From NCBI GenBank assembly GCA_019421345.1, contig JAHZFL010000003.1, positions 209,799 to 273,798 of the forward strand: a stretch of 64,000 bases of DNA. Reading direction: 5' to 3'. The notes under the pieces are model-generated. The model searched no databases and was not told the DNA's origin. It worked only from the letters and a program-made list of their open reading frames with translations. Of this stretch, positions 1 to 64,000 are shown piece by piece. The stretch is from Roseburia sp. (GTDB lineage: Bacteria; Bacillota; Clostridia; Lachnospirales; Lachnospiraceae). The position numbers and the translations under genes were made by a program. The number at the start of each line of letters is the position of its first letter. Within the stretch, counting starts at the first letter, position 1.

Positions 1-63
1 GACTTATAGACCTCACTGTGCGGCATACTTCGTAATAATAGCACATCTTAGGGAGTGCGTCAA

Positions 64-1356
64 CTACTTTTTTATATATGATTGGGAGTCCTGGAAAACG
101 TCAAACATCTCCTGCAATGATTTTCGCACCTTCTTTCTTGTGACTTCCACAAGTCCAAGCTTTGTAATATCGATCAACTGTGCAGGTGCCGGATCATATT
201 TTAGCGAGGCACGAAAGGTGCGCATGAGTTCTTCTCTCGCATTCTCTGAAGCAAGATTTATAAAATCTACGACAATGATACCGGAAATACTGCGCAGTCG
301 GAGCTGCCTTGCAATCTCAACCGCCGCCTCCTGATTGATTTTCAGGAAATTTTCCTGCACCTCTTTTTTGGCAATATTTTTGCCTGTATTGACGTCGATC
401 ACCGTCAATGCCTCTGTAGGCTGTATGACAAGATATGCGCCTGATTTGAGCCATACACGTTCCCTTAGGGCATTTTTGATCTGCGCTGCAATGCTATAAA
501 GTGCGGATAAGGAAAGTGACTGATCCTGATAATGGACAATCCGGACACCGCTTTCCGTGAGTATCTCGTTGACCGGAACAGACACACTGCCGCCCGTCAT
601 CAGGCGTTCTTCCGAAATTCCATATTTTTTACAAATTTCCTCGAACAACACACGGTCATCCGTGACGATCTCCTCCAGACAGTCTTGGCGCAGATCACGC
701 AAATGCCTCATAGATGCGGATTCCTCCCGGTACAGCAGGCTGTAACACGTTCTGCAGCGCGCCGTTTCCTTCACCTGTTCATAGATTTTTTTCAGTTGTT
801 CAAGTTCCCTGTGTACGTTTTCTTCTGTGGTTTCACCCGCATTTGTGCGTATGATCGCTCCGTATCCGTTTTCCTCCGACAGCCACTGTGCGAGCAGCTC
901 CTTATAATGTCTGCGGACGTCCTTTGTGAGCTTTTGCGATACGCTTATTTTGCGGTTTCCGCTTGTGAGCACCGCATAGGTTCCGGTCAGGCTCAGATTT
1001 GTTGTGACTGTCGGTTCTTTTGTTTTCAGAGCCTCTCGAACCACCTGCACGAGCAGCTCATCTCCCGCTGCCAGCACCTTCTTTTCGCCCGAACACTTTT
1101 TTGTAAAAATCGGATGCTTTACATCCTCCAGCGGCAGATAACAATTTTGCTGCGGAGAAATCTTTAGGAAAGCGGCGTTTAAATTTTTTACGATATTTTC
1201 TACCCTGCCGATGTAAATGTTCCCGACCACCGGCGGATCTTCTTCTCCAAGTTTTTCCGGAAGCACCTCGATCATCCGCTTTTTTTCATCAAAAAGGGCA
1301 GAAATACGGTATTCCTGCCCTCCGATCGTCTCTGTTGTGATGACATAGCGGTTCAT
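64..1356 (-). CDS. rng: Rne/Rng-family ribonuclease (RNase G-like)
   Basis: 430-aa ORF. It has an S1-like N-terminal segment (GNIYIGRVENIVKNLNAAFLKI) and RNase E/G core-like blocks (VIDVNTGK, GIIVVDFI). 4-nt overlap with the upstream gene. Confidence 0.8.
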   Translation of the reverse strand: MNRYVITTETIGGQEYRISALFDEKKRMIEVLPEKLGEEDPPVVGNIYIGRVENIVKNLNAAFLKISPQQNCYLPLEDVKHPIFTKKCSGEKKVLAAGDELLVQVVREALKTKEPTVTTNLSLTGTYAVLTSGNRKISVSQKLTKDVRRHYKELLAQWLSEENGYGAIIRTNAGETTEENVHRELEQLKKIYEQVKETARCRTCYSLLYREESASMRHLRDLRQDCLEEIVTDDRVLFEEICKKYGISEERLMTGGSVSVPVNEILTESGVRIVHYQDQSLSLSALYSIAAQIKNALRERVWLKSGAYLVIQPTEALTVIDVNTGKNIAKKEVQENFLKINQEAAVEIARQLRLRSISGIIVVDFINLASENAREELMRTFRASLKYDPAPAQLIDITKLGLVEVTRKKVRKSLQEMFDVFQDSQSYIKK

Positions 1357-2090
1357 AGCGTCGTCCCCATATCTCCCAGAGAAATATAGCCGTTCCCATC
1401 CGCCGCGTAAACATCTTTTCTGTGAATCTGTATGGCATTTGTGTCATAGGAAAGCCCCATTGCCGCAAACAGATGCTCCAGAACAAGCTCGGGCTTTAGA
1501 TTGTCCGTGCTCCCAGTGGAAACCATCAGATAGAAGGATGGAACGGCGATACCGTCCTCCCTTACCTTTTCACACACCTTAAAATCGTACACGAGCTGCT
1601 TTAAGTCCATGACTTTTTCACTTTTTTTCGTCTGTTTGGTGATGAAAACCTGCGCAGGATTTGTGAAATATTCGGCAATGCCCTCCGAGAACTGTTCCGC
1701 TGTCGCAGGCGGCCTGTAACCTTCTTTAAAGGAAAGCTCATAATCTGCCGCTGCTACGATCGACATTGCCGTCTTTGCATCGTCCGCAAGCTTTGCATAT
1801 CCGGTGATCTCGACACCTTCCACCATCGTCTCATTTAAAATGCGAAGCGCCTCCTCGGTGGACGGCGACTGATGCACCTCAATGTCTAGATACTCCCCGT
1901 CGCTTGTGATGCCAACGCCAAGCGGCGCCGCAAACGACATGATCTGGTGCGGAGAAAATCCCTCAGAATAACACATGTCAATCTCTGAGCGGCGCATTGC
2001 CTTCTGAAAATAGCGCATCATATCGAGATGTCCGATAAACTTCATCACACCGTATTTGCGGAATTTTATTCTAATTTTCATAGCAGACAC
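1353..2090 (-). CDS. Radical-SAM-associated protein, DUF2344/TIGR03936 type
   Basis: 245 aa. The N-terminus KIRIKFRKYGVMKFIGHLDMMRYFQKAMRRS is typical of DUF2344. Translationally coupled to both neighbours. The start may instead be Met4 at 2081. Confidence 0.7.
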   Translation of the reverse strand: MSAMKIRIKFRKYGVMKFIGHLDMMRYFQKAMRRSEIDMCYSEGFSPHQIMSFAAPLGVGITSDGEYLDIEVHQSPSTEEALRILNETMVEGVEITGYAKLADDAKTAMSIVAAADYELSFKEGYRPPATAEQFSEGIAEYFTNPAQVFITKQTKKSEKVMDLKQLVYDFKVCEKVREDGIAVPSFYLMVSTGSTDNLKPELVLEHLFAAMGLSYDTNAIQIHRKDVYAADGNGYISLGDMGTTL

Positions 2091-3933
2091 CTCCTCCGAA
2101 TTTTCTGACGCCGCAGCCCGAACAGCGCATACGGCAGTTTGGGGTCACGCTTTCTTCCATTGCATGCTTCCATTCTCTCTGCAAAAACTCTTTTGTCACG
2201 CCCGTATCAATAAAATCCCACGGAAACAGCTCGTCTAACTGACGTTCCCGCATCGTATAAAAGTCAGGGTCAATGCCGCACGCTGCAAATGCGTCCAGCC
2301 AGCGCTGATAGTCAAAATATTCCGACCACGCATCAAAGATACCGCCGTTTTGATAGACCTCTAAAATAGCTTTCGCCACATGCCTGTCGCCGCGCGCAAG
2401 CACACCCTCTAAAACAGTAACGTCAGCCTCATGCCAGTTGTACTTGATGCTCTTGCGGTTTAACTGCTCCTTTACCGCAGTATTGACTACTTTTGCTCTG
2501 CCGATATAATCCTCCGGCGGATACATCCTTGCCCATTGAAACGGAGTAAACGGTTTTGGCACAAAAAATGAAGTGCTGATCGTAATCTGGCATCTGCCGT
2601 TTCTGTTTTCCTTTGGAACGGTGTCGTAATAGCGGGCAGCCGTCTCGTTCGCAAGCTCTGCGATCGCCTGCATATCCTCTGTCGTTTCTGTCGGAAGCCC
2701 AAGCATAAAGTAAAACTTTACCTTATTCCAGCCGCCCTCAAATGCCTGCGTTGCACCGTTTAAAATATCCTCCTCCGTCAGTCCCTTATTGATAACGTCG
2801 CGCAGGCGCTGCGATCCCGCCTCCGGGGCAAACGTTAAGCTGCTCTTTTTGATGTCCTGTACCTTGCTCATCACATCGAGTGAAAATGCGTCGATACGCA
2901 AGGATGGGAGGGAGATGTTGATATGCTTGCGTCTGCATTCCTCAATCAGGAAATTGATCAGCTCCTCAAGCTGTGAATAGTCGGAGGAGCTTAAGGAACT
3001 TAAGGAAATTTCTTCATGCCCCGTGGACTTTAACATCTCCATAGCGAGCTGTTTTAAACGCTCTACATGCTTTTCACGCACCGGACGATAGACCATGCCT
3101 GCCTGACAGAAACGGCAGCCGCGAATACAGCCGCGCTGAATTTCAAGAACGACACGATCCTGTGTTGCCTTGATAAACGGTACGACAGGTTTCTCCGGGT
3201 AAACAGCCTGTGTCATATCGAGCACAAGCTGCTTTGTGATCGTGCGGGGAATATCATCAAAAAGAGGCTCAAAGGCCGCCAGCGTTCCGTCCTCATGGTA
3301 AGACGGGCGATAGAGGGAGGGCACATAGATTCCCGGAATTTTTGCAGCTTCATGCAAAAATTCCGCCCGCGTTTTTTGTTCTGCCCGCATCTTTAGATAG
3401 AGGTCAAACAGCGCATCATATTGTAATTCGCCCTCTCCCATATAAAACAGATCAAAAAACTCTGCGATCGGTTCGGGATTATAGGTACACGGACCGCCCC
3501 CGATGACAAGCGGACAGTCTTCTCCCCGGTCTGCGGCAAGCAGCGGTATTTGACCAAGATCAAGAATCTGCAGAATGTTGGTGTAGCACATCTCATATTG
3601 CAGCGTGATGCCCAAAAAATCAAGATTTTTGATCGGTTCCTGTGATTCCAGTCCAAACAGCGGAATCTGCTGCTCTTTCATGATCCGGTGCAGATCCGGC
3701 CACGGAGAGTAGACACGCTCACACCACACGTCCTCTCTTTTATTGAACATATCATATAAAATCTGGATGCCCAGATGCGACATTCCAATCTCATAGACGT
3801 CCGGAAAGCACATGGCAAAACGGATATTTACCTTAGACTTGTCCTTTAAGACAGAGTTGACCTCGTTTCCTATATAACGAGCGGGTTTTTCTATTTTTAA
3901 TAGTATTTCATCAGTCAGTGCAAGTTTTCTCAT
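2071..3933 (-). CDS. B12-binding-domain radical SAM protein (TIGR03960 type)
   Basis: 620 aa. CIRGCRFCQAG is a CxxxCxxC radical SAM cluster motif. It shows the conserved pairing with a DUF2344 gene immediately downstream. Confidence 0.75.
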   Translation of the reverse strand: MRKLALTDEILLKIEKPARYIGNEVNSVLKDKSKVNIRFAMCFPDVYEIGMSHLGIQILYDMFNKREDVWCERVYSPWPDLHRIMKEQQIPLFGLESQEPIKNLDFLGITLQYEMCYTNILQILDLGQIPLLAADRGEDCPLVIGGGPCTYNPEPIAEFFDLFYMGEGELQYDALFDLYLKMRAEQKTRAEFLHEAAKIPGIYVPSLYRPSYHEDGTLAAFEPLFDDIPRTITKQLVLDMTQAVYPEKPVVPFIKATQDRVVLEIQRGCIRGCRFCQAGMVYRPVREKHVERLKQLAMEMLKSTGHEEISLSSLSSSDYSQLEELINFLIEECRRKHINISLPSLRIDAFSLDVMSKVQDIKKSSLTFAPEAGSQRLRDVINKGLTEEDILNGATQAFEGGWNKVKFYFMLGLPTETTEDMQAIAELANETAARYYDTVPKENRNGRCQITISTSFFVPKPFTPFQWARMYPPEDYIGRAKVVNTAVKEQLNRKSIKYNWHEADVTVLEGVLARGDRHVAKAILEVYQNGGIFDAWSEYFDYQRWLDAFAACGIDPDFYTMRERQLDELFPWDFIDTGVTKEFLQREWKHAMEESVTPNCRMRCSGCGVRKFGGGVCYEN

Positions 3934-4060
3934 CTTTTTCCTTTCTGGTTTGGTATTGCGCAGAACGCTTCCTGCATCGTTAATCTTTCATATTATAAAC
4001 ATTTGATGGGAGAAGTGCAAGCGGGAACGGACCAAAAAGGTTTTTTCTGACTTCCCGCAG

Positions 4061-5809
4061 TTAACCTTGACGGTACTGATCCAGCAGCTCCTTTAAAGTG
4101 AGTTCCGGGAAAATTTCCCAAATCGCCTCTAGGGCCCTTCTCATTGCCCATACCTCCTCGGAAGCTTCTTCTTCGGAAATCTCAATATTCATACGATAGC
4201 GGACCATATATATGATAGCCACTGTGATTGCTCGCTGCTGATCTTCCGCGTCTGCAGCTTTATATGCTTCGTAAGTGTAGGAAAGATACGGTGTGTATTT
4301 TTCATTATCCACCATTTCAATATCTTTGCTGTCAGATAAATTCTCTGCAACCCCGTTTCCATAGTCCATGGTTTCTTTTAAATTGTCCAGTCCCATCATT
4401 TTCATATTCTCAAAAGTCATTTCAGTGATCGTACGCACGCTTTCCTGTTGCTTTACTACTTCCCTCTCTGCATCCCGTATATCAATTTCCTGTAATTCTC
4501 CTTCTTCTACCCGTCCCCTTAAAATCACCTGATATAAGACTAGTGCTGTTCCAAGATCCAAAAGTTCTTCGTCGTCTGCATTCAGATAGTCTTCATAATC
4601 CCACTGAAGAAGAAATGTATCATAATAATGGTTTATGATAGGATCGCAGGGAATCGGAGTATACTCGGTATCTAGTTCTCCCTCAGATATCAGTGTTTGT
4701 TCAGCGGCTTCCTTTCCGAATAAAACTTTTACCGGCTCACTGGCATAGGCAGTATCGGAGGGTGTTGTTCTTTCTCTTTCCGAAAAAACTTCCAGCATCA
4801 TGTAACGATTATAGAAATGGGGAAGCTGAATTTCGACTGTCCCATGGTCAGAAACACTGGTATCCGCTATTTTCCCATAAGCATATACATCACCTGAGGA
4901 CTTATCACGAATCATTGCATACAAGCCGTTTCCCTCTCCCGTGGTTGCATTGGAATAACGAAAACGGCAGATATTTTTGTTTCGTTCGACATTCTCTATC
5001 GTTACATGCTGTGCTGCGGACGATACGACGATCGTCCACTCTCTGGAAGGATCTGTCTCCTGCTCAAAACGGGAAAGCTCCTGCGTTACTTCCATCGAAA
5101 GCGGAAGGGAAGCGTCTTTCACATAGCAGATACTGTCTTTATCGATCTCGCAGCAAGGACGGAGCATTGCCGGTTCTTCCAGACGCTGTATTTCTTCCGA
5201 ATATAAGCCATCACTGTCATAAATCTCATGTGAACCATCTGCCTCTATCCGAACCGGCTCTCTGCTTTCACATGCCCACCATGCTTCTTTATAGTTTAAT
5301 CCTTCATTCTCATCTCCAAATCCCATATCGTCCCAGTCATCTTCAAACAGCTCAAATGGCAGGAGAAACATTCTGTCATCAAAATCATTGGTTACGCTTG
5401 TCATTCCAATTAACTGTTGTTCTTCCGGTGAAAATGCCATGTCCATAAAATCCGTATTCAGATATTCTCGGATATCGCTGGTTTTCCAACAAAATTCAGC
5501 TTCTGTGTCCTGTGCGAGAAGCGGAACTCTCAGTTCCTGCTCATACTCCTCAGGCACATCATCTAAAAACAATGTCAGCTTATCATAATCGGGGGGTGGG
5601 GAGTTTATCAACAAACGCCATTTCATTCCTCCCAAATAAACATATTCGCCCCTCCATTCGCCGTTTTCCGGTTCCTGTGGCGAATCCAGACGGTAAGCAA
5701 ACGGCTCAATCCGTTTTGAACTAGGCGCGTAATTCACGCGAATGAAGACGAAAAGAAACACAAAACATACTGCCACTGTTCCTATGCCAAGCCACCTTTT
5801 CATAATCAT
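4061..5809 (-). CDS. Membrane-anchored hypothetical protein, DUF6273-like N-domain, acidic C-terminal half
   Basis: 582 aa. N-terminal TM helix (WLGIGTVAVCFVFLFVFI). Segment GGMKWRLL...WKTSDIREYLNTDFMDMAFSPEEQQLI resembles the DUF6273 pattern. The remainder is Asp/Glu rich. Confidence 0.35.
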   Translation of the reverse strand: MIMKRWLGIGTVAVCFVFLFVFIRVNYAPSSKRIEPFAYRLDSPQEPENGEWRGEYVYLGGMKWRLLINSPPPDYDKLTLFLDDVPEEYEQELRVPLLAQDTEAEFCWKTSDIREYLNTDFMDMAFSPEEQQLIGMTSVTNDFDDRMFLLPFELFEDDWDDMGFGDENEGLNYKEAWWACESREPVRIEADGSHEIYDSDGLYSEEIQRLEEPAMLRPCCEIDKDSICYVKDASLPLSMEVTQELSRFEQETDPSREWTIVVSSAAQHVTIENVERNKNICRFRYSNATTGEGNGLYAMIRDKSSGDVYAYGKIADTSVSDHGTVEIQLPHFYNRYMMLEVFSERERTTPSDTAYASEPVKVLFGKEAAEQTLISEGELDTEYTPIPCDPIINHYYDTFLLQWDYEDYLNADDEELLDLGTALVLYQVILRGRVEEGELQEIDIRDAEREVVKQQESVRTITEMTFENMKMMGLDNLKETMDYGNGVAENLSDSKDIEMVDNEKYTPYLSYTYEAYKAADAEDQQRAITVAIIYMVRYRMNIEISEEEASEEVWAMRRALEAIWEIFPELTLKELLDQYRQG

Positions 5810-6060
5810 CTCCTCCTCTTTTTATAAGGACAATTAATTTTATGGTTCTTTCCCCATTATATAACAAGATACCCGAAATTCAAACATCTTCCGAGTAGAA
5901 AATTCTACGCTGCGGGCAGCTTACAGGGATGCCATGTTTGGATGGCAGAGAGTATTTGAAAATTATCTGTATCAGATGAAAGACAGCAACAGCTTGTTGC
6001 TTGTGCAAATCATGCCGTGAGCTTATAATAAAAATGAAATAATTTAAAGGAGGAACGGAT

Positions 6061-6519
6061 ATGGAAACACAGGATATTCTTAAAAACTTGCGTGAGAAGA
6101 AGCATCTGACACAGGAGGAGCTTGCAGAGCGTGTGCAGGTTACAAGACAGGCGGTCAGCCGCTGGGAAACCGGTGAGACGCAGCCAAATACAGATACGTT
6201 AAAGGCGTTATCGCAGGAGTTCGGTGTTTCGATCAATACACTTCTCGGTTCGCCGCGGAAGCTTATTTGCCAATGCTGCGGCATGCCTTTGAGTGAAGAC
6301 GACATGGTCAGCCGCGAACCGGACGGAAGCTATAATGAGGATTACTGCAAATGGTGTTATACGGATGGTGATTTTGTATACCAGTCGAAAGAAGATTTGT
6401 TGGACTATCTGACGGAACATATGCCAAATCCCGATCATTTGGAGAACGGCGTTAGGCGTGTGCAATTTGATGCATATCTTTCACAGCTAAAATACTGGAA
6501 ATCAGCGCCATCCGTTTGA
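6061..6519 (+). CDS. XRE-family HTH regulator fused to C-terminal zinc-ribbon domain
   Basis: 152 aa. HTH (LTQEELAERVQVTRQAVSRWETGETQPN), then CQCCG...CKWC four-Cys ribbon. AGGAGG RBS 6-7 nt upstream of the ATG. Confidence 0.7.
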   Translation: METQDILKNLREKKHLTQEELAERVQVTRQAVSRWETGETQPNTDTLKALSQEFGVSINTLLGSPRKLICQCCGMPLSEDDMVSREPDGSYNEDYCKWCYTDGDFVYQSKEDLLDYLTEHMPNPDHLENGVRRVQFDAYLSQLKYWKSAPSV

Positions 6520-6525
6520 TGGGCG

Positions 6526-6553
6526 GCGCTATTCCTCCCTTATGGAATAGCGC
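6526..6553. terminator. Hairpin between convergent genes (10-bp stem GCGCTATTCC/GGAATAGCGC, 8-nt loop)
   Basis: Perfect inverted repeat read directly. It lies between the XRE gene (+) and the acyltransferase gene (-). There is no clean U-tract. Confidence 0.4.
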
Positions 6554-6615
6554 AAAATTCTTTATGCTTTCTCATCTCCCGTCAATCGCACGGAGTTACA
6601 ATCGTCTTTCCACCC

Positions 6616-7749
6616 TTATCCAGCAGTGGGGGTAATTCTTTTCCCCCACCGCACACACGCCGCCAGTGCCCTCTGCAACGGCTGCACCAACACAAGCTCT
6701 ATGATCATGCCGCCGACAAGCGAAAACAGCAGCGTCAGAACAATCATTACCAGACAGCCCCAAACCACACCGCCGCTCATCACGTTGATATGCAGGAAAT
6801 CCTTAACGATCACATGAAGCGCCGCCCAGTGGATCAGCAGAATCGAAAAGCTGTAACGGCTGATCAGACCTGGCAATCCGCAAAGTGCCTTTTGCCGAAC
6901 CGCAAGGCGTTTTGCGGCGACAAATAAGGCGGCTGTAAACAGCATCATGGTCGGCGCCGTGTTATAGACATATGCGTCATACCAGCCATGCGAAAAGAAG
7001 ATGTAGCAGGTAACGGCAAAGGAAATAGCGCCGCCCGCAAGCATAAGATTTTCCGCCCGTCTTGTGCAGCGGCAGGAAAGATAATAGCCCAATATAAAGA
7101 CGCCGGCATAGGAATCCACGATCGGGGAAACATGGGCGTCCATGCCAAACAGCGGCAGGTAGGTATCAAGCGCACTGACTGCAAATATCACAAAAACAAC
7201 TCCGCTAAGCACACCGTCCGAGATATTTTGGAGCAGATACCTAAGAAACGGCGTCAAAAGATAGAGCCATAAAATTACATAGATCAGCCAGAAATGCGGC
7301 GCCTCGATCGGCGGCCCGCTCAAGATCCGTATCAGAAACGTAAACCAGTAGCCTGGCGCAAGACGCCCCAGCCCCTCCTTTGCACAGACATATAAAATAT
7401 AATAGACAAAAAAAGGGATTGCCACCTTAGAAAACCGCTTTGTCAGAAACGTGCCCGTACGCTCTCCTTCCATCGGCAGGAGAAGCGCACCGCTTATCAT
7501 GAGAAACAAAAGATTGCAGGATAGAAAAATAAAGTGAAAGACCTCTGCAAGCTGAAAAGACAACGTTCCGGGAGCGAGCTGCGTGCGCGCAAGCTCAAGC
7601 GTGTGCACGCAGACGACAAAAACGGTCGCAAGTACGCGCAGATCATCCAGATAAACTTTACGTCCCTCCTGCCCTGCACCTTTCGGCAGCCGTGCCCAAA
7701 GCCCCTGTGTTCCTAGCGGTTTGACAACTCCTGTGTGATTTCTTCCCAT
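6616..7749 (-). CDS. Acyltransferase-3 family integral membrane protein
   Basis: 377 aa and polytopic. [19 protein letters not shown] matches the acyltransferase_3 N-terminal signature. The start is uncertain: Met1 overlaps the hisIE 3' end by 37 nt and there is no nearer in-frame ATG. Confidence 0.6.
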
Positions 7750-8993
7750 GTTACTCCCTTTTCTGCCATCAGCACCATCATGTGATACAGGAAATCAGAA
7801 ATTTCATATTTGATCTCCTCCGAATCAGGGTTCTTTGCGGCGATGACAATTTCCGTCGCCTCCTCCCCGATTTTCTTTAATATCTTATCAATCCCCTTAT
7901 CAAACAGGTAATTAGTATAGGAGCCCTCCTTCGGATGCGCTCTGCGGTCGAGGATAATGTCATACACATCCTCAAGCACCTTTAACGGATTTTTCTCCAT
8001 ATACTCCTTTTTTACGATCTCATGAAAAAAGCAGGTCGGATTGCCGGTGTGGCAGGCGGCGCCGATCTGCGATACCTTTGCCAGAATCGTATCAAAATCG
8101 CAATCTGCCGTCAGAGACTTTACATACTGCACATGTCCGGACGTCATTCCCTTTGTCCAAAGCGTCTGTCTGCTGCGGCTGTAATAGGTCATGCGTCCGG
8201 TATGGAGCGTTGCATCAAACGCCTCCTCATTCATATATGCAACCATCAATACCTCGTCAGTCCGGTAATCCTGCACAACAACAGGAACCATACCATCCGA
8301 ATTTTTCTTAAGGTCCTTCCAGCCGAGCGCCGGTTCAAAATGATCCATCTTAATCCCATCTGCGGAAAGGCGGGATTTCAGTTCCATGATATTCATCTGC
8401 GGATCATTGATAAAACCTCCTGCAATCCCTCTTGTATTCCGCCGTTTTAAAACCTCGACGATATTCTCGTAATCAAAGGAATCAAAATTTACAAGATAGG
8501 GAAGATCGGTAATATTTTCAATGGCATCCAGCACATCCGTATTTAATACAAGCAGTTCATGAAAATTCTCAGCCAGCTCCTCCTGATGCTTGAAAAGAAA
8601 GTCTACATTGGCGACCGACACTAAGATGCGCTCCTTTCCAAAGCGCCTGCACGCCTCCTGTGCGATTTCCATGCCACTTTGCTTCGCGCCGTTTATAAGC
8701 ACCTGCAGACACCCCGCATAGATGAACTTCTTGATGTCCTCCAAGCGGTTAATGTTTCCTCCGGCACAGACCTTGAGTTCTACATTACGGTTGATCATTT
8801 TAATGACATGAAGATTTTTCTCATGCTCCTCATCCTCGTCAGACAGATCGAAGATCAAAAGCTTATCAATGCCGCTGTCATTGTAAAAGCGGGCAAGCGT
8901 GATCACGTCGTTGACGGGGGTAAAATCATTTCGCCCCCTGACTGCCTGCCCGTTTTTTAAATAAATCGTCGCTACGATATTTTTTTGTTCCAT
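7713..8993 (-). CDS. hisIE: Tri-domain protein: degenerate HisA/HisF-like barrel + HisI cyclohydrolase + HisE pyrophosphatase
   Basis: 426 aa. Residues ~1-215 are HisA/HisF-like ([18 protein letters not shown]..., [27 protein letters not shown]). Residues ~235-330 are HisI ([21 protein letters not shown]...SGHVQYV...DCDFDTIL...[11 protein letters not shown]). The C-terminus is HisE ([32 protein letters not shown]...). Confidence 0.75.
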
Positions 8994-9014
8994 CCTTGTC
9001 TTATACCTTTCTCT

Positions 9015-9602
9015 TTAAAGGCTTCCCTTTGTCGACAGCACGCCGTCAATGCGCGTGTCAAGAGAAACCGCTTCCGCTAACGCTCTTGCAAAAGCCTTAA
9101 ACATCGCCTCCGCCATATGGTGGTTGTTTTTGCCTGACAAGACCTTTAGATGAAGATTCATGCCGGCAGTGTAAGAGACCGCATAGAAAAATTCCCGAAT
9201 CAGCTCCGTATCCATCTCTCCGAGTCTTTCGGCGGTAAATGCGTCGTCAAAGGCGAGGTACGGACGCCCCGACAAATCTACGGCGCATAACACCAGCGTC
9301 TCGTCCATCGGCAGGATACAGCTTCCGTAACGGCGGATGCCTTTCTTATCGCCAAGTGCGATGCGTATTGCGTTTCCGAGCACAATTCCGGTATCCTCCA
9401 CCGTATGATGGCAGTCGACCGCAAGGTCTCCCTTTACGGAAAGCTTAAGATTAAAAAAGCCGTGGCGTGCAAAGCCCTCCAGCATATGGTTAAAAAATCC
9501 GATACCGGTTTCCAAGGAACAGTCTCCCGTTCCGTCAAGAAAAAGCTCTGCTGTGATTTCAGTTTCCTTTGTTTTTCGCTCATATACTGCAATCCTGTCC
9601 AT
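9015..9602 (-). CDS. hisB: Imidazoleglycerol-phosphate dehydratase
   Basis: 195 aa. Motifs RKTKETEI, GIGFFNHML, HHTVEDTGIVLG and NHHMAEAMFKAFARAL. Confidence 0.9.
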   Translation of the reverse strand: MDRIAVYERKTKETEITAELFLDGTGDCSLETGIGFFNHMLEGFARHGFFNLKLSVKGDLAVDCHHTVEDTGIVLGNAIRIALGDKKGIRRYGSCILPMDETLVLCAVDLSGRPYLAFDDAFTAERLGEMDTELIREFFYAVSYTAGMNLHLKVLSGKNNHHMAEAMFKAFARALAEAVSLDTRIDGVLSTKGSL

Positions 9603-9679
9603 CCTTGTATCCGTGCCTTTCTGCTTTGCGATCAGCGTGTTTTTATTATAGTACGAATCTGTTCAAATGAAAATAGCAA

Positions 9680-10972
9680 TTACTGCTCAAACCGCACGCG
9701 AATCGAATTTGCATGCGCCGTAAGTCTCTCACATTCCGCAAATTGTATAATATCCTTGGAAACTGCTTCCAATGCCTCTCTGGAATACGAAATGATACTC
9801 GACTTTTTTATAAAGTCGTCTACGCCAAGCGGCGAAAAGAATTTCGCCGTGCCGTTTGTCGGAAGGACGTGATTTGGTCCCGCCAAATAATCGCCAAGCG
9901 GCTCGCTTGCATATTCTCCAAGAAAAATCGCCCCGGCATGACGGATTTTTGTCATCACCTCAAACGGGTTTTTCGTGAGGATTTCCAGATGCTCCGAGGC
10001 AATTTCATTTGCTGCCGCGATCGCTGCCTCCATCGTGTCCGCCACAAAAATGCAGCCGTAATTTTCCAGTGAGCGCTCGATGATTTCCCTTCTTGGGAGC
10101 GTTTGTGCAAGCGTATGGACCTCCTTTGCGACCTCTCCTGCAAGCGTTTCGCTCGTGGTAATGAGAATGGCAGACGCCATCTCGTCATGCTCTGCCTGTG
10201 AGAGCAGATCGGCTGCCGCAAACCGCGGGTTTGCAGTCTCATCCGCAAGCACCAGAATTTCGCTCGGCCCTGCGATCGAATCAATGCTCACATGCCCAAA
10301 GACTGCTTTTTTTGCGAGCGCGACATAAATATTGCCGGGTCCCACAATTTTATCGACCTTTGGGATCGTCTCCGTTCCAAAGGCAAGCGCGCCGATCGCC
10401 TGTGCGCCGCCTGCTTTATAGATTTGATCCACGCCCGCCTCTTTTGCCGCAACAAGCGTGAACGGAGCGATTTTTCCGTCTGCCCCCGGCGGAGTTGTCA
10501 TCACGATCCGCCCTACGCCTGCGACCTTTGCCGGAATCACGTTCATAAACACCGAGGAAGGGTAGGCTGCCTTTCCGCCCGGCACATACACGCCGACGGC
10601 ATCGAGCGCCGTGAGCTTTTGTCCCAGGATCACACCGTCTGCGGATGAATCAAACCACGAGGTCTTAAGCTGCTTTTCATGATAGGCACGAATGTTTTTG
10701 AGCGCTCTTTGCATGACGCAAAGAAGCCCCTGATCTACCTGTGCATAAGCCTCCCGGATCTCCTCCTCTGTCACGGCAAGCTGCTCTTTGGTAAGAGACG
10801 CTCCGTCGTATTGATTGGTATAGGCGATCACGGCAGCGTCCCCTCTCTCTCTTACGGCAAGAAGAATCTCGCTCACCTGTTTTTCAAACGCGCCGTAGGC
10901 GTTTGGACTGCGTTTTGAGAGCGTTTCAGACAGGCTGCTTCTTGTCTCCTCTGTTAATCTTAAAATTTTCAT
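9680..10972 (-). CDS. hisD: Histidinol dehydrogenase
   Basis: 430 aa. Motifs GVYVPGGKAAYPSSVFMNVIPAKVAGV, IAGPSEILVLAD, SQAEHD and GDYLAGPNHVLPT. Confidence 0.9.
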   Translation of the reverse strand: MKILRLTEETRSSLSETLSKRSPNAYGAFEKQVSEILLAVRERGDAAVIAYTNQYDGASLTKEQLAVTEEEIREAYAQVDQGLLCVMQRALKNIRAYHEKQLKTSWFDSSADGVILGQKLTALDAVGVYVPGGKAAYPSSVFMNVIPAKVAGVGRIVMTTPPGADGKIAPFTLVAAKEAGVDQIYKAGGAQAIGALAFGTETIPKVDKIVGPGNIYVALAKKAVFGHVSIDSIAGPSEILVLADETANPRFAAADLLSQAEHDEMASAILITTSETLAGEVAKEVHTLAQTLPRREIIERSLENYGCIFVADTMEAAIAAANEIASEHLEILTKNPFEVMTKIRHAGAIFLGEYASEPLGDYLAGPNHVLPTNGTAKFFSPLGVDDFIKKSSIISYSREALEAVSKDIIQFAECERLTAHANSIRVRFEQ

Positions 10973-11625
10973 GTCTGCTCCTCCATGACCGTTTTCAGAT
11001 CAGAAATAATTTTTGTGATACGCACATGCTCCATCTTCATACTGACCTGATTGACGATCAGACGCGCGGAGAGCGGGCATACCTCCTCCAACACGAAAAG
11101 ACCGTTTTCCCGCAGCGTGGAGCCGGTCTCCACAATATCGCAGATGACCTCCGAAAGCCCCACGATCGGCGCAAGCTCGATCGAGCCGTTCAGCTTGATG
11201 ATCTCTACCGTCTGGTGCTTTTTCTCCCAAAAATATTCTTTCGCAATCTGCGGATATTTTGTTGCCACGCGGATCAGGCGATGATTATTCAGCAGCTCCT
11301 GTGCACTTTTCGGCCCGCAGATACACATACGGCATTTACCGAAACCAAGATCCAGCACCTCGTAAACGTTTCGGCGTTCCTCTAAAATCGTGTCCTTTCC
11401 GACCACACCGATGTCTGCCGCCCCGTATTCCACATAAGTAGGTACATCCGGTCCTTTTGCAAGAAAAAATTTAAGCATTAATGCTTCATTTACAAAGATC
11501 AGTCTGCGCGTATCGTTATCGTCGATCGCTTCGCAGGTAATTCCGATCCGCTCAAGCAGCGCAAGGGTCTGCCGTGCCAGTCTGCCCTTTCCGAGTGCAA
11601 ACGTAAGGTATCTTTTATCCTCCAT
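10969..11625 (-). CDS. hisG: ATP phosphoribosyltransferase, short form
   Basis: 218 aa. Motifs LTFALGKGRLA, DVPTYVEYGAADIGVVGKD and DIVETGSTLRENGL. 4-nt overlap with hisD. Confidence 0.9.
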   Translation of the reverse strand: MEDKRYLTFALGKGRLARQTLALLERIGITCEAIDDNDTRRLIFVNEALMLKFFLAKGPDVPTYVEYGAADIGVVGKDTILEERRNVYEVLDLGFGKCRMCICGPKSAQELLNNHRLIRVATKYPQIAKEYFWEKKHQTVEIIKLNGSIELAPIVGLSEVICDIVETGSTLRENGLFVLEEVCPLSARLIVNQVSMKMEHVRITKIISDLKTVMEEQT

Positions 11626-11637
11626 CTCCGCCTCCGT

Positions 11638-12834
11638 TCAATCGTCTGTACACGATAAAAACAATAGTTTCATCCCGCGCTTTTGCGCGTAAGCAAGCAG
11701 AGCATCTGCTTCAGCGCCATCGGGTATCGGTGCAAGCGCAACCGATGATCCCTGCCCGCGCAGTCTCTTAGCCTCTCTAATTGCCTGCGCACATCTTGAC
11801 GGCTCATAGACTAGGAGAATCGTCTCTCTGCGCAGCGGTATGTCAACACCCTGACGTAAAAGCGCGTCCATCAGGCGGTCAATGATAACGGCAAAGCCAA
11901 TCGCAGCCGCCTCCTTGCCAAAGCAGGAAAGCAGCCTGTCGTAGCGTCCGCCTCTTAAGACAGGCGCGCCGCTGCCAAGCGTATAGCCCGTAAATATGAT
12001 CCCAGTGTAATAACGATAATCGCTGACGCTTCCAAGATCAAAGGAAACATAGTCTGTAATATCATAGACCTTTAATAGCTCATGCAGCTCAAACAGGTAG
12101 TCCACCACTCGTTTGATCCTCGGATAGTTTGCGGCGTGGCTGCGTGCCGCAGCCAGACCGTCTTCATTTGCATGAAAATTGCCGAGCAATCCGAACAGGG
12201 CGTTTAAGTGAGGTTCAAGCTGCAACGGCTTAAAAATCGCCTCCACGCCAAAAAAATTTTTATTGGAGAGGGACGTCAAAAGCTGACTCGTCTGTTCCTC
12301 CCCAAGCCCCGCCGCCTCTGCCAATGCATGAATAAAATCCGCGTGCCCGACACTGATAAAGAATTCCTTTAACCCGGCTGCCTGAAAACAGGCAACCGCC
12401 ATCGCAAGCAGCTCTGCATCCGCAGATGCGGAGGAGTCGCCGATCAGCTCTGCACCAAGCTGCGTACACTCTTTCAGTCGTCCCTGATAACTGCTGTTAT
12501 TGATGAAAATATTACCCATGTAGCAAAGCCGCAGCGGGAGGTACTCTCCGCTGTAATATTTTGCCGCGCAGCGCGCGACCGATGGCGTCATATCAGGCCG
12601 CAGCACAAGCGTATTGCCCTCGCGGTCAAAAAATTTATACAGATTTTGGGCGGGCGTTGTGCCGATTTCATGACTGAACATATCGAAAAACTCAAAGGTA
12701 GGCGTTTGGATCGGACGATAGCCATAGCGTATCATGATCTGATGCAGCGTGTCCTCAAGCGCTAGCTTTTTTTCACATTCTTCGTCACAAATATCTCTGA
12801 CACCCTCTGGCGTGTGAAGCAACTGTCTGTTCAT
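11638..12834 (-). CDS. hisZ: ATP phosphoribosyltransferase regulatory subunit (HisRS paralogue)
   Basis: 398 aa. HisRS-like core (TPEGVRD, LRPDMTPSVAR, LCYMGNIF, GGRYD) with no anticodon-binding domain. Sits directly upstream of short-form hisG. Confidence 0.85.
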   Translation of the reverse strand: MNRQLLHTPEGVRDICDEECEKKLALEDTLHQIMIRYGYRPIQTPTFEFFDMFSHEIGTTPAQNLYKFFDREGNTLVLRPDMTPSVARCAAKYYSGEYLPLRLCYMGNIFINNSSYQGRLKECTQLGAELIGDSSASADAELLAMAVACFQAAGLKEFFISVGHADFIHALAEAAGLGEEQTSQLLTSLSNKNFFGVEAIFKPLQLEPHLNALFGLLGNFHANEDGLAAARSHAANYPRIKRVVDYLFELHELLKVYDITDYVSFDLGSVSDYRYYTGIIFTGYTLGSGAPVLRGGRYDRLLSCFGKEAAAIGFAVIIDRLMDALLRQGVDIPLRRETILLVYEPSRCAQAIREAKRLRGQGSSVALAPIPDGAEADALLAYAQKRGMKLLFLSCTDD

Positions 12835-12949
12835 CCTCCGCTCCTTTCCGCTGTTTTCCTGAAACCGAGATCCGATACTTTAGTATGCTAATCTGGTATC
12901 ATATTAGCGAATGAAATTTTATTTATTATAAAAAAGAAACAGCCGATTG

Positions 12950-13483
12950 TCAATCCCTCGTCAATAAATCTTTTTGCAGCGCGTCCAGATAGGGAACAAG
13001 TACGCCGCGGCTTTTTCCGAGGAAAAAATCAGCTTCCAGCTCCTCATAGCGGAAGCTTTTGCGACCGCCCGCTCTCGCCCTGTCCCAAAACTCCAAAAAC
13101 TTTGCGAGACGCAGATAATAAAATACATCGCGTTTCGTATAGCTGATCAGAAAAAACCCGATCCCCCCCTGCTTTTCAAAATTTTCCATAAACGCAACCT
13201 GATGCTCATGGATATTTTGAAGTGGAAACGTATCGGTATTGCATTCCTTTGCATCAAAGCAGACAGGAATCCCCTGCACGGCGCCGATATAATCGACGGT
13301 ACTCTTTTGATCGAAATATGCCAGCGTGATATGACGCGTCTCCTTATCAATTCTAATCGGCGTGATCGGTGTCGGAACCTTTTGGATCAGTGCCAGTCCG
13401 TTCGCCAGATAGGTCTCATTTGTCCGGTTAATAAATTCCTCTAAGGTTGAGCCTCTTAAGCCCCGTGAATTCCATGTTGCCAT
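12950..13483 (-). CDS. recU: Holliday junction resolvase RecU
   Basis: 177 aa. Motifs GSTLEEFINRTNETY, IQKVPTPITPI, STVDYIGAVQGIPVCFDAKE. Confidence 0.85.
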   Translation of the reverse strand: MATWNSRGLRGSTLEEFINRTNETYLANGLALIQKVPTPITPIRIDKETRHITLAYFDQKSTVDYIGAVQGIPVCFDAKECNTDTFPLQNIHEHQVAFMENFEKQGGIGFFLISYTKRDVFYYLRLAKFLEFWDRARAGGRKSFRYEELEADFFLGKSRGVLVPYLDALQKDLLTRD

Positions 13484-13507
13484 ATACCTATGCTTCTCCT
13501 GCGTACT

Positions 13508-14767
13508 TTAAAAATTTTCCATCAGGCTGCATGGCTTTTTATAAAATACCCTGCCAAGCTTTTCAAAGGAAGCTGTATCGGGCGCGCCCTTGCCCTCCCA
13601 CACAAGCTGCCTGCAAAAAGACATCGTCTCCGTCTCAAACGCGCCGATGATAAATCTTGAAAAATCCTGAATCGTCATCGAAAGCTGCGCCTTTTCCTCC
13701 GCAGGCAGACGCTTGACGCACACTGCCCTGTTCTGCTCAAAGCGCACGGAAAAAACACCGTTATTTTCCTGAATCTGTTCATCCAAGATCCGAAGCGTGA
13801 GTTCTCCGCTTCCCCGATAGCGTGCAAGCTCCAGCGCCTTTTGTACATGGATCACGCGCATCATCCCTATATTTCTGCGCGTTCTCGTGCAGGCATTGAG
13901 GGAAAGCTCCGGGATCAGGGGCTCGATCTCGCAGTCCTCCGGCAGCGAAAAGCGAACGGCGGTGTAATCGCTCGCAAAGCCCCTCATTAAGGTAAGAATA
14001 CCAAGCAGACCGCAGACATCGGTAAAGAGAAGCCTTGTTGCCGCGATCACTTTTCCGCCTGGAGTATCCTCACTGTGGAAGGTCAGATAAGCCGCGGGCG
14101 TGCCGTCCTCCTTATAATAAAGATAAGTATAAGAACAGGTCTGATAGGGATTTGCCTCTGTGATAAAGCGATATTCCCATTCCTCGCCGCAGACCATCAA
14201 ATTGTAGCGCTTCTGCCAGACCTTATCGATTCGTCTGACATCCGCCAGCAAGTCCATTCTGTTGGAGGCATCCACGAGGACACAGTGTCCGCGCGCGTTG
14301 CCGGCAGGGAGAAAGGAAAGATTCCATTCATAGACGGATACCTGCGGACTCATCTCATAGCCAAATTTCCGGTAATATTCCGTAGAAAACGGATAAAGAC
14401 AGGAAAAAACAACATCCTCCTGATAAAGCTCCGGCAGCATTTTGTGAAAGCAGGCGCGTATACCGCCCCGTCTGCGATATTGCGGCAGCGTAGATACGCC
14501 CCCGATGCCTGCCATCACAACGGTGTGACCGTCAAAGTGCATCGGATAGCGGATGACAGAAAGACAGCTCATCATCGTCTGATCATCATCTTCCAATGCC
14601 GCATATTTATCGAGCGGGCAGACGTCCTCCCTCGTTTTTGGATTTTTACAGACATCCTCATAAATGGCAAGCGGCGCTTTCTCATTTTCATATACGGTGT
14701 GAAAGGCTGCTGCAAATAATTCCTTCGTTCTTTTTAATTCCTCCGGACGTATTTTTCGCACGATCAT
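13508..14767 (-). CDS. GNAT N-acetyltransferase, Eis-like (GNAT + SCP2-type C-domain architecture)
   Basis: 419 aa. Acetyl-CoA-binding-like QYRRRGGIRACF, and a length and layout typical of Eis-family enzymes. Confidence 0.6.
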   Translation of the reverse strand: MIVRKIRPEELKRTKELFAAAFHTVYENEKAPLAIYEDVCKNPKTREDVCPLDKYAALEDDDQTMMSCLSVIRYPMHFDGHTVVMAGIGGVSTLPQYRRRGGIRACFHKMLPELYQEDVVFSCLYPFSTEYYRKFGYEMSPQVSVYEWNLSFLPAGNARGHCVLVDASNRMDLLADVRRIDKVWQKRYNLMVCGEEWEYRFITEANPYQTCSYTYLYYKEDGTPAAYLTFHSEDTPGGKVIAATRLLFTDVCGLLGILTLMRGFASDYTAVRFSLPEDCEIEPLIPELSLNACTRTRRNIGMMRVIHVQKALELARYRGSGELTLRILDEQIQENNGVFSVRFEQNRAVCVKRLPAEEKAQLSMTIQDFSRFIIGAFETETMSFCRQLVWEGKGAPDTASFEKLGRVFYKKPCSLMENF

Positions 14768-14929
14768 GGTGTTCCTCCATTCCTGATACTGATCTCATTT
14801 TATTTTGCTATAAATCAGTATAAGGCTGTGGGAGGGTTTTCGCAACCGTCATATTTATTTGAGGAAAAACTTTGTCAAAGCATTGGTTGTATGGTATACT
14901 ATTCAGAAACAGAAGGGAGGTACCGTGGA

Positions 14930-15301
14930 ATGGTCATGAATGAATCTACCGAGAATTACTTGGAGACGATTTTAGTATTAAATCACAGACTGGGCAATGT
15001 TCGCTCTGTCGATATTGCAAATGAGATGAATTTCAAAAAACCGAGTGTGAGCGTTGCCATGAAGAATTTGCGTGAAAACGGTTATATCACCGTCAGTCCG
15101 GAGGGTTATATCCACCTGACTGCCTCCGGACTTGAGGTTGCAGAAAAGATTTATGAGAGACATACGATCCTTTCCGGCTGGCTGATGATGCTTGGGGTAG
15201 ACCCGCGCGTCGCTGCGGAGGACGCCTGCAAGATCGAGCATGACGTCAGCACAGAGAGCTTTGAGGCGATCAAGCGTCATATTAATGCCGGGAAGCCATA
15301 G
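14930..15301 (+). CDS. DtxR/MntR-family metal-dependent transcriptional regulator
   Basis: The ORF was trimmed to the ATG at 14930, preceded by GAAGGGAGG. Sequence ENYLETILVL...VRSVDIANEMNFKKPSVSVAMKNLRENGYI has a DtxR-type wHTH. The short form (~123 aa) resembles MntR. Confidence 0.7.
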   Translation: MVMNESTENYLETILVLNHRLGNVRSVDIANEMNFKKPSVSVAMKNLRENGYITVSPEGYIHLTASGLEVAEKIYERHTILSGWLMMLGVDPRVAAEDACKIEHDVSTESFEAIKRHINAGKP

Positions 15302-16268
15302 GAGCTACATAATTCCAGAAACGCTCAAATTCCGCGCCGCAGGGCGCGGTTATTTTTTTGCCGTCACAAAATACCATACAGTAAGCATGAAGGAGCTGAG
15401 AATGGATCGAAGCTTCCTTTCCAAGCTTTGCATTTAATCCGCGGTCTCCATATTTACTGTCCCCGATGATCGGATGACCAATGGATGCCAGATGCGCCCG
15501 AATCTGATGAGAACGTCCGGTGATCAGATGAACCTCAAGTTCGGTATAGCCCTCTGCTATTTTCACCGGCAGGTATTCCGTCTCAATCGGCAGAATGCGC
15601 GCGCCATCCTCATGCGCCGGCATTGTCTTAAAAATCTGAACCTGATTTTTGACCTCATCCTTCCAAAGCCAGCCCTTTAAGTGAGAACTCTCCCTTAACT
15701 CTCCCTTAATGATACAGCGGTAATATTTTTGAACCGTACGTTCTTTAAATGCCAAAGAAAGTTCCTGAAGTCCCTTTAAGGTTTTTCCGGCAGTCAATAG
15801 ACCTGAAGTATTCCGGTCGAGGCGGTTGCAGATCGAGGGTTGAAAGGTGGCAAGCATCTCCTCTGTGAGAGCCCCCTCACGCAACAGGTAACCTAAGATA
15901 TGCTCATTTGCCGAAATATCGGAAGGAGACGCCTTTTGCGAGAGCAATCCTGACGGCTTATTGACGATCAAAATATCATCATCCTCATAAATAACCGGAA
16001 GGGGCTTTAACCTCCGAAGCATCTCGTATGCTTCGGAAGATTTTTTCTTTTCTGCAAACTTCAAAAACGTCTCCTCCGAGAGAAACAGCATAACGTCGTC
16101 GCCCACAGAGAGCTGCTCGGCGCCGGACGCCTTTTTCCCGTTTAAGGTAATATTCTTTTTTCTCAACATCTTATAGATGAAGCCGGAAGGCGCCTGTGCC
16201 AGAAGCTTTTTTAAATATTTGTCTAAGCGCTGCCCCGCCTCGTTTCCGTTAATCTGAAATTCCCGCAT
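15282..16268 (-). CDS. RluA-family pseudouridine synthase with N-terminal S4 domain
   Basis: 328 aa. Motifs IVNKPSGLLSQ, HRLDRNTSGLL-like (NRLDRNTSGLLTAG) and GRSHQIRAHL. Confidence 0.8.
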   Translation of the reverse strand: MREFQINGNEAGQRLDKYLKKLLAQAPSGFIYKMLRKKNITLNGKKASGAEQLSVGDDVMLFLSEETFLKFAEKKKSSEAYEMLRRLKPLPVIYEDDDILIVNKPSGLLSQKASPSDISANEHILGYLLREGALTEEMLATFQPSICNRLDRNTSGLLTAGKTLKGLQELSLAFKERTVQKYYRCIIKGELRESSHLKGWLWKDEVKNQVQIFKTMPAHEDGARILPIETEYLPVKIAEGYTELEVHLITGRSHQIRAHLASIGHPIIGDSKYGDRGLNAKLGKEASIHSQLLHAYCMVFCDGKKITAPCGAEFERFWNYVAPMASRH

Positions 16269-16273
16269 CTCTC

Positions 16274-18211
16274 CTATTTTCCTGCTTTCTTTTTGTGTAC
16301 ATGACGGATCGTCTTTTTCTTTCCGCTGTTTCTTTGCTTAACGGACGGTGCGAAATTCCGTTCCCGCCCTCCGCCGTTTGGCGTGTTTTTACCTTTTTTA
16401 TCGATGCCTTGTGCGCCTCTTGGACGAACAAGACATTTTTTGTCAAAGCCGATCAGATCGGTACGTCCCGCCTTTGTCAATGCCTCCACGACAAGCTCAT
16501 AATTCTTCGGATTGCGGTACTGGATCAAGGCGCGCTGCATTGCCTTTTCATGTGGATTGACCGCCACATAGACGGGCTGTAAGGTCTTTGGATCAAGCCC
16601 TGTATAGTACATACAGGTTGAGATTGTGGAAGGCGTCGGATAAAAATCCTGCACCTGCTCCGGCATATAGCCGAGGTCCCTTAAAAATTCCGCCAACTCC
16701 ACTGCCTCCTTTAAGGTAGAACCCGGATGTGAGGACATTAAGTATGGAACGAGATACTGCTTTTTGCCGATCGTTTGATTCATGTCCTTATATGCTTTCG
16801 TGAACCTCTTGTAAACCTCAACGGGAGGCTTCCCCATTTTTTCCAGGACTTCGTTTGAGATATGCTCCGGCGCAACCTTAAGCTGACCGCTGACATGATG
16901 CTCGCAGAGCTCACGCAAAAAGGTGCGATCCTCATCATAGATGAGATAGTCAAAGCGAATCCCCGAGCGGATAAAGACCTTCTTCACGTTCGGTAGTTCA
17001 CGCAGCTTTCTAAGGAGCTTCAAGTAATCTTTATGATCTACTTTAAGGTTCTTACAAGGTGTTGGGAACAGACACTGCTTCCGGGGGCAGACGCCCTTGG
17101 TAAGCTGCTTGTCGCAGGACGGCGCACGGAAATTTGCCGTTGGGCCGCCGACGTCATGGATATAGCCTTTAAAGTCCGGCTCCCACACCATTTGGTTCGC
17201 CTCCGCAAGAATCGATTCATGGCTTCTCGTCTGAATAATCCGTCCCTGATGAAAGGTCAGCGCACAAAAGCTGCAGCCGCCATAACAGCCGCGGTTATTC
17301 ACGAGGGAAAAACGCACCTCGGAAATGGCGGGCACACCGCCCGCCTCCTCATAAACCGGGTGATAGGTGCGCTGATACGGCAGAGCGTAGACAAAATCCA
17401 TCTCATTTTGGCTAAGCGGCTTTGCCGGAGGATTCTGCACGAGAAAGAGCTTTTCATCATAAGTCTCAAACAGACGCTTTCCCACAAACGGATCGGTATT
17501 GCAGTACTGTGTATAAAAGCTTTTGGCGTATTCCCGCTTGTCTGCCAAAAGCGCCTCATAATGCGGCAGCTCAATGGCGTCGTAAATGTCCTCACGCTTT
17601 CTTGTCTTATAGACGGTTCCGTCGATAAATGTGATGTCTTGCACCGACAGTCCGCTGTTTAAAGCGTCCGCAATCTCTATGATGCTGTGCTCCCCCATTC
17701 CATAAGAAATAAGATCGGCCCCCGAATCAAGCAGAATGGAGCGCTTTAGCTTATTGGACCAGTAATCGTAATGCGCCAGCCGACGCAGACTCGCCTCGAT
17801 CCCTCCAAGGATGATCGGTGTCTGCTTATAAATCTGACGGATCAGATTACAATAAACGATAGTCGCATAATCCGGGCGCTTTCCCATCACACCGCCCGGT
17901 GTAAACGCATCTGTCTGCCGTCTTTTTTTCGATACGGAATAATGGTTTACCATCGAATCCATATTTCCGGCGGACACCAAAAAGCCAAGACGCGGCTCTC
18001 CCAGAATACTGATGGATTCCGACGTTCTAAAATCAGGCTGGGCGATGATGCCGACCGTATAGCCATGCGCCTGCAGAAGTCTTGAGATAATAGCATGTCC
18101 AAAGGAGGGATGATCAACATAAGCGTCTCCCGATACATAGACAAAATCAAGCTGCGCGATCCCCTGCGCCTCCATATCCGCTCTGCTGATCGGCAAAAAT
18201 CCGTTACTCAT
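16274..18211 (-). CDS. ygiQ: YgiQ-family (UPF0313) radical SAM protein
   Basis: 645 aa. N-terminus FLPISRADMEAQGIAQLDFVYVSGDAYVDHPSFG. Cluster motif CYGGCSFC (CxxxCxxC). Lys/Arg-rich C-terminal tail. Confidence 0.8.
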   Translation of the reverse strand: MSNGFLPISRADMEAQGIAQLDFVYVSGDAYVDHPSFGHAIISRLLQAHGYTVGIIAQPDFRTSESISILGEPRLGFLVSAGNMDSMVNHYSVSKKRRQTDAFTPGGVMGKRPDYATIVYCNLIRQIYKQTPIILGGIEASLRRLAHYDYWSNKLKRSILLDSGADLISYGMGEHSIIEIADALNSGLSVQDITFIDGTVYKTRKREDIYDAIELPHYEALLADKREYAKSFYTQYCNTDPFVGKRLFETYDEKLFLVQNPPAKPLSQNEMDFVYALPYQRTYHPVYEEAGGVPAISEVRFSLVNNRGCYGGCSFCALTFHQGRIIQTRSHESILAEANQMVWEPDFKGYIHDVGGPTANFRAPSCDKQLTKGVCPRKQCLFPTPCKNLKVDHKDYLKLLRKLRELPNVKKVFIRSGIRFDYLIYDEDRTFLRELCEHHVSGQLKVAPEHISNEVLEKMGKPPVEVYKRFTKAYKDMNQTIGKKQYLVPYLMSSHPGSTLKEAVELAEFLRDLGYMPEQVQDFYPTPSTISTCMYYTGLDPKTLQPVYVAVNPHEKAMQRALIQYRNPKNYELVVEALTKAGRTDLIGFDKKCLVRPRGAQGIDKKGKNTPNGGGRERNFAPSVKQRNSGKKKTIRHVHKKKAGK

Positions 18212-18956
18212 CTGCTTCCTCCCATTTCCCGTTTTTTAACATCGTAATTTCTTCCTCTGTCAGAGCGCGGTATGCACCCGGACGCAGCTTTTCGTCCAGC
18301 CTAAGCGGTCCCATAGACAGACGCTTTAGGTAGAGAACCTCCTTGCCGGCTGCCGCAAACATCCGCTTTACCTGATGAAATTTCCCCTCCGTAATCGTCA
18401 GCAAAATTTCAGAAGCAGACGCAGCTTCTTCTTCCTGCGCAGACGTATTTAAAATCACAAGCGCTGCCGGCTTTGTCAGCTTCTTTCCCCCAATGTCAAT
18501 GCCATTTTCAAAAAGGTTGACATCCGAATCCGTGACAATGCCGCGCACCCGCGCAAAATAAGTTTTCGCCACATGTCTTGCCGGACTTAACAGCTCATGC
18601 GCCAGAGCGCCGTCGTTCGTGATCAAAAGCAGCCCTTCCGTATCAATGTCAAGTCGCCCGACCGGGAAAAGATCGCTTCTGATCGTATCTGTCAGGTAAT
18701 CCATCACCGTTTTATGGTCACGATCTTCCGTTGCACAGACGCAGCCTGCCGGCTTATGAAAAAGATAGTATTCAAACGCTGCATACTGCACGCGCTCGCC
18801 ACGCAGACATACGGCGTCTTCTTCGTCAACCTTAGCTTCCGGACGGGTAACGATCACACCATTGACGGTAATCTGCTTTGCCCTTACCAATTTCTTTACC
18901 TCACTGCGCGTACCAATGCCCGCCTCTGTGAGATATTTATCCAAACGAAGCGTCAT
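18204..18956 (-). CDS. RsuA/RluB-family pseudouridine synthase with S4 domain
   Basis: Start set at MTLRLDKYL (ATG 18956, GGGAGG upstream). Motifs GRLDIDTEGLLLITNDG and KFHQVKRMF. Overlaps the ygiQ start by 8 nt. Confidence 0.8.
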   Translation of the reverse strand: MTLRLDKYLTEAGIGTRSEVKKLVRAKQITVNGVIVTRPEAKVDEEDAVCLRGERVQYAAFEYYLFHKPAGCVCATEDRDHKTVMDYLTDTIRSDLFPVGRLDIDTEGLLLITNDGALAHELLSPARHVAKTYFARVRGIVTDSDVNLFENGIDIGGKKLTKPAALVILNTSAQEEEAASASEILLTITEGKFHQVKRMFAAAGKEVLYLKRLSMGPLRLDEKLRPGAYRALTEEEITMLKNGKWEEADE

Positions 18957-18983
18957 CCTCCTGCCTCCCATTTTCTTTTTCTC

Positions 18984-19832
18984 TTAGCTTTCTCTCTGTC
19001 CGTTCCATTCTGATTTTTCATACAGATACTGCACCATCGGATAGGAATTGATGGAAAATTCCGTGCCATTTTCATCGTTTAAATAAATACCAAGATGCAG
19101 ATGCACGTCAAACATTCCTGTCGTTCCCGGTGTGTCGCTGTATCCGGTATCGCCCATAAAACCAAGAAACGTGCCTGCCTCCACACGCTCTCCAAGCTCA
19201 AATTCACGCGCATACTCCGCAAGATGCGCATAATAAAAATAAGCGCCTGAATCACTGCGGACGCCGATCCGGTATCCGCCGAGACGCAGCCACCCGATAT
19301 TTTCAATCGTTCCGCCTGTCATGCTGTAAATGGGATAGATACCGCGCTCATTGACAGATGCCATAATATCACATCCCTCATGCCCACGATCCCCGCCAAA
19401 CGTCCGGCTCTGCATCCAGCTATCGGCAAAGGAAACCTCTGCGTCCGGCAGGGACGCAATCTTACCTACCGGAAATTGCTCCAGATCGTTCCATGCAGCA
19501 TACACATAACGGTAAATTTTTTCAAAATCTTCTTTTTTATATTTTTTCACAAATGCAATATCCTCACGCAGGATCTTCACATCGGAAACGGCGCCGTCTG
19601 CGGCGAAATACATCGTCAGCAGCTCTGCAAGCTGCGACGTGTTTTCGGATTCCTCGAAAAAATCATCTAAAAGCTCGAAAGGAATCTGATGATCGCGCAG
19701 ATTGCGCCATGCCGTCTCGTAAGAAAAGCAATTTATCTGAAGTACCCTCTCTGCGATATGTCCAAGCAATAGAACATTACACAGAACTGCCATACTAAAC
19801 AAAAGTAAAATGCGGATGCTTCTTAAATTCAT
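18984..19832 (-). CDS. M23-family metallopeptidase, membrane anchored
   Basis: 282 aa. N-terminal TM helix. HEGCDIM and DVHLHLGIY are the M23 HxxxD / HxH zinc motifs. Confidence 0.75.
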   Translation of the reverse strand: MNLRSIRILLLFSMAVLCNVLLLGHIAERVLQINCFSYETAWRNLRDHQIPFELLDDFFEESENTSQLAELLTMYFAADGAVSDVKILREDIAFVKKYKKEDFEKIYRYVYAAWNDLEQFPVGKIASLPDAEVSFADSWMQSRTFGGDRGHEGCDIMASVNERGIYPIYSMTGGTIENIGWLRLGGYRIGVRSDSGAYFYYAHLAEYAREFELGERVEAGTFLGFMGDTGYSDTPGTTGMFDVHLHLGIYLNDENGTEFSINSYPMVQYLYEKSEWNGQRES

Positions 19833-19840
19833 ATGCCCTC

Positions 19841-21304
19841 TTATCTACATCTTTTTAAAAATTCTTTTAATAATATCCACACGCGTTCTGTGGAAGAAAT
19901 ACTCAAACGCTCGTTTGGCGTGTGAATATCATAGTTGTCCGGACCAAAGGACACGCAGTCCAAATCACTGATTTTTCCGGACAAAATGCCGCACTCAAGC
20001 CCTGCATGAATCGCCTCAAATACAGGCTCTTTTTCAAACAACTCCCGATATACCTCACTGATCGTCTCACGGAGCTTGGAATCTGCCCGATACTCCCATG
20101 CCGGATAATCACCGTTTGCTTCCACCTCGCCGCCTAAAAACTCAACGAGATGCGCAAGCCTATCAAACAGCTCCTCCTTACGCGTCGATACGCTGCTGCG
20201 CAGCGAAGTCGTCGTAAAAAGTCCGTCCTCCTTCAGCGTTAAAATTCCCATATTTAAGGAGGTTTCCACAAGTCCCGGCATCACACGGCTCATGTGCTGT
20301 ACGCCGTCCGGTACCTGTCTTAAATAAAAGAGTACCTTTGACATCGAGGAGAAGGACAAAATCTGTGCCTCCTGCTCGCCTAAGTCTGCCGACGTAATAT
20401 GGATATTCGCATCAGAAGCCGCATATTCCTTTTGGAGGATTGCTGTCAATTCTTCCAGATAAGAAAGAAGCTCTGCTTTTTTTGCAGGAGGGATCAAAAG
20501 CTCTGCTTTATGCTCACGCGGGATTGCATTGTCTTTTAAGCCGCCCTTCATCGATACGATTCCAAGCTCCATGCGGTCAGAAAGGTACTTCAATACTCTG
20601 CCCATCACAAGATTAGCATTAGCATGCTCCTTATCGATTTCAGCGCCCGAATGACCGCCCGAAAGCCCCGTGACCGTCACCTCCATCAAAAGACCGCTCT
20701 GTGCCATGCGCGTGACGGGAATCGCCGCCTCCACCGTCATGCCTCCCGCACAGCTTGTCAGAAAATGTCCCTCAACGTCCGAGTCAATGTTTAACATGCG
20801 CCGTCCCTTTAGCATAGACAGGTCGATCGCCTCAGCGCCGAGCATACCGATCTCCTCGTCCACCGTGACAATGACCTCCAGACGCGGATGCAAAATTTCA
20901 TCTGACTCCAGCAGCGCAAGCGCGTATGCCACTGCAATTCCGTCATCAGCGCCCAGCGTTGTTCCTTTTGCCCGGACAAAATCCCCGTCCACATAAAGGC
21001 GCAGACCGTCTTTTTCAAAATCAATGTCACAGCCGCTCTCCTTCTCACACACCATATCCATGTGTCCCTGAAGGATGACAGGCTCTGCATTCTCATAGCC
21101 CGCCGAGGCTTCCTTGATGATCACGATATTATTCGTCTCATCCTGATAGTAAACAAGACCGTGCGCTTTTGCAAAGTCCGCAAGATAATCGCTGATCTGC
21201 TTTGTATTTCTGGAACCGTGCGGAATCGCGCAAATTTCCTCAAAATAATCAAACACCCGCTGTGCCGTCAGCTTTCTCTCTTTTAACTCTGTCAAATGAC
21301 TCAT
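19841..21304 (-). CDS. pepD: Aminoacyl-histidine dipeptidase (M20C, PepD)
   Basis: 487 aa. Motifs FEEICAIPHGS, LQGHMDMV, TTLGADDGIAVA and VDEEIGMLGA. Confidence 0.85.
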   Translation of the reverse strand: MSHLTELKERKLTAQRVFDYFEEICAIPHGSRNTKQISDYLADFAKAHGLVYYQDETNNIVIIKEASAGYENAEPVILQGHMDMVCEKESGCDIDFEKDGLRLYVDGDFVRAKGTTLGADDGIAVAYALALLESDEILHPRLEVIVTVDEEIGMLGAEAIDLSMLKGRRMLNIDSDVEGHFLTSCAGGMTVEAAIPVTRMAQSGLLMEVTVTGLSGGHSGAEIDKEHANANLVMGRVLKYLSDRMELGIVSMKGGLKDNAIPREHKAELLIPPAKKAELLSYLEELTAILQKEYAASDANIHITSADLGEQEAQILSFSSMSKVLFYLRQVPDGVQHMSRVMPGLVETSLNMGILTLKEDGLFTTTSLRSSVSTRKEELFDRLAHLVEFLGGEVEANGDYPAWEYRADSKLRETISEVYRELFEKEPVFEAIHAGLECGILSGKISDLDCVSFGPDNYDIHTPNERLSISSTERVWILLKEFLKRCR

Positions 21305-21335
21305 ATCCTACCTCCTGTTTTTCATATATTGTAGT

Positions 21336-22265
21336 ATGAAAAAGAAATTAATATTCTTAGCATTCTTAATATTTTTAGGTTACTTATTTATTTTCCCAAG
21401 GGACGCCGTCGCTGCTGCATCAAGCGGACTGGTCCTCTGGTATCAAAAGCTTCTGCCGACTCTGCTTCCCTTTTCGATCATTTCCAATATCCTGATCACA
21501 TCGGGGTATGTGCAGTACCTGATCCGGCCGCTTTCACCGATTCTCTGCCGCATTTATCCGGTCAGTGAAAACGGGGCGTTCGTTCTGCTGTCAGGATTTT
21601 TATTCGGCTTTCCGATGGGCAGCAAAAACTGTGCCGAGCTGCTGAAGGCAGGACAATTAGAACAAAGAGAAGCCGATATTCTCTTTGTGATCACCAATAA
21701 TATGAGTCCTGTTTTTATCAGCAGTTTCATCTTAACACAGCAGCTTGGACTGTCCGGCTATACGCTCATCAGCTATCTGATCCTGTATCTGCCGCCGCTC
21801 CTCTACGGGTGGCTTGCGCTTGCAGGAAACAGAAACGGTAAGCGGCTTCCTGTAAAAAGACCGGCATCCAGATCTCAAATGAATTTCAAAATCATAGACG
21901 CCGGTATTATGAACGGTTTTGAAACCTTGACCAGACTTGGCGGTTACATTATGCTGTTTTCCATGCTTGGCTCTCTCATGCGGAAATTACCGCTTCCGGC
22001 TTCGGGAAAGCTTCTTTTAACCGGACTTACGGAAATTACCAACGGTATCTGTCTGCTGCCGCAGACTGTTGAAACTCCTGCCGTCTCCTATGTGCTCGCC
22101 ATAGCGTTTACCGCCTTTGGCGGACTTTCCGGCATTGCACAAACAAGCGCAATGATTCAGGACACAAGCCTTCCGCTTGCCTCCTATTGCCGCCTGAAAA
22201 TCCAACTGATGCTCTGCTCCGGCGCACTCGCATGGCTTGTGACACGCTGGCTGCCGTTTCCGTAA
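21336..22265 (+). CDS. ylbJ: YlbJ-like sporulation integral membrane protein (nucleoside-recognition domain)
   Basis: 309 aa and polytopic. Motif GLVLWYQKLLPTLLPFSII. Synteny with rsmD-coaD as in the Bacillus ylb region. Confidence 0.6.
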   Translation: MKKKLIFLAFLIFLGYLFIFPRDAVAAASSGLVLWYQKLLPTLLPFSIISNILITSGYVQYLIRPLSPILCRIYPVSENGAFVLLSGFLFGFPMGSKNCAELLKAGQLEQREADILFVITNNMSPVFISSFILTQQLGLSGYTLISYLILYLPPLLYGWLALAGNRNGKRLPVKRPASRSQMNFKIIDAGIMNGFETLTRLGGYIMLFSMLGSLMRKLPLPASGKLLLTGLTEITNGICLLPQTVETPAVSYVLAIAFTAFGGLSGIAQTSAMIQDTSLPLASYCRLKIQLMLCSGALAWLVTRWLPFP

Positions 22266-22267
22266 GG

Positions 22268-22888
22268 CTAGGAGCCCAGCATATCCGAAGTGATCTCTAC
22301 CTTCGGAAGCTCCTCCGTCTTTGACGACGCACCCTCGGAGGGCTCGTCCGCTGTCGGATTGAGCTCTGCACGGTTGGCGGTTACAATATCCAAAAATCCT
22401 TTCAGTGAGCTGACATAGGAATCATGACGCGCCTTTGCCGTCTCCATCGAATGGGAAATCGTATTTTCCAGATTGCGCAGAATATCATCCGTATACTGCA
22501 TCGCACCCATCCGGATATTGTTGGCGTCATTTGTTGCGTTGTCCAGAATTTCCTGCGCCTGCTTTGTCGCGATCATAACAACTTCATTTGCCTGTGCATA
22601 GGCTTGCTGCATGATCTGATGCTCGCTCACAAGTTCGTCCGTCTTGACCTGCGCCTTTGCAATGATGGCATCCGCCTTCGCCTGCGCATCCGCAAGAATC
22701 GCCTCTTTATTGCTGATGATCTTCTGGTAGCGCTTGATCTCCTCTGGCGTCTTGACGCGAAGCTCATTGAGCAGCTCCTCCATTTCTTCACGATTGACGA
22801 TGATCTTGGAGGAGGAAAAGGTCTGCGGCTTGCAATTATCAATATATTCTTCTATCTCCTCAATGATCTGTTCGATTCTGCTTGCCAT
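22268..22888 (-). CDS. Coiled-coil hypothetical protein (V-ATPase subunit-H/ATP-synthase-b-like repeats)
   Basis: 206 aa, Ala/Gln/Glu-rich heptad-like sequence (AILADAQAKADAIIAKAQVKTDELV...). No enzymatic motif was seen. Confidence 0.4.
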   Translation of the reverse strand: MASRIEQIIEEIEEYIDNCKPQTFSSSKIIVNREEMEELLNELRVKTPEEIKRYQKIISNKEAILADAQAKADAIIAKAQVKTDELVSEHQIMQQAYAQANEVVMIATKQAQEILDNATNDANNIRMGAMQYTDDILRNLENTISHSMETAKARHDSYVSSLKGFLDIVTANRAELNPTADEPSEGASSKTEELPKVEITSDMLGS

Positions 22889-22899
22889 AAAACTCTCCT

Positions 22900-23379
22900 T
22901 TATTTCTGATACTTATCGTAAATCCTATCCATAAACTGAGACGGAACAAACTTTGAAATATCGCCGCCGTAGGAGGCAAACTCCTTTACGATCGTGGAGC
23001 TAAGATAAGAGTATTGCAGGCTTGTCGTCAGAAAAATTGTCTCAACATTTGGATTCTCCACATGATTGGTCTGCGCGATCTGAAGCTCATACTCAAAATC
23101 TGTCACCGCACGGAGACCACGCACAATGATCGTCGCACCGATCTCATCCATATAATCGACTAACAGTCCGTCAAAGGATGCAACCGTAACATTTGGCATG
23201 TCTCCTGTCATCTCTTTTATCATACTAACACGTTCCTCAAGAGAAAACAACGAATTTTTTGCACTGTTATTGAGTACGCCGACGACAAGTTCATCCACGA
23301 TCGCAGAGGAACGTCTGATAATATCAACGTGTCCGAGTGTGAGCGGATCAAAGCTTCCGGGGTAAATCGCTTTCTTCAT
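22900..23379 (-). CDS. coaD: Pantetheine-phosphate adenylyltransferase
   Basis: 159 aa. Motifs [32 protein letters not shown] and SSTIVKE. Confidence 0.9.
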
Positions 23380-23400
23380 AGGGTACCTCCTGCGTCCGGC

Positions 23401-23952
23401 TCAACGCCGTCTGATAAACGCATGTGTATTTGTCTTATAGTTCTTTTGCTTAAAAAGCGTCAGTCCATATTGCTCCAGATAATCAAATTCCGTGTCAAGC
23501 GAAGCCTCCACAATGATCTGCGCATCCTCCTTTAATAAGGAAGAACGGGACAGATAACAAAGAGCCTCCTGCTCCAGCTTTTTGCCATAAGGCGGGTCCA
23601 TGAAAATGAGATCAAACTGATAGCTTCCTTCCATTGCGCGAAGCGCGCCAAGTACATCTGTGGCATAGACCCTGCTCTGCCAATCAAATTTTGTAAAGCG
23701 GATATTTTCTTCGATACAGGAGGCCTGTTTTTTCCCGCTGTCCACAAAAACAGCATATTGCGCGCCACGGCTTAACGCCTCAAGACCAATCTGCCCGCTT
23801 CCGGCGAACAGATCAAGGAAATAGCTTCCCGGCACATCATTTTGCAGTATGTTAAATAAGGTTTCCTTGATACGGTCTGTCGTAGGTCTCGTCTCAAGCC
23901 CCTCCACCGATTTTAACGCAAGACTCCGCGCAGTTCCCGCTATGATTCGCAT
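23401..23952 (-). CDS. rsmD: 16S rRNA (guanine966-N2)-methyltransferase RsmD
   Basis: Start set at MRIIAGTARS. Motifs RPTTDRIKETLFNIL, DLFAGSGQIGLEALSRGA and DPPY. Confidence 0.85.
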   Translation of the reverse strand: MRIIAGTARSLALKSVEGLETRPTTDRIKETLFNILQNDVPGSYFLDLFAGSGQIGLEALSRGAQYAVFVDSGKKQASCIEENIRFTKFDWQSRVYATDVLGALRAMEGSYQFDLIFMDPPYGKKLEQEALCYLSRSSLLKEDAQIIVEASLDTEFDYLEQYGLTLFKQKNYKTNTHAFIRRR

Positions 23953-24440
23953 AAGCACTCTCCTTCTTCCAGTATACGTTTGAGCAGACACAATGCCGCC
24001 TCCGCTGCAGCCTTACGCACCTGCATACGGCTTCCGTCAAATAAATGGCGCTCGGTCACGACCTTTCCCCGAAAAAAACAGCCGATATAGACAAGTCCCA
24101 CCGGACACTCCTTCGTGCCGCCATCCGGTCCTGCAACACCCGTTACGGAAACGGCAGCCGCGCAGCCCGCCGTGCGGGCTGCCGCCTGCGCCATATCGGC
24201 GGCAGTCTCGGCGCTCACCACGCCAAAACGTGCGATCGTCTCAGCCGAAACACCGATCATCGCAACCTTTGCCGCATCGGAATAGGTGACATATCCCTGC
24301 TCAAAAAATGACGAAATTCCCGGTACGTTGATCAGTGTGGAAGCGATCATTCCGCCGGTTGCCGATTCTGCCGTCGTCATCTTACAGTTATTTTTTTTTA
24401 ATAATTTGTAGATCGAAAGCTCCAACGGTTCTCTCTGCAT
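23940..24440 (-). CDS. CinA C-terminal-domain protein (nicotinamide-nucleotide amidase PncC type)
   Basis: 166 aa. Motifs TTAESATGGMIAS, VSVTGVAGPDGG, PVGLVYIG. Confidence 0.75.
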   Translation of the reverse strand: MQREPLELSIYKLLKKNNCKMTTAESATGGMIASTLINVPGISSFFEQGYVTYSDAAKVAMIGVSAETIARFGVVSAETAADMAQAAARTAGCAAAVSVTGVAGPDGGTKECPVGLVYIGCFFRGKVVTERHLFDGSRMQVRKAAAEAALCLLKRILEEGECLCES

Positions 24441-24988
24441 TATTTTTGATCCTTTAATACATCCTTATTTTTCATTACATAATCAACAAGTGATACTACC
24501 GTTAGGATCAGAGCGATATAAGTCAGCGCTGTCCCCAACATCTGGAATGCGGGATGCGGGAAATTTAAGATCAGCACGATGACCATAAGCATCTGAAATA
24601 CGGTTTTGAACTTTCCCCAGTAGCTTGCCGCAATTACCACGCCATTGTCGGAAGCAATCAGCCGAAAGCCGCTGATGATAAACTCTCTGGAAATAATGAC
24701 GATTACGATCCATGACGCCAACTGTCCTGTCTCGACCAGACAGATCATCGCGGCGCATACCAAAAGCTTATCCGCCAGCGGGTCCATAAATTTGCCGAAA
24801 TTCGTCACAAGGTGATATTTCCTTGCAATTTTTCCATCCAGCATATCTGTGAGGCTTGCCACAACAAAAATGACAGCCGCAATATAGTTGCCGTATCCCG
24901 GAAAATAGGGAGACAGCATAAAAAATACGAAAAACGGTATCATGATCACGCGCAGGATCGTAAGCTTATTTGGCAGATTCATACTCAT
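24440..24988 (-). CDS. pgsA: CDP-diacylglycerol--glycerol-3-phosphate 3-phosphatidyltransferase
   Basis: 182 aa. Motif NLPNKLTILRV plus the CDP-alcohol transferase motif DMLDGKIARK...G...DPLADK. Confidence 0.9.
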   Translation of the reverse strand: MSMNLPNKLTILRVIMIPFFVFFMLSPYFPGYGNYIAAVIFVVASLTDMLDGKIARKYHLVTNFGKFMDPLADKLLVCAAMICLVETGQLASWIVIVIISREFIISGFRLIASDNGVVIAASYWGKFKTVFQMLMVIVLILNFPHPAFQMLGTALTYIALILTVVSLVDYVMKNKDVLKDQK

Positions 24989-25005
24989 AATTATTCTCCA
25001 TTCTT

Positions 25006-26328
25006 TTACACCAGTTCCCCGATGAGATCATATTCATGCGCTCCTGTCACGCGCACCCTTGCAATATCTCCGGTGACGAGCGCCTCATCCGTATGGATAA
25101 AAATATAGCCGTCTATGTCAGGCGCGTCACGATAAGTCCGCCCGATATAAGCATTTTCGTCCGCCACGCTGCCTTCAATAAACACAAAGAGCTCCTGTCC
25201 TTTTAGCTGCTCATTTTTATCGAAAATGATTTCCTCCTGAAGTTCCATGACGTCCGCCTGCCACTCCTTTTTCTGCTCCTCGTCAATCTGATCCGGAAAT
25301 TCTGCCGCAGGCGTTCCCTCCTCGGGCGAATAAGTAAACGCGCCGAGACGGTCAAACTCCATGTCATTGATAAACTGCATCAGCTCCTCGTGCATCTTTT
25401 GCGTCTCACCCGGAAAACCGCAGATCAGCGTTGTGCGAAGCGTAATATCAGGAATCCTGGTCCTTAAATTTTTGATAATGCGCACAAGGTCGTCATGATT
25501 GGTCCGCCTTCCCATACGCTTTAGCATCGTATCGTTCGCATGCTGGATCGGAAGATCGAGGTAATGACAGACTTTTTCATTTCGTATCATCGCATCGATC
25601 AGCCCCTCATAAATCTCCTCAGGATAACAGTACATGATACGAATCCAGAAAAGCCCCGGAATCTGATTGAGCGCATCTAACAGACGGTGCAGTGATTTCT
25701 CCCCGTAGAGGTCGATCCCATAAAACGTTGTCTCCTGCGCAACTAAAATAAGCTCCTTTGCGCCTGCCTCCACAAGCTCCCTTGCCTGCGCGAGAAGCTC
25801 CTCCATCGGAACACTGCGGTAATTGCCGCGGATATAGGGAATGATACAGTAAGTACAGCGCTTGTTGCAGCCCTCTGCAATCTTTAGATACGCAAAATGA
25901 CCGCCGGTTGTGACAGTTCGCTTCGTGCGAAGACTCGGAAGTCCCTCCAGTGTTTTATAATTTTGATAAAAATCTCCGTCGATCGCCCGGTGTACCGCAT
26001 TTACAATATCCTCATAGGAATTTGTTCCAAGGATCGCATCTACCTCTGGAATCTCTTTTTTGATTTCCTCCTGATAGCGCTGCGCGAGGCAGCCGGTGAC
26101 GATCAGCGCCTTTAGTCTGCCGTCCTTTTTATGCTCTGCCATCTCTAAAATCGTATTGATGCTCTCCTCCTTCGCATCATTGATAAAGCAGCAGCTATTG
26201 ATGATGATGACGTCCGCTTCATATTCATCGTCTGTGAGAACAGCGCCGTCATCACGCAGCATTCCGAGCATAAATTCTGTATCTACAAGATTTTTATCAC
26301 AACCAAGTGAAATAAATAATAACTTCAT
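25006..26328 (-). CDS. rimO: Ribosomal protein S12 methylthiotransferase
   Basis: 440 aa. N-terminal MTTase domain (SLGCDKNLVDTE). Radical SAM CNKRCTYC. C-terminal TRAM domain. Confidence 0.85.
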   Translation of the reverse strand: MKLLFISLGCDKNLVDTEFMLGMLRDDGAVLTDDEYEADVIIINSCCFINDAKEESINTILEMAEHKKDGRLKALIVTGCLAQRYQEEIKKEIPEVDAILGTNSYEDIVNAVHRAIDGDFYQNYKTLEGLPSLRTKRTVTTGGHFAYLKIAEGCNKRCTYCIIPYIRGNYRSVPMEELLAQARELVEAGAKELILVAQETTFYGIDLYGEKSLHRLLDALNQIPGLFWIRIMYCYPEEIYEGLIDAMIRNEKVCHYLDLPIQHANDTMLKRMGRRTNHDDLVRIIKNLRTRIPDITLRTTLICGFPGETQKMHEELMQFINDMEFDRLGAFTYSPEEGTPAAEFPDQIDEEQKKEWQADVMELQEEIIFDKNEQLKGQELFVFIEGSVADENAYIGRTYRDAPDIDGYIFIHTDEALVTGDIARVRVTGAHEYDLIGELV

Positions 26329-26349
26329 CGTTCTTTTTTCCTTCCAGTA

Positions 26350-26389
26350 TTACGAAAACATAAGAGCCGTTCACAAAGTGTAACGGCTC
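26350..26389 (-). terminator. Hairpin GAGCCGTT/AACGGCTC downstream of rpoZ
   Basis: 8-bp perfect stem (26364-26371 / 26382-26389) with a 10-nt loop. It is followed on the minus strand by the T-rich run TTATGTTTTCG. Confidence 0.5.
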
Positions 26390-26416
26390 GTTATTTTTGC
26401 CGTCGTTTGCGGCAGC

Positions 26417-26665
26417 TTATTCTTCTGTCTCAAAATTTTCCGGAAGAATCTTTACCTTTCCCTCATAGACCTCCTCCACGGCAACGGAAAGAGGCTTGTT
26501 GCAGACAACTTTGTCTGCCATAGGGACAGCTCCCGAAATAATCTGACGCGCCCGCTTCGCAGTCGCGATGACGAGGGAATAACGGCTGTTTACAACAGGC
26601 TCCTCGCCGATTTCCACATCATTGTTGACAACCTTCATTAATTCTACATAAGATGGATGGATCAT
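26417..26665 (-). CDS. rpoZ: DNA-directed RNA polymerase subunit omega
   Basis: 82 aa. SRYSLVIATAKRARQI is the omega signature. Located next to gmk. Confidence 0.85.
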   Translation of the reverse strand: MIHPSYVELMKVVNNDVEIGEEPVVNSRYSLVIATAKRARQIISGAVPMADKVVCNKPLSVAVEEVYEGKVKILPENFETEE

Positions 26666-26695
26666 AATTTTCTCCTTTTCTGCACAATTTAGCGC

Positions 26696-27331
26696 TTATT
26701 GGCGCCGAAACTCCTTCAATTCCTCTCTCATACGGCTGATCGCCTCCAGATTTCTGGATGCGCGGTAATGCTCATTCTGAATGATCGAATGCACGTTTTG
26801 TACGCATTCCTCCAGCACGTCGTTGATCACAAGATAATCGTATGCTTCCATACCGTCCGCCTCGTCTATCGCTCTGGCAAGCCGCGATTCGATCACGTCC
26901 ATCGTCTCGGTTCCGCGTCCGATCAGACGATTCTTCAGCTCGCCCGCGCTTGGCGGCGTTACAAACAAAAGCAGCGTATCGGGAAAACGTTTCTTCACCT
27001 TTAACGCGCCCTGAATCTCGATTTCCAAAATAACATCCTTGCCCAAGGCAAGCTGTTCTTCCACATAAGAACGCGGCGTTCCGTAATAATTGCCGACGTA
27101 CTGTGCATATTCGATCAGTGCATCCTCCGCAATCATCTGCTCGAAGGCATCCCTGCTCTTAAAAAAGTATTCGATACCGTCCGTCTCCCCGTCCCTTGGC
27201 GCCCTTGTCGTCGCGGAAATCGAAAGCGCATACTGCCCGCTGTGCTGCTGCATCAGCTCCCGCATGATCGTTCCCTTGCCCGCGCCGGAAAAACCGGACA
27301 CTACTACTAAAATTCCCTTATTCCTTTGCAT
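26696..27331 (-). CDS. gmk: Guanylate kinase
   Basis: Start set at MQRNKGILVVVSG. P-loop GFSGAGKGT. Motifs TTRAPRDGETDGIEYFF and GNYYGTP. Confidence 0.9.
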   Translation of the reverse strand: MQRNKGILVVVSGFSGAGKGTIMRELMQQHSGQYALSISATTRAPRDGETDGIEYFFKSRDAFEQMIAEDALIEYAQYVGNYYGTPRSYVEEQLALGKDVILEIEIQGALKVKKRFPDTLLLFVTPPSAGELKNRLIGRGTETMDVIESRLARAIDEADGMEAYDYLVINDVLEECVQNVHSIIQNEHYRASRNLEAISRMREELKEFRRQ

Positions 27332-27587
27332 CGTCAAAAACCTCTGGCGCATTGCCGTTAAATCTGCCCGAAAGCGTCTCCGGCTGTAATGCGGATAATA
27401 TAATCGTATGATTCTCTGTAAAGATCACGCTTTTCGTCCGCCGTCCCTGCGTCGCGTCAATCAGTATCTCCTGCTCCTTGCCTCTTTGGATCAGGCGCTT
27501 GGCAGGTGCGGAATCTGATGAAATAATGCTTACGATCTTGTCTGTATTTACCATATTTCCAAAACCGATATTGATCAATCTTGCCAT
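27318..27587 (-). CDS. remA: RemA/DUF370 family regulator
   Basis: About 89 aa starting at MARLINIGFGNMVN. Motifs SAPAKRLI and DATQGRRTKSVI. Confidence 0.8.
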   Translation of the reverse strand: MARLINIGFGNMVNTDKIVSIISSDSAPAKRLIQRGKEQEILIDATQGRRTKSVIFTENHTIILSALQPETLSGRFNGNAPEVFDDAKE

Positions 27588-27596
27588 CGCATACAC

Positions 27597-28475
27597 CTAC
27601 TCGATATTCTGGATCTGCTCGCGCACCTTTTCAATGTCGGTTTTCAGTGAAATACCGACATCAGAGGTCTTAATATCCGTTGTCTTGGAAAGAATGGTAT
27701 TTGCCTCGCGGTTCAGCTCCTGTGCGATAAAATCAAGCTTCCTGCCGATACAGCCGCCGGCGTCTAAGGTATCCTTCATGCTTTGGATATGACTTTTTAA
27801 GCGCACAGTCTCCTCGTCGACACATACCTTATCGGCAAAAATTGTAATCTCCGCGGCGATTCTGGCATCATCCATCTGCCGGTCGCCCAAAAGTTCCGCC
27901 ACCTTTTCATTTAAGCGTTCTTTATATTCGGCTAAAATCTGCGGAGAACGTTCCTCAATATAAGCGACATGGGAAAGCATCGCGTCCAGCTTGCCGCTAA
28001 TATCTGCGGAAAGATGCTTCCCTTCTGCAATGCGGCTTTCCACTAACTGTGTGACCGCACCCCGGATCGCCTGCTCAAGCAGCTCCCAAAGCTCCTCCTC
28101 ATTATCTGTCTGCTCCTCCAGTGTAAAGACCTCTGGAAATCCGGCAAGCGTGCTTACGCGTATATCATTCTCAATGTGAAGCTTCTGCTCCATCTGCTGA
28201 AAGCATGCAAGGTACTGGCCGGCAATCGCCTCGTTATACCGCAAAAGCAGATCTCCCTGCGTTTCATTCGCATAGGTGATAAAAACATCCGTCTTACCAC
28301 GCTCTAAATACTCCTTAAGCACGCTTCGGATCGAACTCTCGAAACAGTTTAGCTTTTTGGGGAGCTTTAGATTGATATCCAGATAGCGGTGATTCACCGA
28401 TTTTATCTCGACGAGAAGCTTGCGGTGTCCGGCTGTCACCTCGCAGCGCCCGAATCCGGTCATACTTTTGATCAT
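27597..28475 (-). CDS. yicC: YicC-family stress-induced protein
   Basis: Start set at MIKSMTGFGR. Motif KSVNHRYLD. C-terminal DUF1732 block LDFIAQELNREANTILSK. Confidence 0.85.
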   Translation of the reverse strand: MIKSMTGFGRCEVTAGHRKLLVEIKSVNHRYLDINLKLPKKLNCFESSIRSVLKEYLERGKTDVFITYANETQGDLLLRYNEAIAGQYLACFQQMEQKLHIENDIRVSTLAGFPEVFTLEEQTDNEEELWELLEQAIRGAVTQLVESRIAEGKHLSADISGKLDAMLSHVAYIEERSPQILAEYKERLNEKVAELLGDRQMDDARIAAEITIFADKVCVDEETVRLKSHIQSMKDTLDAGGCIGRKLDFIAQELNREANTILSKTTDIKTSDVGISLKTDIEKVREQIQNIE

Positions 28476-28538
28476 GAATGTTCTCCTAATATGCATGACA
28501 TAACAGTGTCCTCTTGTTTCAACAGAAACTCGCGGACA

Positions 28539-29120
28539 CTAATTTGATTTATTATAGAACGATTTTAACGGGAAGTCAAGATTTTCATAAGGAAGGAGCT
28601 CTGCAAGAAACTGTTTTTCGGCAAGCGCCGCCTCAATTTCATCTAAAATTTCTTCGCTCTCCGCAGAAATTTCATGAAAATGATAGCCGCAGGTAAGCGC
28701 AGAGAGCGGCGTTGACCGCCCTTTGGTCAAGGTTTGTACAAATCGGCTGATGTCTCTGCGGCTTTTGATGGAGAGCGGCGCTTTCACCTTTCCGTAAAGC
28801 TTATGATTGACCATGACATTTAAAACGCTGCCGCCAAGATCGATAATAGTCGTAAGCTCCTCCGTGATCTGCTCCGCAGTATGGCACATCTTAAGCAATC
28901 GGGATTTCTGCTTCGGTCGGTCTAAAAGGTAGCCTCTCGCCGTTGCCGCAATGGAATGCCCTTCTGTGCGTAAAAGTGCGATGTCCTGTACCACAACCTG
29001 TCTGCTGACACCTGTTTTTTTGCCGAGATATGCGCCGGAGAGCGGCAGCTCGCTCTCTTGCAGTAAGCAAAGAAGCAATTTTCTTCTGTCTGTACCATTC
29101 ATTGGTCCATCCATGCTCAT
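28539..29120 (-). CDS. niaR: NiaR-type transcriptional repressor of NAD biosynthesis (HTH + 3H domain)
   Basis: 193 aa. N-terminal HTH (SGAYLGKKTGVSRQVVVQDIALLR). His-containing C-domain (CHTAE..., VMVNHKLYG, GYHFHEI). Adjacent to nadC-nadB. Confidence 0.7.
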   Translation of the reverse strand: MSMDGPMNGTDRRKLLLCLLQESELPLSGAYLGKKTGVSRQVVVQDIALLRTEGHSIAATARGYLLDRPKQKSRLLKMCHTAEQITEELTTIIDLGGSVLNVMVNHKLYGKVKAPLSIKSRRDISRFVQTLTKGRSTPLSALTCGYHFHEISAESEEILDEIEAALAEKQFLAELLPYENLDFPLKSFYNKSN

Positions 29121-29135
29121 ACGATCGGTTCCTTT

Positions 29136-29987
29136 CTAATGCACCCTAAGATGCTTTAAGCTCAGGTCAAGAATGGGCGCGGAATGTGTGAGTGCGCCGC
29201 TGGAAACATAATCGACGCCAAGCGCGGTAATCATCTTAATATTTTCTTTTGTGATATTGCCGGAGCACTCTGTCTTAGCGCGCCCGTCAATGATACGGAT
29301 CGCCTCCGTCATTTCCTCCGGCGTCATATTGTCAAGCATGATAATGTCTGCACCTGCGTCAGCCGCCGCTCTTACCATGTCAAGATTCTCGGTCTCCACC
29401 TCGATCTTTCGTACAAACGGTGCATATGCCCTGGCGGCGTCAATCGCCTCTTTCACACCGCCCGCCGCATCGATATGGTTATCCTTTAGCAGAACGCCGT
29501 CCGACAGATTATATCGGTGGTTGCAGCCGCCGCCGATGCGCACGGCATATTTCTCAAAAATCCGCATTCCGGGCGTCGTCTTTCGAGTGTCAAGGAGCGT
29601 TGTTTTTGTCCCCTCCAAAAGCTGCGCCACACTGTGCGTATAGGTCGCGATGCCGGAAAGGCGCTGCAGATAATTTAACGCTGTCCGCTCTCCCGATAAG
29701 AGTACGCGAACGTCCCCTGTAATCACGGCAAGAAGCTGTCCCTTTGTTACCGCGTCTCCGTCCTGTGCCCGAAATTCCACCTCTGTTTTAGGATCGAGCA
29801 TTGTAAACACGCGCGCGAAAATCTGCAGTCCCGCAATGATCCCGTCCTGCTTGCAGATCAGCTGCACGTCTCCCTTTTTGTATTCCGGCATCACAGCGTT
29901 TGTCGTCACATCCTCGCTGCTGATGTCCTCCTCTAGGGCAAGCCTGATATATTTGTCAGCTGCCAGCTGCATAGTGATCGGATTCAT
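29136..29987 (-). CDS. nadC: Nicotinate-nucleotide pyrophosphorylase (carboxylating)
   Basis: 283 aa. Motifs LSGERTALNYLQRLSGIAT, LDTRKTTPG, HRYNLSD, IMLDNM. Confidence 0.9.
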   Translation of the reverse strand: MNPITMQLAADKYIRLALEEDISSEDVTTNAVMPEYKKGDVQLICKQDGIIAGLQIFARVFTMLDPKTEVEFRAQDGDAVTKGQLLAVITGDVRVLLSGERTALNYLQRLSGIATYTHSVAQLLEGTKTTLLDTRKTTPGMRIFEKYAVRIGGGCNHRYNLSDGVLLKDNHIDAAGGVKEAIDAARAYAPFVRKIEVETENLDMVRAAADAGADIIMLDNMTPEEMTEAIRIIDGRAKTECSGNITKENIKMITALGVDYVSSGALTHSAPILDLSLKHLRVH

Positions 29988-31174
29988 GTTCCGCTCTCCT
30001 CCTTACTCTGTTCTATGTGCGCCGCCGCGCGTTTTGCAAATACCAGACTCTCCAAAAGACTGTTGCTCGCCAGGCGGTTCTTCCCGTGTACGCCGTTGCA
30101 GCTTGTCTCACCCACTGCATACAGATGCGGCATCGTCGTCATGGAATGACTGTCGACATAGACGCCTCCCATAAAATAATGCTGCGCCGGAACGATCGGA
30201 ACCGGCTCTTTCAAAAGATCGTAGCCTTCGTCGAGACATTTCTGATAGATATTTGGAAAATGCTCCAAAATCACCTTCCTTGGAACCTTTTCAAAGGAAA
30301 GATATTCGTATTTTACCTGTTCCTTTTTCATCTCCTCATAAATTGCCTGTGTCACCACATCACGCGGCAAAAGCTCGTTGACGAACCGTTCCCCCTTGTG
30401 ATTGAGAAGGATTGCGCCCTCGCCTCTTGCCGATTCCGAGATCAAAAAGCTGCGTCCCGGTTTCTCGCTATAAAGACAGGTCGGATGAATCTGCACATAA
30501 TCCATATGCTCCAGCCGGACGCCATGCTTTTTTGCAATGCGGCAGGCGTCGCCCGTCAACGATGAAAAATTTGTAGAGTGTTCATAAAGACCGCCGATGC
30601 CTCCGGTCGCCATAACAACATCGCCCGCCTGGATCAAAAGCCGCTCTCCCTCTTTTGTTTCTGCAAGAATCCCAAAGCACGCGCCGTCTCTTGCGAGAAT
30701 GTCCGTCATTGCCGTGTATTCCATGATCGCGGCGTTTGGCAGACGTTTAACCTGTGCAAGCAGCTTTGTTGTGATTTCTTTTCCCGTAATATCCTTATGA
30801 TAACAAATGCGCGCTCTCGAATGTGCGCCCTCGCGCGTGTAAGCAAGCGAGCCGTCCGCGTTTTTGGCAAAACGCACGCCAAGCGCCAAAAGCTCATCAA
30901 TTACGGCGCGGCTTCCGCGCAGCATAATATCGACGCTCTCCCTCCGGTTCTCATAGTGACCCGCGCGCATTGTGTCCTCAAAATAGCTGTCATAGTCAGC
31001 TTCATCTGCAAGCACGCAGATGCCGCCCTGTGCAAGCATGGAATCACAGCTTTCCAAATCCTCCTTAGAAAGCATTAAAATCCGTTTACCGGCGTCTAAA
31101 TGCAATGCTGTGTAAAGTCCCGCAACACCGCAGCCTGCGATAACGACGTCGTACTCATAGGTTGACCGTTCCAT
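29984..31174 (-). CDS. nadB: L-aspartate oxidase (short form)
   Basis: 396 aa. FAD fold VVIAGCGVAGL. Motifs AQGGI, HPT and GLYAVGE-like (HLYAVGETSCNGVHGKNRLASNSL). 4-nt overlap with nadC. Confidence 0.85.
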   Translation of the reverse strand: MERSTYEYDVVIAGCGVAGLYTALHLDAGKRILMLSKEDLESCDSMLAQGGICVLADEADYDSYFEDTMRAGHYENRRESVDIMLRGSRAVIDELLALGVRFAKNADGSLAYTREGAHSRARICYHKDITGKEITTKLLAQVKRLPNAAIMEYTAMTDILARDGACFGILAETKEGERLLIQAGDVVMATGGIGGLYEHSTNFSSLTGDACRIAKKHGVRLEHMDYVQIHPTCLYSEKPGRSFLISESARGEGAILLNHKGERFVNELLPRDVVTQAIYEEMKKEQVKYEYLSFEKVPRKVILEHFPNIYQKCLDEGYDLLKEPVPIVPAQHYFMGGVYVDSHSMTTMPHLYAVGETSCNGVHGKNRLASNSLLESLVFAKRAAAHIEQSKEESGT

Positions 31175-31216
31175 AGTGTCCTTCTTTCCTATCTGTCCAT
31201 TTCACAGTTTTCCATG

Positions 31217-31254
31217 AGTATAGCATATATGTATACACCTGACAAGACAGATGT
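31217..31254 (-). promoter_or_regulatory. Candidate nadB promoter (TTGTCA-17nt-TATACT) overlapped by an imperfect palindrome (candidate NiaR operator)
   Basis: On the minus strand: ACATCTGTC-TT-GTCAGGTGT (31254-31235). TTGTCA is at 31245-31240 and TATACT at 31222-31217, with 17-nt spacing. The site is about 45 nt upstream of the nadB ATG. Confidence 0.4.
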
Positions 31255-31258
31255 GGAA

Positions 31259-32317
31259 TTAAGTGCTGGGAACAAAACGTCTGACAGATTTTTCAAAAAG
31301 GCGATAAAAAATCTGTCCATACAGACTTCCGCAGATATTATGTAAAATGCGGAAGAAAATAGCGCCCGGAAGTCCGATCAGCCCCGTTGCGACAGCCATC
31401 GCGCCAAACGAATTGAAAAACGACTGCCAGCCGTAGTCTGCCGATAAGCCGACGCCGATTCCGCCGATAATTCCCGCGTAGGACAAAAATGACGGGGGAA
31501 GCAGCAGATAAAGCAGCAAAAATACAATACCGCCAAACAGATTCCCAGGTATCCTTCCGTATGCCCGCGCCTTCGCATCCTGATGAAACGGCAGCATCAC
31601 GGACATCGCCGCGATCCCCGCCCACATGGAACGCGGAAAATGAAAAAGCTCCATCAGGCACATCAGGGATGAAACGCCAAGTGCCAGCGAAATCTGCCAT
31701 TTTGTGCGTGAGGACGCCAGATCAAATTCAAAAAATACATGCTTTAGCTCTCTCTTATACACACGTCCGCGATGTCCTCTGTAAAACACAAGCATCGTAA
31801 GCGCTGCTCCAAGCGCAAGTCCTGCAATTCTTAAAGAAAAATCCCTGCCTGATACGTCATAGCCATAGAGCAGCAGATAGCCGAGTATGACCGTCGACTG
31901 GTTTGACATGATAAAATTATGGCAGCTCAGCAGCGCAAGCAGAAATATACATGCGATATTGACAAGCATTCCTCCGACCGGACCAAGTGCATTGGCAAGT
32001 CTTGGTCCGCCGGTCAATACCGCAAAAATAGTGACGATGACAAAGAGCGAATGCTTCATACAGATGCCGAAATCCGCATTTTTAAAAACCATGAGAAAAA
32101 GCAGTACGACAACTCCCACGATGCTGTTTTCTCCGCCGAGCAGCGCACTGGCACCCATGACAAAGCCCATGCAAAACAGCATGGTAATGGCGATCTTAAA
32201 CAGATAGATCGCAATATGCCGCAGTTTTTCCCTCCTGTTTGCGGCATTTCTTATGACTGCCTTTGAGCCCGCCTGATTTAATTGTAATTCCTGATAAAAT
32301 GTCATAATAATCTCCAT
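31259..32317 (-). CDS. Polytopic membrane protein, FUSC/aromatic-acid-exporter-like
   Basis: 352 aa with about 9-10 hydrophobic helices. The family assignment rests on overall resemblance only. Confidence 0.4.
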   Translation of the reverse strand: MEIIMTFYQELQLNQAGSKAVIRNAANRREKLRHIAIYLFKIAITMLFCMGFVMGASALLGGENSIVGVVVLLFLMVFKNADFGICMKHSLFVIVTIFAVLTGGPRLANALGPVGGMLVNIACIFLLALLSCHNFIMSNQSTVILGYLLLYGYDVSGRDFSLRIAGLALGAALTMLVFYRGHRGRVYKRELKHVFFEFDLASSRTKWQISLALGVSSLMCLMELFHFPRSMWAGIAAMSVMLPFHQDAKARAYGRIPGNLFGGIVFLLLYLLLPPSFLSYAGIIGGIGVGLSADYGWQSFFNSFGAMAVATGLIGLPGAIFFRILHNICGSLYGQIFYRLFEKSVRRFVPST

Positions 32318-32389
32318 TCCAACTTCAAACTTTGCAATTTGCAGTGAGGGATTATACCATCAGAAGATCTATTTGTCAATTTCAAAAAT

Positions 32390-33394
32390 TTATTTTTCCG
32401 GCTGCGCCTCTCCGGCTTCCGCCGCCTCAAAAACACCGTCCTTTGACTTTCGCGTGAACAGGAATAAAGTTCCCGCGACAAGTACGACCGTGGTCGCAAG
32501 ACCGCCCTCCATGCCGAACGCTCCGCCGTGTATCAGTCCTCTCCCTTCCGTCGTCACACTCTCAAACACCGTGCAGGAGGTCTCGATGCCGCTCACCTTG
32601 ATCCCATAGAAATTTCCCTGTACAAAGTTCCAGATCGAGTGAAGCGCCCCAATCCCCCAGATACTTCCGCGCTTGATAAAGTAAACCGATGCAAAAATGC
32701 CAAACAGTGTCAGATTGAGAAAGGCAAGCACGCTGATCCCGCTGTTTGCCAGATGCAGCGCTGCAAAGAAAAGCGCATTTAAGATAACTGCAACCCACAT
32801 CGGATAGCGTCTGCCGATTGATACGAAAAGGTAGCTGCGCAGCAGCACCTCCTCCGCCATTCCCTGGATCAGGAATCCAAGCCCGAACAGCAGAAAGATT
32901 CCCGGCGTAAATGATGCCAAAAAACCGGTCAGCTTCAGCGAGCCCGTCACGACGCAGAGTAAGACTGCCGCCGAAAAAATAGCAAAGCCCACAACAAGTC
33001 CGATGCCGTATTCTTTCAGAAAATCCTTTTTCACGAAACCGAGCGTCTCCATCCTACGCTTTTGAAGCAGCTTACAAAACAGCATCGTGATCAGGATCAT
33101 AAAAATATTGGAAAACAGCATACTGATGATGATCGGATCGCTGCTCGCAAGACGCGCAGCGGCATCCATCAGCAGATCATAGTCTCCCGCTGCGACCGCA
33201 TCCAGATAGCCCCGGTCGGTGGACATCAGAAAAATCTGCACCGGCACAACCGCAAAGGACTGCGCAAGAGAAATGACAAAAAACAGCACGGTAAATATCA
33301 AAAGCTCTACAAACCAGTTTCTGCCCTTTTTTGCCGCCCGCGCCTCCAACACGGCTCTTGGGGTTTCCAGCTTTAAGTTCAACTTCATATTCAT
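32390..33394 (-). CDS. CPBP-family intramembrane glutamic endopeptidase (CAAX protease-like)
   Basis: 334 aa. Motif 1 EEVLLRSYLF, motif 2 FAALHL and motif 3 HSIWNF. Confidence 0.75.
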   Translation of the reverse strand: MNMKLNLKLETPRAVLEARAAKKGRNWFVELLIFTVLFFVISLAQSFAVVPVQIFLMSTDRGYLDAVAAGDYDLLMDAAARLASSDPIIISMLFSNIFMILITMLFCKLLQKRRMETLGFVKKDFLKEYGIGLVVGFAIFSAAVLLCVVTGSLKLTGFLASFTPGIFLLFGLGFLIQGMAEEVLLRSYLFVSIGRRYPMWVAVILNALFFAALHLANSGISVLAFLNLTLFGIFASVYFIKRGSIWGIGALHSIWNFVQGNFYGIKVSGIETSCTVFESVTTEGRGLIHGGAFGMEGGLATTVVLVAGTLFLFTRKSKDGVFEAAEAGEAQPEK

Positions 33395-33542
33395 GTTTTC
33401 TACCTCCTGTCATTAAATTACCATAGTGGTATAGACATGTAAAGTGTGAAAGAAACGATCGTGAAAGTTCTTTTTGTATAATTTTCACCTCCCTGCAAAT
33501 ACTGTTCCCATACAGTCAGTCCATAATGAAGGAGGATTTACC

Positions 33543-33977
33543 ATGACAACGACCGATACTATTTCTCTTTTGCGCGAATGTAACGCGGGAACACAGATGG
33601 CAGTCTTTTCTATCAACGAGATAATGGAAAATGTAAAGGAACCAAAGCTTTTGGAGCTGTTATCAGCAGCGAAGGAGCAGCACGAGCGGCTTGGCAATGA
33701 AATCCATGTGCTCCTGCAGCAAAACGGCGACGAGACAAAGGACCCCGGCGCTGTGGCAAAGGGTATGTCATGGCTGAAAACAAACGCAAAGCTCGCCTTG
33801 CATGACAGCGACCGCGTCTGCGCGGGACTTGTGACAGACGGCTGCCACATGGGAATCAAAACGATCCAGCGCTATCTGAACGAGTATTTGGCGGCGGACA
33901 AGATTTCCGTGCAAAAGGCGCAGGAGTTGAGCAAGATAGAGGAAAAACTCGTTGAGGCTCTAAAACCATATCTTTAG
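33543..33977 (+). CDS. Small helical hypothetical protein
   Basis: Start trimmed to the ATG at 33543, preceded by GAAGGAGG. About 144 aa, predicted helical, with no diagnostic motif. Confidence 0.4.
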   Translation: MTTTDTISLLRECNAGTQMAVFSINEIMENVKEPKLLELLSAAKEQHERLGNEIHVLLQQNGDETKDPGAVAKGMSWLKTNAKLALHDSDRVCAGLVTDGCHMGIKTIQRYLNEYLAADKISVQKAQELSKIEEKLVEALKPYL

Positions 33978-34015
33978 GGAGTCAGCATAAAAGTTTCGTA
34001 TAAAGCAAACACAAA

Positions 34016-34056
34016 ACTGCCGTCAGGGATGCGCGCTGCGCTTTCCTGACGGCAGT
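34016..34056. terminator. Bidirectional terminator, 12-bp stem ACTGCCGTCAGG/CCTGACGGCAGT
   Basis: Perfect inverted repeat between convergent genes. It is flanked by an A-run upstream and TGTCAATTTTT downstream. Confidence 0.7.
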
Positions 34057-34073
34057 TGTCAATTTTTACCGTA

Positions 34074-35870
34074 TTAAATCAATGTCTCAATCTCGTCTAG
34101 CACCTCACCGAACACATCGAGTGCATTCTGGATCGGAGTCGCTTCCTCCATGTTGATGCCGACCATCTTTAAGAGCTCTACCGGAGACTTTGAGCAGCCG
34201 CCGGATAAAAATTCTTTATAGCGTTCCACTGCCGGAGCGCCCTTCTCTAAAATTTCATGAGCGATTGCAACTGCGGCAGAAAAGCTTGTCGCATACTGAT
34301 ATACATAGAAATTATAGTAGAAATGCGGGATTCTCGCCCACTCATAGGAAATCTCCTCGTCGGAAACCATATCCGGACCGTAATACTTTTTATTAAGTTC
34401 CAGATACAGCGCACAGAGATTGTCCGCTGTCAGGTTCTCGCCGTTTTCCACCATTGCATTGGAGCGCATCTCATACTCCGCAAACATCGTCTGACGGTAT
34501 ACCGTTCCCTTAAAGCTGTCGAGATAGTGATTGAGCAGATATGCGCGCTCCTTCTGATCCTCGGTATTGGCAAGCAGGTATTCCATCAAAAGGATCTCGT
34601 TGCAGGTGGACGCCACCTCAGCGACAAAAATCTTATAGCCGGCATAGATATACGGCTGATTCTCGTTCGAGTAGTAGGAATGCATCGCATGACCCATCTC
34701 GTGCGCAAGCGTAAACATATTATCCAGCGTGTCGTTATGATTTAACAATACAAACGGATGTGCGCCGTAAGCGCCTGCGGAATAAGCGCCGCTCCGCTTT
34801 CCCTCATTCTCATAGACATCCAGCCAACGGCTCTCAAAGCCCTCTTTTACTTTGGCAACATAATCTTCGCCAAGAGGAGCCAGCGCCTTTAACACCGTCT
34901 CCTTTGCCTCCTCGAACGTAATCTTTTTCGCAACATCCGCGATCATCGGCGTATAAATGTCATACATATGAAGCTCGTCCACGCCGAGACATTTCTTGCG
35001 CAGTCTTACATAACGGTGCATCTTATCCATGTTCTTATTGACGGTCTCCACCAGATTGTAGTACACCTTGGACGGCACGTTATTTGCATCCACGGCAGCC
35101 TCAAGCGTAGACGGATAATTTCTTGCCTTCGCATAAAAAATCTGCTGCTTGACCTGACCGTTATAAAGCCCTGCCAAAGTGTTTGCAAACTGCTTGTAGA
35201 CACTGTAAAAATTCTCAAAGGCGTCCTTTCTGACGCGGCGGTCTGCGGATTCCTCAAGCGGTACAAAATTGCCGTGGGAAAGGCGTACGGTCTCCCCATT
35301 CTCGTCCGTGATCTGCGGATAAACCATATCCGCGTTGCTGATAATGGAAAATACCTGATCCGGCACCTGCGCCATCTCTCCGGTCATTGCGACGAGCTTT
35401 TCCATCTCAGACGATAAGCTGTGCGCCTTGCGTCTTTGAATCTCTTGGATCTGTCCGCGATAAAGCGCAAGCGCCGGCTTTTCCTTTATATACTGCTCCA
35501 GCAGGTCCGTATCTGCCGCCAGGATCTCCGGCACGATAAACGCGGTGCGGCTGGAATAGTCGGTATAGAGTGTGTACATCCTCTGGGACATCGCCTGATG
35601 CGCCGTATTTTTCTGATCCTGATCAAAGAGACGCTCCGCATAACTGAAGGCAAGCTCAAGCTTCTGCTCTGCATCCGCCGACTTTTCAAGCACGGCAAGA
35701 AGATTTTCTGCTGACGCCGTCACCTTTCCCTCAAAGGCTTCCAATTCCCCGGTCAGGGTCCGGCAGGCAGAAAGCTGCTCCTCCCACGCCTCCTTAGAGG
35801 CGAACATCGCACTTAAGTCCCATGTATATTCTTCTTTTACTTCACTTCTTTTTGGTAATTCTTTTGCCAT
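34074..35870 (-). CDS. pepF: Oligoendopeptidase F (M3B)
   Basis: Start set at MAKELPKRSEV (AAGGAGG 5 nt upstream). HEMGHAMH is the HExxH zinc motif. The N-terminal W-D-L pattern (EEYTWDLSAMF) is typical of PepF. Confidence 0.85.
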   Translation of the reverse strand: MAKELPKRSEVKEEYTWDLSAMFASKEAWEEQLSACRTLTGELEAFEGKVTASAENLLAVLEKSADAEQKLELAFSYAERLFDQDQKNTAHQAMSQRMYTLYTDYSSRTAFIVPEILAADTDLLEQYIKEKPALALYRGQIQEIQRRKAHSLSSEMEKLVAMTGEMAQVPDQVFSIISNADMVYPQITDENGETVRLSHGNFVPLEESADRRVRKDAFENFYSVYKQFANTLAGLYNGQVKQQIFYAKARNYPSTLEAAVDANNVPSKVYYNLVETVNKNMDKMHRYVRLRKKCLGVDELHMYDIYTPMIADVAKKITFEEAKETVLKALAPLGEDYVAKVKEGFESRWLDVYENEGKRSGAYSAGAYGAHPFVLLNHNDTLDNMFTLAHEMGHAMHSYYSNENQPYIYAGYKIFVAEVASTCNEILLMEYLLANTEDQKERAYLLNHYLDSFKGTVYRQTMFAEYEMRSNAMVENGENLTADNLCALYLELNKKYYGPDMVSDEEISYEWARIPHFYYNFYVYQYATSFSAAVAIAHEILEKGAPAVERYKEFLSGGCSKSPVELLKMVGINMEEATPIQNALDVFGEVLDEIETLI

Positions 35871-35896
35871 CATATCCTCCTTATTCTGTCCTGATG

Positions 35897-35975
35897 AAAC
35901 AACGAGCGGCACACTGTGCGAGCCACTCTTATGTCAACAACGGTCATCACGCTGTGCGAGATTCCCTTATGTCAC
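35897..35975. repeat. Tandem pair (period 38 nt) of a dispersed GC-rich intergenic repeat, copy A
   Basis: Unit A1 is aacaacgagcggcacactgtgcgagccactcttatgtca. Unit A2 is aacaacggtcatcacgctgtgcgagattcccttatgtca. They match at 30/39 positions and are related to the copies at 54151 and 58047. Confidence 0.8.
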
Positions 35976-36138
35976 TCCAAAAGCAATGATATTTTGCTTC
36001 TTCCATAAATTTACTATGTCACAGCAAAAAAGTAAAGAGGAAACTGCCATTTCCCTCACCCTTGCGTTTCGGCGGTGTATCAACTATAATAAATGCGCTG
36101 CCCCTGCAGCAAAACAAACGCAAGGAGATAGAATTTTT

Positions 36139-37884
36139 ATGGCTTTGGACGGTTTTGTAATATCCAATTTAGTATATGAACTGAATCAGACAATTTTAAA
36201 TGCGAGAATCAGCAAGATCGCGCAGCCGGAAAATGACGAGCTGCTCTTTACGCTGAAAGGAACGGGCGGTCAGTTCCGTCTTGCCATGTCGGCAAGCGCT
36301 TCGCTGCCCTTTTTATACCTGACGGAGCACAATAAGACAAGCCCCCTGACAGCGCCGAATTTCTGTATGCTGCTGCGCAAGCACATCGCCAACGGGCGTA
36401 TTGTGCGCATTTACCAGCCGCAGATGGAGCGCATTATCAATTTTGAGATCGAGCATCTGGACGAGCTGGGCGATCTTTGTAAAAAAACCCTGATCGTTGA
36501 GCTGATGGGCAAGCACAGCAACATTATTTTCTGCAGCTCCGACGGAATGATCATCGACAGCATCAAGCACGTCTCGGCGATGATGAGCTCCGTGCGCGAG
36601 GTTCTCCCTGGGCGCGCCTACTCTATTCCAGCGACGCAAAGCGACAGATTAAACCCGCTGGAGGTCACGGAGTCCGCCTTTTTGGAAAGCGTGATGACAA
36701 AGCCATCCTCCATCGCAAAGGCAGTCTACACCTCCTTTACCGGCATCAGCCCGGTCATGGCGAGTGAAATCTGCTTTCGGGCATCGATTGACGCAGATAT
36801 GCCGGTCGCTTCCCTAAGCGGCGATGCAAAGCTGCACCTTTACCGGAATTTCCATTGGATGATGGAGGACGTGGCAAACCACAGCTACTGCCCGAATATT
36901 ATCTCGCGCGGCAGGGAGCCTATTGACTTTTTTTGCTTCCGGCTTGCAGAATATGAGGGCGCTGACTATACTGTGACAGACTACGACTCCATTTCCCGCG
37001 TGCTGGAGGAATATTACGCCTCCAAAAATATCTACACCCGCATCCGACAGAAATCCTCCGACCTGCGCCGGATCGTCGGAAATGCCATAGAGCGCAGCCG
37101 AAAAAAATTTGCACTTCAGGAAAAACAGCTAAAGGACACCGAAAAACGTGAAAAATACAAGGTTTATGGCGAGCTGATCCATACCTACGGCTATGGACTC
37201 GCCGAGGGTGCAAAGGAGCTTGAGGCGCTCAATTATTACACAAACGAAATGATAACGATCCCCCTCGACCCACAGCTTGACGCGAAGGCAAACGCACAGA
37301 AATATTTTGACCGCTACAACAAGCTAAAGCGCACCTGCGAGGCGCTGACCGATCTGATCCTTGAGACAGAGACAGAGATCTCTCATCTGGAAAGCATTTC
37401 CGCCTCCCTCGACATCGCGCTCACGGAGGACGATCTGGTGCAGATCAAGGAGGAGCTGACGGAATTTGGTTATATAAAGCGGAAACGGACGGACAAGAAG
37501 GCAAAAATAAAAAGCAAGCCCTTCCACTACCGCACCTTTGACGGCTACGATATTTACGTCGGAAAAAATAATTACCAGAATGAGGAACTTACCTTTAAAT
37601 TTGCAACCGGAAATGACTGGTGGTTTCATGCGAAAGGGATTCCAGGCTCCCATGTCATCGTAAAATCCAACAATGAGGAGCTGCCGGACCACGTCTTTGA
37701 GGACGCCGGCAGACTTGCGGCATATTACTCCAAAGCACGCGGCGGCGACAAGGTCGAGATCGATTATCTCCAGAAAAAAAATGTGAAAAAGCCGGGCGGC
37801 GGCGCGCCGGGGTTTGTGGTTTATTATACCAACTACTCCCTGACGATCGACTCCGATATTTCTGCTCTAACCTTGATCGAGTAA
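36139..37884 (+). CDS. rqcH: RqcH (Rqc2 homologue / FbpA-type NFACT protein)
   Basis: Start set at MALDGFVISNLVYEL (AAGGAG upstream). Has an NFACT-N domain, a coiled-coil middle, and an NFACT-R block (WWFHAKGIPGSHVIV). Confidence 0.8.
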   Translation: MALDGFVISNLVYELNQTILNARISKIAQPENDELLFTLKGTGGQFRLAMSASASLPFLYLTEHNKTSPLTAPNFCMLLRKHIANGRIVRIYQPQMERIINFEIEHLDELGDLCKKTLIVELMGKHSNIIFCSSDGMIIDSIKHVSAMMSSVREVLPGRAYSIPATQSDRLNPLEVTESAFLESVMTKPSSIAKAVYTSFTGISPVMASEICFRASIDADMPVASLSGDAKLHLYRNFHWMMEDVANHSYCPNIISRGREPIDFFCFRLAEYEGADYTVTDYDSISRVLEEYYASKNIYTRIRQKSSDLRRIVGNAIERSRKKFALQEKQLKDTEKREKYKVYGELIHTYGYGLAEGAKELEALNYYTNEMITIPLDPQLDAKANAQKYFDRYNKLKRTCEALTDLILETETEISHLESISASLDIALTEDDLVQIKEELTEFGYIKRKRTDKKAKIKSKPFHYRTFDGYDIYVGKNNYQNEELTFKFATGNDWWFHAKGIPGSHVIVKSNNEELPDHVFEDAGRLAAYYSKARGGDKVEIDYLQKKNVKKPGGGAPGFVVYYTNYSLTIDSDISALTLIE

Positions 37885-37901
37885 GCAGTTCCCCGATCCG
37901 T

Positions 37902-39290
37902 TTAAACCTGAGGCTCGTGCATCTGTATCTGCACATCATACGTTCCGCCGGCGCGTTCCTTCCATAGAAGCTTATAGCCATGCGCCCGGATGATCTGTGT
38001 GACGATGCGCAGTCCCATAATATGTACCCCGGCGTCCTCTCCACTGCCGCTGCCATCCTGCAAAAGCGCCTTAACGATCCTTGCAGGGATTCCCGCTCCG
38101 CTGTCGGCAAAGGTCATACGGATTCCGTCCTCACATCGGGCGGCTGTCACGAAAATGCAGCAGCCGTCCGGATTGTGACGGATACTGTTGCCGATCAGAT
38201 TCCGAAAAGCCCGCAGCAGCAAATTCACATCACCACAGATCTTAAACGGCTCCGCCGCCTCGTGGACGGAAAGCTCGAACTCATATTTCCCCGAAAGTCC
38301 CTGATTATAATATTCTGCTACACATTCCCGCAGTAAAACGGCGGGAGAAACCATGACAAGCGTAAGCGGCTGTGCCTGATATTCCAGCTTGGAGGTGAGA
38401 TTTAAGTCTGCGATCAACTGGTGGATCATAAGGCTCTGCTCTTTTATGGCCTGCGCTCTTTTCTGCATCTGCTCCTCTGTCATGCCGTCCCCCGAAAGCT
38501 CGTCCGCATATCCGGTGATCAGCGCCAGCGGCGTTCGGATGTCGTGCGATACCCCGGCAATCCACTCTGTGCGCGCCGCATCACGCTTTGTCAGCTTCTG
38601 CTCCTGCCACTCCAAAAGCCGCGCCGTCTCGTTTAATTTTGCCGCCAGCTCTCCCATTAGCCCCTTTTCCGGGATTGGCTCATGTTCCTTTTGGGTCAAC
38701 TGCTCTAAGCCCCGCGCAATCGGGCGCATCGAACGATAAAACCGGTAGGCAAGCCATAGCGACAGCACAAGCAGCAGGATAAGATTTGCCGTCAGCATTT
38801 GCAAAAGCAGAGCAGGCATATTTTGCACCATCGCAAGGTCATAGAGCACACTAAAACGTGTGACGCTGTCTTGCTCCATCCCAAAAACCATCAGTTCCTC
38901 ACCGTTCCGCCAGACGCGCACCGGATAATCGTTTAGATACCAGCGGCTTAGAGCGGCAACATCGCCGATGCTGTAATGATGGTTTAGCTCCGGCGGCAGC
39001 TCCCAGCTCCATGCGACAGCGCCGCTTTCATCCAAAAGCATCGCCCACACAAAGGAGCTCTCAGAGAGAAGGCGCATCCCCTCCTCCCCCATTGCGCGCA
39101 CGCCGTTTTCCTGCCCCAGTGAATTTACGACAGCCTCCATTGTCTCCCGGCTGATGTCCCGTCCGTTTGCCTTTCCTATATTAATGACGCCGATATAGAG
39201 AAACAACGCAAAATTTAAGTAAAGCAGCAGCATTGCCAGAAAAATTCCTGACAGAATATACCTTCTGCATATTTTCCACAGGCTTTTCAT
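37902..39290 (-). CDS. Sensor histidine kinase (two TM helices flanking a ~130-aa extracytoplasmic domain)
   Basis: H-box GVSHDIRTPLALI. N/G boxes (IGNSIRHN, DSGAGIP). The start ATG overlaps the response-regulator stop in an ATGA arrangement. Confidence 0.85.
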   Translation of the reverse strand: MKSLWKICRRYILSGIFLAMLLLYLNFALFLYIGVINIGKANGRDISRETMEAVVNSLGQENGVRAMGEEGMRLLSESSFVWAMLLDESGAVAWSWELPPELNHHYSIGDVAALSRWYLNDYPVRVWRNGEELMVFGMEQDSVTRFSVLYDLAMVQNMPALLLQMLTANLILLLVLSLWLAYRFYRSMRPIARGLEQLTQKEHEPIPEKGLMGELAAKLNETARLLEWQEQKLTKRDAARTEWIAGVSHDIRTPLALITGYADELSGDGMTEEQMQKRAQAIKEQSLMIHQLIADLNLTSKLEYQAQPLTLVMVSPAVLLRECVAEYYNQGLSGKYEFELSVHEAAEPFKICGDVNLLLRAFRNLIGNSIRHNPDGCCIFVTAARCEDGIRMTFADSGAGIPARIVKALLQDGSGSGEDAGVHIMGLRIVTQIIRAHGYKLLWKERAGGTYDVQIQMHEPQV

Positions 39291-40000
39291 CGCTGACACT
39301 CCTTTAACAGACGATAACCGATCCCGCGCACGGTTAAAAGCCAGACCGGATGGGAAGGGTCTGGCTCGATCTTTTCCCTCAGATGGCGGATATGTACCAT
39401 CAATGTGTTCTCATATCCATAATAATCATCGTTCCAGACTGCCCGTGTCAGGGCGTCAAAGGTCACCACATTGCCGCGATTTGCCGCAAGCTTTTTTAGC
39501 AGGAGCAGCTCCTTTGCCGTAAGCATCGTGGTCGTCCCTTCACATGTGACAGTCGCATTTTTTAAGGAAACCTCCCTGCCGGAGAGGTTTAACGTTTCAT
39601 CCGCTTCCGCCTCCTGGCCGCGAAAATAGGAACGTGTCAAAATCGCGTTGACACGGAGCACGAGCTCCTGCGGCAAAAACGGCTTTGTGATATAGTCATC
39701 CGCTCCAAGCCCCAGCCCGAACAGTCTGTCATTGTCCTCATCCTTCGCCGATAAAAACAAAATCGGGACGGCGGACACCTCGCGCATCCGCCGGAATAAG
39801 GTATAGCCGTCGCCGTCAGGAAGCATGATGTCCAAAATCACAAGCTTTGGCGTCTCCCGCAAAAACACCTCTATGCCCTCTTTACAGCTCCCTGCCGTAT
39901 AGACGGTCTCGTAGCCGCTCTTTCTTAAAATATCGCAGGTCATGCCTGCAAGCTTTTCATTGTCATCCACCAGAAGGATGCTGCAATTATATAAATTCAT
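39287..40000 (-). CDS. OmpR-family response regulator
   Basis: Start set at MNLYNCSILLVDD (AAGGAG 9 nt upstream). Receiver domain (DIMLPDGDG). Winged-helix C-terminus (LTAKELLLLKKLAANRG..., VRGIGYRL). Confidence 0.85.
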   Translation of the reverse strand: MNLYNCSILLVDDNEKLAGMTCDILRKSGYETVYTAGSCKEGIEVFLRETPKLVILDIMLPDGDGYTLFRRMREVSAVPILFLSAKDEDNDRLFGLGLGADDYITKPFLPQELVLRVNAILTRSYFRGQEAEADETLNLSGREVSLKNATVTCEGTTTMLTAKELLLLKKLAANRGNVVTFDALTRAVWNDDYYGYENTLMVHIRHLREKIEPDPSHPVWLLTVRGIGYRLLKECQR

Positions 40001-40172
40001 GGTACGGATTCTCCTTTTTTCACTCCCAATATACCTTATTTTTATCCGCAATGCCAGAGCCCTGCCCCAAAACTTAAGGAAAAAATAAGGCGGCTTTCAG
40101 TCTGCTTTAAGCCTGTGCCCTTAGGATAGACATATGCCGAAACGGCAAAAGAAAAAACGGAGGGTAACTGCC

Positions 40173-41084
40173 ATGAAAAATATGATAGAAACACATGCGC
40201 TCACAAAGCAATACAAAAAACAGCGTGTCGTCTCAGAGCTGGACTTAGCTGTTCCGGAGGGCTGTATCTACGGCTTCCTCGGACCAAACGGCGCGGGAAA
40301 ATCCACTACCATGAAAATGATCCTGGGACTGGTCAAGCCAACCGGCGGTCAGATCCGCGTGCTCGGGCAAAACGCAGACGCGAAAAACCGGATTGCCCTG
40401 CTGCGCTCCACCGGCTCGCTCATTGAATCTCCCGCCTTCTACGGTCACCTGACCGGACGGGAAAATCTTTCCCTGATCGCAGATTTAAAGCAGACCGGGA
40501 AAAAGGAGGTCGACGAGGTGCTTCGCACCGTCCGCCTGACAGACGCACAGCACAAAAAAGCATCCCGCTACTCACTCGGCATGAAACAGCGGCTTGGCTT
40601 TGCCGCAGCGCTGCTCGGTCATCCAAAGCTTTTGCTCTTAGACGAGCCGACGAACGGTCTTGATCCTGCCGGTATTCAGGAGATGCGTGAACTCATCCGC
40701 CGTCTCTGCGAGCAGCACGGAATCACCGTTTTTGTATCGAGCCATCTGCTCTCGGAGATCGACCAGATGGCAAACCATGTGGGCATCATCAATCACGGCG
40801 TTTTGATCTTTCAGGACCGCCTGTCGGCGCTCCACGAGCACAGCCGCGCGCGGATGCTGCTTCGCACGACGGAGGATGAAACGGCACTTCGCATCCTAAA
40901 GCAGGCAGCGCTTCCATGCACCTCCACGCACGGCGGACTTTACTTAAATACGGCGAAAGAAGCGGATATTCTGCGTGCCGGAACGCTTCTTTTTTCCAAT
41001 GGACTTGGCATCCTTTCACTTGCCGAGGAGCAAAAGAGCCTGGAAGACATCTTTCTTGAACTCACCGGAAGGAGCGTGATGTAA
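40173..41084 (+). CDS. ABC transporter ATP-binding subunit, lantibiotic-protection (NisF/MutF/SpaF) type
   Basis: Walker A GPNGAGKST, signature LGMKQRL and Walker B LLLLDEPTNGLD. It is followed by two ~250-aa ABC-2 permease genes. Confidence 0.75.
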   Translation: MKNMIETHALTKQYKKQRVVSELDLAVPEGCIYGFLGPNGAGKSTTMKMILGLVKPTGGQIRVLGQNADAKNRIALLRSTGSLIESPAFYGHLTGRENLSLIADLKQTGKKEVDEVLRTVRLTDAQHKKASRYSLGMKQRLGFAAALLGHPKLLLLDEPTNGLDPAGIQEMRELIRRLCEQHGITVFVSSHLLSEIDQMANHVGIINHGVLIFQDRLSALHEHSRARMLLRTTEDETALRILKQAALPCTSTHGGLYLNTAKEADILRAGTLLFSNGLGILSLAEEQKSLEDIFLELTGRSVM

Positions 41085-41834
41085 ATGACCGGTCTTTTTG
41101 TGGAACTAAAAAAAGGACGGCACAAAAGGCTCTGGCTCGTCCCTTTAGTCTTTCTTATCGTTTTATTTTTATGGTCTGCCTATACCTATCAGAATGCAGC
41201 GACGGAGGATCTTGCAGCCGGCTACACAAAAATGTTTTATCAGCTTCCTCTGATGAATACGATGCTTATGCCCGTATTGCTTTCAGTGCTTGCCAGCCGT
41301 CTCTGCGACATGGAGATCAAAGGACAGACGCTAAAGCTGCTCTATACCTTGCAGCAAAAAGGCAGCTTTTATGACCTCAAATTTGTACACGAAGGTTTTT
41401 ATCTGCTGCTGTTTACCATTGGGGAATGTCTGCTGTTTCCGCTGGCGGGAAGGCTCTATCATTTTACCGAGCCGCTCTCCCTGCCGCTGCTGCTTCGACA
41501 CGGCGTGGCGCTGTTTCTTGCCGGAGCCGTCATCCTGATTTTACAGCACATTCTCTCGCTCCTTTGCGAAAACCAGATCGCTCCGCTTTTTATCGGGCTT
41601 GCAGGCGCTTTTATCGGACTGTTTTCGATGTTTTTCCCGCCTGCTCTCACACGGATTCTTCCGTGGAGCTATTTTGGCGCGTTCCTCCCCTATCGGATGG
41701 AATACGACCCTGCCACAAGGATCATGAGCTTTTATGAGCTGCCGTTTCCCATTGCCCTGTTTCTCGGCTATATGTTTTTTGGCGTTGCCTTGTATCTCAT
41801 TTGCCGCAGTATTTTTCTCAAAAAGGAGGTTTGA
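41085..41834 (+). CDS. ABC-2 permease, MutE/EpiE-like lantibiotic immunity subunit
   Basis: 249 aa with six hydrophobic helices. Its start abuts the ATPase stop (TAAATG). Confidence 0.6.
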   Translation: MTGLFVELKKGRHKRLWLVPLVFLIVLFLWSAYTYQNAATEDLAAGYTKMFYQLPLMNTMLMPVLLSVLASRLCDMEIKGQTLKLLYTLQQKGSFYDLKFVHEGFYLLLFTIGECLLFPLAGRLYHFTEPLSLPLLLRHGVALFLAGAVILILQHILSLLCENQIAPLFIGLAGAFIGLFSMFFPPALTRILPWSYFGAFLPYRMEYDPATRIMSFYELPFPIALFLGYMFFGVALYLICRSIFLKKEV

Positions 41835-41837
41835 CCT

Positions 41838-42584
41838 ATGACATTTTTATGTATTCGGGCGGAAGCCGCAAAGCTGCGCCGCTCCATCATCTGGCTCGCG
41901 TGTCTGCTGCTACCGATAATCCCCGCCATCATGGGTGTCTTTAATTACCAGAGTAATCTTGGAATTCTGACTAACGGCTGGTACTCGCTCTGGTCGCAGG
42001 TGACACTTTTTTACAGCAATTTCTTCTATGCGCCTCTCATAGCGCTCTATGCCGCCTATCTCTGGCGTATGGAGCACATGGACCACAACTGGAATGTCCT
42101 GATGACAGTTCCCGTCGGGGTGAGTGATATTTTCTTCGGAAAGCTTGCAGTGATCTTGTTTGTCACAGTGCTGACCCAGATGATCATTTTCATATTTTAC
42201 TTCATCGGCGGGAAATTCTGCGGTCTTTCCGGTCTGCCACCTGCCGAAATATTCTTCTGGCTGCTGCGCGGCTCGCTCGCCGGGACGGCTATCGGTTCTC
42301 TGCAGCTTCTGCTCTCTATGTGCATCCAAAGCTTTGCACTTCCGATCGGCATCGCACTGCTTGGGAGCGTTATGGGACTTGTGATCTCCGGTTTTCATGC
42401 CGGCGAAATCAGTCTCGGTCTGTACTGGCCATATTCTCTGATGCTGATGGGCATGAACGCAAACCGCGATACCGATACGCTTGCCGGAAACAGTCTGCCG
42501 TTTGTCGGATGCGTCGTACTGTTCTTTTTGCTGTTCACATGGATTGCCGTTCACAGGTTAAAAACGAGGGATGTGCAGGCATAG
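41838..42584 (+). CDS. ABC-2 permease, MutG-like lantibiotic immunity subunit
   Basis: 248 aa with six hydrophobic helices. 3-nt gap to the preceding permease. Confidence 0.6.
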   Translation: MTFLCIRAEAAKLRRSIIWLACLLLPIIPAIMGVFNYQSNLGILTNGWYSLWSQVTLFYSNFFYAPLIALYAAYLWRMEHMDHNWNVLMTVPVGVSDIFFGKLAVILFVTVLTQMIIFIFYFIGGKFCGLSGLPPAEIFFWLLRGSLAGTAIGSLQLLLSMCIQSFALPIGIALLGSVMGLVISGFHAGEISLGLYWPYSLMLMGMNANRDTDTLAGNSLPFVGCVVLFFLLFTWIAVHRLKTRDVQA

Positions 42585-42623
42585 CAGCATCCCCAAAAGA
42601 CTATGCTTAGCAAATCTTCCCTT

Positions 42624-42672
42624 GTAAAAATACCGTGCAAAAATTCCTCCCTTTGGGTTTCTGCACGGTATT
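42624..42672 (-). terminator. Terminator of the RiPP operon (11-bp stem AATACCGTGCA/TGCACGGTATT, then T-run on the minus strand)
   Basis: Perfect inverted repeat 42629-42639 / 42662-42672. The minus strand reads TGCACGGTATTTTTAC. It lies between convergent operons. Confidence 0.65.
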
Positions 42673-42707
42673 ACCAGATCCAATGCACTATGTGATTATA
42701 CCGATTT

Positions 42708-44531
42708 TTATGATCCGTTTATTTGCACCCCATACTTTTCCGCTTGAAGATTGTACATTTTCTTGTAAAGACCATCCTTACGAATCAATGAAGCATGCGT
42801 CCCATCTTCTACGATCTTACCATCCTCTAATACAAGAATTCGGTTCATCAATTTTACATGGGACAGACGGTGGGAAATCATGACGCATATATTATGCTCC
42901 CCGATCTCCATCAACATTTGCAAGATCGTTTCTTCTGTCTCCGAATCCAATGCCATCGTAGGCTCGTCAAAAACATAGATAGGAGAATTTTTAAAAAGAA
43001 CGCGCAACATAGCAAGACACTGCCCCTGACCACCGGATGGAGATACATATTTTGATGATAACGCGGGTGTCAGAAAGGTATTTTCTTTTGCTTCCAACAT
43101 GGAAATCCATGCTTCCAGATTGGATACAGAAAATAACTCTTTGACCCGCTCCTTTTCCTGTGGACTTATTTGTTCTTCTGCCTTACCTGCAATATTTTCT
43201 AAAATGGTAACCGGCAGCAACCCATAATCCTGAAATAGCGCTGCGATAAATTCCTGATGCTCATCCGCATCCATTTCTTGAATGTCTTTTCCATCGAGCA
43301 GTATTTGTCCTGACTGCGGTGCATAGAATTTGCAAAGCAGTTTTACTATTGTACTCTTTCCTGCTCCATTCATTCCGACAATCCCTACCTTTTCTCCAGA
43401 AGAAATTGAAAAACTCACATTTTTAAGCGCCGGTATCGTTTTCTGCGGATAAGTAAATGTCACATCATTAAATTCCAGTGTATGTATGGATTCTAACTTT
43501 CTTGTATGTGAAATGCTTGGCTCACAATGTTTTTCGATAATTGAAAAAAAAGAATCTAACAGAGCATCAAATTTTTTTACCATGTTTATTTCAACGATAA
43601 TCTCGTTACACGCTGTGCTGACAGCACAAATTGCGCTAAATAAAAGTACAAAATCTTCCACCGAAAGCTTTTGCATGGAACGAAAGCCAATAAAAACAGA
43701 AAATACGACTATCTGAAACTGAATCAAAAATTTTACAAAGCCAAGATATAAGCCTTTTTTTGCAAAAGCCTTCTGATTTGTCAAATAAATCTTATCCATT
43801 AAGACACTGCAATGCTTCATAATGAGCGAGTCTCCTTGATATACCCGAAGATCTTCCCCATACCGAAAATCGGAAATCAATTTACAATACCATCCAAATG
43901 CTCTGTTTTCAGGCAAGAGACGCTTTGCATTATCCAGTTCTATTTTTGTTACATAACGATATAATGGTTTGAGAAAAAGAAGACTTATAACAGGAATAAG
44001 TAAATATTTCCAATCATAGACAGCGATAATTAAACCATTAAGGGTCATGGCTGCTATGGAGGAACCAAGTTTTTCCATGCTGGCTGACAATGCCGGAAGT
44101 TGCCATATTCCATATTTTGCACCTTGTGTCAATTCCATATTCTCAGAGGTAATAAATTCATCATAAGAAAGATCACTTTGTGAAATTCCAAGGTCTTCAT
44201 ATGCCTGACGGTATAGCTTGCCGGATTTTATTCTAAGCTTTTCGCGCAGTCGTGAGGCAATCATTTTTAGAATGAAATACATCATCTGAAATAAAATTGT
44301 GAAGATTACGATCTTCCATAGAGAATCATGATAGGTACTGACAATCATGACTAAGCTTCTGGGAATATATACCGCTGCAACAGATACGGCTGCATTCATG
44401 ACAATGGTCGCCAAGCAAAGCTCCGTCCACCGAAGCTTTTTCTCTATTGTATAATCAATAAACCGCAAGATATTATTTTTGCTGTTTTCAGCCTTCCTCA
44501 TATCTCTTTTTTTGCCCAATATACATTTCAT
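42708..44531 (-). CDS. ABC exporter half-transporter (TMD-NBD), partner 2
   Basis: 607 aa, with an N-terminal 6-TM domain. Walker A GMNGAGKST, degenerate signature SGGQGQ and Walker B IYVFDEPT. No N-terminal C39 peptidase domain. The start could be Met11 (44501). Confidence 0.8.
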   Translation of the reverse strand: MKCILGKKRDMRKAENSKNNILRFIDYTIEKKLRWTELCLATIVMNAAVSVAAVYIPRSLVMIVSTYHDSLWKIVIFTILFQMMYFILKMIASRLREKLRIKSGKLYRQAYEDLGISQSDLSYDEFITSENMELTQGAKYGIWQLPALSASMEKLGSSIAAMTLNGLIIAVYDWKYLLIPVISLLFLKPLYRYVTKIELDNAKRLLPENRAFGWYCKLISDFRYGEDLRVYQGDSLIMKHCSVLMDKIYLTNQKAFAKKGLYLGFVKFLIQFQIVVFSVFIGFRSMQKLSVEDFVLLFSAICAVSTACNEIIVEINMVKKFDALLDSFFSIIEKHCEPSISHTRKLESIHTLEFNDVTFTYPQKTIPALKNVSFSISSGEKVGIVGMNGAGKSTIVKLLCKFYAPQSGQILLDGKDIQEMDADEHQEFIAALFQDYGLLPVTILENIAGKAEEQISPQEKERVKELFSVSNLEAWISMLEAKENTFLTPALSSKYVSPSGGQGQCLAMLRVLFKNSPIYVFDEPTMALDSETEETILQMLMEIGEHNICVMISHRLSHVKLMNRILVLEDGKIVEDGTHASLIRKDGLYKKMYNLQAEKYGVQINGS

Positions 44532-46260
44532 AATATTGACCTTTCAGTTCCATAAGCTGTATATGTGTTCCGTTTTCTATGATTCTTCCCTTTTCCAATA
44601 AAATGATCCGATCGCAGAATCCAATAAATGAAAGCTGGTGAGAAACAATGATACTGGTGGAATTCTTGGTGATTTCCGAATAATTATGGTACAGTTCTTC
44701 TTCTGCAATTGCATCAATTGCGCCAGCAGGTTCGTCCAAAAGAAAAATTCTTCCGTTACGATAAATGGCACGAGCGAGCAGCAGCTTCTGACGTTCTCCA
44801 CCGGAAATATTTACTCCTTCTGAATTCATAATATTGGAAATTACCGTATTTCCTTTCTTTGGAAGTTTGTCTTCCGTGGCGTAAAAACCTGATAACTGCA
44901 TTGCTTTACAATATCGCTCCAAATCGGTATCTTCCGATAACGATACATTATCATAAATAGAAAAGGGGAAAATATTTCCGGTCTGTAAAACAACACTTAA
45001 TTGTTGATAATACTGTTCCGGAGGAATTTTTTTGATATCAACACCATTAAGCTTAATACATCCAAATTGTGGTTCATACAGCCGACATATTAATTTTATA
45101 ATAGTACTTTTTCCTGCTCCGTTCATACCAATGATAGCAGTTCTTTTCCCAGGTAGAATCACAAAAGATAAGTCATGAATCGTTGGCTTGTCTGAATCAG
45201 GATAGGAAAAGGTCACATGATCAAACTCCAGACTAAGAGGCTGACTGCTCATATCCTCAAACTTCGTATCCAGATATACTGGTTTTTCAGATTGCTCGAT
45301 TTCATCGATAATTTTCCAATAATCAGAGAAACGCTTTGCTTCTTTTTGGATTTTCGTGTTACTGTAAAAAATAGACTGTATTGCATTGCCCAACTGCAAG
45401 ACGCCCAGCACATAAGTCAAGAATGAACCAATGGGGAGATGCCCGGAGACAATACCGGTTGCAAGCCAGACATACACCACAACATCTCTCAAAAATTCAT
45501 TTATCAAAAGAAACATTTGATAATTCCATTTTTCTTTCTGCTTCTTAATCATAATCCCATGAATTACAGCAGAGTAATTTTTCCCATAACTGTGCAGCAG
45601 ATTTTTCAAAGAAAAAATCCTTATATCCTTTGCATAGCATTCTTCCATCAAAAGATCGTACACTTTTTCATGATTTCTGCTAAGAGGAGTAGTTTCCTGC
45701 CATTCTTCTTCGTCCTTTTTCTCTATCAGCACAGTGATACGAAACGAAATGAATACGGTAACAAGCAAAAATATCCCTAACAATGCAGACATTCTGCTTA
45801 TGATTCCAAACATACCAATGGATGTCAGAATTGCCGCCGGTAATTGATAGATTTCATTCATCATACTTCCAATTCCTATGGATGGATTCATAGAAGCTTC
45901 TCTTGCTTTCTCCAAACGACTTAAAAACTCAGAATTGATACTTTTGGAAAAAGGAATACGAATAGAAGACTTTATCAGATCTAAAAGGACAGAATATCTC
46001 ACTCGCTGCATCCGCATCCATCCGGCATTGCTCAACCAGGTACTTAGGAATAATGCAAAGGCTGCAAGTAAACCAAGAAGGCTGCCCAAAAGCAACCCCC
46101 TTTTATCCGTAACCAATATTGAATTGCAGATTGTTTCCGGCAGTAATACCCATAAGGTTTGAAATACAAACAGGCTGATGGAATAGATGATCCAATTTAA
46201 AATAAGAAATTTGTTAATCTGACAGGTTTTAGAAAGAATCAAGTTTAGTGTCCTTTTCAT
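44488..46260 (-). CDS. ABC exporter half-transporter (TMD-NBD), partner 1
   Basis: Start set at MKRTLNLIL (GAGGGGGG upstream). Walker A GMNGAGKST, signature SGGERQ and Walker B IFLLDEPA. No C39 domain. Confidence 0.8.
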   Translation of the reverse strand: MKRTLNLILSKTCQINKFLILNWIIYSISLFVFQTLWVLLPETICNSILVTDKRGLLLGSLLGLLAAFALFLSTWLSNAGWMRMQRVRYSVLLDLIKSSIRIPFSKSINSEFLSRLEKAREASMNPSIGIGSMMNEIYQLPAAILTSIGMFGIISRMSALLGIFLLVTVFISFRITVLIEKKDEEEWQETTPLSRNHEKVYDLLMEECYAKDIRIFSLKNLLHSYGKNYSAVIHGIMIKKQKEKWNYQMFLLINEFLRDVVVYVWLATGIVSGHLPIGSFLTYVLGVLQLGNAIQSIFYSNTKIQKEAKRFSDYWKIIDEIEQSEKPVYLDTKFEDMSSQPLSLEFDHVTFSYPDSDKPTIHDLSFVILPGKRTAIIGMNGAGKSTIIKLICRLYEPQFGCIKLNGVDIKKIPPEQYYQQLSVVLQTGNIFPFSIYDNVSLSEDTDLERYCKAMQLSGFYATEDKLPKKGNTVISNIMNSEGVNISGGERQKLLLARAIYRNGRIFLLDEPAGAIDAIAEEELYHNYSEITKNSTSIIVSHQLSFIGFCDRIILLEKGRIIENGTHIQLMELKGQYYEMYIGQKKRYEEG

Positions 46261-46271
46261 ATATCCCCCCT

Positions 46272-47288
46272 CTATGGCAAAGTGTATAAATCCGATCTTC
46301 CGATGTATGTCAATTTTCCGCACCTATTCGTTTCTCTTAATTTTCGTATTGTTTTTTTCGTTCTCTTTTCCAAACAATTTAGACATCCAGATACTTCCAT
46401 TAACATATCTTCATAAGAAGAAGACTCTAATATTGGCTTGGCGGCATCCAAGTTACCTTCATAATATTCAAGAACATGTGAAATAAACACTCGCGCGAAT
46501 AAATATGCATAATCTTTATTAAGTAAGAAAAATTTTTCACAGCAATCATACAGAGAAAGCTCAAAAAAATCATCATTGATTGTATAGCCACGAATTAAAT
46601 CATCATAATATTCTGCAATACCTTCTTCTATAAATTTTAATTTTATAGACAAATTATAGTTACTAATTATATGAGTAAGTTCATGACCAGCATCATCATT
46701 TACATTTACATGAATTGTACATAACGCAGTATTTGCATAACTTAATCTATTTCCTATATCATCGACCCAACCTAAGAATACATAAATATCAATACTTTTC
46801 TTGCATTTATTCGGTAAATATTTTGTTATTCTATAGTATGCATCCAAATACTTTCCAATAAATTGCTTCTTCATTTCTAATCCCAATTCATTTGAAAAAT
46901 GAAAATTCATCTTTTGTCGATTTACAAAATCAAATTTAGTTAATTTCAAAGTCAACAACCACTCAAGTGCAAAATCAGAATATTCACCGTTCTGCTTTAC
47001 TGATATTAATAAATTTGATTTTGCTTCATCATATTGTCCGCTACCGAAGGCAACCAAACCCTTGTATCCGAATATTTTACTAGAATCTTCCCATAAAAAT
47101 AAGTCTTCATTATATATATTAACAATTCGTGAAAATTCATCCCAATTTCCTGTCTCGAACAACGCATATATCAGATATCTGACCTCACATATTTCATACA
47201 TAAGGTACATATCAAAAATCTTACTATAATCTTTTTTCTCGTAATATTCTTTAAGTTTACTATCATACTTTTTAAAATTATTTTCCAT
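46272..47288 (-). CDS. HExxH metallopeptidase-like protein (MA-clan type) with helical-repeat N-terminal half; candidate leader peptidase
   Basis: 338 aa. GHELTHII (HExxH) is followed 17 residues later by EEGIAEYY, a candidate third-ligand Glu as in the gluzincin / Peptidase_MA_2 pattern. No signal peptide. 4-nt gap to the maturase gene. Confidence 0.55.
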   Translation of the reverse strand: MENNFKKYDSKLKEYYEKKDYSKIFDMYLMYEICEVRYLIYALFETGNWDEFSRIVNIYNEDLFLWEDSSKIFGYKGLVAFGSGQYDEAKSNLLISVKQNGEYSDFALEWLLTLKLTKFDFVNRQKMNFHFSNELGLEMKKQFIGKYLDAYYRITKYLPNKCKKSIDIYVFLGWVDDIGNRLSYANTALCTIHVNVNDDAGHELTHIISNYNLSIKLKFIEEGIAEYYDDLIRGYTINDDFFELSLYDCCEKFFLLNKDYAYLFARVFISHVLEYYEGNLDAAKPILESSSYEDMLMEVSGCLNCLEKRTKKTIRKLRETNRCGKLTYIGRSDLYTLP

Positions 47289-47292
47289 ATTC

Positions 47293-48570
47293 CTACTTTT
47301 TATAAAAAAAAGGCAACGACGTTAAGTTAAACTCTGAACATAATCTTTGCTTGTACTCATTCGATATGCAATATGCAATACAACCACCAAGACAATCAGG
47401 CAACTGAGAACAATTTAAACATTTCTGCTCACCAAAACAATTAGCTGCCTTATACCAGTTAACTAATTGTTCTGAATCCAACTGCATTGTTCCATCCTCC
47501 AAAATTTTTCCAACTTTTCCCCATTTATTATTAGGATCCTTAATATTAAGACATTTCCAAAATGACAAATCTGAAGTAATATAGCCAAAATCTGCATCCG
47601 AACAAGCTTCGCAAGATCTAGCAAAATATTGATTATACATTATACCATATCCGATAGACTCTGCGTAAGAAAGCAATTCAAAATAGTCACTTTCTGAATT
47701 AGAATTATCCCCTTCAAAGCATGACGTATCATAAATTTTTCTAAAAAAAACGCTGATTTTTTCTCGATATTGAGGACAAATCAAATTAAGACTTTCTTTT
47801 ACATCTTGAATTTCAGCATTTAGCAAATTAAATCTAAGAGTGAAATTATAATTCCAAAGTCTAAGATATGGTGCCACAATATCATTAATTACATGAATTA
47901 AATAATCAAAACTTCCTCTACCATCCTTAAACTTACGGGTTGAATCATGAGTGCGTTTACAACCATCCAATGTAATTTGAAGTGAATTACAATTATGTTT
48001 TTTTAATGATTCCATAATATCTGACGTCAAAAGAGATCCATTTGTAATGATAGAACATGTATAACAAAAACCATGTTTTTTTGAAAGTTCTGATACATAC
48101 TCCAAATAACCCAGCATTTCATCAAAAAATAGCAATGGTTCTCCGCCGAACATATTTATATCAATATGCTTATAAAATTTAAAATTCTTTTCAGCATATT
48201 TTTTCAAAGTAGGAAAATAATCAGGATTGATAGAACTATCACGATAAGGTTCTTCAAAGCAATATGGGCACGAAAAATTGCACGCCATTGAAGGCATTAA
48301 TGCAATACTTAGGGTATCTCGATTAAAATAACTTTTATTAAAAATGTATTGAAACTCCGCCACCTCATCTTTTTGATCTTCCACTACAAAACCATTTTGT
48401 ATAAGATCAATATATTTTTCCTCATTAATGCTCTTAGTATTCAACTCGCTTACTGCCTTCTCAATTGTTGAAGCCTCACGAACTTTCAGAAAAGCTTTTG
48501 TTAACGAATTATAGATAATGACTTTTTCACCAAATTTTCTAACAGAATTAAAACGACTTTGTTTATACAT
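47293..48570 (-). CDS. Radical SAM / SPASM-domain peptide maturase
   Basis: 425 aa. CNFSCPYC (CxxxCxxC) lies about 100 aa from the N-terminus, leaving room for an RRE-like domain. GGEPLL is present. C-terminal CLNCSQLPDCLGGC (Cx2Cx5Cx3C) plus extra Cys residues forms a SPASM auxiliary-cluster pattern. RBS AGGGGG. Confidence 0.8.
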   Translation of the reverse strand: MYKQSRFNSVRKFGEKVIIYNSLTKAFLKVREASTIEKAVSELNTKSINEEKYIDLIQNGFVVEDQKDEVAEFQYIFNKSYFNRDTLSIALMPSMACNFSCPYCFEEPYRDSSINPDYFPTLKKYAEKNFKFYKHIDINMFGGEPLLFFDEMLGYLEYVSELSKKHGFCYTCSIITNGSLLTSDIMESLKKHNCNSLQITLDGCKRTHDSTRKFKDGRGSFDYLIHVINDIVAPYLRLWNYNFTLRFNLLNAEIQDVKESLNLICPQYREKISVFFRKIYDTSCFEGDNSNSESDYFELLSYAESIGYGIMYNQYFARSCEACSDADFGYITSDLSFWKCLNIKDPNNKWGKVGKILEDGTMQLDSEQLVNWYKAANCFGEQKCLNCSQLPDCLGGCIAYCISNEYKQRLCSEFNLTSLPFFYKK

Positions 48571-48603
48571 ATATGCCCCCTATTATATTTTTGTAAAATA
48601 TAT

Positions 48604-48661
48604 ATCCCCTTGTTGTTTTAGTGTTGTACATTTATTGAAACACCTCATACACCAAGGGGAT
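48604..48661 (-). promoter_or_regulatory. Intercistronic hairpin between precursor and maturase genes (candidate attenuator or processing site)
   Basis: On the minus strand: ATCCCCTTG...(inner GTGTT/AACAC pairing)...CAAGGGGAT, followed by ATATATTTT. The outer 9-bp stem is perfect (48604-48612 / 48653-48661). Confidence 0.45.
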
Positions 48662-48689
48662 TTTCACCGTATAATACGTCAACTACATA

Positions 48690-48869
48690 TTAATATTTAT
48701 AAATTAGGGGACCACCTCCTCCACAATTACCTGTACAAGTACACGCATCTAGTAAAGAAATAAATTTGGATTTACCCACATTAGAAGCGACTGTTTCAAT
48801 TACTTGTTTTGTTGAAAAAGATGCTTTTTTGATTACTTCGTATTCTTTCTTTTTACTAAAGTCTTTCAT
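48690..48869 (-). CDS. Unannotated 59-aa Cys-rich RiPP precursor peptide
   Basis: Hand translation: MKDFSKKKEYEVIKKASFSTKQVIETVASNVGKSKFISLLDACTCTGNCGGGGPLIYKY*. The RBS GAAAGGAG ends about 6 nt before the ATG. It lies directly upstream of the rSAM/SPASM gene. It is 59 aa, so below the 60-aa ORF-track threshold. Confidence 0.7.
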   Translation of the reverse strand: MKDFSKKKEYEVIKKASFSTKQVIETVASNVGKSKFISLLDACTCTGNCGGGGPLIYKY

Positions 48870-48911
48870 GATGGTCTCCTTTCAATTAAAAAAATTTTGT
48901 ACTTATAGCAA

Positions 48912-48940
48912 AGTATATACAATAGTAGTTTCATTGTCAA
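48912..48940 (-). promoter_or_regulatory. Sigma-70-type promoter of the RiPP operon (TTGACA-17nt-TATACT)
   Basis: On the minus strand, TTGACA is at 48940-48935 and TATACT at 48917-48912 with 17-nt spacing. An A/T-rich UP-like tract lies upstream. The -10 hexamer ends about 43 nt before the precursor ATG. Confidence 0.55.
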
Positions 48941-50075
48941 GAAAATTTTTGTATTTTATTACTAATTGATATTGTAAAAGTATAGTGATGTTGTAACATA
49001 ATTTTTTACAACCCTACTTCACGCATTTATAAAAAATATACAGAAAAGAGATTTGAAAATGGTGCAAAAAAGTTTATGACAAAAAATCCAAAGTTCAGCC
49101 TTTGAAAATTAGTATAAAGATGGGGTTTGAAGATGAAGAAAGAACTGACCATTAATAAAATACTCTCGGCGGCTGGAATAGGCATGCATAAGTTATCTGA
49201 TTGGATTTGGGAACTGGTACTTAGATACCGATTAACCACTATGAGTGTTACAGAATACTCGTTTAAACTAGGAAAAGGAGTCTCTAGACGAGACAAGCGC
49301 TTTTTTGTCGCCGGCGTTCAGAAGTCTGATGTTAATATAACTAGTGTCCGGATAATGATTATGTTATCTAACCAAAATCCAAATAAACTTAGTTTTGAGT
49401 AATCCCAGATTTTTTCTCTGGCATCTTCTGTTTTTAAAGTACCAGTTAACTGTTTTGGAACTTGAATTTCATGTCATACTTCTATGCATCTAGTTCTTTG
49501 TTGAAACATTACAGATTCCCTACCCTCCTGAAAAGGTAGGTTCGGTTCACTGAATAAATTTAAAAAAATTCAATTCCAGCATCGTTAGCTAGACTTTATG
49601 TTAAAAAAGAATTTTTTACTGCAGTTTTTAATTTTCACTTTTGATTCGAAAGTTTTTCTCATGAAATCGCAATCATTTAGGTCTATAGATTGTTTTTATC
49701 ATTCTTTGTTAAAGTGGCTGTGCGATTGTAGATTCTGGCTTTTGATTCTCTATACAAAGCGGCAACACTTTTTTAAGAGTTGCCTCCTTCTATACTAAGA
49801 CAAACTAGTTATAAATCATCGAACAGAAAAATCAACTTTCCAATACCTTTATTATGCTCTGTATAATGCATCTAAATATGTTTATCTATATAACCTACTC
49901 CTACTATAATCTCCACACATTTATATTTGCACAATGTACTAATGATCTACTGATCTCTCTTACGTCTTCTTTAATTTTGCCATATAGTATCATCTTCCGG
50001 TATTTCGGTATGAATACTATGTAGTATTGGCATTTCCAACAAGTATGTGACATGCTTTTATTGTCTATCCGAACC

Positions 50076-50134
50076 AACTGCTATGTTATATTGAGTTTGG
50101 CTTACAACGCCATTCTCAATATAACATAGCAGTT
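50076..50134. repeat. Perfect 20-bp inverted repeat (AACTGCTATGTTATATTGAG / CTCAATATAACATAGCAGTT), 19-nt spacer
   Basis: Read directly from the sequence. It lies in the non-coding AT-rich tail of the island and is followed by TTTCTT on the plus strand. Confidence 0.8.
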
Positions 50135-50451
50135 TTCTTATTGATACCCTCACTGTTTCCACCTACACTATTCTACCCAGCATAGTTATGCGAATAGTCT
50201 TTTCCTTTAACTTTGAATTTAAATATTTCCTTTGAAAGCGCCTAAAAAGCTACTCTTTTATCATACAGCTTTCAAAATTCCAAAAATTATCCCTGATTTT
50301 TTCTATCTAATATGCATTTTTTAAATTTATTAAAAAAGCTAATTTTTGACTTAATTTAATAGTTAGTCTCTCTTTTTAAAGAGCTTTTCGTATATGAAAT
50401 ACAGTAAAACATGTTCTATAAAACCTCTAAATCCCGACTCTCACACGGCAT

Positions 50452-51762
50452 TTACCAGATCGACGCAACGGCAACCTCAAGCACCTTATCAAGCGGTGCG
50501 CGCGCCCGTCCGTTTCCGTCTGTTCCTTCAAAATATTTTCGGCTCGCAGACTCAAAAATAACATAAATATGTTCATCTGCGATCGCAATCTGTTCCGCAC
50601 ACGGCGGCATCTCTACATTCATGGTCGGCTCATTCGGACTCTGCGTCAAGGTCAGCAGCGACGCGTACACCTTCAAATAAGAGGAATTATTCCGCCCGTA
50701 AGATGTACTCAGATAGACCGTTCCGTCTGCGTCAAAGGCAATGCCCTGCACCTTGCTGGGAATCCGAAAGCTGTTTACGGAGGAAAGCTGATTGCTTTTT
50801 TCATCGTAGCTGTAAGAACGCATCTGGGAATCCAAAATCTTCGTATGAGTCGCTACCCAGATTCTTCCTCCATAGCAGGTAATGCTTGACGGTATGTTTT
50901 TGAGGCGATACTCATCCGTCATTTCCGAAATGTCGACACAGCGGCGGTCGGATCTTTTTGCCATAGATCGGATGGTAGTATATGGAATGCGTTCCAACGT
51001 CTTAGCGCTTGAATGGCAGACCCAAACATTGTCTCCGTCAAAGGCAATGCCGCCGAGATGACTGTCCTCCCTCATGCGGAGCGTCACGAGATATTCTCCG
51101 CTGCTGCGGTCAAATACCATCAAAGAACCGCTGCTTTGTGCCTCCTCTGCATAGGCGGTCATCAGGATATAGTCAGGCGTAAAGCAAAGTCCCTGCATAC
51201 ACTGTGCATCGCTGCTGATCATAGCCTCAAGATAATCACGCTCTCTCGTGGATGGCATACCCGGAATAACAAGATCGTCTAAAAAGTCATACTGACAGTC
51301 TCTTAATTCCTTATGATTTCTTCCCTCAATCGCACCCGACCGATAGGTGTACATCTCAACATTATAATAATTATCAATTTCCTTGGTCCACTTTGCAAAA
51401 AGGACCATATTTTTAGCAATGCTCTGATCGATCCGTGTGATCTTGTCTGTACATGCACGATCAGTATACCATCCCGCAAAATTATAGCCCTCGCGCTCCG
51501 GAATGCTTAAAGTGTACGGCAGATCCTCCTTTGCAATGATAAACGGATTCTTATTTCCCGTTCCGCCGTTTAATGCATAGGCAAGATGTATCTCCTCCAA
51601 GTCCGCAAAAGAGATGGCGGTCTTTTTTACCATATCCATATTTTCCAGCTTATTCATTGCCTCCGTTCGAATTTCCAGCGCATAAACCCGAAGCATCTGC
51701 GGCTCATTGAAAAGGAGGGTAAATACAAATATTACAAGAAATAGTTTTCTGTGCAAGCTCAT
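50452..51762 (-). CDS. Secreted hypothetical protein with InlB-B/Flg_new-type repeat and repeat-rich C-domain
   Basis: 436 aa with a signal/anchor helix. EGYNFAGWYTDRACTDKI...VLFAKW matches the Listeria-Bacteroides repeat pattern. Recurring GIAFDxDxxV(W/Y) segments suggest a beta-propeller-like fold. Confidence 0.45.
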   Translation of the reverse strand: MSLHRKLFLVIFVFTLLFNEPQMLRVYALEIRTEAMNKLENMDMVKKTAISFADLEEIHLAYALNGGTGNKNPFIIAKEDLPYTLSIPEREGYNFAGWYTDRACTDKITRIDQSIAKNMVLFAKWTKEIDNYYNVEMYTYRSGAIEGRNHKELRDCQYDFLDDLVIPGMPSTRERDYLEAMISSDAQCMQGLCFTPDYILMTAYAEEAQSSGSLMVFDRSSGEYLVTLRMREDSHLGGIAFDGDNVWVCHSSAKTLERIPYTTIRSMAKRSDRRCVDISEMTDEYRLKNIPSSITCYGGRIWVATHTKILDSQMRSYSYDEKSNQLSSVNSFRIPSKVQGIAFDADGTVYLSTSYGRNNSSYLKVYASLLTLTQSPNEPTMNVEMPPCAEQIAIADEHIYVIFESASRKYFEGTDGNGRARAPLDKVLEVAVASIW

Positions 51763-51810
51763 GTATTTCCCTCCTCTCCGTGTACTGTAAAATAATCTTA
51801 GCCCTTGTTT

Positions 51811-53901
51811 CTAGTCTTCCATATTTTCAAGCTTTGATGCCCGTGCCTCAACTTCCTTTTGCTGGATGTCTAAAGGCGCCTGCTCATATCTTGCAAATTC
51901 ATAAGAAAATGTACCGTTTCCTCCTGTCATAGACCGTAAATCCGTATTGTAGCCATAGAGCTCCATATAAGGAATGTCCGCCAGAATCTCCTGATAACCG
52001 CCGTTTACCGGGTTCATGCCAAGCACCCTGCCGCGCCGTCTGTTCAGATCTCCCATAATTTCACCGGTATATCTGTCCGGTACGCAGACCTTTAAGGCTG
52101 CAATCGGCTCTAACAAAACAGGAGAAGCCTCAAGAAAGCCTTTTTTAAACGCCTGCACGGCAGCAACCTTAAATGCCATCTCAGAAGAATCTACCGGATG
52201 ATAGGAGCCGTCATAGAGCACTGCCTTAACGCCGACAACCGGATAAGCTGCCATTGGACCTTTCAAAACAGCTTCCGCAATTCCCTTTTCCACTGCCGGA
52301 AAATAATTTTTTGGAACAGCACCTCCAACCACACACTGCTCAAAGACATATGGCTTCTGCAAATCTCCGGACGGCTCAAACGTCATTTTGACGTGACCGT
52401 ACTGCCCGTGACCGCCCGATTGCTTTTTATATTTATATTCTACATCCGACTTTTTTCGGATCGTCTCGCGGAATGCAACCTTTGGTCTGCTCAATTCTAT
52501 CGCAACCTTATAGCGGTCAAACAGCTTGCTTGCAGCAACCTCCAGATGCTGGTCGCCCATACCATATAAAAGCGTCTGCCCGTTCTCTGTATCTGTGACT
52601 GCCTTTAAGGTCAAATCCTCCATCATCAGCTTTTGCAGCGCCTGAGAAATCTTATCCTCATCGCCCTTATTTTTTGCCTTATACCTTTGACAGGTATAGG
52701 GTGTGGAGATTGTCGTGCGAATATACAAAATAGGATTTGATTTTGTGGAAAGCGAATCGGTCGTTGCTGCCGAGGACAGCTTTGCAAGCGCTCCGATGTC
52801 TCCCGCATGAAGCTCCTTTACCTCCTCCGGCTTGCTGCCGCGCATGACATAAAGCTTTCCGATTTTTTCCTCCGCATCCTTATGATGATTAAACAAAATA
52901 TCATCTGTCTTTAAGACCCCGGAATTGACCTTGATCAGTGAATATTTTCCGATAAACGGGTCTGCGATCGTCTTCCAGATATATGCAGACTTCGGTTTTG
53001 CAAAATCATAATCGGCATTGTAAACGTCGTTTGTTTTTGCGTTGATGCCGGTACAACTGCGCTTCTCGGGACTTGGAAGATATTTTACGATGTCTACCAT
53101 CAATGTATACATGCCACGCGCCAATAGATTGGAACCCATTAGGACAGGAACCATACTGCCGTCTGCCACATTGACACGGAGCGCCTGACGGATCTCATCC
53201 TCGGAAAACTCCTCGCCGTTAAAATAGCGCTCCATAAATTCCTCGCTCGTCTCGGCTACCGCCTCCAGCAGAGCTTCCCGGCAGAGCTTTAGATTTTCCA
53301 TCGAATAATCGGGTATTTCTGTTTTTTCTACCTCGCGGTTCTCCTTCCAGCGCTTTGCACGCTGCTGCAGCACATTGACATAGCCCACAAACGCACCGTT
53401 CTCACGGATTGGCAGATGAAACGGAGCGATGCGCTTTCCGTACAGCTCCTGCAAGTCCGTGACAACCTGCCGGAAGCTCGCTTCGTCAATATCCATATCG
53501 GTCACAAATACCATGCGCGGCAGCTTATATTTTTCACAAAGCTCCCACGCCTTGCGTGTGCCGACTTCAATCCCAGCCTTGCCGGAAACAACGATAATCG
53601 CGGCATCGGCTGCGCTGACAGCCTCCTCCGTCTCGCCGACAAAGTCAAAATAGCCCGGTGTATCAAGAATATTCAGCTTTGTATCGCCCCAGATGATCGG
53701 AACGACCGAGGTTTGGATCGAGAAAAGGCGTTTTGTCTCCTCCTTATCATAATCACTGATGGTATTCCCGTCCTCCACCTTTCCCATACGCGTCGTCATG
53801 CCGGAAAGATAAGCCATCGCCTCCACAAGGCTTGTTTTGCCGCATCCGCCGTGTCCAAGTAAAACTACATTACGAATCTTGTCTGTTGTGTAAACATGCA
53901 T
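51811..53901 (-). CDS. Elongation factor G paralogue (EF-G2-like translational GTPase)
   Basis: Start set at the ATG at 53901 (AAGGAGGG upstream). G1 GHGGCGKTS, G3 DTPGYFDF and TDMD (NKxD-like). EF-G domains II-V are recognisable (e.g. GDIGALAKL). Confidence 0.8.
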   Translation of the reverse strand: MHVYTTDKIRNVVLLGHGGCGKTSLVEAMAYLSGMTTRMGKVEDGNTISDYDKEETKRLFSIQTSVVPIIWGDTKLNILDTPGYFDFVGETEEAVSAADAAIIVVSGKAGIEVGTRKAWELCEKYKLPRMVFVTDMDIDEASFRQVVTDLQELYGKRIAPFHLPIRENGAFVGYVNVLQQRAKRWKENREVEKTEIPDYSMENLKLCREALLEAVAETSEEFMERYFNGEEFSEDEIRQALRVNVADGSMVPVLMGSNLLARGMYTLMVDIVKYLPSPEKRSCTGINAKTNDVYNADYDFAKPKSAYIWKTIADPFIGKYSLIKVNSGVLKTDDILFNHHKDAEEKIGKLYVMRGSKPEEVKELHAGDIGALAKLSSAATTDSLSTKSNPILYIRTTISTPYTCQRYKAKNKGDEDKISQALQKLMMEDLTLKAVTDTENGQTLLYGMGDQHLEVAASKLFDRYKVAIELSRPKVAFRETIRKKSDVEYKYKKQSGGHGQYGHVKMTFEPSGDLQKPYVFEQCVVGGAVPKNYFPAVEKGIAEAVLKGPMAAYPVVGVKAVLYDGSYHPVDSSEMAFKVAAVQAFKKGFLEASPVLLEPIAALKVCVPDRYTGEIMGDLNRRRGRVLGMNPVNGGYQEILADIPYMELYGYNTDLRSMTGGNGTFSYEFARYEQAPLDIQQKEVEARASKLENMED

Positions 53902-54150
53902 GTGCAAACCCTCCTTATCCTGTGATCATACTTTGTATGGTTATATTCTACTAAATTTTCATGTTTATTACAACTTATTTATTCAACTTTACCAGATAAT
54001 TTATATTAACATATAGTTATATAGAGTATGTATATTTTTTGAATATTTCGACAATTTTTCCGCCTATCGTTTACATATTCGTTACAATTTTTCTTTTTCG
54101 CTTTTTTGCTTTGATGTTGATTTTTCGGACGGAAATGATATGATGATATA

Positions 54151-54195
54151 AACAATGAGCGACACGCTTCGCGAGCCACTCTTATGTTAAGCAAA
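54151..54195. repeat. Dispersed GC-rich intergenic repeat, copy B
   Basis: Sequence aacaatgagcgacacgcttcgcgagccactcttatgttaagcaaa. It is 42/45 identical to copy C at 58047-58091 and ends 18 nt before the tyrA ATG. Confidence 0.85.
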
Positions 54196-54212
54196 GGACG
54201 GGAGAACAAACT

Positions 54213-55310
54213 ATGATACCGCAGAAAATCGGCTTTGTGGGTCTCGGATTGATCGGGGGCTCGATTGCAAAATGCTTCAGACAATTAAAAAAAGACATCA
54301 TCATCGTTGCTGCCGATGCGCATGAGGATACGATCACACAGGCATACCGCGAAGAATTGATCGAAAATGAAATCAGTTGCAGCACGTCTGATTTTTATGA
54401 CTGTGACTATATTTTTTTGTGCACGCCTATCCGGGTGAACATACAATATCTGCGCCTGTTAAAAGATCATGTCAAAAAAGACTGTATCATCACCGATGTC
54501 GGCAGCGTAAAGAGCGAAATACACCGCGAGGCGGAAGCTCTTTTTCTGAATCGTCAGTTTATCGGCGGTCATCCGATGGCAGGCTCTGAAAAAGCGGGAC
54601 TTTCCAATGCAAGAGCGTCGCTCCTTGAGAATGCTTTTTATATTTTGACGCCTACAAAAGAGACGCCTGCCGACGCTTTAGAGCAATTTACCACGCTCAT
54701 CCGGTCGCTTGGCGCCATTCCCATCGTTTTGGATCATACCCTGCATGATTATGCAACTGCGGCAATCAGTCATCTTCCGCATGTGATCGCCTATAACCTT
54801 GTCAACCTTGTCCGAACCTGCGACGATGAAAATGAGACGATGAAAACGATTGCTGCCGGCGGCTTTAAGGATATTACAAGAATCGCTTCCTCCTCTCCCG
54901 CTATGTGGGAAAATATCTGCCTCTCCAACAAAAAGCCTCTTGCAGGGCTGATCGATACCTATGTGCAGATGCTCCTACAGACGCGCGATGCCATTCTTAT
55001 CGAGGATAAGGACAGTCTGACGAACGCCTTTTCCGAGGCAAAAAATTACAGGGACTCAATTGCGATACACAGCAGCGGTGTCTTAACGCCTGTCTATGAG
55101 ATTTATCTCGACCTATTGGATGAGGTCGGGCAGATTGCCGCAGTAGCCGCGCTTTTGGCTGAAAATCATCTGAGCATCAAAAATATCGGTATCATCCACA
55201 ATCGGGAATTTGAGGAAGGCGTGCTTCGTCTGGAAATGTATGACAAACCCTCTGCCGATGCCGCAAGCGCTCTGCTGCAGGACCGCAGCTACAAAATTTA
55301 TAAGCGCTGA
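54213..55310 (+). CDS. tyrA: Prephenate dehydrogenase with C-terminal ACT-like domain
   Basis: 365 aa. Rossmann motif IGFVGLGLIGGS. Motifs DVGSVK, GGHPMAGSE and SHLPHVIA. Confidence 0.85.
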   Translation: MIPQKIGFVGLGLIGGSIAKCFRQLKKDIIIVAADAHEDTITQAYREELIENEISCSTSDFYDCDYIFLCTPIRVNIQYLRLLKDHVKKDCIITDVGSVKSEIHREAEALFLNRQFIGGHPMAGSEKAGLSNARASLLENAFYILTPTKETPADALEQFTTLIRSLGAIPIVLDHTLHDYATAAISHLPHVIAYNLVNLVRTCDDENETMKTIAAGGFKDITRIASSSPAMWENICLSNKKPLAGLIDTYVQMLLQTRDAILIEDKDSLTNAFSEAKNYRDSIAIHSSGVLTPVYEIYLDLLDEVGQIAAVAALLAENHLSIKNIGIIHNREFEEGVLRLEMYDKPSADAASALLQDRSYKIYKR

Positions 55311-55325
55311 CTTATATTAAGAAAA

Positions 55326-55365
55326 AACGGATTTCCTGTTTCATTTAAGAAACAAGAAATCCGTT
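55326..55365. terminator. Bidirectional terminator (17-bp stem with one mismatch) between tyrA and cutC
   Basis: AACGGATTTCCTGTTTC / GAAACAAGAAATCCGTT with a 6-nt loop, flanked by AAAAA and TTTTT. Confidence 0.75.
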
Positions 55366-55368
55366 TTT

Positions 55369-56130
55369 CTACCTATTTGTTTCAAGCTTTGCAACCGTCA
55401 TACAAAATTCTCTGACGGTCTCCTCACTGACACAGGGATATTCTGTCCAGCCTTCCCCTTCCTTTAGGGCAAACGAGACATTTTCTCCATGCGCCGTGTG
55501 ATCTTTCCGCATACTCTGACAAGAGCTGTGCACCTGTGAGATTCCTGTCCTGCAGATCAATGCTTCGACATTCGTGCTGCGCACGCCGCATCCGGCAAGC
55601 AGCTCAATCTGACTTCCATATTTCCCCTGCAGATAAGCGATCGTTTCCATGCCCTGCGGAGCAGTTGCTGCCCCGCCGCTCGTTAAAACGCGGTCAACAC
55701 CAAGCGCTATCAAGCGCTCCATGCCCTCCGCAAAATCACGCAGACAATCAAATGCGCGATGAAAGACCGCCGTACGTCCACAGGAATGGATCAATTCCAC
55801 AAGACGGCGCGTACGGGAAACATCCACCATGCGCTCCGGCGTAAGTATGCCAAAGGCAAGACCGTCTGCCCCTGCCGCAAGCATTGTTTCAGCGCTTTTT
55901 TGCATACTCAAAAATTCGTCCTCCGTATAACAGAAGCCTCCGGCACGCGGACGGAGCATTGCTATCACCGGAATCGAAAGTCTTTCCTTACATAAAAGTA
56001 AATCCCCGATGTCAGGCGTTAAACCTCCAAGCGGCAGAGCGCTGTTTAATTCAACCCTCGACGCCTTACCCCGCATTGCAGCAAGCGCATCCGCATAGCT
56101 GCCGCAGCAAATCTCGGTCTGTATTTGCAT
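55369..56130 (-). CDS. cutC: CutC-family protein
   Basis: 253 aa. Motifs EICCGSYADALAAMRGKASRVELNSAL..GGLTP and HRAFD. The start overlaps the ptsH stop (TAATG). Confidence 0.8.
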   Translation of the reverse strand: MQIQTEICCGSYADALAAMRGKASRVELNSALPLGGLTPDIGDLLLCKERLSIPVIAMLRPRAGGFCYTEDEFLSMQKSAETMLAAGADGLAFGILTPERMVDVSRTRRLVELIHSCGRTAVFHRAFDCLRDFAEGMERLIALGVDRVLTSGGAATAPQGMETIAYLQGKYGSQIELLAGCGVRSTNVEALICRTGISQVHSSCQSMRKDHTAHGENVSFALKEGEGWTEYPCVSEETVREFCMTVAKLETNR

Positions 56131-56387
56131 TACAACTGTTCTTCAAAAAACTTCTTGAAAGCTTCGATCGCTGCATCCTCATCCGGACCATCCGCAGTTA
56201 CGGTTACCTGATTGCCGCATTTTACGCCAAGCGCCATAATTGCCATCAGTCTGCTGACGTCAACCTCTTTGTCATCCTTTTTCAAAAGAATCTTACTCTG
56301 GAAATTCTTTGCCTCCTTTGCAAGAAGACCTGCAGGTCTTGCGTGGATACCAAGTGCGTCCTTTACAACATAATTAAATGATTTCAT
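56130..56387 (-). CDS. ptsH: Phosphocarrier protein HPr
   Basis: 85 aa. GIHARPA contains the phospho-His15 context. Confidence 0.9.
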   Translation of the reverse strand: MKSFNYVVKDALGIHARPAGLLAKEAKNFQSKILLKKDDKEVDVSRLMAIMALGVKCGNQVTVTADGPDEDAAIEAFKKFFEEQL

Positions 56388-56406
56388 TGCTGTTCCTCCT
56401 TTTTTG

Positions 56407-58017
56407 TTATGCTTCTAAAATACCTTTGCGGATCGGCAGTACCATACCGGGCGCAACGGACAGCTCGTCAATCCCCATCTCGACAAAGGTTTTCGTCAGA
56501 GCAGTATCTGCGCCAAGCTCTCCGCAGATGCCTGCCCAGATACCTGCCTGATGGGCGGCATTGATCACCAACTGTATCATTTTAAGCACTGCCGGATGGT
56601 GTGCGTCATAATAGCGGTCCAGCTTATTATTCTGCCGGTCAATCGCTAGGGTATACTGTGTCAAATCATTTGTTCCGATGCTAAAGAAGTCAACCTCCTT
56701 CGCGAGCTCCTCCGCAATCATGACAGCCGCCGGAGTCTCGATCATAATGCCAAGCTCAATCTCTCCGTATGGGATGCCCTGTCCTTCTAACTCCTTGCGA
56801 ACCTCCGCCATGATCTTCTTCACCTCGGCAACCTCCCATACAGAGGCGATCATCGGTATCATCACGGCCAGCCTTCCATATGCGCTTGCACGGTAGAGCG
56901 CCCGTAGCTGTGTGCGGAAAATATCCTGACGATCCAGACAGATACGCACGGCACGATAACCAAGCGCCGGATTTTCCTCCGCATCCAGTTGAAAATAATC
57001 AATCTTCTTATCTGCACCAATATCAAGCGTACGGATAATGACTCTCTTGCCCGCCATCATCTCAAGAACGCGGCGGTAAGCCAAAAACTGTTCCTCCTCG
57101 CTTGGGTAATCATCATTCTGTAAATATAAAAATTCACTGCGGAATAAACCGATTCCCTCCGCGTCATTTTCCAAAACAGCGGCAACGTCCGATACGCCGC
57201 CGATATTTGCATATAAATGAATTTTCTTGCCGCTCTTTGTGACAGTCTCTTTTCCCTTTAGGGTCGCAAGCAGCTTTCTCTGCTCCTTCTCTGCCTCAAG
57301 CAGCTTCTCATATTTTGCTCTCGTCTCATCGTCGGGGTCTGCAATAAAAAGTCCCTGTCTGCCGTCTACAATTACAAGTGTGCCGTCGGCGAGCTCGTCA
57401 GCAGGTGTGGCAACCAGCGCCGGAATATTCATCATACGGGCAAGAATCGCCGTGTGGGAGTTGACAGAACCCTCTCTCGTCACAAAAGCAAGTACGGAAG
57501 AACGATCAAGCTGGATCGTCTCACTCGGCGCGAGATCATCCGCCAGAATGACAGCCGGCTCTGCTCCATGCTCCGATGCTTCCTTCACACCGCATAAAAT
57601 GCGGATGACACGCTCTGAAATATCCTTAACGTCCGCAGAACGCGCGCGCATATATTCGTCATCCATTGCGGCAAACATCTCCGAAAAATTATCTCCTGTC
57701 GTTGCAACGGCATACTCGGCATTCACCTGCTGGTTCGTGATCATATGTGTGATGGAATCGCAGTAATCCGCATCGTCCAGCATCATCTGATGGACCTCAA
57801 AAATTGCCGCGTGCTCCTCGCCCACCTGCGGGAGCGCTTTTTCATAGAGCGATTGAAGCTCCTGCAAGGCGCATGATTTTGCTTGCGTAAAGCGGGCGAG
57901 CTCCTGCTCCGTGTCCTCCACTCTGGTCCTGCGCACCATCTGATGCGTGCCGCCGATCGAACGGACAGGACCGATTGCAATTCCGCCAAACGCGATTTTT
58001 CCCTGAACCTGTTTCAT
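56407..58017 (-). CDS. ptsI: Phosphoenolpyruvate-protein phosphotransferase (Enzyme I)
   Basis: Start set at MKQVQGKIAFGG (GAGAGGGGA upstream). The phospho-His motif is GSVNSHTAILARMMNIPA. The C-terminal PEP-utilising barrel has FFSIGTNDLTQY. Confidence 0.9.
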   Translation of the reverse strand: MKQVQGKIAFGGIAIGPVRSIGGTHQMVRRTRVEDTEQELARFTQAKSCALQELQSLYEKALPQVGEEHAAIFEVHQMMLDDADYCDSITHMITNQQVNAEYAVATTGDNFSEMFAAMDDEYMRARSADVKDISERVIRILCGVKEASEHGAEPAVILADDLAPSETIQLDRSSVLAFVTREGSVNSHTAILARMMNIPALVATPADELADGTLVIVDGRQGLFIADPDDETRAKYEKLLEAEKEQRKLLATLKGKETVTKSGKKIHLYANIGGVSDVAAVLENDAEGIGLFRSEFLYLQNDDYPSEEEQFLAYRRVLEMMAGKRVIIRTLDIGADKKIDYFQLDAEENPALGYRAVRICLDRQDIFRTQLRALYRASAYGRLAVMIPMIASVWEVAEVKKIMAEVRKELEGQGIPYGEIELGIMIETPAAVMIAEELAKEVDFFSIGTNDLTQYTLAIDRQNNKLDRYYDAHHPAVLKMIQLVINAAHQAGIWAGICGELGADTALTKTFVEMGIDELSVAPGMVLPIRKGILEA

Positions 58018-58046
58018 AACATGTCCCCTCTCTAGCTGATTTTTCA

Positions 58047-58091
58047 AACAACGAGCGACACGCTTCGCGAGCCGCTCTTATGTCAAGCAAA
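58047..58091. repeat. Dispersed GC-rich intergenic repeat, copy C
   Basis: Sequence aacaacgagcgacacgcttcgcgagccgctcttatgtcaagcaaa. It lies between the queA terminator and the ptsI start, 29 nt from the ATG. Confidence 0.85.
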
Positions 58092-58136
58092 AACCGGAAA
58101 GCAAAATACAGCCGACAGCCTATCCTTTTCCGGTTT
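58091..58136 (-). terminator. Candidate queA terminator (AAACCGGAAA/TTTCCGGTTT, then TTTTTGCTT on the minus strand)
   Basis: 10-bp perfect stem (58091-58100 / 58127-58136) with a long 26-nt loop. A U-tract follows on the minus strand. Confidence 0.5.
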
Positions 58137-58214
58137 CGCACATCTATACACCTATCATGTAAGCTATTCTCTAAACGTCTCCATTATAGATTTGATTCGG
58201 CTGTTTGTCAACCT

Positions 58215-59255
58215 TTATCTATTATGCAGATCGGTCAAAAGCATGGCATCCCCGAAGCTGAAAAACCGGTAGCGCTCCTTTACCGCTTCCTTGTATGCGT
58301 TCAGCACATGCTCCCTGCCGGCAAGTGCGGATACAAGCATCACAAGCGTCGATTCCGGCAGATGAAAGTTCGTAATGAGACAATCAACGACCTTAAACCG
58401 ATACCCCGGATAAATAAAAATTTCCGTCCAACCGCTCATCTCGCGCAGAAATCCGTTTTCATCAGCGGCTGCCTCCAATGTGCGCGTGCTTGTTGTTCCG
58501 ACAGCGATCACACGATGTCCTTCCCTTCTCGCACGGTTGATCTTATCCGCCTCACTTTGCGTGATCCGGTAAAATTCCGAATGCATATGGTGCTTTAAGA
58601 CGTCTGTTTCCTTGACAGGACGGAAGGTGCCAAGTCCGACATGAAGCGTTACCTCCGCAATCTCAACACCCATGCCCCGCACCGCATCAAGCAACTCCGC
58701 CGTAAAGTGAAGTCCTGCCGTCGGCGCCGCCGCCGAGCCGTCATGCTTTGCATAAACCGTCTGATAACGGGTCTTATCCTCCAACTGATGCGTAATATAA
58801 GGCGGCAGCGGCATCTGTCCGAGCCTGTCTAAAATCTCCTCAAAGATCCCCTCATACTCAAACCGGATCAGCCGGTTGCCCTCCTCTACAATATCAATGA
58901 CCTCTCCCGTCAAAATCCCCTCGCCAAAGCTTAGTCTCGCGCCCGGTCTGCATTTCTTTCCGGGCTTTACAAGCGTCTCCCACACGTCGTTTTCCATTCT
59001 TTTTAAGAGGAGGATCTCCACCTTTGCCTCTGTGCCCTCCTTCACGCCATAGAGCCGTGCCGGAATCACCTTCGTGTTATTGATCACGAGACAATCGCCC
59101 CGTTTTAGGTATTCTGTGATGTTTTTAAAAATCCTATGCTGTATTTCGCCTGTATTTTTATCGAGTACCATAAGTCTCGAAGCGGAGCGGTCGCGCAGTG
59201 GGTCCTGCGCGATAAGCTCCTGCGGAAGATCATAATAAAAATCTTTTACATCCAT
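58215..59255 (-). CDS. queA: S-adenosylmethionine:tRNA ribosyltransferase-isomerase
   Basis: 346 aa. Motifs [35 protein letters not shown] and [11 protein letters not shown]. Confidence 0.9.
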
Positions 59256-59270
59256 GATTTTTCTCCCAAC

Positions 59271-61688
59271 TTATTTGCGAAGCTCTGCGCCAAGCGCTTC
59301 CAGCGCCGTCACAATTTCATTCATAGCGCCTGTGATGTCAGCTTCCTCAAGGTTGCGGTCCTTCGCCCGGAAAGATAACGAATAGGCAATGGATTTGCAG
59401 CCTTCCTGGATCTGAGAGCCCTCGTATATGTCAAACAGCTCATAGCGCTCCAACAGCTTTCCGCCCTTTGTATCGAATACTTTTTCAATATCTCCGGCTA
59501 AAACAGTCTTTGGCACGATCATCGAGATGTCTCTTGAAGCAGCAGGAAATTTCGCAATTCCCTCATATTTATGGTCAAAGCCTGCGCGCGCTACAATTTC
59601 AGGCATATCGAGTACTGCGACATAGACGCGCTCCTTCATGGAATAATTTGCTGACACAACCGGATGTACCTCGCCCAGACAGCCGATAACCGTTCCGTCA
59701 TAAATAACGTTTGCCTGACGTCCCGGATGAAGGAATGAAAGCCCTGCGTTCGGGTCGTACTGCGGCTTTGACGTCATACCAACCTTGCTTAAGAATTCCT
59801 CGATGAAACCCTTCATCGTGTAAAAATCTCCGTCCCCGTACATGCCAAGCGTAAACTGCATGCGCTCCGTCGGAAGCTCCGTGACAGGCGTCTGCTTCGG
59901 CAGATAAATATTTCCAAGCTCATAAAGACGGACGTTTTTATTCCTGCGGTTAAAATTTGTGGAAAGCGAGGTCAGCATACCGTTTAGAGAAATCGTTCGC
60001 ATAATGGAGAAATCCTCTCCCAGCGGATTCATGATCTCAACTGTCCGGCGCAGCGGTGAATCCTTAGGAAGCAGTAATTTATCAAATACCTTCGGGCTTT
60101 CAAAGGAATATGTCATTCCCTGTGAGAAGCCGCAGAACTCTGCAACCTCACGCGCCACACACTCGATCCGAAGCTTGAACGAAAGCTTTCCTGTTGTCGC
60201 CTCACCGCTTGGAAGCGTCGTAGGAATCTTGTCATAGCCAAAGAAACGGGCAACCTCCTCCGCCAGATCAGCGCCGCATACAAGGTCCTGTCTCCATGAG
60301 GGGATGAGCACCTCATTTTTTTCTGCATCATAGGAAAGCGCAAGCCGCGCAAAATAGGAAAGCATCGTTTCCGGTGCAATCTCTGTTCCGAGGAGACGAT
60401 TATATTTTTCCGGTTCAAACAGCAGTCTCTTTCCTTCGACCGGATTCGGGTAAACGTCAATGACGCCACCGACTACCTCTCCGGCGCCTAGCTCCTCGAT
60501 CAACTGGCAGGCACGATTCATTGCAAGGATCGCATTGTTTGGGTCTAAGCCCTTCTCAAACTTGGAGGAAGCGTCTGTCCGCAGACCGATCTTCTTGCTG
60601 GAAAGACGGATATTGGTACCGTCAAAGCATGCAGCCTCAAACAGCATCGTGCTTACACTGTCCGTGATCATCGAATTTTCACCACCCATAATACCGGCAA
60701 TTCCAATCGGCTTTTTGCCGTCGCAGATCATTAAGACGGAATCATCCAGTACGCGCTCCTGACCGTCTAATGTCACGAATTTCTCGCCGTTTGACGCGCG
60801 TCTTACGACAATCTCACCACCCTCAATCGCGGCAAGGTCATACGCGTGCATCGGCTGTCCATATTCCTCCATGACATAATTTGTAATATCTACCAGGTTA
60901 TTGATCGGACGGATGCCCTGCGCCCGCAGCCGCTGCTGCATCCATTCCGGCGAAGGCGCGAGCCTGATATTTTTTACCGCCCTTGCCGTATATCTGGAGC
61001 AGAGCGCCGTATCCTCCACCGACACCTTGATATAGCTGTGCACATCCTCATCATTTCCCGTCTCCGTCACAACCGGCGGTACAAATTCCCTGCCGAAGGT
61101 CGCTGCAGCCTCTCTTGCAAGTCCAAGAATCGAAAAGCAGTCGACACGGTTTGAAGTAATCTCATACTCCACTACCGTATCGTCCAGTCCCAGATAGCTT
61201 ACCGCACTCTCGCCGATGGGCGCGTCCTCCGGCAAAATATAAAGACCGTTTTCCGGTGCAAGCGGAAACATATCGCGGGTCGATCCAAGCTCCTCGATCG
61301 AGCACATCATTCCGTTTGATTCCACACCGCGCAGCTTTCCTTTTTTGATCTTGACGCCGCCCTCTGTTTTGCTTCCGTCATGGCTGCCGGCAACCCTGCC
61401 TCCGTCCAAAACGACAGGTACCTTGCAGCCTTCCGTGACGTTTGGCGCGCCGGTGACAATTTGAATTGTTTCCGTACCGATGTCAACCTGACAGATCACA
61501 AGCTTATCCGCGTCAGGATGACGCTCAATGCTTTTCACCTGACCGATGACGATTTTTTCCAGATCGGCATCCATACAGGTATAGCCTTCAACCTTTGAAC
61601 CGGATAATGTCATCGCATCTCTGTATTCCTGCGGGGTTACGGTAAGCTCCGGCACGAAATCCCTGATCCATTTTAATGATGTATTCAT
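59271..61688 (-). CDS. pheT: Phenylalanine--tRNA ligase beta subunit
   Basis: 805 aa. N-terminus SLKWIRDFV. tRNA-binding, B3/4, B5 and FDX-ACB domain order is recognisable. Confidence 0.9.
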   Translation of the reverse strand: MNTSLKWIRDFVPELTVTPQEYRDAMTLSGSKVEGYTCMDADLEKIVIGQVKSIERHPDADKLVICQVDIGTETIQIVTGAPNVTEGCKVPVVLDGGRVAGSHDGSKTEGGVKIKKGKLRGVESNGMMCSIEELGSTRDMFPLAPENGLYILPEDAPIGESAVSYLGLDDTVVEYEITSNRVDCFSILGLAREAAATFGREFVPPVVTETGNDEDVHSYIKVSVEDTALCSRYTARAVKNIRLAPSPEWMQQRLRAQGIRPINNLVDITNYVMEEYGQPMHAYDLAAIEGGEIVVRRASNGEKFVTLDGQERVLDDSVLMICDGKKPIGIAGIMGGENSMITDSVSTMLFEAACFDGTNIRLSSKKIGLRTDASSKFEKGLDPNNAILAMNRACQLIEELGAGEVVGGVIDVYPNPVEGKRLLFEPEKYNRLLGTEIAPETMLSYFARLALSYDAEKNEVLIPSWRQDLVCGADLAEEVARFFGYDKIPTTLPSGEATTGKLSFKLRIECVAREVAEFCGFSQGMTYSFESPKVFDKLLLPKDSPLRRTVEIMNPLGEDFSIMRTISLNGMLTSLSTNFNRRNKNVRLYELGNIYLPKQTPVTELPTERMQFTLGMYGDGDFYTMKGFIEEFLSKVGMTSKPQYDPNAGLSFLHPGRQANVIYDGTVIGCLGEVHPVVSANYSMKERVYVAVLDMPEIVARAGFDHKYEGIAKFPAASRDISMIVPKTVLAGDIEKVFDTKGGKLLERYELFDIYEGSQIQEGCKSIAYSLSFRAKDRNLEEADITGAMNEIVTALEALGAELRK

Positions 61689-61710
61689 ATTATTTTCCCT
61701 CCTAAAACTC

Positions 61711-62736
61711 TTAAAACTGTTCTAAGAATCTCTGATCATTCTCATACAGCAGGCGCATGTCATCGATCTCATACTTTAACAATGCGATACGCTCAAGTCC
61801 CATGCCAAAGGCAAAGCCTGAATATTCCTCCGGATCGATACCGCTCATCTTTAAGACGCGCGGATGCACCATACCGCAGCCCAAAATCTCGATCCAGCCC
61901 TCTCCCTTGCAGAACCGGCAGCCCTTACCGCCGCATTTAAAGCAGGTGACATCCATCTCTGCGGACGGCTCTGTAAAAGGAAAATGATGCGGACGGAATT
62001 TTACCTTTGTAGCTTCTCCGAACAGCTCCCTTGCAAACTCCGCCAGTGTTCCCTTTAAATCCGCGAACGTGATATGTTTGTCGATGACAAGCCCCTCCAC
62101 CTGATGAAAGGACGGGGAATGTGTGGCATCCACCTCATCCGAACGGAATACACGCCCCGGCGCAAGCATACGGATCGGCAGCCTTCCTTTTTCCATCTCA
62201 CGAACCTGAACCGGAGAGGTCTGTGTGCGCAGCACGATTTTTTCGTTGATATAGAAGGTATCCTGCTCATCCTTTGCCGGATGATTTGCCGGTATGTTTA
62301 ACGCTTCAAAATTATAGTAGTCGTACTCTACCTCCGGTCCTTCCACTACCTCATAGCCCATACCCGTAAAAATGCGCTCTACCTCCTCCAGTGCAATCGT
62401 GTTCGGATGGCGGTGTCCGACCTGATTCTTCTTTGCCGGAAGCGTCACGTCGATCACTTCCTCTTTTAACCTGAATGAAAGCGCCTCTGCCTCAAGCTTC
62501 GCCTTTGTCTCCTCAAGCATCTGCTCGATGCTCTCTCTCGTCTCATTGACAAGCTGTCCTACCAGCGGACGATCCTCTGGACTTACGTCCTTCATACTCT
62601 TTAACACTGCTGTCAATGAGCCTTTTTTCCCGAGTATGGCGACGCGGACATCATTGAGCGTGCTCAGATCCTTGGATTCGCTGATCTGACGCATAGCATC
62701 TTCCTTAATTTTTTGAAGTTTTTCTTTCATATTCAT
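61711..62736 (-). CDS. pheS: Phenylalanine--tRNA ligase alpha subunit
   Basis: 341 aa. Motifs HPNTIALEEV, LLRTQTS-like (VLRTQTSPVQ), FRPHHFPFTEPSAE and GFAFGMGLERIA. Confidence 0.9.
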   Translation of the reverse strand: MNMKEKLQKIKEDAMRQISESKDLSTLNDVRVAILGKKGSLTAVLKSMKDVSPEDRPLVGQLVNETRESIEQMLEETKAKLEAEALSFRLKEEVIDVTLPAKKNQVGHRHPNTIALEEVERIFTGMGYEVVEGPEVEYDYYNFEALNIPANHPAKDEQDTFYINEKIVLRTQTSPVQVREMEKGRLPIRMLAPGRVFRSDEVDATHSPSFHQVEGLVIDKHITFADLKGTLAEFARELFGEATKVKFRPHHFPFTEPSAEMDVTCFKCGGKGCRFCKGEGWIEILGCGMVHPRVLKMSGIDPEEYSGFAFGMGLERIALLKYEIDDMRLLYENDQRFLEQF

Positions 62737-62744
62737 CCTCCATT

Positions 62745-63010
62745 CTCCCTCTCAAACAAAAAACCGCGAAACCACTCGTCTTACTAGGGACGAATGATTC
62801 CGCGGTACCACCCTGATTCTTTCCGGTCATAAAATGTGCATGACCTTTTAAAAAGCGCTCCTATGCGTAACGTGCATCAACGTCATCCGCTACTGCTGTT
62901 CACGGATGCAGCTCCTGTGCGAACTTCGATTCCTACCTTGCCTTAAGCGGGCTTGCAGCCGATGACCCGCTCTCTCTGAAAGGGATATAGTGCTCTATGG
63001 GGAACTCCCC
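62745..63010 (-). promoter_or_regulatory. T-box riboswitch leader (Phe, UUC specifier) with terminator/antiterminator
   Basis: On the minus strand: AGAGAG box (62980-62975). Candidate specifier GAAG-UUC-G, with UUC at 62923-62921. T-box sequence AGGGTGGTACCGCGG (62814-62800). The terminator is CCGCGGAATCATTCGTC...GACGAGTGGTTTCGCGG followed by TTTTTT, directly upstream of pheS. Confidence 0.85.
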
Positions 63011-63103
63011 CCACACATTCTCTGCCTTTTTCTGCAGCAGTCTGCCATGGCATTCTGCTGTTTTTTAATCTAAATCGTATTCTAGCACAGCAGATAAGAA
63101 ACA

Positions 63104-63952
63104 TCAAGTACTTTTTCCGGTCTGTGGCACTCTCCTGCCGCCTTTGAAATGATCGCAGAATACAACATTGATCTCCGCAGCGATCATCATAATATAGATG
63201 CAAAAATAAAACCAGAGCATCACGAGCACGATCGTCGTCAAACTGCCGTACATTGAAAAACCATTGAAATAATCTACATAGATGGAAACGCCGCAGGAGA
63301 ACAGATACCAGCCGATGCTGCAGAACAGTGCGCCCGGAAGCTGACTCTTTAGCGTCAGTTTTCTGTTTGGCAGCGTCGTAAAAATAATATCAAAAAACAG
63401 AATCAGCACAGCTAACATCCAAAGTCCCTTTAAATGTGACAGAATACCTGCAAGCTTTGATAAAATAGGCAGATACTGTGCCGCAAGCAGACGAAGCGAA
63501 TTACCGAAAACGATCACGGAGAGCGTCAATATGATCGCCGCCAAGAATACGAGTGTATAAAGGATCGCCCAAAAGCGCAGAACAAACCAATTTCTTGTTT
63601 CCTCCAGATCATGCACCGAATTAAAGCCGTCTGCCAGATACTGCACACCCTTTGCCGCAGACCAGACGGCAACGAGCGCCGTTGCCGAGATAATTCCCAT
63701 AGAGCGGTTATACACCTCATCCACGAGCGAAATAAAAAACGGCGCAAGATATTCCGGTATGATGCGCCGCATCAGCTCCAAAAGCATCGATTCCGTCACA
63801 GAGGTATACTGCAGCAGAGAAGAAAACACCATTAAGAACGGAATAATCGATACAATGATAAAAAATGCAGACTGTGCCGCATACGCATTGATTTTATCCT
63901 GCCTGCATTTTTTCATAAAATAATTCCAATGAGCTGCCATCTTCCAGATCAT
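63104..63952 (-). CDS. YihY/BrkB-family membrane protein
   Basis: 282 aa with six hydrophobic helices. Motifs AYAAQSAFFIIVSIIPFLM and YGSLTTIVLVMLWFYF are typical of YihY. Confidence 0.7.
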   Translation of the reverse strand: MIWKMAAHWNYFMKKCRQDKINAYAAQSAFFIIVSIIPFLMVFSSLLQYTSVTESMLLELMRRIIPEYLAPFFISLVDEVYNRSMGIISATALVAVWSAAKGVQYLADGFNSVHDLEETRNWFVLRFWAILYTLVFLAAIILTLSVIVFGNSLRLLAAQYLPILSKLAGILSHLKGLWMLAVLILFFDIIFTTLPNRKLTLKSQLPGALFCSIGWYLFSCGVSIYVDYFNGFSMYGSLTTIVLVMLWFYFCIYIMMIAAEINVVFCDHFKGGRRVPQTGKST

Positions 63953-64000
63953 AGTGTTTCCTCTCCATCGTATTGCGCAAAATAACGCGCTTGTTTACTC

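Follow-up and report, generated by a model that had tools for sequence, protein, structure and literature searches.

The described systems closest to the locus analyzed here are CteB/CteA (thermocellin) and Tte1186 (SCIFF-type ranthipeptide), in which, as in our operon, an RRE-radical SAM-SPASM enzyme is the sole modifier of a peptide whose C-terminal core is rich in Cys. Within the SCIFF core, a C-T-V-G-N-Q-x-C stretch is reminiscent of the C-T-G-N-C described below. The sactipeptide operons sbo-alb, trn and rumC follow the same logic (precursor, radical-SAM enzyme, protease and ABC exporter, the structural gene being followed by a hairpin), and the peptidase of sbo-alb is the AlbE/AlbF pair (bioRxiv 10.64898/2026.07.27.741052). 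Other SPASM enzymes, PapB (freyrasin), NxxcB and QhpD, form beta/gamma thioethers from Cys to Asp, Asn or Glu (PMC10114670, PMC10177961), and the binding of the substrate Cys to auxiliary cluster 1 in PapB, Tte1186 and CteB (PMC10177961) offers a mechanistic precedent.

We analyzed a stretch of 64,000 nucleotides of Roseburia sp. DNA (the window), in which a sequence-only reading had proposed that five tightly packed minus-strand genes form a RiPP operon. The features described in that reading were all confirmed at its coordinates, and the five genes lie in the proposed order, with junctions of 119, 4 and 11 nt followed by an overlap, and all five reading frames are intact. Our results support the RiPP reading, and the two computational checks suggested along with it, on sulfatase-maturase affinity and on conservation of the small ORF, both turned out in its favour. 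We consider it rather probable that the five genes make up an intact cluster, carried on a horizontally acquired island, whose product is a ribosomal peptide that is modified by the radical-SAM enzyme and exported.

Table. Coordinates of the operon, its predicted expression signals and the adjoining end of the island.
Feature	Position in window	Strand	Description
Precursor gene	48690-48869	minus	59 aa
Box codons	48723-48749	minus	DACTCTGNC; family-defining, presumed modification site
rSAM gene	47293-48570	minus	425 aa; RRE-radical SAM-SPASM peptide maturase
HExxH protein gene	46272-47288	minus	338 aa
ABC1, half-transporter 1	44488-46260	minus	590 aa from ATG 46260
ABC2, half-transporter 2	42708-44531	minus	607 aa; overlaps ABC1
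Predicted sigma-70-type promoter	48912-48940	minus	TTGACA-17 nt-TATACT; 11/12 consensus matches
Intergenic stem-loop	48604-48661	minus	AUCCCCUUG...CAAGGGGAU, then U-rich stretch; between precursor and rSAM genes
Intrinsic-terminator-like hairpin and T-run	42624-42672	minus	operon end; z = -3.4
Island left end	48970-50450	not assigned	AT-rich, non-coding, insertion-sequence debris

The mechanical ORF of ABC1 extends to a GTG at 46323; the 590-aa form, whose ATG is preceded by the ribosome-binding site GAGGGGGG, is the version called in other strains. A GGAG ribosome-binding site lies 8 nt 5' of the precursor start. The promoter named in the sequence-only reading is present and was the top-scoring site within 42.4-49.4 kb. 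It carries weight as a candidate because it lies only 43 nt 5' of the first ATG, that of the precursor, and inside a block common to strain L002, whose upstream flank departs from the window sequence at 48967 onward. Promoter-like sites overall were not enriched (20 found versus 30 +/- 5 in shuffles). By a rough estimate, not computed with a tool, a promoter match of 11/12 is no unusual find within 7 kb of AT-rich sequence. The hairpin noted earlier in the 119-nt junction was also found (region dG -30.9 kcal/mol, z = -3.8, 0/200 shuffles equally stable) and, by analogy with other bacteriocin operons, is a possible partial terminator or mRNA-stabilising element. The terminal hairpin and T-run are likewise present, and a simple scanner missed this hairpin because of its long loop.

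Both Cys motifs previously read in the enzyme, CNFSCPYC (C97, C101 and C104) and Cx2Cx5Cx3C (C384, C387, C393 and C397), are present and invariant in 26 homologues, as are C320, C323, C340 and C411, giving three radical-SAM and eight auxiliary Cys. The proposed RRE-radical SAM-SPASM architecture is supported by an AF2 model (pLDDT 86.7), for which the top Foldseek match was CteB (5wgg; E = 5e-18, TM 0.66, full length). This match takes in an N-terminal three-strand, three-helix domain, and the model bears out a predicted RRE-like domain at the N-terminus. CteB was the best PDB match by sequence as well. Pfam matches were restricted to PF04055 and PF13353, as only generic radical-SAM models passed the threshold, and no curated family model reached its cut-off on the enzyme. 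The best NCBIfam matches (CefB, TIGR04463, Clo7bot, PapB, CcpM and SCIFF) are all maturases of Cys-rich peptides. The top three, CefB (Cys-every-fifth), TIGR04463 and Clo7bot, aligned over nearly the full length with 184, 165 and 136 bits, and their cut-offs of 600, 525 and 600 are far above the scores of the window enzyme and of five relatives. These three families are curated but, to our knowledge, uncharacterised, and their precursors differ from the peptides of our family, which none of the models matches. Scores were lower still for the models of PapB (93 bits versus 340), SCIFF (TIGR03974, 71.8 versus 425), RumMC (58 versus 720) and QhpD (57 versus 453), and SkfB matched the radical-SAM core only. 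No other tailoring enzyme gene was found within the island; as the sequence-only reading had it, modification in this cluster falls to the radical-SAM enzyme alone.

The window precursor consists of a leader (approximately residues 1-40), a box (D41-C49) and a variable tail. Relative to the core named in the sequence-only reading, the conserved box starts two residues earlier, at D41-A42. The C-terminal box of the family, L-D-A-C-x-C-T-G-N-(x0-2)-C, is nearly invariant: over 49 distinct precursors, which set a lower limit of at least 49 on family size, both Cys of DACxCTGN and the Thr were invariant, D, A and G were each found in 46/49 and N in 47/49, and conservation within the box is highest at its three Cys. 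Enzyme homologues (30-68% identity) with a small box-ending ORF upstream were found at 32 related loci, and the family ranges from Bacillota to methanogenic archaea. Conservation of the small ORF beside the enzyme was examined in both directions. When 1.1 Mb of loci were six-frame translated in an enzyme-first search, 43 of the 45 motif matches fell on the ORF that immediately precedes the rSAM gene, and in a peptide-first reverse search of metagenome loci, the enzyme adjoined the peptide in 19/19 assessable cases; the ORF thus accompanies enzyme homologues at every assessable locus. The earlier suggestion of a new RiPP family holds insofar as no Pfam or NCBIfam model matches the window precursor, NCBIfam has none for other DACxCTGN precursors, and the peptide family has no description in curated databases or searchable papers, but the product is not singular, since it belongs to a large family.

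Compared with SCIFF peptides, which carry six Cys in ~45 residues, the window peptide has three within a 9-residue box, and its operon, unlike SCIFF-type systems, includes a dedicated peptidase and an ABC exporter. Many family precursors stop right after the third Cys and are thus too short there to accommodate a long nested hairpin like that of sactipeptides. The motif spacing of NxxcB is N-x-x-C. Short-range Cys-Asp/Asn links like those of PapB, NxxcB and QhpD would be compatible with the invariant D, N and C of the box, where the spacing is D-x-C and C-x-x-N versus Cx3D for PapB (PMC10177961).

The HExxH protein is cytoplasmic, with a TPR-like domain and a gluzincin motif (HELTH...EEGIAEY) in which H202, E203, H206, E222 and E226 are invariant. 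It had no Pfam, NCBIfam or PDB sequence match, and its AF2 model (pLDDT 86) weakly resembled the M9 collagenase peptidase domain and M1/LTA4H, of the MA-clan fold (Foldseek TM 0.41-0.46). The protein is rare (215 representatives at E <= 0.001 among 1.84 billion proteins) and co-occurs with long-leader precursors, whose leaders end in ...S-(L/P)-(L/R)-DAC. Metallopeptidases that process RiPP leaders include M1 AplP, M16, M61, M103 TldD/E and M50 EpeP (review PMC10885120). The window protein shares with these a zinc-dependent HExxH type and presence in a RiPP cluster, and its fold is related to M1 and M9, but it differs from them in its N-terminal TPR-like domain and in matching no family model; the TPR-gluzincin type is not among the families in that review, and it also differs from AlbE/AlbF. 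ABC1 matches ABC_tran and resembles MsbA and NHLM exporters; its alignment to models that contain C39 begins only at profile position 138 or 223, which indicates that ABC1 has no peptidase domain. Since the transporters are without C39, the HExxH protein is the sole leader-peptidase candidate in the operon. The two-component and LanFEG-like genes nearby, which the sequence-only reading had linked to immunity, have host GC (51%) and were not found with homologous clusters elsewhere; such a link is therefore unsupported.

Altogether, the most likely function of the five-gene operon is the production and export of a small peptide with cysteine cross-links. The RRE of the enzyme would bind the leader, where a strand motif of the form hydrophobic-hydrophobic-x-(K/E)-A recurs (EYEVIKKASFS in the window), and the radical-SAM core would take a hydrogen atom within or beside the box, so that its three Cys could form intramolecular thioethers (sactionine or ranthionine) to conserved neighbours, with Asp41, Thr46, Gly47 or Asn48 as candidate partners. 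The product would be a compact polycyclic 9-residue knot plus the variable tail, here GGGGPLIYKY. The TPR-gluzincin protein would cut the leader off, at a site guessed to lie near ...K-S-x-F-I-S-L-(L/R)|D-A-C, and the heterodimeric ABC exporter would secrete the product and probably protect the producer.

We infer thioether chemistry from the invariant Cys-rich box and the distant (~20% identity) similarity to CteB. It is unlikely, though a serious alternative, that the enzyme of the same RiPP operon instead places a different modification on the box; a C-C or C-O cross-link, epimerisation, anSME-like oxidation of the Cys beta-carbon and a cofactor-like or metal-binding moiety share this weight jointly, and the Cys would then be metal ligands or recognition elements and not thioether donors. 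The extra invariant auxiliary Cys (C320-x2-C323) sits at the open, substrate-binding iron of auxiliary cluster 1 in CteB and brings the family to eight auxiliary Cys versus seven in CteB, PapB and Tte1186, which would speak against thioethers. Fully ligated auxiliary clusters occur in anSME and SuiB, neither of which is known to make thioethers. Pointing the same way are the structural neighbours that rank after CteB (TigE, a cyclopropyl synthase; anSME; SuiB, C-C; and ChlB), the scores below cut-off for every curated thioether-maturase model, a box that stays almost unchanged between bacteria and archaea, which recalls PqqA- or MftA-type precursors, and the occurrence of the peptide-enzyme pair without any exporter, beside PP2C, kinase and helicase genes. 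However, CteB is clearly the best match by both structure and sequence, the characterised members among the top family matches (PapB and SCIFF) form thioethers, and it is the Cys that lead the conservation of the box. The generic Pfam matches and the presence of anSME among the neighbours might also suggest a sulfatase maturase, or a cofactor or small-molecule enzyme, with the small ORF being fortuitous. This is extremely improbable: the anSME model TIGR03942 scored 48.5 bits versus a cut-off of 349, an RRE-like domain is present, and no sulfatase gene lies nearby; the score and the two-way peptide-enzyme linkage effectively refute it.

It is also quite improbable that the cluster survives in the window only as a non-functional remnant, unexpressed or without product on a decaying island. 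The operon lies within a 7.8-kb island (42.6-50.45 kb; GC 31-37% versus 48-53% in the flanks), and this low GC and the IS debris indicate horizontal acquisition. Directly upstream are 1.5 kb of AT-rich debris with IS fragments, including an IS200/IS605 TnpA fragment at 49904-50077 (NF033573, E = 1.5e-10). L092 has lost this region by deletion, in L002 other sequence takes its place, and in L004 and L005 it holds additional IS copies. In same-species strains the cluster is decaying, with the precursor or all biosynthetic genes lost and the transporters kept: L004 and L005 have an IS inside the precursor leader (truncated product P0142), and a 4,038-bp deletion in L092 removes the precursor, rSAM and peptidase genes and leaves both ABC genes. 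ABC1 is possibly frameshifted in L001 and L005, but these are long-read assemblies, and the frameshifts may be assembly errors. Against a remnant in the window stand the intact frames, good ribosome-binding sites, strong promoter match and terminator, and a precursor that four other assemblies share at 100% identity despite an overall DNA difference of ~1.3%.

The most likely role of the product is intercellular, as a bacteriocin or signal, given that a 65%-identical cluster elsewhere lies directly behind an agrB/LytTR/histidine-kinase module and that L092 has kept its ABC pair after losing the biosynthetic genes, which is what a protective pump would lead one to expect. Bacteriocin cores normally diversify; a core that is near-invariant across phyla is atypical for them and more reminiscent of cofactor-type or housekeeping peptides. 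The window operon is not a one-off but one member of a large, widespread and apparently uncharacterised family, whose members public genomes and metagenomes already contain without annotation.

The sequence-only reading had described a compact operon on the minus strand, and the features on which it drew were all recovered: five reading frames from 48.94 to 42.62 kb, junctions of 119, 4 and 11 nt followed by an overlap, a promoter, and the two hairpins. The 11-nt junction is counted from the ATG of the first ABC gene at 46260, which is preceded by GAGGGGGG and at which gene calls in other strains also begin. The promoter draws its weight from its position. AT-rich DNA contains matches of this kind at no unusual frequency (20 promoter-like sites in the region vs 30 ± 5 in shuffles). 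No promoter was shared across homologous clusters, whose upstream regions could not be aligned and each contained its own promoter-like site, and no Rfam match was found in the window. From 42.6 to about 50.45 kb the GC content is 27-43%, vs 47-54% in both flanks; this low GC and a non-coding left end with a transposase fragment indicate that an island of about 7.8 kb was horizontally acquired.

Coordinates of the operon, its signals and the left end of the island
Feature	Position	Strand	Remarks
Precursor ORF, 59 aa	48690-48869	minus	behind GGAG ribosome-binding site
Radical-SAM protein, 425 aa	47293-48570	minus	
HExxH protein, 338 aa	46272-47288	minus	
ABC half-transporter 1	44488-46260 or 46323	minus	
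ABC half-transporter 2	42708-44531	minus	
Promoter TTGACA-17-TATACT	48940-48912	minus	top-scoring site of the region
Hairpin between precursor and enzyme genes	48604-48661		region dG -30.9 kcal/mol, z = -3.8; 0/200 shuffles more stable
Terminal hairpin and T-run	42624-42672		z = -3.4; 0/200 shuffles more stable
Codons of C320-E-A-C323	47603-47614		CxxC where CteB has its first AC1 ligand
AT-rich non-coding left island end, 1.5 kb	48970-50450		IS debris, other short broken frames
IS200/IS605 transposase N-terminal fragment, 57 aa	49904-50077	minus	

Relatives of the radical-SAM enzyme formed at least 120 clusters at E < 1e-88 in the protein database, and an enzyme-first scan with one genome per species gave 79 loci. 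Every locus of at least 30% identity with upstream sequence carried a small same-strand ORF directly 5' of the radical-SAM gene, ending in LDAC[T/G]CTGN and then C or G-x-C; at the lowest enzyme identities, derived precursor ends were seen (e.g. NQCxCTDxxCxC). When 1.1 Mb of fetched loci were searched in six frames for the box DACxCTGN(x0-2)C, which reads DACTCTGNC (D41 to C49) in the window precursor, 43 of the 45 occurrences were in the ORF upstream of the radical-SAM gene. A peptide-first search with a degenerate DNA pattern for DACTCTGNC returned 21 metagenome contigs, all with the match at the C-terminus of a small ORF, and a radical-SAM homologue (35-64% identity) adjoined this ORF in 19 of the 19 contigs with enough flank, the other two ending early. 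Thus, both directions of search bear out the proposed pairing of the small ORF with homologues of the enzyme. Searched by word index among proteins, the 59-aa peptide retrieved only itself and a truncated allele, since small ORFs are rarely called; it was the six-frame and DNA-pattern searches that found the homologues.

Both box Cys and the Thr were invariant across a set of 49 distinct precursors, in which D, A and G were each present in 46 and N in 47; these proportions are biased upward because part of the set was chosen by the pattern itself. The residue preceding the box was Leu in 39 precursors and Arg in 8, and the tail after the box was hypervariable, with 0-11 residues. The leaders shared an N-terminal strand-like motif, hydrophobic-hydrophobic-x-(K/E/N)-A, e.g. 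EVIKKASFS in the window and EIIKEAKTS, EIINEAEFN and KIVKVNKAK at other loci. No NCBIfam or Pfam model matched any precursor, with none in NCBIfam for the window precursor at E <= 10, and a PDB search with the latter gave nothing useful. Carriers included Clostridia, Bacilli, Izemoplasmatales, Anaerococcus and the cultured isolate Falcatimonas sp. MSJ-15, whose cluster (L031) is of the window type. Archaea (Methanothrix, Methanoperedens, Nanoarchaeota) were carriers as well, and so were bins with the labels Elusimicrobia and Muribaculaceae. Three matches to a looser pattern on viral contigs had no radical-SAM neighbour and look like chance. The best plasmid candidate was a 30%-identical enzyme on a Bacillus cereus megaplasmid with no obvious small Cys-rich ORF among the ORFs listed, which we set aside as a different, uncharacterised family, as it probably is. 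This radical-SAM/SPASM gene occurs beside ABC transporter genes on B. cereus and B. thuringiensis megaplasmids, and on one of them (NZ_CP106676.1, 380510-381835; locus L118) it is annotated only as 'radical SAM protein'.

The enzyme matched Radical_SAM (PF04055, 45.1 bits vs a cut-off of 29.5) and Fer4_12 in Pfam. Its SAM-cluster CxxxCxxC (C97, C101, C104) was invariant in 26 sequences, as was the SPASM Cys set, i.e. Cx2Cx5Cx3C and flanking residues (C320, C323, C340, C384, C387, C393, C397, C411), and this region could be aligned by HMM to that of CteB, the SCIFF-type thioether synthase. In the AlphaFold model, strands at residues 8-13, 16-21 and 26-30 are followed by helices at 35-43, 50-58 and 69-81, so that the first 85 residues are predicted to have the layout of a RiPP recognition element (RRE), three strands and then three helices. 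The radical-SAM/SPASM architecture that had been proposed stood with respect to PF04055 and the invariant Cys of both regions, but not with respect to the Pfam SPASM model, which gave no score; the SPASM region by itself retrieved nothing useful from the PDB.

We then weighed whether the enzyme belongs to a known family. Over nearly its whole length, its best NCBIfam matches were CefB (184 bits, cut-off 600), TIGR04463 (165, cut-off 525) and Clo7bot (136, cut-off 600), all three of them maturases of Cys-rich peptides; five relatives from the family were likewise below these equivalog cut-offs. Lower matches, including geopeptide, FlmE/OhkG, PapB, CcpM, nif11 and SCIFF among others, were all far below the curated cut-off. 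The window cluster thus failed the tests with the curated models for CefB, TIGR04463 and Clo7bot, and also those for SCIFF maturases (TIGR03974, 71.8 bits vs 425), PapB (NF047865, 93.1 vs 340), RumMC (NF035951, 58 vs 720) and anaerobic sulfatase maturases (anSME; TIGR03942, 48.5 vs 349.45). The last of these families, to which assignment would have undermined a RiPP interpretation, is further disfavored by a neighborhood with no sulfatase gene. Regarding the known sactisynthases (AlbA, ThnB, SkfB, RumMC), the enzyme is no member, as judged by its RumMC score and by a match to SkfB (6efn) that covers the radical-SAM core only (E = 3.8e-4). As a PADLOC defense family, it showed only generic viperin-level radical-SAM similarity. 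In their operation, sactipeptide and ranthipeptide systems are nevertheless the closest likeness, CteB/SCIFF before PapB, NxxcB and QhpD. CteB (5wgg) was the closest PDB entry by sequence (E = 5e-15, or 2e-23 with the family profile), and the AlphaFold model (26 homologues, pLDDT 86.7) matched it best and over its full length (E = 5e-18, TM 0.66, 446 columns in the Foldseek alignment), followed by TigE, anSME, SuiB, ChlB and SkfB. The C-T-G-N-C of the box may also resemble part of the SCIFF core.

A simple CteB-like mechanism is disfavored by three observations: an eighth invariant Cys at auxiliary cluster 1 (AC1), a near-invariant core across phyla, and the occurrence of the same peptide-enzyme pair without any exporter. 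In CteB, AC1 is ligated by C344, C362 and C413 and has an open iron, and AC2 is ligated by C400, C403, C409 and C432 (PMC10177961). Mapping these ligands by HMM alignment assigns C323 or C320, C340 and C397 to AC1 of the window enzyme and C384, C387, C393 and C411 to its AC2, which leaves one invariant Cys more at AC1 than in CteB, PapB or Tte1186 (eight vs seven auxiliary Cys). Because the extra residue forms a CxxC, AC1 may have all of its irons ligated, in contrast to CteB with its open iron for substrate binding, and the eighth Cys offers a handle on whether an open AC1 iron is needed for thioether formation.

The HExxH protein had no Pfam, NCBIfam or PDB sequence match and, by inspection, no signal peptide or membrane segment. 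It is rare: a word search gave six clusters, and 215 representatives were found at E <= 0.001 among 1.84 billion proteins. Its homologues retain the gluzincin signature HELxH and EGxAE(Y/F), with H202, E203, H206, E222 and E226 invariant, and the homologue at one related locus (L031) reached no Pfam threshold (Peptidase_MA_2, 20.8 bits vs 32.4). In the structural model (pLDDT 86), an N-terminal domain of helical repeats is joined to a catalytic domain that had weak Foldseek matches to the peptidase domains of clostridial and Vibrio M9 collagenases (E = 1.4e-4 to 1e-2, TM 0.41-0.46) and then to M1/LTA4H enzymes. With HExxH, the downstream Glu and a modeled thermolysin-like fold, albeit from weak fold matches, the protein has the predicted make-up of an MA-clan gluzincin. 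It accompanies members with long leaders ending in K-S-x-(F/H/Y)-(I/V)-S-(L/P)-(L/R)-DAC, i.e. the window and the related loci L007, L008, L022, L031, L032, L086-L091, L099, L106, L109, L110 and L114. Peptidase-containing ABC transporters bear an N-terminal C39 domain, whereas none was found on either window ABC protein: Pfam detected only ABC_tran, and alignments to the bacteriocin exporter models started past C39, at profile positions 223 (TIGR01193) and 138 (TIGR03796). The single-gene exporters of other family loci also had no C39 domain. With no C39 domain on the exporters, the HExxH protein is left as the sole leader-peptidase candidate. RiPP metallopeptidases have so far come from M1, M16, M61, M103, M50 and M79 (PMC10885120), and the HExxH protein would add a further type to these families. 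If this TPR-gluzincin is a leader peptidase, it adds a leader-peptidase family that is possibly useful as a tool.

The genes at 37902-42584 encode a histidine kinase, an OmpR/VanR-type regulator, an ABC ATPase and two ABC-2 permeases, and the sequence-only reading had linked them to the operon as a two-component system with F/E/G immunity. The ABC module has some likeness to lantibiotic protection (TIGR03740, 262.8 bits vs a cut-off of 309.75). However, the link was unsupported, because these genes have the GC content of the host (51%, vs 31-37% in the island) and no such two-component or LanFEG-like genes were found beside homologous clusters elsewhere. They look like a resident module for peptide-antibiotic sensing and resistance, beside which the island probably landed rather than arriving with it.

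Within the species, strains of 98.6-99.5% DNA identity differed at this locus. The cluster was intact in three (L001, L003, L006), and in another (L002) the upstream flank differed from window position 48967 and carried Mob_Pre and HTH genes. Two strains (L004, L005) had an insertion sequence in the leader-coding part of the precursor gene, at about 48766, giving the truncated product P0142, and IS3-type and DDE_3 transposase genes where the window has the debris at 48970-50450. A further strain (L092) had a clean 4,038-bp deletion (46330-50367) that removed the peptidase, enzyme and precursor genes and kept both ABC genes, as might be expected if the pump protects against the product of neighbors. 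With producer, precursor-disrupted and transporter-only strains, the pattern resembles producer/cheater dynamics within a gut species. The first ABC gene was split into two or three frames in two assemblies from long reads (polypolish; L001:8317-10091, L005:8317-10088), which could reflect either genuine frameshifts or homopolymer errors in assembly.

The peptide-enzyme pair was also found in other settings. A 65%-identical cluster (L088:972-3938; precursor ending ...DACTCTGNCNGNYYS) lies directly downstream of an agr-type quorum-sensing module, consisting of genes for a LytTR response regulator, a histidine kinase, AgrB and a 62-aa ORF. Such an arrangement of agrB, LytTR and histidine kinase genes is typical of density-regulated bacteriocins or signals, and it suggests density-dependent control in this relative. 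Several relatives carried a second radical-SAM/SPASM gene (L009, L014, L015, L028, L032, L035). In L032 (7520-8938, 181 bits) it was PapB-like, and in L009 (7259-8500), L014 and L015 it was paralogous to the family enzyme; the window cluster is thus a minimal one-enzyme version. About ten metagenome-assembled loci (L012, L013, L016, L017, L019, L020, L024, L025, L027, L034), labelled mostly Bacilli with one Mycoplasma, one Bacillales and one probably misbinned Muribaculaceae, had a non-export module in the order [UvrD-like helicase]-peptide-rSAM-PP2C phosphatase-APH-type kinase-UvrD/PhoH-like helicase (e.g. L016:3220-11176). Here, the peptide is about 40 aa long and ends ...LDACGCTGNGxC, the maturase is 37-43% identical to the window enzyme, and the UvrD/PhoH-like helicase is GajB-like in PADLOC. 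No transporter or peptidase was found in these modules, and their outer flanks were not conserved. This context suggests an intracellular signaling or defense-type role for the modified peptide, and hints that the pair has a role other than bacteriocin production. Assignment to the conflict systems of an Aravind-lab paper (PMC7159879) was rejected since the radical-SAM-peptide systems of that paper differ.

Altogether, the interpretation of the locus as a RiPP operon was upheld in its main points. The window cluster is best seen as belonging, as an export-type member, to a large radical-SAM RiPP family that is uncurated and has a strikingly conserved nine-residue box. Its variable tail is the longest seen, and its partner peptidase is rare. 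That it is a functional-type RiPP cluster of the DACxCTGN family we consider very probable. Beyond the observed co-inheritance of precursor and enzyme, their domain architecture, the peptidase and exporter partners and the operon signals, we propose that the RRE of the enzyme would bind the precursor leader, that the enzyme would cross-link the three box Cys with nearby conserved residues, that the gluzincin would remove the leader in the cytoplasm, and that the ABC heterodimer would export the product. This scheme as a whole seems somewhat favored, and the chances that the box modifications are thioethers appear about even. The third Cys is the last residue in many members, so the cross-links would have to lie within or just upstream of the box, giving a compact knot in contrast to the long hairpin known from classical sactipeptides.

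In genome mining, it is not rare to meet uncharacterised radical-SAM RiPP families, and radical-SAM/SPASM enzymes are a main source of novel cross-linking chemistry in peptides. The searchable literature yielded no description of the DACxCTGN family. This is a weak sign of novelty, since a control search with putative SCIFF core strings returned no papers either, which suggests that text searches rarely find peptide sequences. The motif was absent from those parts of the text that were accessible of a Mitchell-lab compendium (PMC10288494) and a JBC mapping paper (PMC9062424), and literature searches for Clo7bot, TIGR04463 and CefB gave only unrelated acronyms. The family may well be an unnamed node in existing genome-mining networks. 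More tentatively, and with the balance tilted against it, the peptide and its maturase could be a new RiPP class, whose nine-residue box would become an undescribed scaffold, with an unusual cross-link topology or as a cofactor-like or metal-binding unit, reused across settings. If so, these settings would be secretion (the window case), association with a second radical-SAM enzyme, the intracellular PP2C/APH-type kinase/UvrD-like helicase module of reduced-genome Bacilli, and the archaeal loci. Among them, the window operon would represent the export type, bringing a new leader-peptidase family and the longest variable tail of any member. An unusually well-defined presumed modification site, a nine-residue box with three Cys that extends from gut Bacillota to methanogens, together with a minimal one-enzyme cluster, makes the family tractable for finding a new cross-link pattern.

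What the first reader, a model, noticed from the sequence alone, without database searches (positions are those of the whole stretch)
48690..48869. Hidden 59-aa precursor ORF (below the ORF-track cut-off) with a three-Cys core followed by a Gly4 turn and an aromatic tail
Reverse-complementing 48869-48690 by hand gives MKDFSKKKEYEVIKKASFSTKQVIETVASNVGKSKFISLLDA-CTCTGNCGGGGPLIYKY.
- The RBS GAAAGGAG is correctly spaced, and the promoter -10 ends about 43 nt upstream of the ATG.
- The leader is about 42 aa, Lys-rich and probably helical. All three Cys residues (43, 45, 49) sit in a C-terminal 17-mer.
- The layout is Cys donors on the N-terminal side, a flexible GGGG turn, then P-L-I-Y-K-Y as possible acceptors. 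This is what a small nested sactionine hairpin would need.
- The C-T-C-T-G-N context would equally suit non-alpha (ranthipeptide-type) thioethers to Thr or Asn.
- The Y-K-Y tail could alternatively be a cyclophane (triceptide-like) site, so the chemistry is open.
- The two plus-strand ORFs listed in the track over this interval are antisense shadows.
Basis: seen in the sequence. Interest (0 to 1): 0.85.

Follow-up and report, generated by a model that had tools for sequence, protein, structure and literature searches.

The report
Precursor gene of undescribed radical-SAM peptide

Summary
Window 48869..48690 (-) encodes MKDF...LLDACTCTGNCGGGGPLIYKY, with an 11/12 sigma-70-like promoter and a GAAAGGAG ribosome-binding site. 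It starts a five-gene minus-strand operon: precursor, radical SAM/SPASM maturase, a TPR plus HExxH metallopeptidase, and two ABC permease/ATPases. The operon lies on a 34% GC island in a 48% GC genome.

The ORF is under purifying selection (differences by codon position 3/2/20 against a relative). A small ORF carrying D-A-C-x-C-T-G/E-N occurs in 75 of 78 loci whose maturase is at least 35% identical, and in 3 of 93 more distant loci.

Across 65 distinct precursors, D, A, C, C, T and N are invariant and a further Cys follows in 64. The tail after Asn runs from 0 to 23 residues and cannot be aligned, even between close relatives.

The likely modification site is D41-C49. The maturase's nearest characterised relative is the thioether-forming CteB, but it passes no curated family cut-off, so the chemistry remains inferred.

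This is an undescribed family of a known kind, radical-SAM-modified ribosomal peptides. Interest is moderate. The same peptide/enzyme pair also occurs without exporters, next to kinase, phosphatase and helicase genes.

The parts
48912..48940 (-). Sigma-70-like promoter: TTGACA (48940-48935), 17-nt spacer, TATACT (48917-48912). The transcript is predicted to start near 48905.
   Evidence: 11 of 12 matches, the best site in 42000-50500. In a 3.3 Mb contig of the same species, homology to the window begins at 48967, just upstream of this site. Function is inferred, not shown.
48876..48883 (-). Ribosome-binding site GAAAGGAG, 6 nt before the ATG.
   Evidence: Read directly from the sequence.
48690..48869 (-). 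Precursor peptide gene (59 aa plus stop). Leader is M1-L40 (48869-48750), with the family leader motif E-V-I-K-K-A at residues 11-16. Conserved core is D41-A-C-T-C-T-G-N-C49 (48749-48723). Variable tail is G50-Y59 (48722-48693).
   Evidence: translation; codon-position bias; homologous precursors; position-by-position conservation; co-occurrence with the maturase; called and conserved in same-species assemblies.
48604..48661 (-). Long hairpin in the 119-nt spacer between the precursor gene and the maturase gene. The arms are AUCCCCUUG and CAAGGGGAU, followed by AUAUAUUUUAC. It is a candidate partial terminator or transcript-stabilising structure.
   Evidence: minimum free energy -30.9 kcal/mol against -20.0 +/- 2.8 for shuffles, z = -3.8, and 0 of 200 shuffles fold as well. 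Strong hairpins also sit in this spacer in L083, L087, L098, L015 and L111, but they do not align. The role is inferred.
47293..48570 (-). Radical SAM/SPASM peptide maturase (425 aa). It has an N-terminal domain resembling a peptide-recognition (RRE) domain (about residues 1-81), the motif C97-x3-C101-x2-C104, and SPASM cysteines C320, C323, C340, C384-x2-C387-x5-C393-x3-C397 and C411.
   Evidence: Pfam Radical_SAM and Fer4_12; best NCBIfam CefB at 184 bits against a cut-off of 600. (invariant Cys). (best solved-structure sequence match is CteB, profile E 5e-23). (AlphaFold2 pLDDT 86.9; Foldseek best match CteB, E 2e-17, TM 0.62-0.64).
46272..47288 (-). 338-aa protein with N-terminal TPR-like helices and a metallopeptidase domain carrying H202-E-L-T-H206 and E222-G-I-A-E226. 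Proposed leader (and perhaps tail) peptidase. No signal peptide is evident by eye.
   Evidence: only 6 homologous clusters among 5.8 billion proteins; invariant DDxGHELxHI and EGxAE; weak TPR hits, and one member hits Peptidase_M9 at E 0.003; pLDDT 86.3, with top Foldseek matches to the peptidase domains of M9 collagenases (ColG E 1.4e-4, ColH, ColT), then the M1 enzymes LTA4H and IRAP; present next to the maturase only in loci with the long-leader precursor type.
44488..46323 (-). ABC permease/ATPase 1. The ORF is 611 aa from a GTG, but gene callers start it 21 codons later, at 46260 (590 aa). It has no C39 peptidase domain.
42708..44531 (-). ABC permease/ATPase 2 (607 aa), overlapping the end of the first. 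Together they are a probable heterodimeric exporter.
   Evidence: The same gene pair follows the maturase in related loci.
42708..50451 (.). Low-GC island carrying the operon and about 1.5 kb of upstream non-coding or remnant sequence.
   Evidence: GC is 34.2% (42708-48940) and 31.4% (48941-50451), against 48-51% in the flanks.

Best explanation
The ORF encodes the precursor of a ribosomally made, radical-SAM-modified peptide and starts a five-gene operon.

Proposed sequence of events:
1. A strong promoter drives the small gene. A hairpin after it probably lets the precursor message outnumber the enzyme message.
2. The leader (residues 1-40, with the motif hydrophobic-hydrophobic-K/N-x-A shared across the family) docks on the N-terminal recognition domain of the radical SAM/SPASM enzyme.
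3. The enzyme modifies the invariant segment D41-A-C-T-C-T-G-N-C49. The most likely modification is one to three intramolecular thioether bridges, from the three cysteines to carbons of invariant neighbours. D41, T46 and N48 are the acceptor residue types known from ranthipeptides.
4. The cytoplasmic TPR-metallopeptidase removes the leader.
5. The two ABC half-transporters export the product.
6. The G50-Y59 tail is a lineage-specific appendage. It is either trimmed or kept as a variable 'address', and is not the cross-link acceptor.

Shown here: the gene is real and selected, its pairing with this enzyme clade, which residues are invariant, and the enzyme's cofactor motifs and nearest relatives.

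Inferred: the thioether chemistry and its positions, the protease's role, export, the hairpin's role, and the biological activity.

Rough sub-probabilities:
- genuine precursor of the adjacent enzyme: 0.93
- modification lies within D41-C49: 0.8
- thioether chemistry: 0.55
- the 338-aa protein is the leader peptidase: 0.6
- export by the ABC pair: 0.75
For: Sequence signals:
- ORF, ribosome-binding site and promoter as described.

Selection:
- Substitutions by codon position are 3/2/20, 7/2/19 and 12/5/25 against relatives.
- One synonymous change and no amino-acid change in six same-species assemblies.

Pairing with the enzyme:
- The motif DAC.CT[GE]N is found in 75 of 78 loci with a maturase at least 35% identical and more than 250 nt of upstream sequence.
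- It is found in 3 of 93 loci below 35%. The median distance from motif to maturase start is 124 nt.
- It occurs only once in the whole window.

Core:
- D, A, C, C, T and N are invariant in 65 of 65 distinct precursors, and G in 64 of 65.
- A further Cys follows Asn in 64 of 65.

Enzyme:
- CxxxCxxC and a full set of SPASM cysteines are invariant in 30 homologues.
- The best curated-model hits are maturases of Cys-rich peptides: CefB 184 bits, TIGR04463 165, Clo7bot 136, PapB 93, CcpM 83 and the SCIFF maturase 72.
- The best solved relative by sequence and by fold is the thioether-forming CteB. SkfB is also hit.

Peptidase:
- Invariant HExxH plus EGxAE, and a fold matching the gluzincin clan of zinc metallopeptidases.
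- It co-occurs with long-leader precursors and ABC pairs.
- The ABC proteins lack a C39 peptidase domain.

Regulation in relatives:
- Related clusters sit beside agr-like or RNPP quorum-sensing regulator genes, as expected for secreted peptides.
Against: - No transcript, peptide or mass data exist for this locus.
- The maturase is far below the cut-off of every curated family, so its chemistry cannot be transferred with confidence.
- Three of the six active-site-proximal positions that Precord et al. (PMC10288494) use to sort thioether synthases differ from CteB. The window has F, F, I, T, L, N against CteB's F, F, T, S, H, Q. I read these from the alignment, and could not compare them with sactisynthases.
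- The same peptide/enzyme pair also occurs with no exporter or peptidase, next to kinase, phosphatase and helicase genes. That sits awkwardly with a simple 'secreted bacteriocin' picture.
- An eight-residue core invariant from Bacilli to archaeal MAGs is unusual for antimicrobial peptides.
- Some strains of the same species carry an insertion sequence inside this gene, so the cluster is dispensable.
- The hairpin lacks a clean U-tract.
Confidence: 0.6

Rival explanations
1. Different radical chemistry on the same conserved core. The enzyme would do something other than thioether formation on D-A-C-x-C-T-G-N(-C). Examples are a C-C or C-O cross-link involving Thr or Asn, Cys oxidation as done by sulfatase-maturating enzymes, epimerisation, or conversion of the octapeptide into a compact cofactor-, metal-binding- or signal-like product. 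The rest of the pathway (leader binding, proteolysis, export) would be as in the main explanation.
For: - The maturase passes no curated family cut-off.
- Its fold also matches TigE (cyclopropyl synthase family), anSME and SuiB at E about 1e-13.
- An invariant core across phyla and across very different gene contexts is more typical of a fixed scaffold than of a toxin.
- Type B loci add a kinase and a phosphatase that could act on the invariant Thr.
Against: - The nearest curated models and the nearest solved structure are all maturases of Cys-rich peptides or known thioether formers.
- Three cysteines are conserved, as expected for sulfur donors.
Confidence: 0.25
2. One reading: a nested sactionine hairpin. 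C43, C45 and C49 would be bridged across the G50-G53 turn to alpha-carbons in P54-Y59.
For: - The layout exists in this sequence.
- A few other family members also carry Gly-rich tails with hydrophobic or aromatic ends: CNGGGGNLISIM, CCGGGGGKGKL, CGGGDRTIDSLM and CGDAGDYIY.
- Some sactisynthases tolerate acceptor variation (general knowledge).
Against: - Tails are 0-23 residues long and cannot be aligned. 13 of 65 precursors end within two residues of Asn.
- Relatives with maturases 59-68% identical have unrelated tails without Gly runs.
- The invariant residues are all upstream of position 50.
- The maturase scores 58 bits on the RumMC sactisynthase model, against a cut-off of 720.
Confidence: 0.08
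3. A three-residue cyclophane (triceptide-like) cross-link on Y57-K58-Y59.
For: An aromatic-x-x triplet is present at the C-terminus.
Against: - The triplet is absent from nearly all family members.
- The cyclophane-forming maturase models YhhB, GrrM/OscB and FxsB score 51, 37 and 33 bits, against cut-offs of 445, 310 and 370. These scores are well below those of the Cys-peptide maturase models.
Confidence: 0.03
4. A chance or dead ORF: not translated, or part of a decaying, silent acquired island.
For: - Small ORFs are common in this AT-rich stretch.
- The island is foreign by composition.
- Some strains have insertion sequences in and around the gene, and split ABC genes.
Against: - Strong purifying selection in this frame.
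- An intact promoter, ribosome-binding site and all five genes in the window.
- The motif is conserved in 75 of 78 related loci.
Confidence: 0.04

Closest known systems
SCIFF/thermocellin system: CteA precursor with the radical SAM/SPASM thioether synthase CteB (PDB 5WGG/5WHY), a ranthipeptide pathway
   Same: - Both have a leader-bearing small Cys-rich precursor next to a recognition-domain-fused radical SAM/SPASM enzyme with two auxiliary clusters.
- CteB is the best solved relative by sequence (profile E 5e-23) and by fold (E 2e-17, TM 0.62-0.64).
- Both cores are highly conserved and contain C-T-x-x-N-like stretches (the SCIFF part is from memory).
   Different: - Only about 19% identity in the structural alignment.
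- 72 bits on the SCIFF-maturase model, against a cut-off of 425.
- Three cysteines rather than six, and a different invariant motif.
- A dedicated metallopeptidase and an ABC pair are present here.
Freyrasin/PapB and NxxC/NxxcB ranthipeptides (Cys linked to the beta-carbon of Asp or Asn)
   Same: Short-range bridges from Cys to Asp or Asn within a few residues are a plausible model for C45...N48, D41...C43 or N48-C49. The PapB model is among the better hits, at 93 bits.
   Different: - The PapB cut-off of 340 bits is not met.
- There is no repeated CxxxD or NxxC motif; the core is a single copy.
- The chemistry here is untested.
Uncharacterised NCBIfam maturase families CefB (Cys-every-fifth), TIGR04463 and Clo7bot
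   Same: These are the highest-scoring curated models (184, 166 and 136 bits, aligned over nearly the full length). All are paired with small Cys-rich peptides.
   Different: - The scores are 3-4 fold below the cut-offs of 600, 525 and 600.
- No curated precursor model matches any of seven family precursors, even at E up to 10.
- Loci at this level of similarity, such as the Clostridium botulinum locus L058 (26% identity), lack the DACxCTGN peptide.
Hairpin sactipeptides (subtilosin A, thurincin H, ruminococcin C)
   Same: Radical SAM/SPASM enzyme, Cys donors, a leader peptide and export by ABC transporters.
   Different: - There is no conserved acceptor half. The tail is dispensable across the family.
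- The RumMC model scores 58 bits against a cut-off of 720.
Gluzincin metallopeptidases (M9 collagenase peptidase domain, M1 LTA4H/aminopeptidases), as analogues of the 338-aa protein
   Same: The HExxH plus downstream Glu signature and the overall fold.
   Different: - 11-13% identity, TM only 0.41-0.46, and no Pfam or NCBIfam model passes.
- It has a TPR-like N-terminal half.
- Only 6 sequence clusters are known.

Membership tests
Radical SAM/SPASM peptide maturase with fused recognition domain (the general kind) | CxxxCxxC motif for the SAM-binding cluster | tested here: met
   C97-N-F-S-C101-P-Y-C104, invariant in 30 homologues. Pfam Radical_SAM 45 bits, above its 29.5 cut-off.
Radical SAM/SPASM peptide maturase with fused recognition domain (the general kind) | C-terminal SPASM cysteines (CX2CX5CX3C plus upstream and downstream Cys) for two auxiliary clusters | tested here: met
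   C320, C323, C340, C384-x2-C387-x5-C393-x3-C397 and C411 are all invariant. The region aligns to the CteB SPASM region.
Radical SAM/SPASM peptide maturase with fused recognition domain (the general kind) | N-terminal peptide-recognition (RRE) domain | tested here: inconclusive
   The AlphaFold2 model shows strands 2-30, helices 35-58, a strand at 62-64 and a helix at 69-81 before the barrel. Full-length alignment to RRE-bearing maturase models starts at residue 3. No dedicated RRE model was run and no leader complex was modelled.
Radical SAM/SPASM peptide maturase with fused recognition domain (the general kind) | Adjacent small precursor gene that co-varies with the enzyme clade | tested here: met
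   75 of 78 loci at 35% identity or more, against 3 of 93 below.
Sactipeptide (hairpin type) | Cys sulfur to alpha-carbon bonds | not testable with these tools
   Needs MS/NMR.
Sactipeptide (hairpin type) | Conserved acceptor region C-terminal to the Cys donors | tested here: not met
   The tail after Asn is 0-23 aa and cannot be aligned; many precursors end at C, CE, CC or GxC.
Sactipeptide (hairpin type) | Maturase matches a sactisynthase model | tested here: not met
   RumMC 58 bits against 720. SkfB is only a weak match, E 4e-4.
Ranthipeptide (SCIFF/CteB, PapB, NxxcB types) | Cys sulfur to beta- or gamma-carbon bonds | not testable with these tools
   Needs MS/NMR.
Ranthipeptide (SCIFF/CteB, PapB, NxxcB types) | Maturase passes the curated SCIFF-maturase or PapB model | tested here: not met
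   72 bits against 425, and 93 against 340. CteB is nevertheless the nearest solved structure.
Ranthipeptide (SCIFF/CteB, PapB, NxxcB types) | Core with Cys plus conserved Asp, Thr or Asn acceptors | tested here: met
   D41, T46 and N48 are invariant alongside C43 and C45. This is compatible with membership, not proof of it.
Three-residue cyclophane peptides (triceptides) | Conserved aromatic-x-x motif in the core, and a YhhB-, GrrM- or FxsB-type maturase | tested here: not met
   Y-K-Y is unique to this lineage. The models score 33-51 bits against cut-offs of 310-445.
CefB, TIGR04463 and Clo7bot maturase families | Score above the curated cut-off | tested here: not met
   184 against 600, 166 against 525, and 136 against 600.
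Gluzincin metallopeptidase (for the 338-aa protein) | HExxH plus a third-ligand Glu about 20 residues downstream | tested here: met
   H202-E-L-T-H206 and E222/E226 are invariant in 7 homologues.
Gluzincin metallopeptidase (for the 338-aa protein) | Fold similarity to solved members | tested here: met
   Top 12 Foldseek matches are M9 collagenase peptidase domains (E 1.4e-4 to 1.2e-2, probability 0.99-1.00, TM 0.40-0.46), followed by M1 enzymes. The similarity is moderate.
Gluzincin metallopeptidase (for the 338-aa protein) | Passes a curated family model (Peptidase_M9 or M1) | tested here: not met
   No Pfam or NCBIfam hit for the window protein. One homologue hits Peptidase_M9 at E 0.003.

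The most novel reading that the evidence does not exclude
D-A-C-x-C-T-G-N(-C) peptides and their dedicated radical SAM/SPASM enzyme would form a previously undescribed, deeply conserved class of ribosomal peptide. The invariant octapeptide would be turned into one fixed compact scaffold with chemistry not yet seen in sacti- or ranthipeptides. That scaffold would be used in two ways. In one it is a secreted molecule with a hypervariable C-terminal 'address' (the window type, often beside quorum-sensing genes). In the other it is an intracellular component of kinase/phosphatase/helicase operons that resemble defence or signalling systems.
Probability: 0.25. Interest if true: 0.75.

Novelty: new variant of a known kind. 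Interest (0 to 1): 0.5.

Why it matters
- The work defines the precursor family (motif, leader signature, tail behaviour). That makes more than 100 unnamed 'radical SAM protein' entries in Bacilli, Clostridia, Spirochaetes and some archaeal MAGs interpretable as peptide maturases.
- It points experiments at residues 41-49 rather than at the tail.
- An invariant nine-residue core with three Cys and Asp, Thr and Asn is a compact, tractable substrate for finding which thioether (or other) chemistry this enzyme clade performs.
- The hypervariable tail and the neighbouring quorum-sensing genes in relatives suggest strain-specific signalling or antagonism in gut communities.
- Re-use of the same module next to kinases, phosphatases and helicases hints at an intracellular role for a modified ribosomal peptide, which would be unusual.
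- The window locus by itself is nevertheless an ordinary-looking gene cluster for a radical-SAM-modified peptide.

Tried and rejected
- **Curated models.** Pfam and NCBIfam found nothing for the precursor. NCBIfam also found nothing for six relatives, even at E up to 10.
- **Word-index protein search with the precursor** found only itself and a truncated allele. The allele turned out to be an insertion-sequence disruption, not a second core type.
- **Literature.** Motif strings (CTCTGNC, CTGN with 'radical SAM', CxCTGN and others) gave nothing relevant. Names of the nearest curated families gave nothing relevant either. Three candidate papers were checked: PMC10288494 had no match in its main text, neither it nor PMC11953309 had supplementary text held, and the eight supplementary files of PMC13289728 had no match. 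The library lacks most subscription journals and all figures, so this is weak evidence of absence.
- **Active-site residues.** I tried the 'catalytic site proximity' residues of Precord et al. to separate alpha- from beta/gamma-thioether synthases. I could map the six positions onto CteB, but had no sactisynthase reference values, so the result is inconclusive.
- **Rfam** on the whole window gave no hits, so the spacer hairpin is not a known RNA family.
- **Immunity system.** I considered the neighbouring ABC-2 transporter and response regulator (39287-42584). I set this aside because their GC content is that of the host genome, not of the island.
- **Defence-system models (PADLOC).** The maturase gave only generic viperin-like radical SAM hits, and the helicases gave generic GajB-like hits.
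- **Organism identity** was not determined. The closest species-representative genome has a maturase only 43% identical.
Full report
**1. The observation**

At 59 aa it is one residue short of the default ORF cut-off.
- GAAAGGAG sits at 48883-48876, six bases before the ATG.
- A TTGACA-17-TATACT site at 48940..48912 on the minus strand is the best promoter-like match in the 8.5 kb scanned, at 11 of 12. It ends 43 nt before the ATG.
- Small ORFs are frequent here: 127 of at least 40 aa overlap an 18 kb stretch. The ORF alone therefore proves nothing, and the case rests on comparison with other sequences.

**2. Surroundings**

- The ORF heads a minus-strand operon:
  - a 425-aa radical SAM/SPASM protein (48570-47293);
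  - a 338-aa protein with no Pfam or NCBIfam match (47288-46272);
  - two ABC permease/ATPases without a C39 peptidase domain (46323-44488 and 44531-42708).
- The 119-nt spacer after the small ORF folds into a long hairpin. Its free energy is -30.9 kcal/mol, z = -3.8, and no shuffle out of 200 folds as well. Rfam has nothing in the window.
- The block 42708-50451 has 31-34% GC, against 48-51% on both sides, so it is an acquired island.
- In a 3.3 Mb contig of the same species the cluster sits in a different neighbourhood. Homology to the window starts at 48967, just before the promoter.

**3. Is it a gene?**

- Relatives whose maturase is 64-68% identical carry an upstream ORF with the same leader and core.
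- Over 40 ungapped codons, nucleotide differences fall 3/2/20, 7/2/19 and 12/5/25 on codon positions 1/2/3.
- Six other assemblies of the same species encode the identical peptide with one synonymous change. Gene callers there already call it.
- A full scan of 1.84 billion representative proteins with the peptide returned 22 hits. I retrieved 17 and all are small precursors with the same motif. Four of the remaining five are proteins of 444-1019 aa, matched in several short stretches.

**4. The family**

- The maturase has more than 120 clusters of homologues at 37% identity or above. All are unnamed or called only 'radical SAM protein'.
- I fetched 166 loci from genomes and metagenomes. A small ORF containing D-A-C-x-C-T-G/E-N is present in 75 of 78 loci with a maturase at least 35% identical and enough upstream sequence. 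It is present in only 3 of 93 loci below 35%. The median distance from motif to maturase start is 124 nt.
- In 65 distinct precursors:
  - D, A, C, C, T and N are invariant, and G is present in 64 of 65;
  - the residue between the two Cys varies (T 37, G 17, K 5, R 3, and others);
  - the position after Asn is C in 45, and otherwise G, S or D followed by a Cys within 1-3 residues;
  - 64 of 65 have a third Cys;
  - after Asn the peptide continues for 0-23 residues (median 4) with no alignable pattern.
- Close relatives of the window peptide end in KENFG, QGLM, YSNMLN, NGNYYS, YSRV, EKSTVRLD and DDIRIM.
- A few members have Gly-rich tails with hydrophobic or aromatic ends: CNGGGGNLISIM, CCGGGGGKGKL, CGGGDRTIDSLM and CGDAGDYIY. 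The window's GGGGPLIYKY is thus one of several lineage-specific tails, not a conserved acceptor segment.
- A leader signature (two hydrophobic residues, K or N, any residue, then A) recurs in all types. In the window it is E-V-I-K-K-A. This is read from the sequences.

**5. The enzyme**

- CxxxCxxC and eight SPASM-region cysteines are invariant.
- The best curated models are maturases of Cys-rich peptides: CefB 184 bits, TIGR04463 166, Clo7bot 136, geopeptide 130, PapB 93, CcpM 83 and the SCIFF maturase 72. All are far below their cut-offs.
- Cyclophane-forming models score 33-51 bits.
- The best solved relative is the thioether synthase CteB. By sequence the single-sequence E-value is 5e-15 and the profile E-value 5e-23. 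By fold, the AlphaFold2 model (pLDDT 86.9) matches at E 2e-17 and TM 0.62-0.64.
- TigE, anSME, SuiB, ChlB and SkfB follow.
- Thioether formation is therefore the most likely chemistry, but it is an inference.
- Of the six active-site-proximal positions defined on CteB (PMC10288494), the window enzyme shares or conserves three. This is my reading of the alignment, and I could not compare with sactisynthases.

**6. The 338-aa protein**

- Only six homologous clusters exist among 5.8 billion proteins.
- All keep DDxGHELxHI and EGxAE.
- The N-terminal half gives weak TPR hits, and one homologue touches Peptidase_M9.
- The model (pLDDT 86.3) matches the peptidase domains of M9 collagenases first, then M1 enzymes. 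These belong to the gluzincin clan of zinc metallopeptidases.
- The protein follows the maturase only in loci with the long-leader precursor type and an ABC pair.
- The ABC proteins lack a protease domain, so this protein is the obvious candidate leader peptidase. That role is inferred.

**7. How it most likely works**

- The leader binds the enzyme's N-terminal domain.
- The enzyme cross-links the invariant D41-C49 segment. Three Cys are the donors, and D41, T46 and N48 are the invariant residues with side chains of the kinds used as acceptors in known ranthipeptides.
- The metallopeptidase removes the leader, and the ABC pair exports the product.
- The tail is either trimmed or retained as a variable extension.
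- Related clusters lie next to agr-like modules (L083, L175) or an RNPP-type regulator (L177). This fits a secreted, density-regulated peptide.
- None of these steps has experimental support here.

**8. What argues for caution**

- The same peptide/enzyme pair occurs in at least two other conserved settings:
  - a short-leader form ending ...LLDACGCTGNGxC, in the operon precursor - maturase - PP2C phosphatase - APH-family kinase - UvrD-like helicase, often with a second helicase upstream and no transporter;
  - a form ...CLDACTCTGNCE, followed by a second radical SAM gene, with or without kinase and helicase.
- Examples also appear in MAGs labelled Nanoarchaeota and Methanothrix.
- An octapeptide kept invariant across such contexts suggests a fixed scaffold with a conserved partner, rather than a typical bacteriocin.
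- In some strains of the window's species, an insertion sequence encoding a DDE-type transposase (Pfam DDE_3) sits inside the precursor gene after ...FISLL. A second insertion sequence lies upstream. The cluster is therefore dispensable.

**9. Comparison with what is known, and novelty**

- The kind of system is known: a radical SAM/SPASM-modified ribosomal peptide with leader, protease and exporter.
- No named family fits.
  - Every curated maturase model fails its cut-off.
  - No curated precursor model matches.
  - The defining hairpin acceptor region of sactipeptides is absent.
  - The cyclophane features are absent.
- Text searches for the motif found nothing, within the limits of the library.
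- I file it as a new variant of a known kind, of moderate interest.
- The conserved core and its re-use in non-export contexts are the more interesting points.

Noticed in passing
L004, L007, L008, L011, L012, L016, L105, L108, L114-L116, L118, L120, L122, L124 (e.g. L007:3220-11176): A short-leader form of the same precursor (MKIxKVNxAKNS...LLDACGCTGNGxC) and its maturase sit in a conserved operon with a PP2C phosphatase, an APH-family kinase and one or two UvrD/PhoH-like helicases. The helicases give PADLOC GajB-like hits. There is no transporter or peptidase. L007 has a restriction-system specificity subunit nearby, and L016 lies beside TraG-like and M23 genes. This may be an intracellular or defence-like use of a modified peptide.
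   Followed up: partly
L002:7259-8500, L005, L006, L101:5245-7318, L104: A third context. The precursor ends ...CLDACTCTGNCE and is followed by the maturase and a second, different radical SAM gene. In L006, L101 and L104 an APH-family kinase and a helicase are also present.
   Followed up: partly
L081:6001-7400 and L082 (same species as the window; also L172, L173): An insertion sequence encoding a DDE-type transposase (Pfam DDE_3) is inserted inside the precursor gene right after ...FISLL. This creates the 58-aa product P0002. The severed core LDACTCTGNCGGGGPLIYKY is still readable downstream. A second element with HTH_Tnp_1 and rve transposase domains lies just upstream. These are natural knock-outs of the precursor.
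   Followed up: yes
window 42708-50451: The operon and 1.5 kb upstream have 31-34% GC, against 48-51% in the flanks. In a 3.3 Mb contig of the same species the cluster has different upstream neighbours (an MFS transporter and an HTH_3 regulator), with homology starting at window 48967. It is an acquired, relocatable island.
   Followed up: partly
L083:167-3581, L175:972-3938, L177:494-1396, L176:481-1062: Close relatives of the cluster lie next to quorum-sensing-type genes: AgrB plus a small AgrD-like ORF, a histidine kinase and a LytTR regulator in L083 and L175; an RNPP_C/HTH_3 regulator in L177; and an XRE-type regulator in L176. No such regulator lies on the island in the window.
   Followed up: no
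window 39287-42584: Convergent with the operon's end lies an OmpR-type response regulator (39287-40051, minus strand). Next to it is an ABC-2 transporter: an ATPase at 40134-41084 and two ABC2_membrane_4 permeases at 41085-42584. The layout resembles peptide-immunity transporters, but its GC is 51%, like the host genome, so it is probably unrelated to the island.
   Followed up: partly
L010, L117, L119 (Nanoarchaeota-labelled MAG and matching metagenome contigs); L013 (Methanothrix MAG): The precursor-maturase pair, with cores GLDACGCTGNGSCN and ILDACACTGNCPEN, appears on contigs binned as archaeal. L010 has an 80-aa precursor with a long N-terminal extension. This is either real cross-domain spread or a binning artefact.
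   Followed up: no
P0133; L123:2621: Two outliers in the otherwise invariant core. P0133 has C-T-E-N instead of C-T-G-N, with a 23-residue tail. The L123 precursor stops directly after C-T-G-N, so it has no third Cys.
   Followed up: no
L089-L095, L099, L128, L129: In one sub-clade the precursor (core DAC[T/K/R]CTGNCP[G/E]IC) is encoded on the opposite strand, divergent from the maturase. The cluster there has the ABC pair but no 338-aa peptidase. L090 and L178 have a group II intron reverse transcriptase next to the cluster.
   Followed up: no
window 46272-47288; L176:3173-4170; L167 and L173 ABC genes: The peptidase is the fastest-evolving gene of the operon within the species: 95% identity and a 2-aa indel, against 99-99.8% for its neighbours. 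It is split into two ORFs in L176. The first ABC gene is split in L167 and L173. This is either decay or long-read assembly error.
   Followed up: no
window 48941-50451: The AT-rich stretch upstream of the promoter holds only short ORFs without family matches (e.g. 49127-49402 on the plus strand, and 49027-49296 on the minus strand). It looks like non-coding or remnant sequence. In sister strains an insertion sequence sits here.
   Followed up: partly
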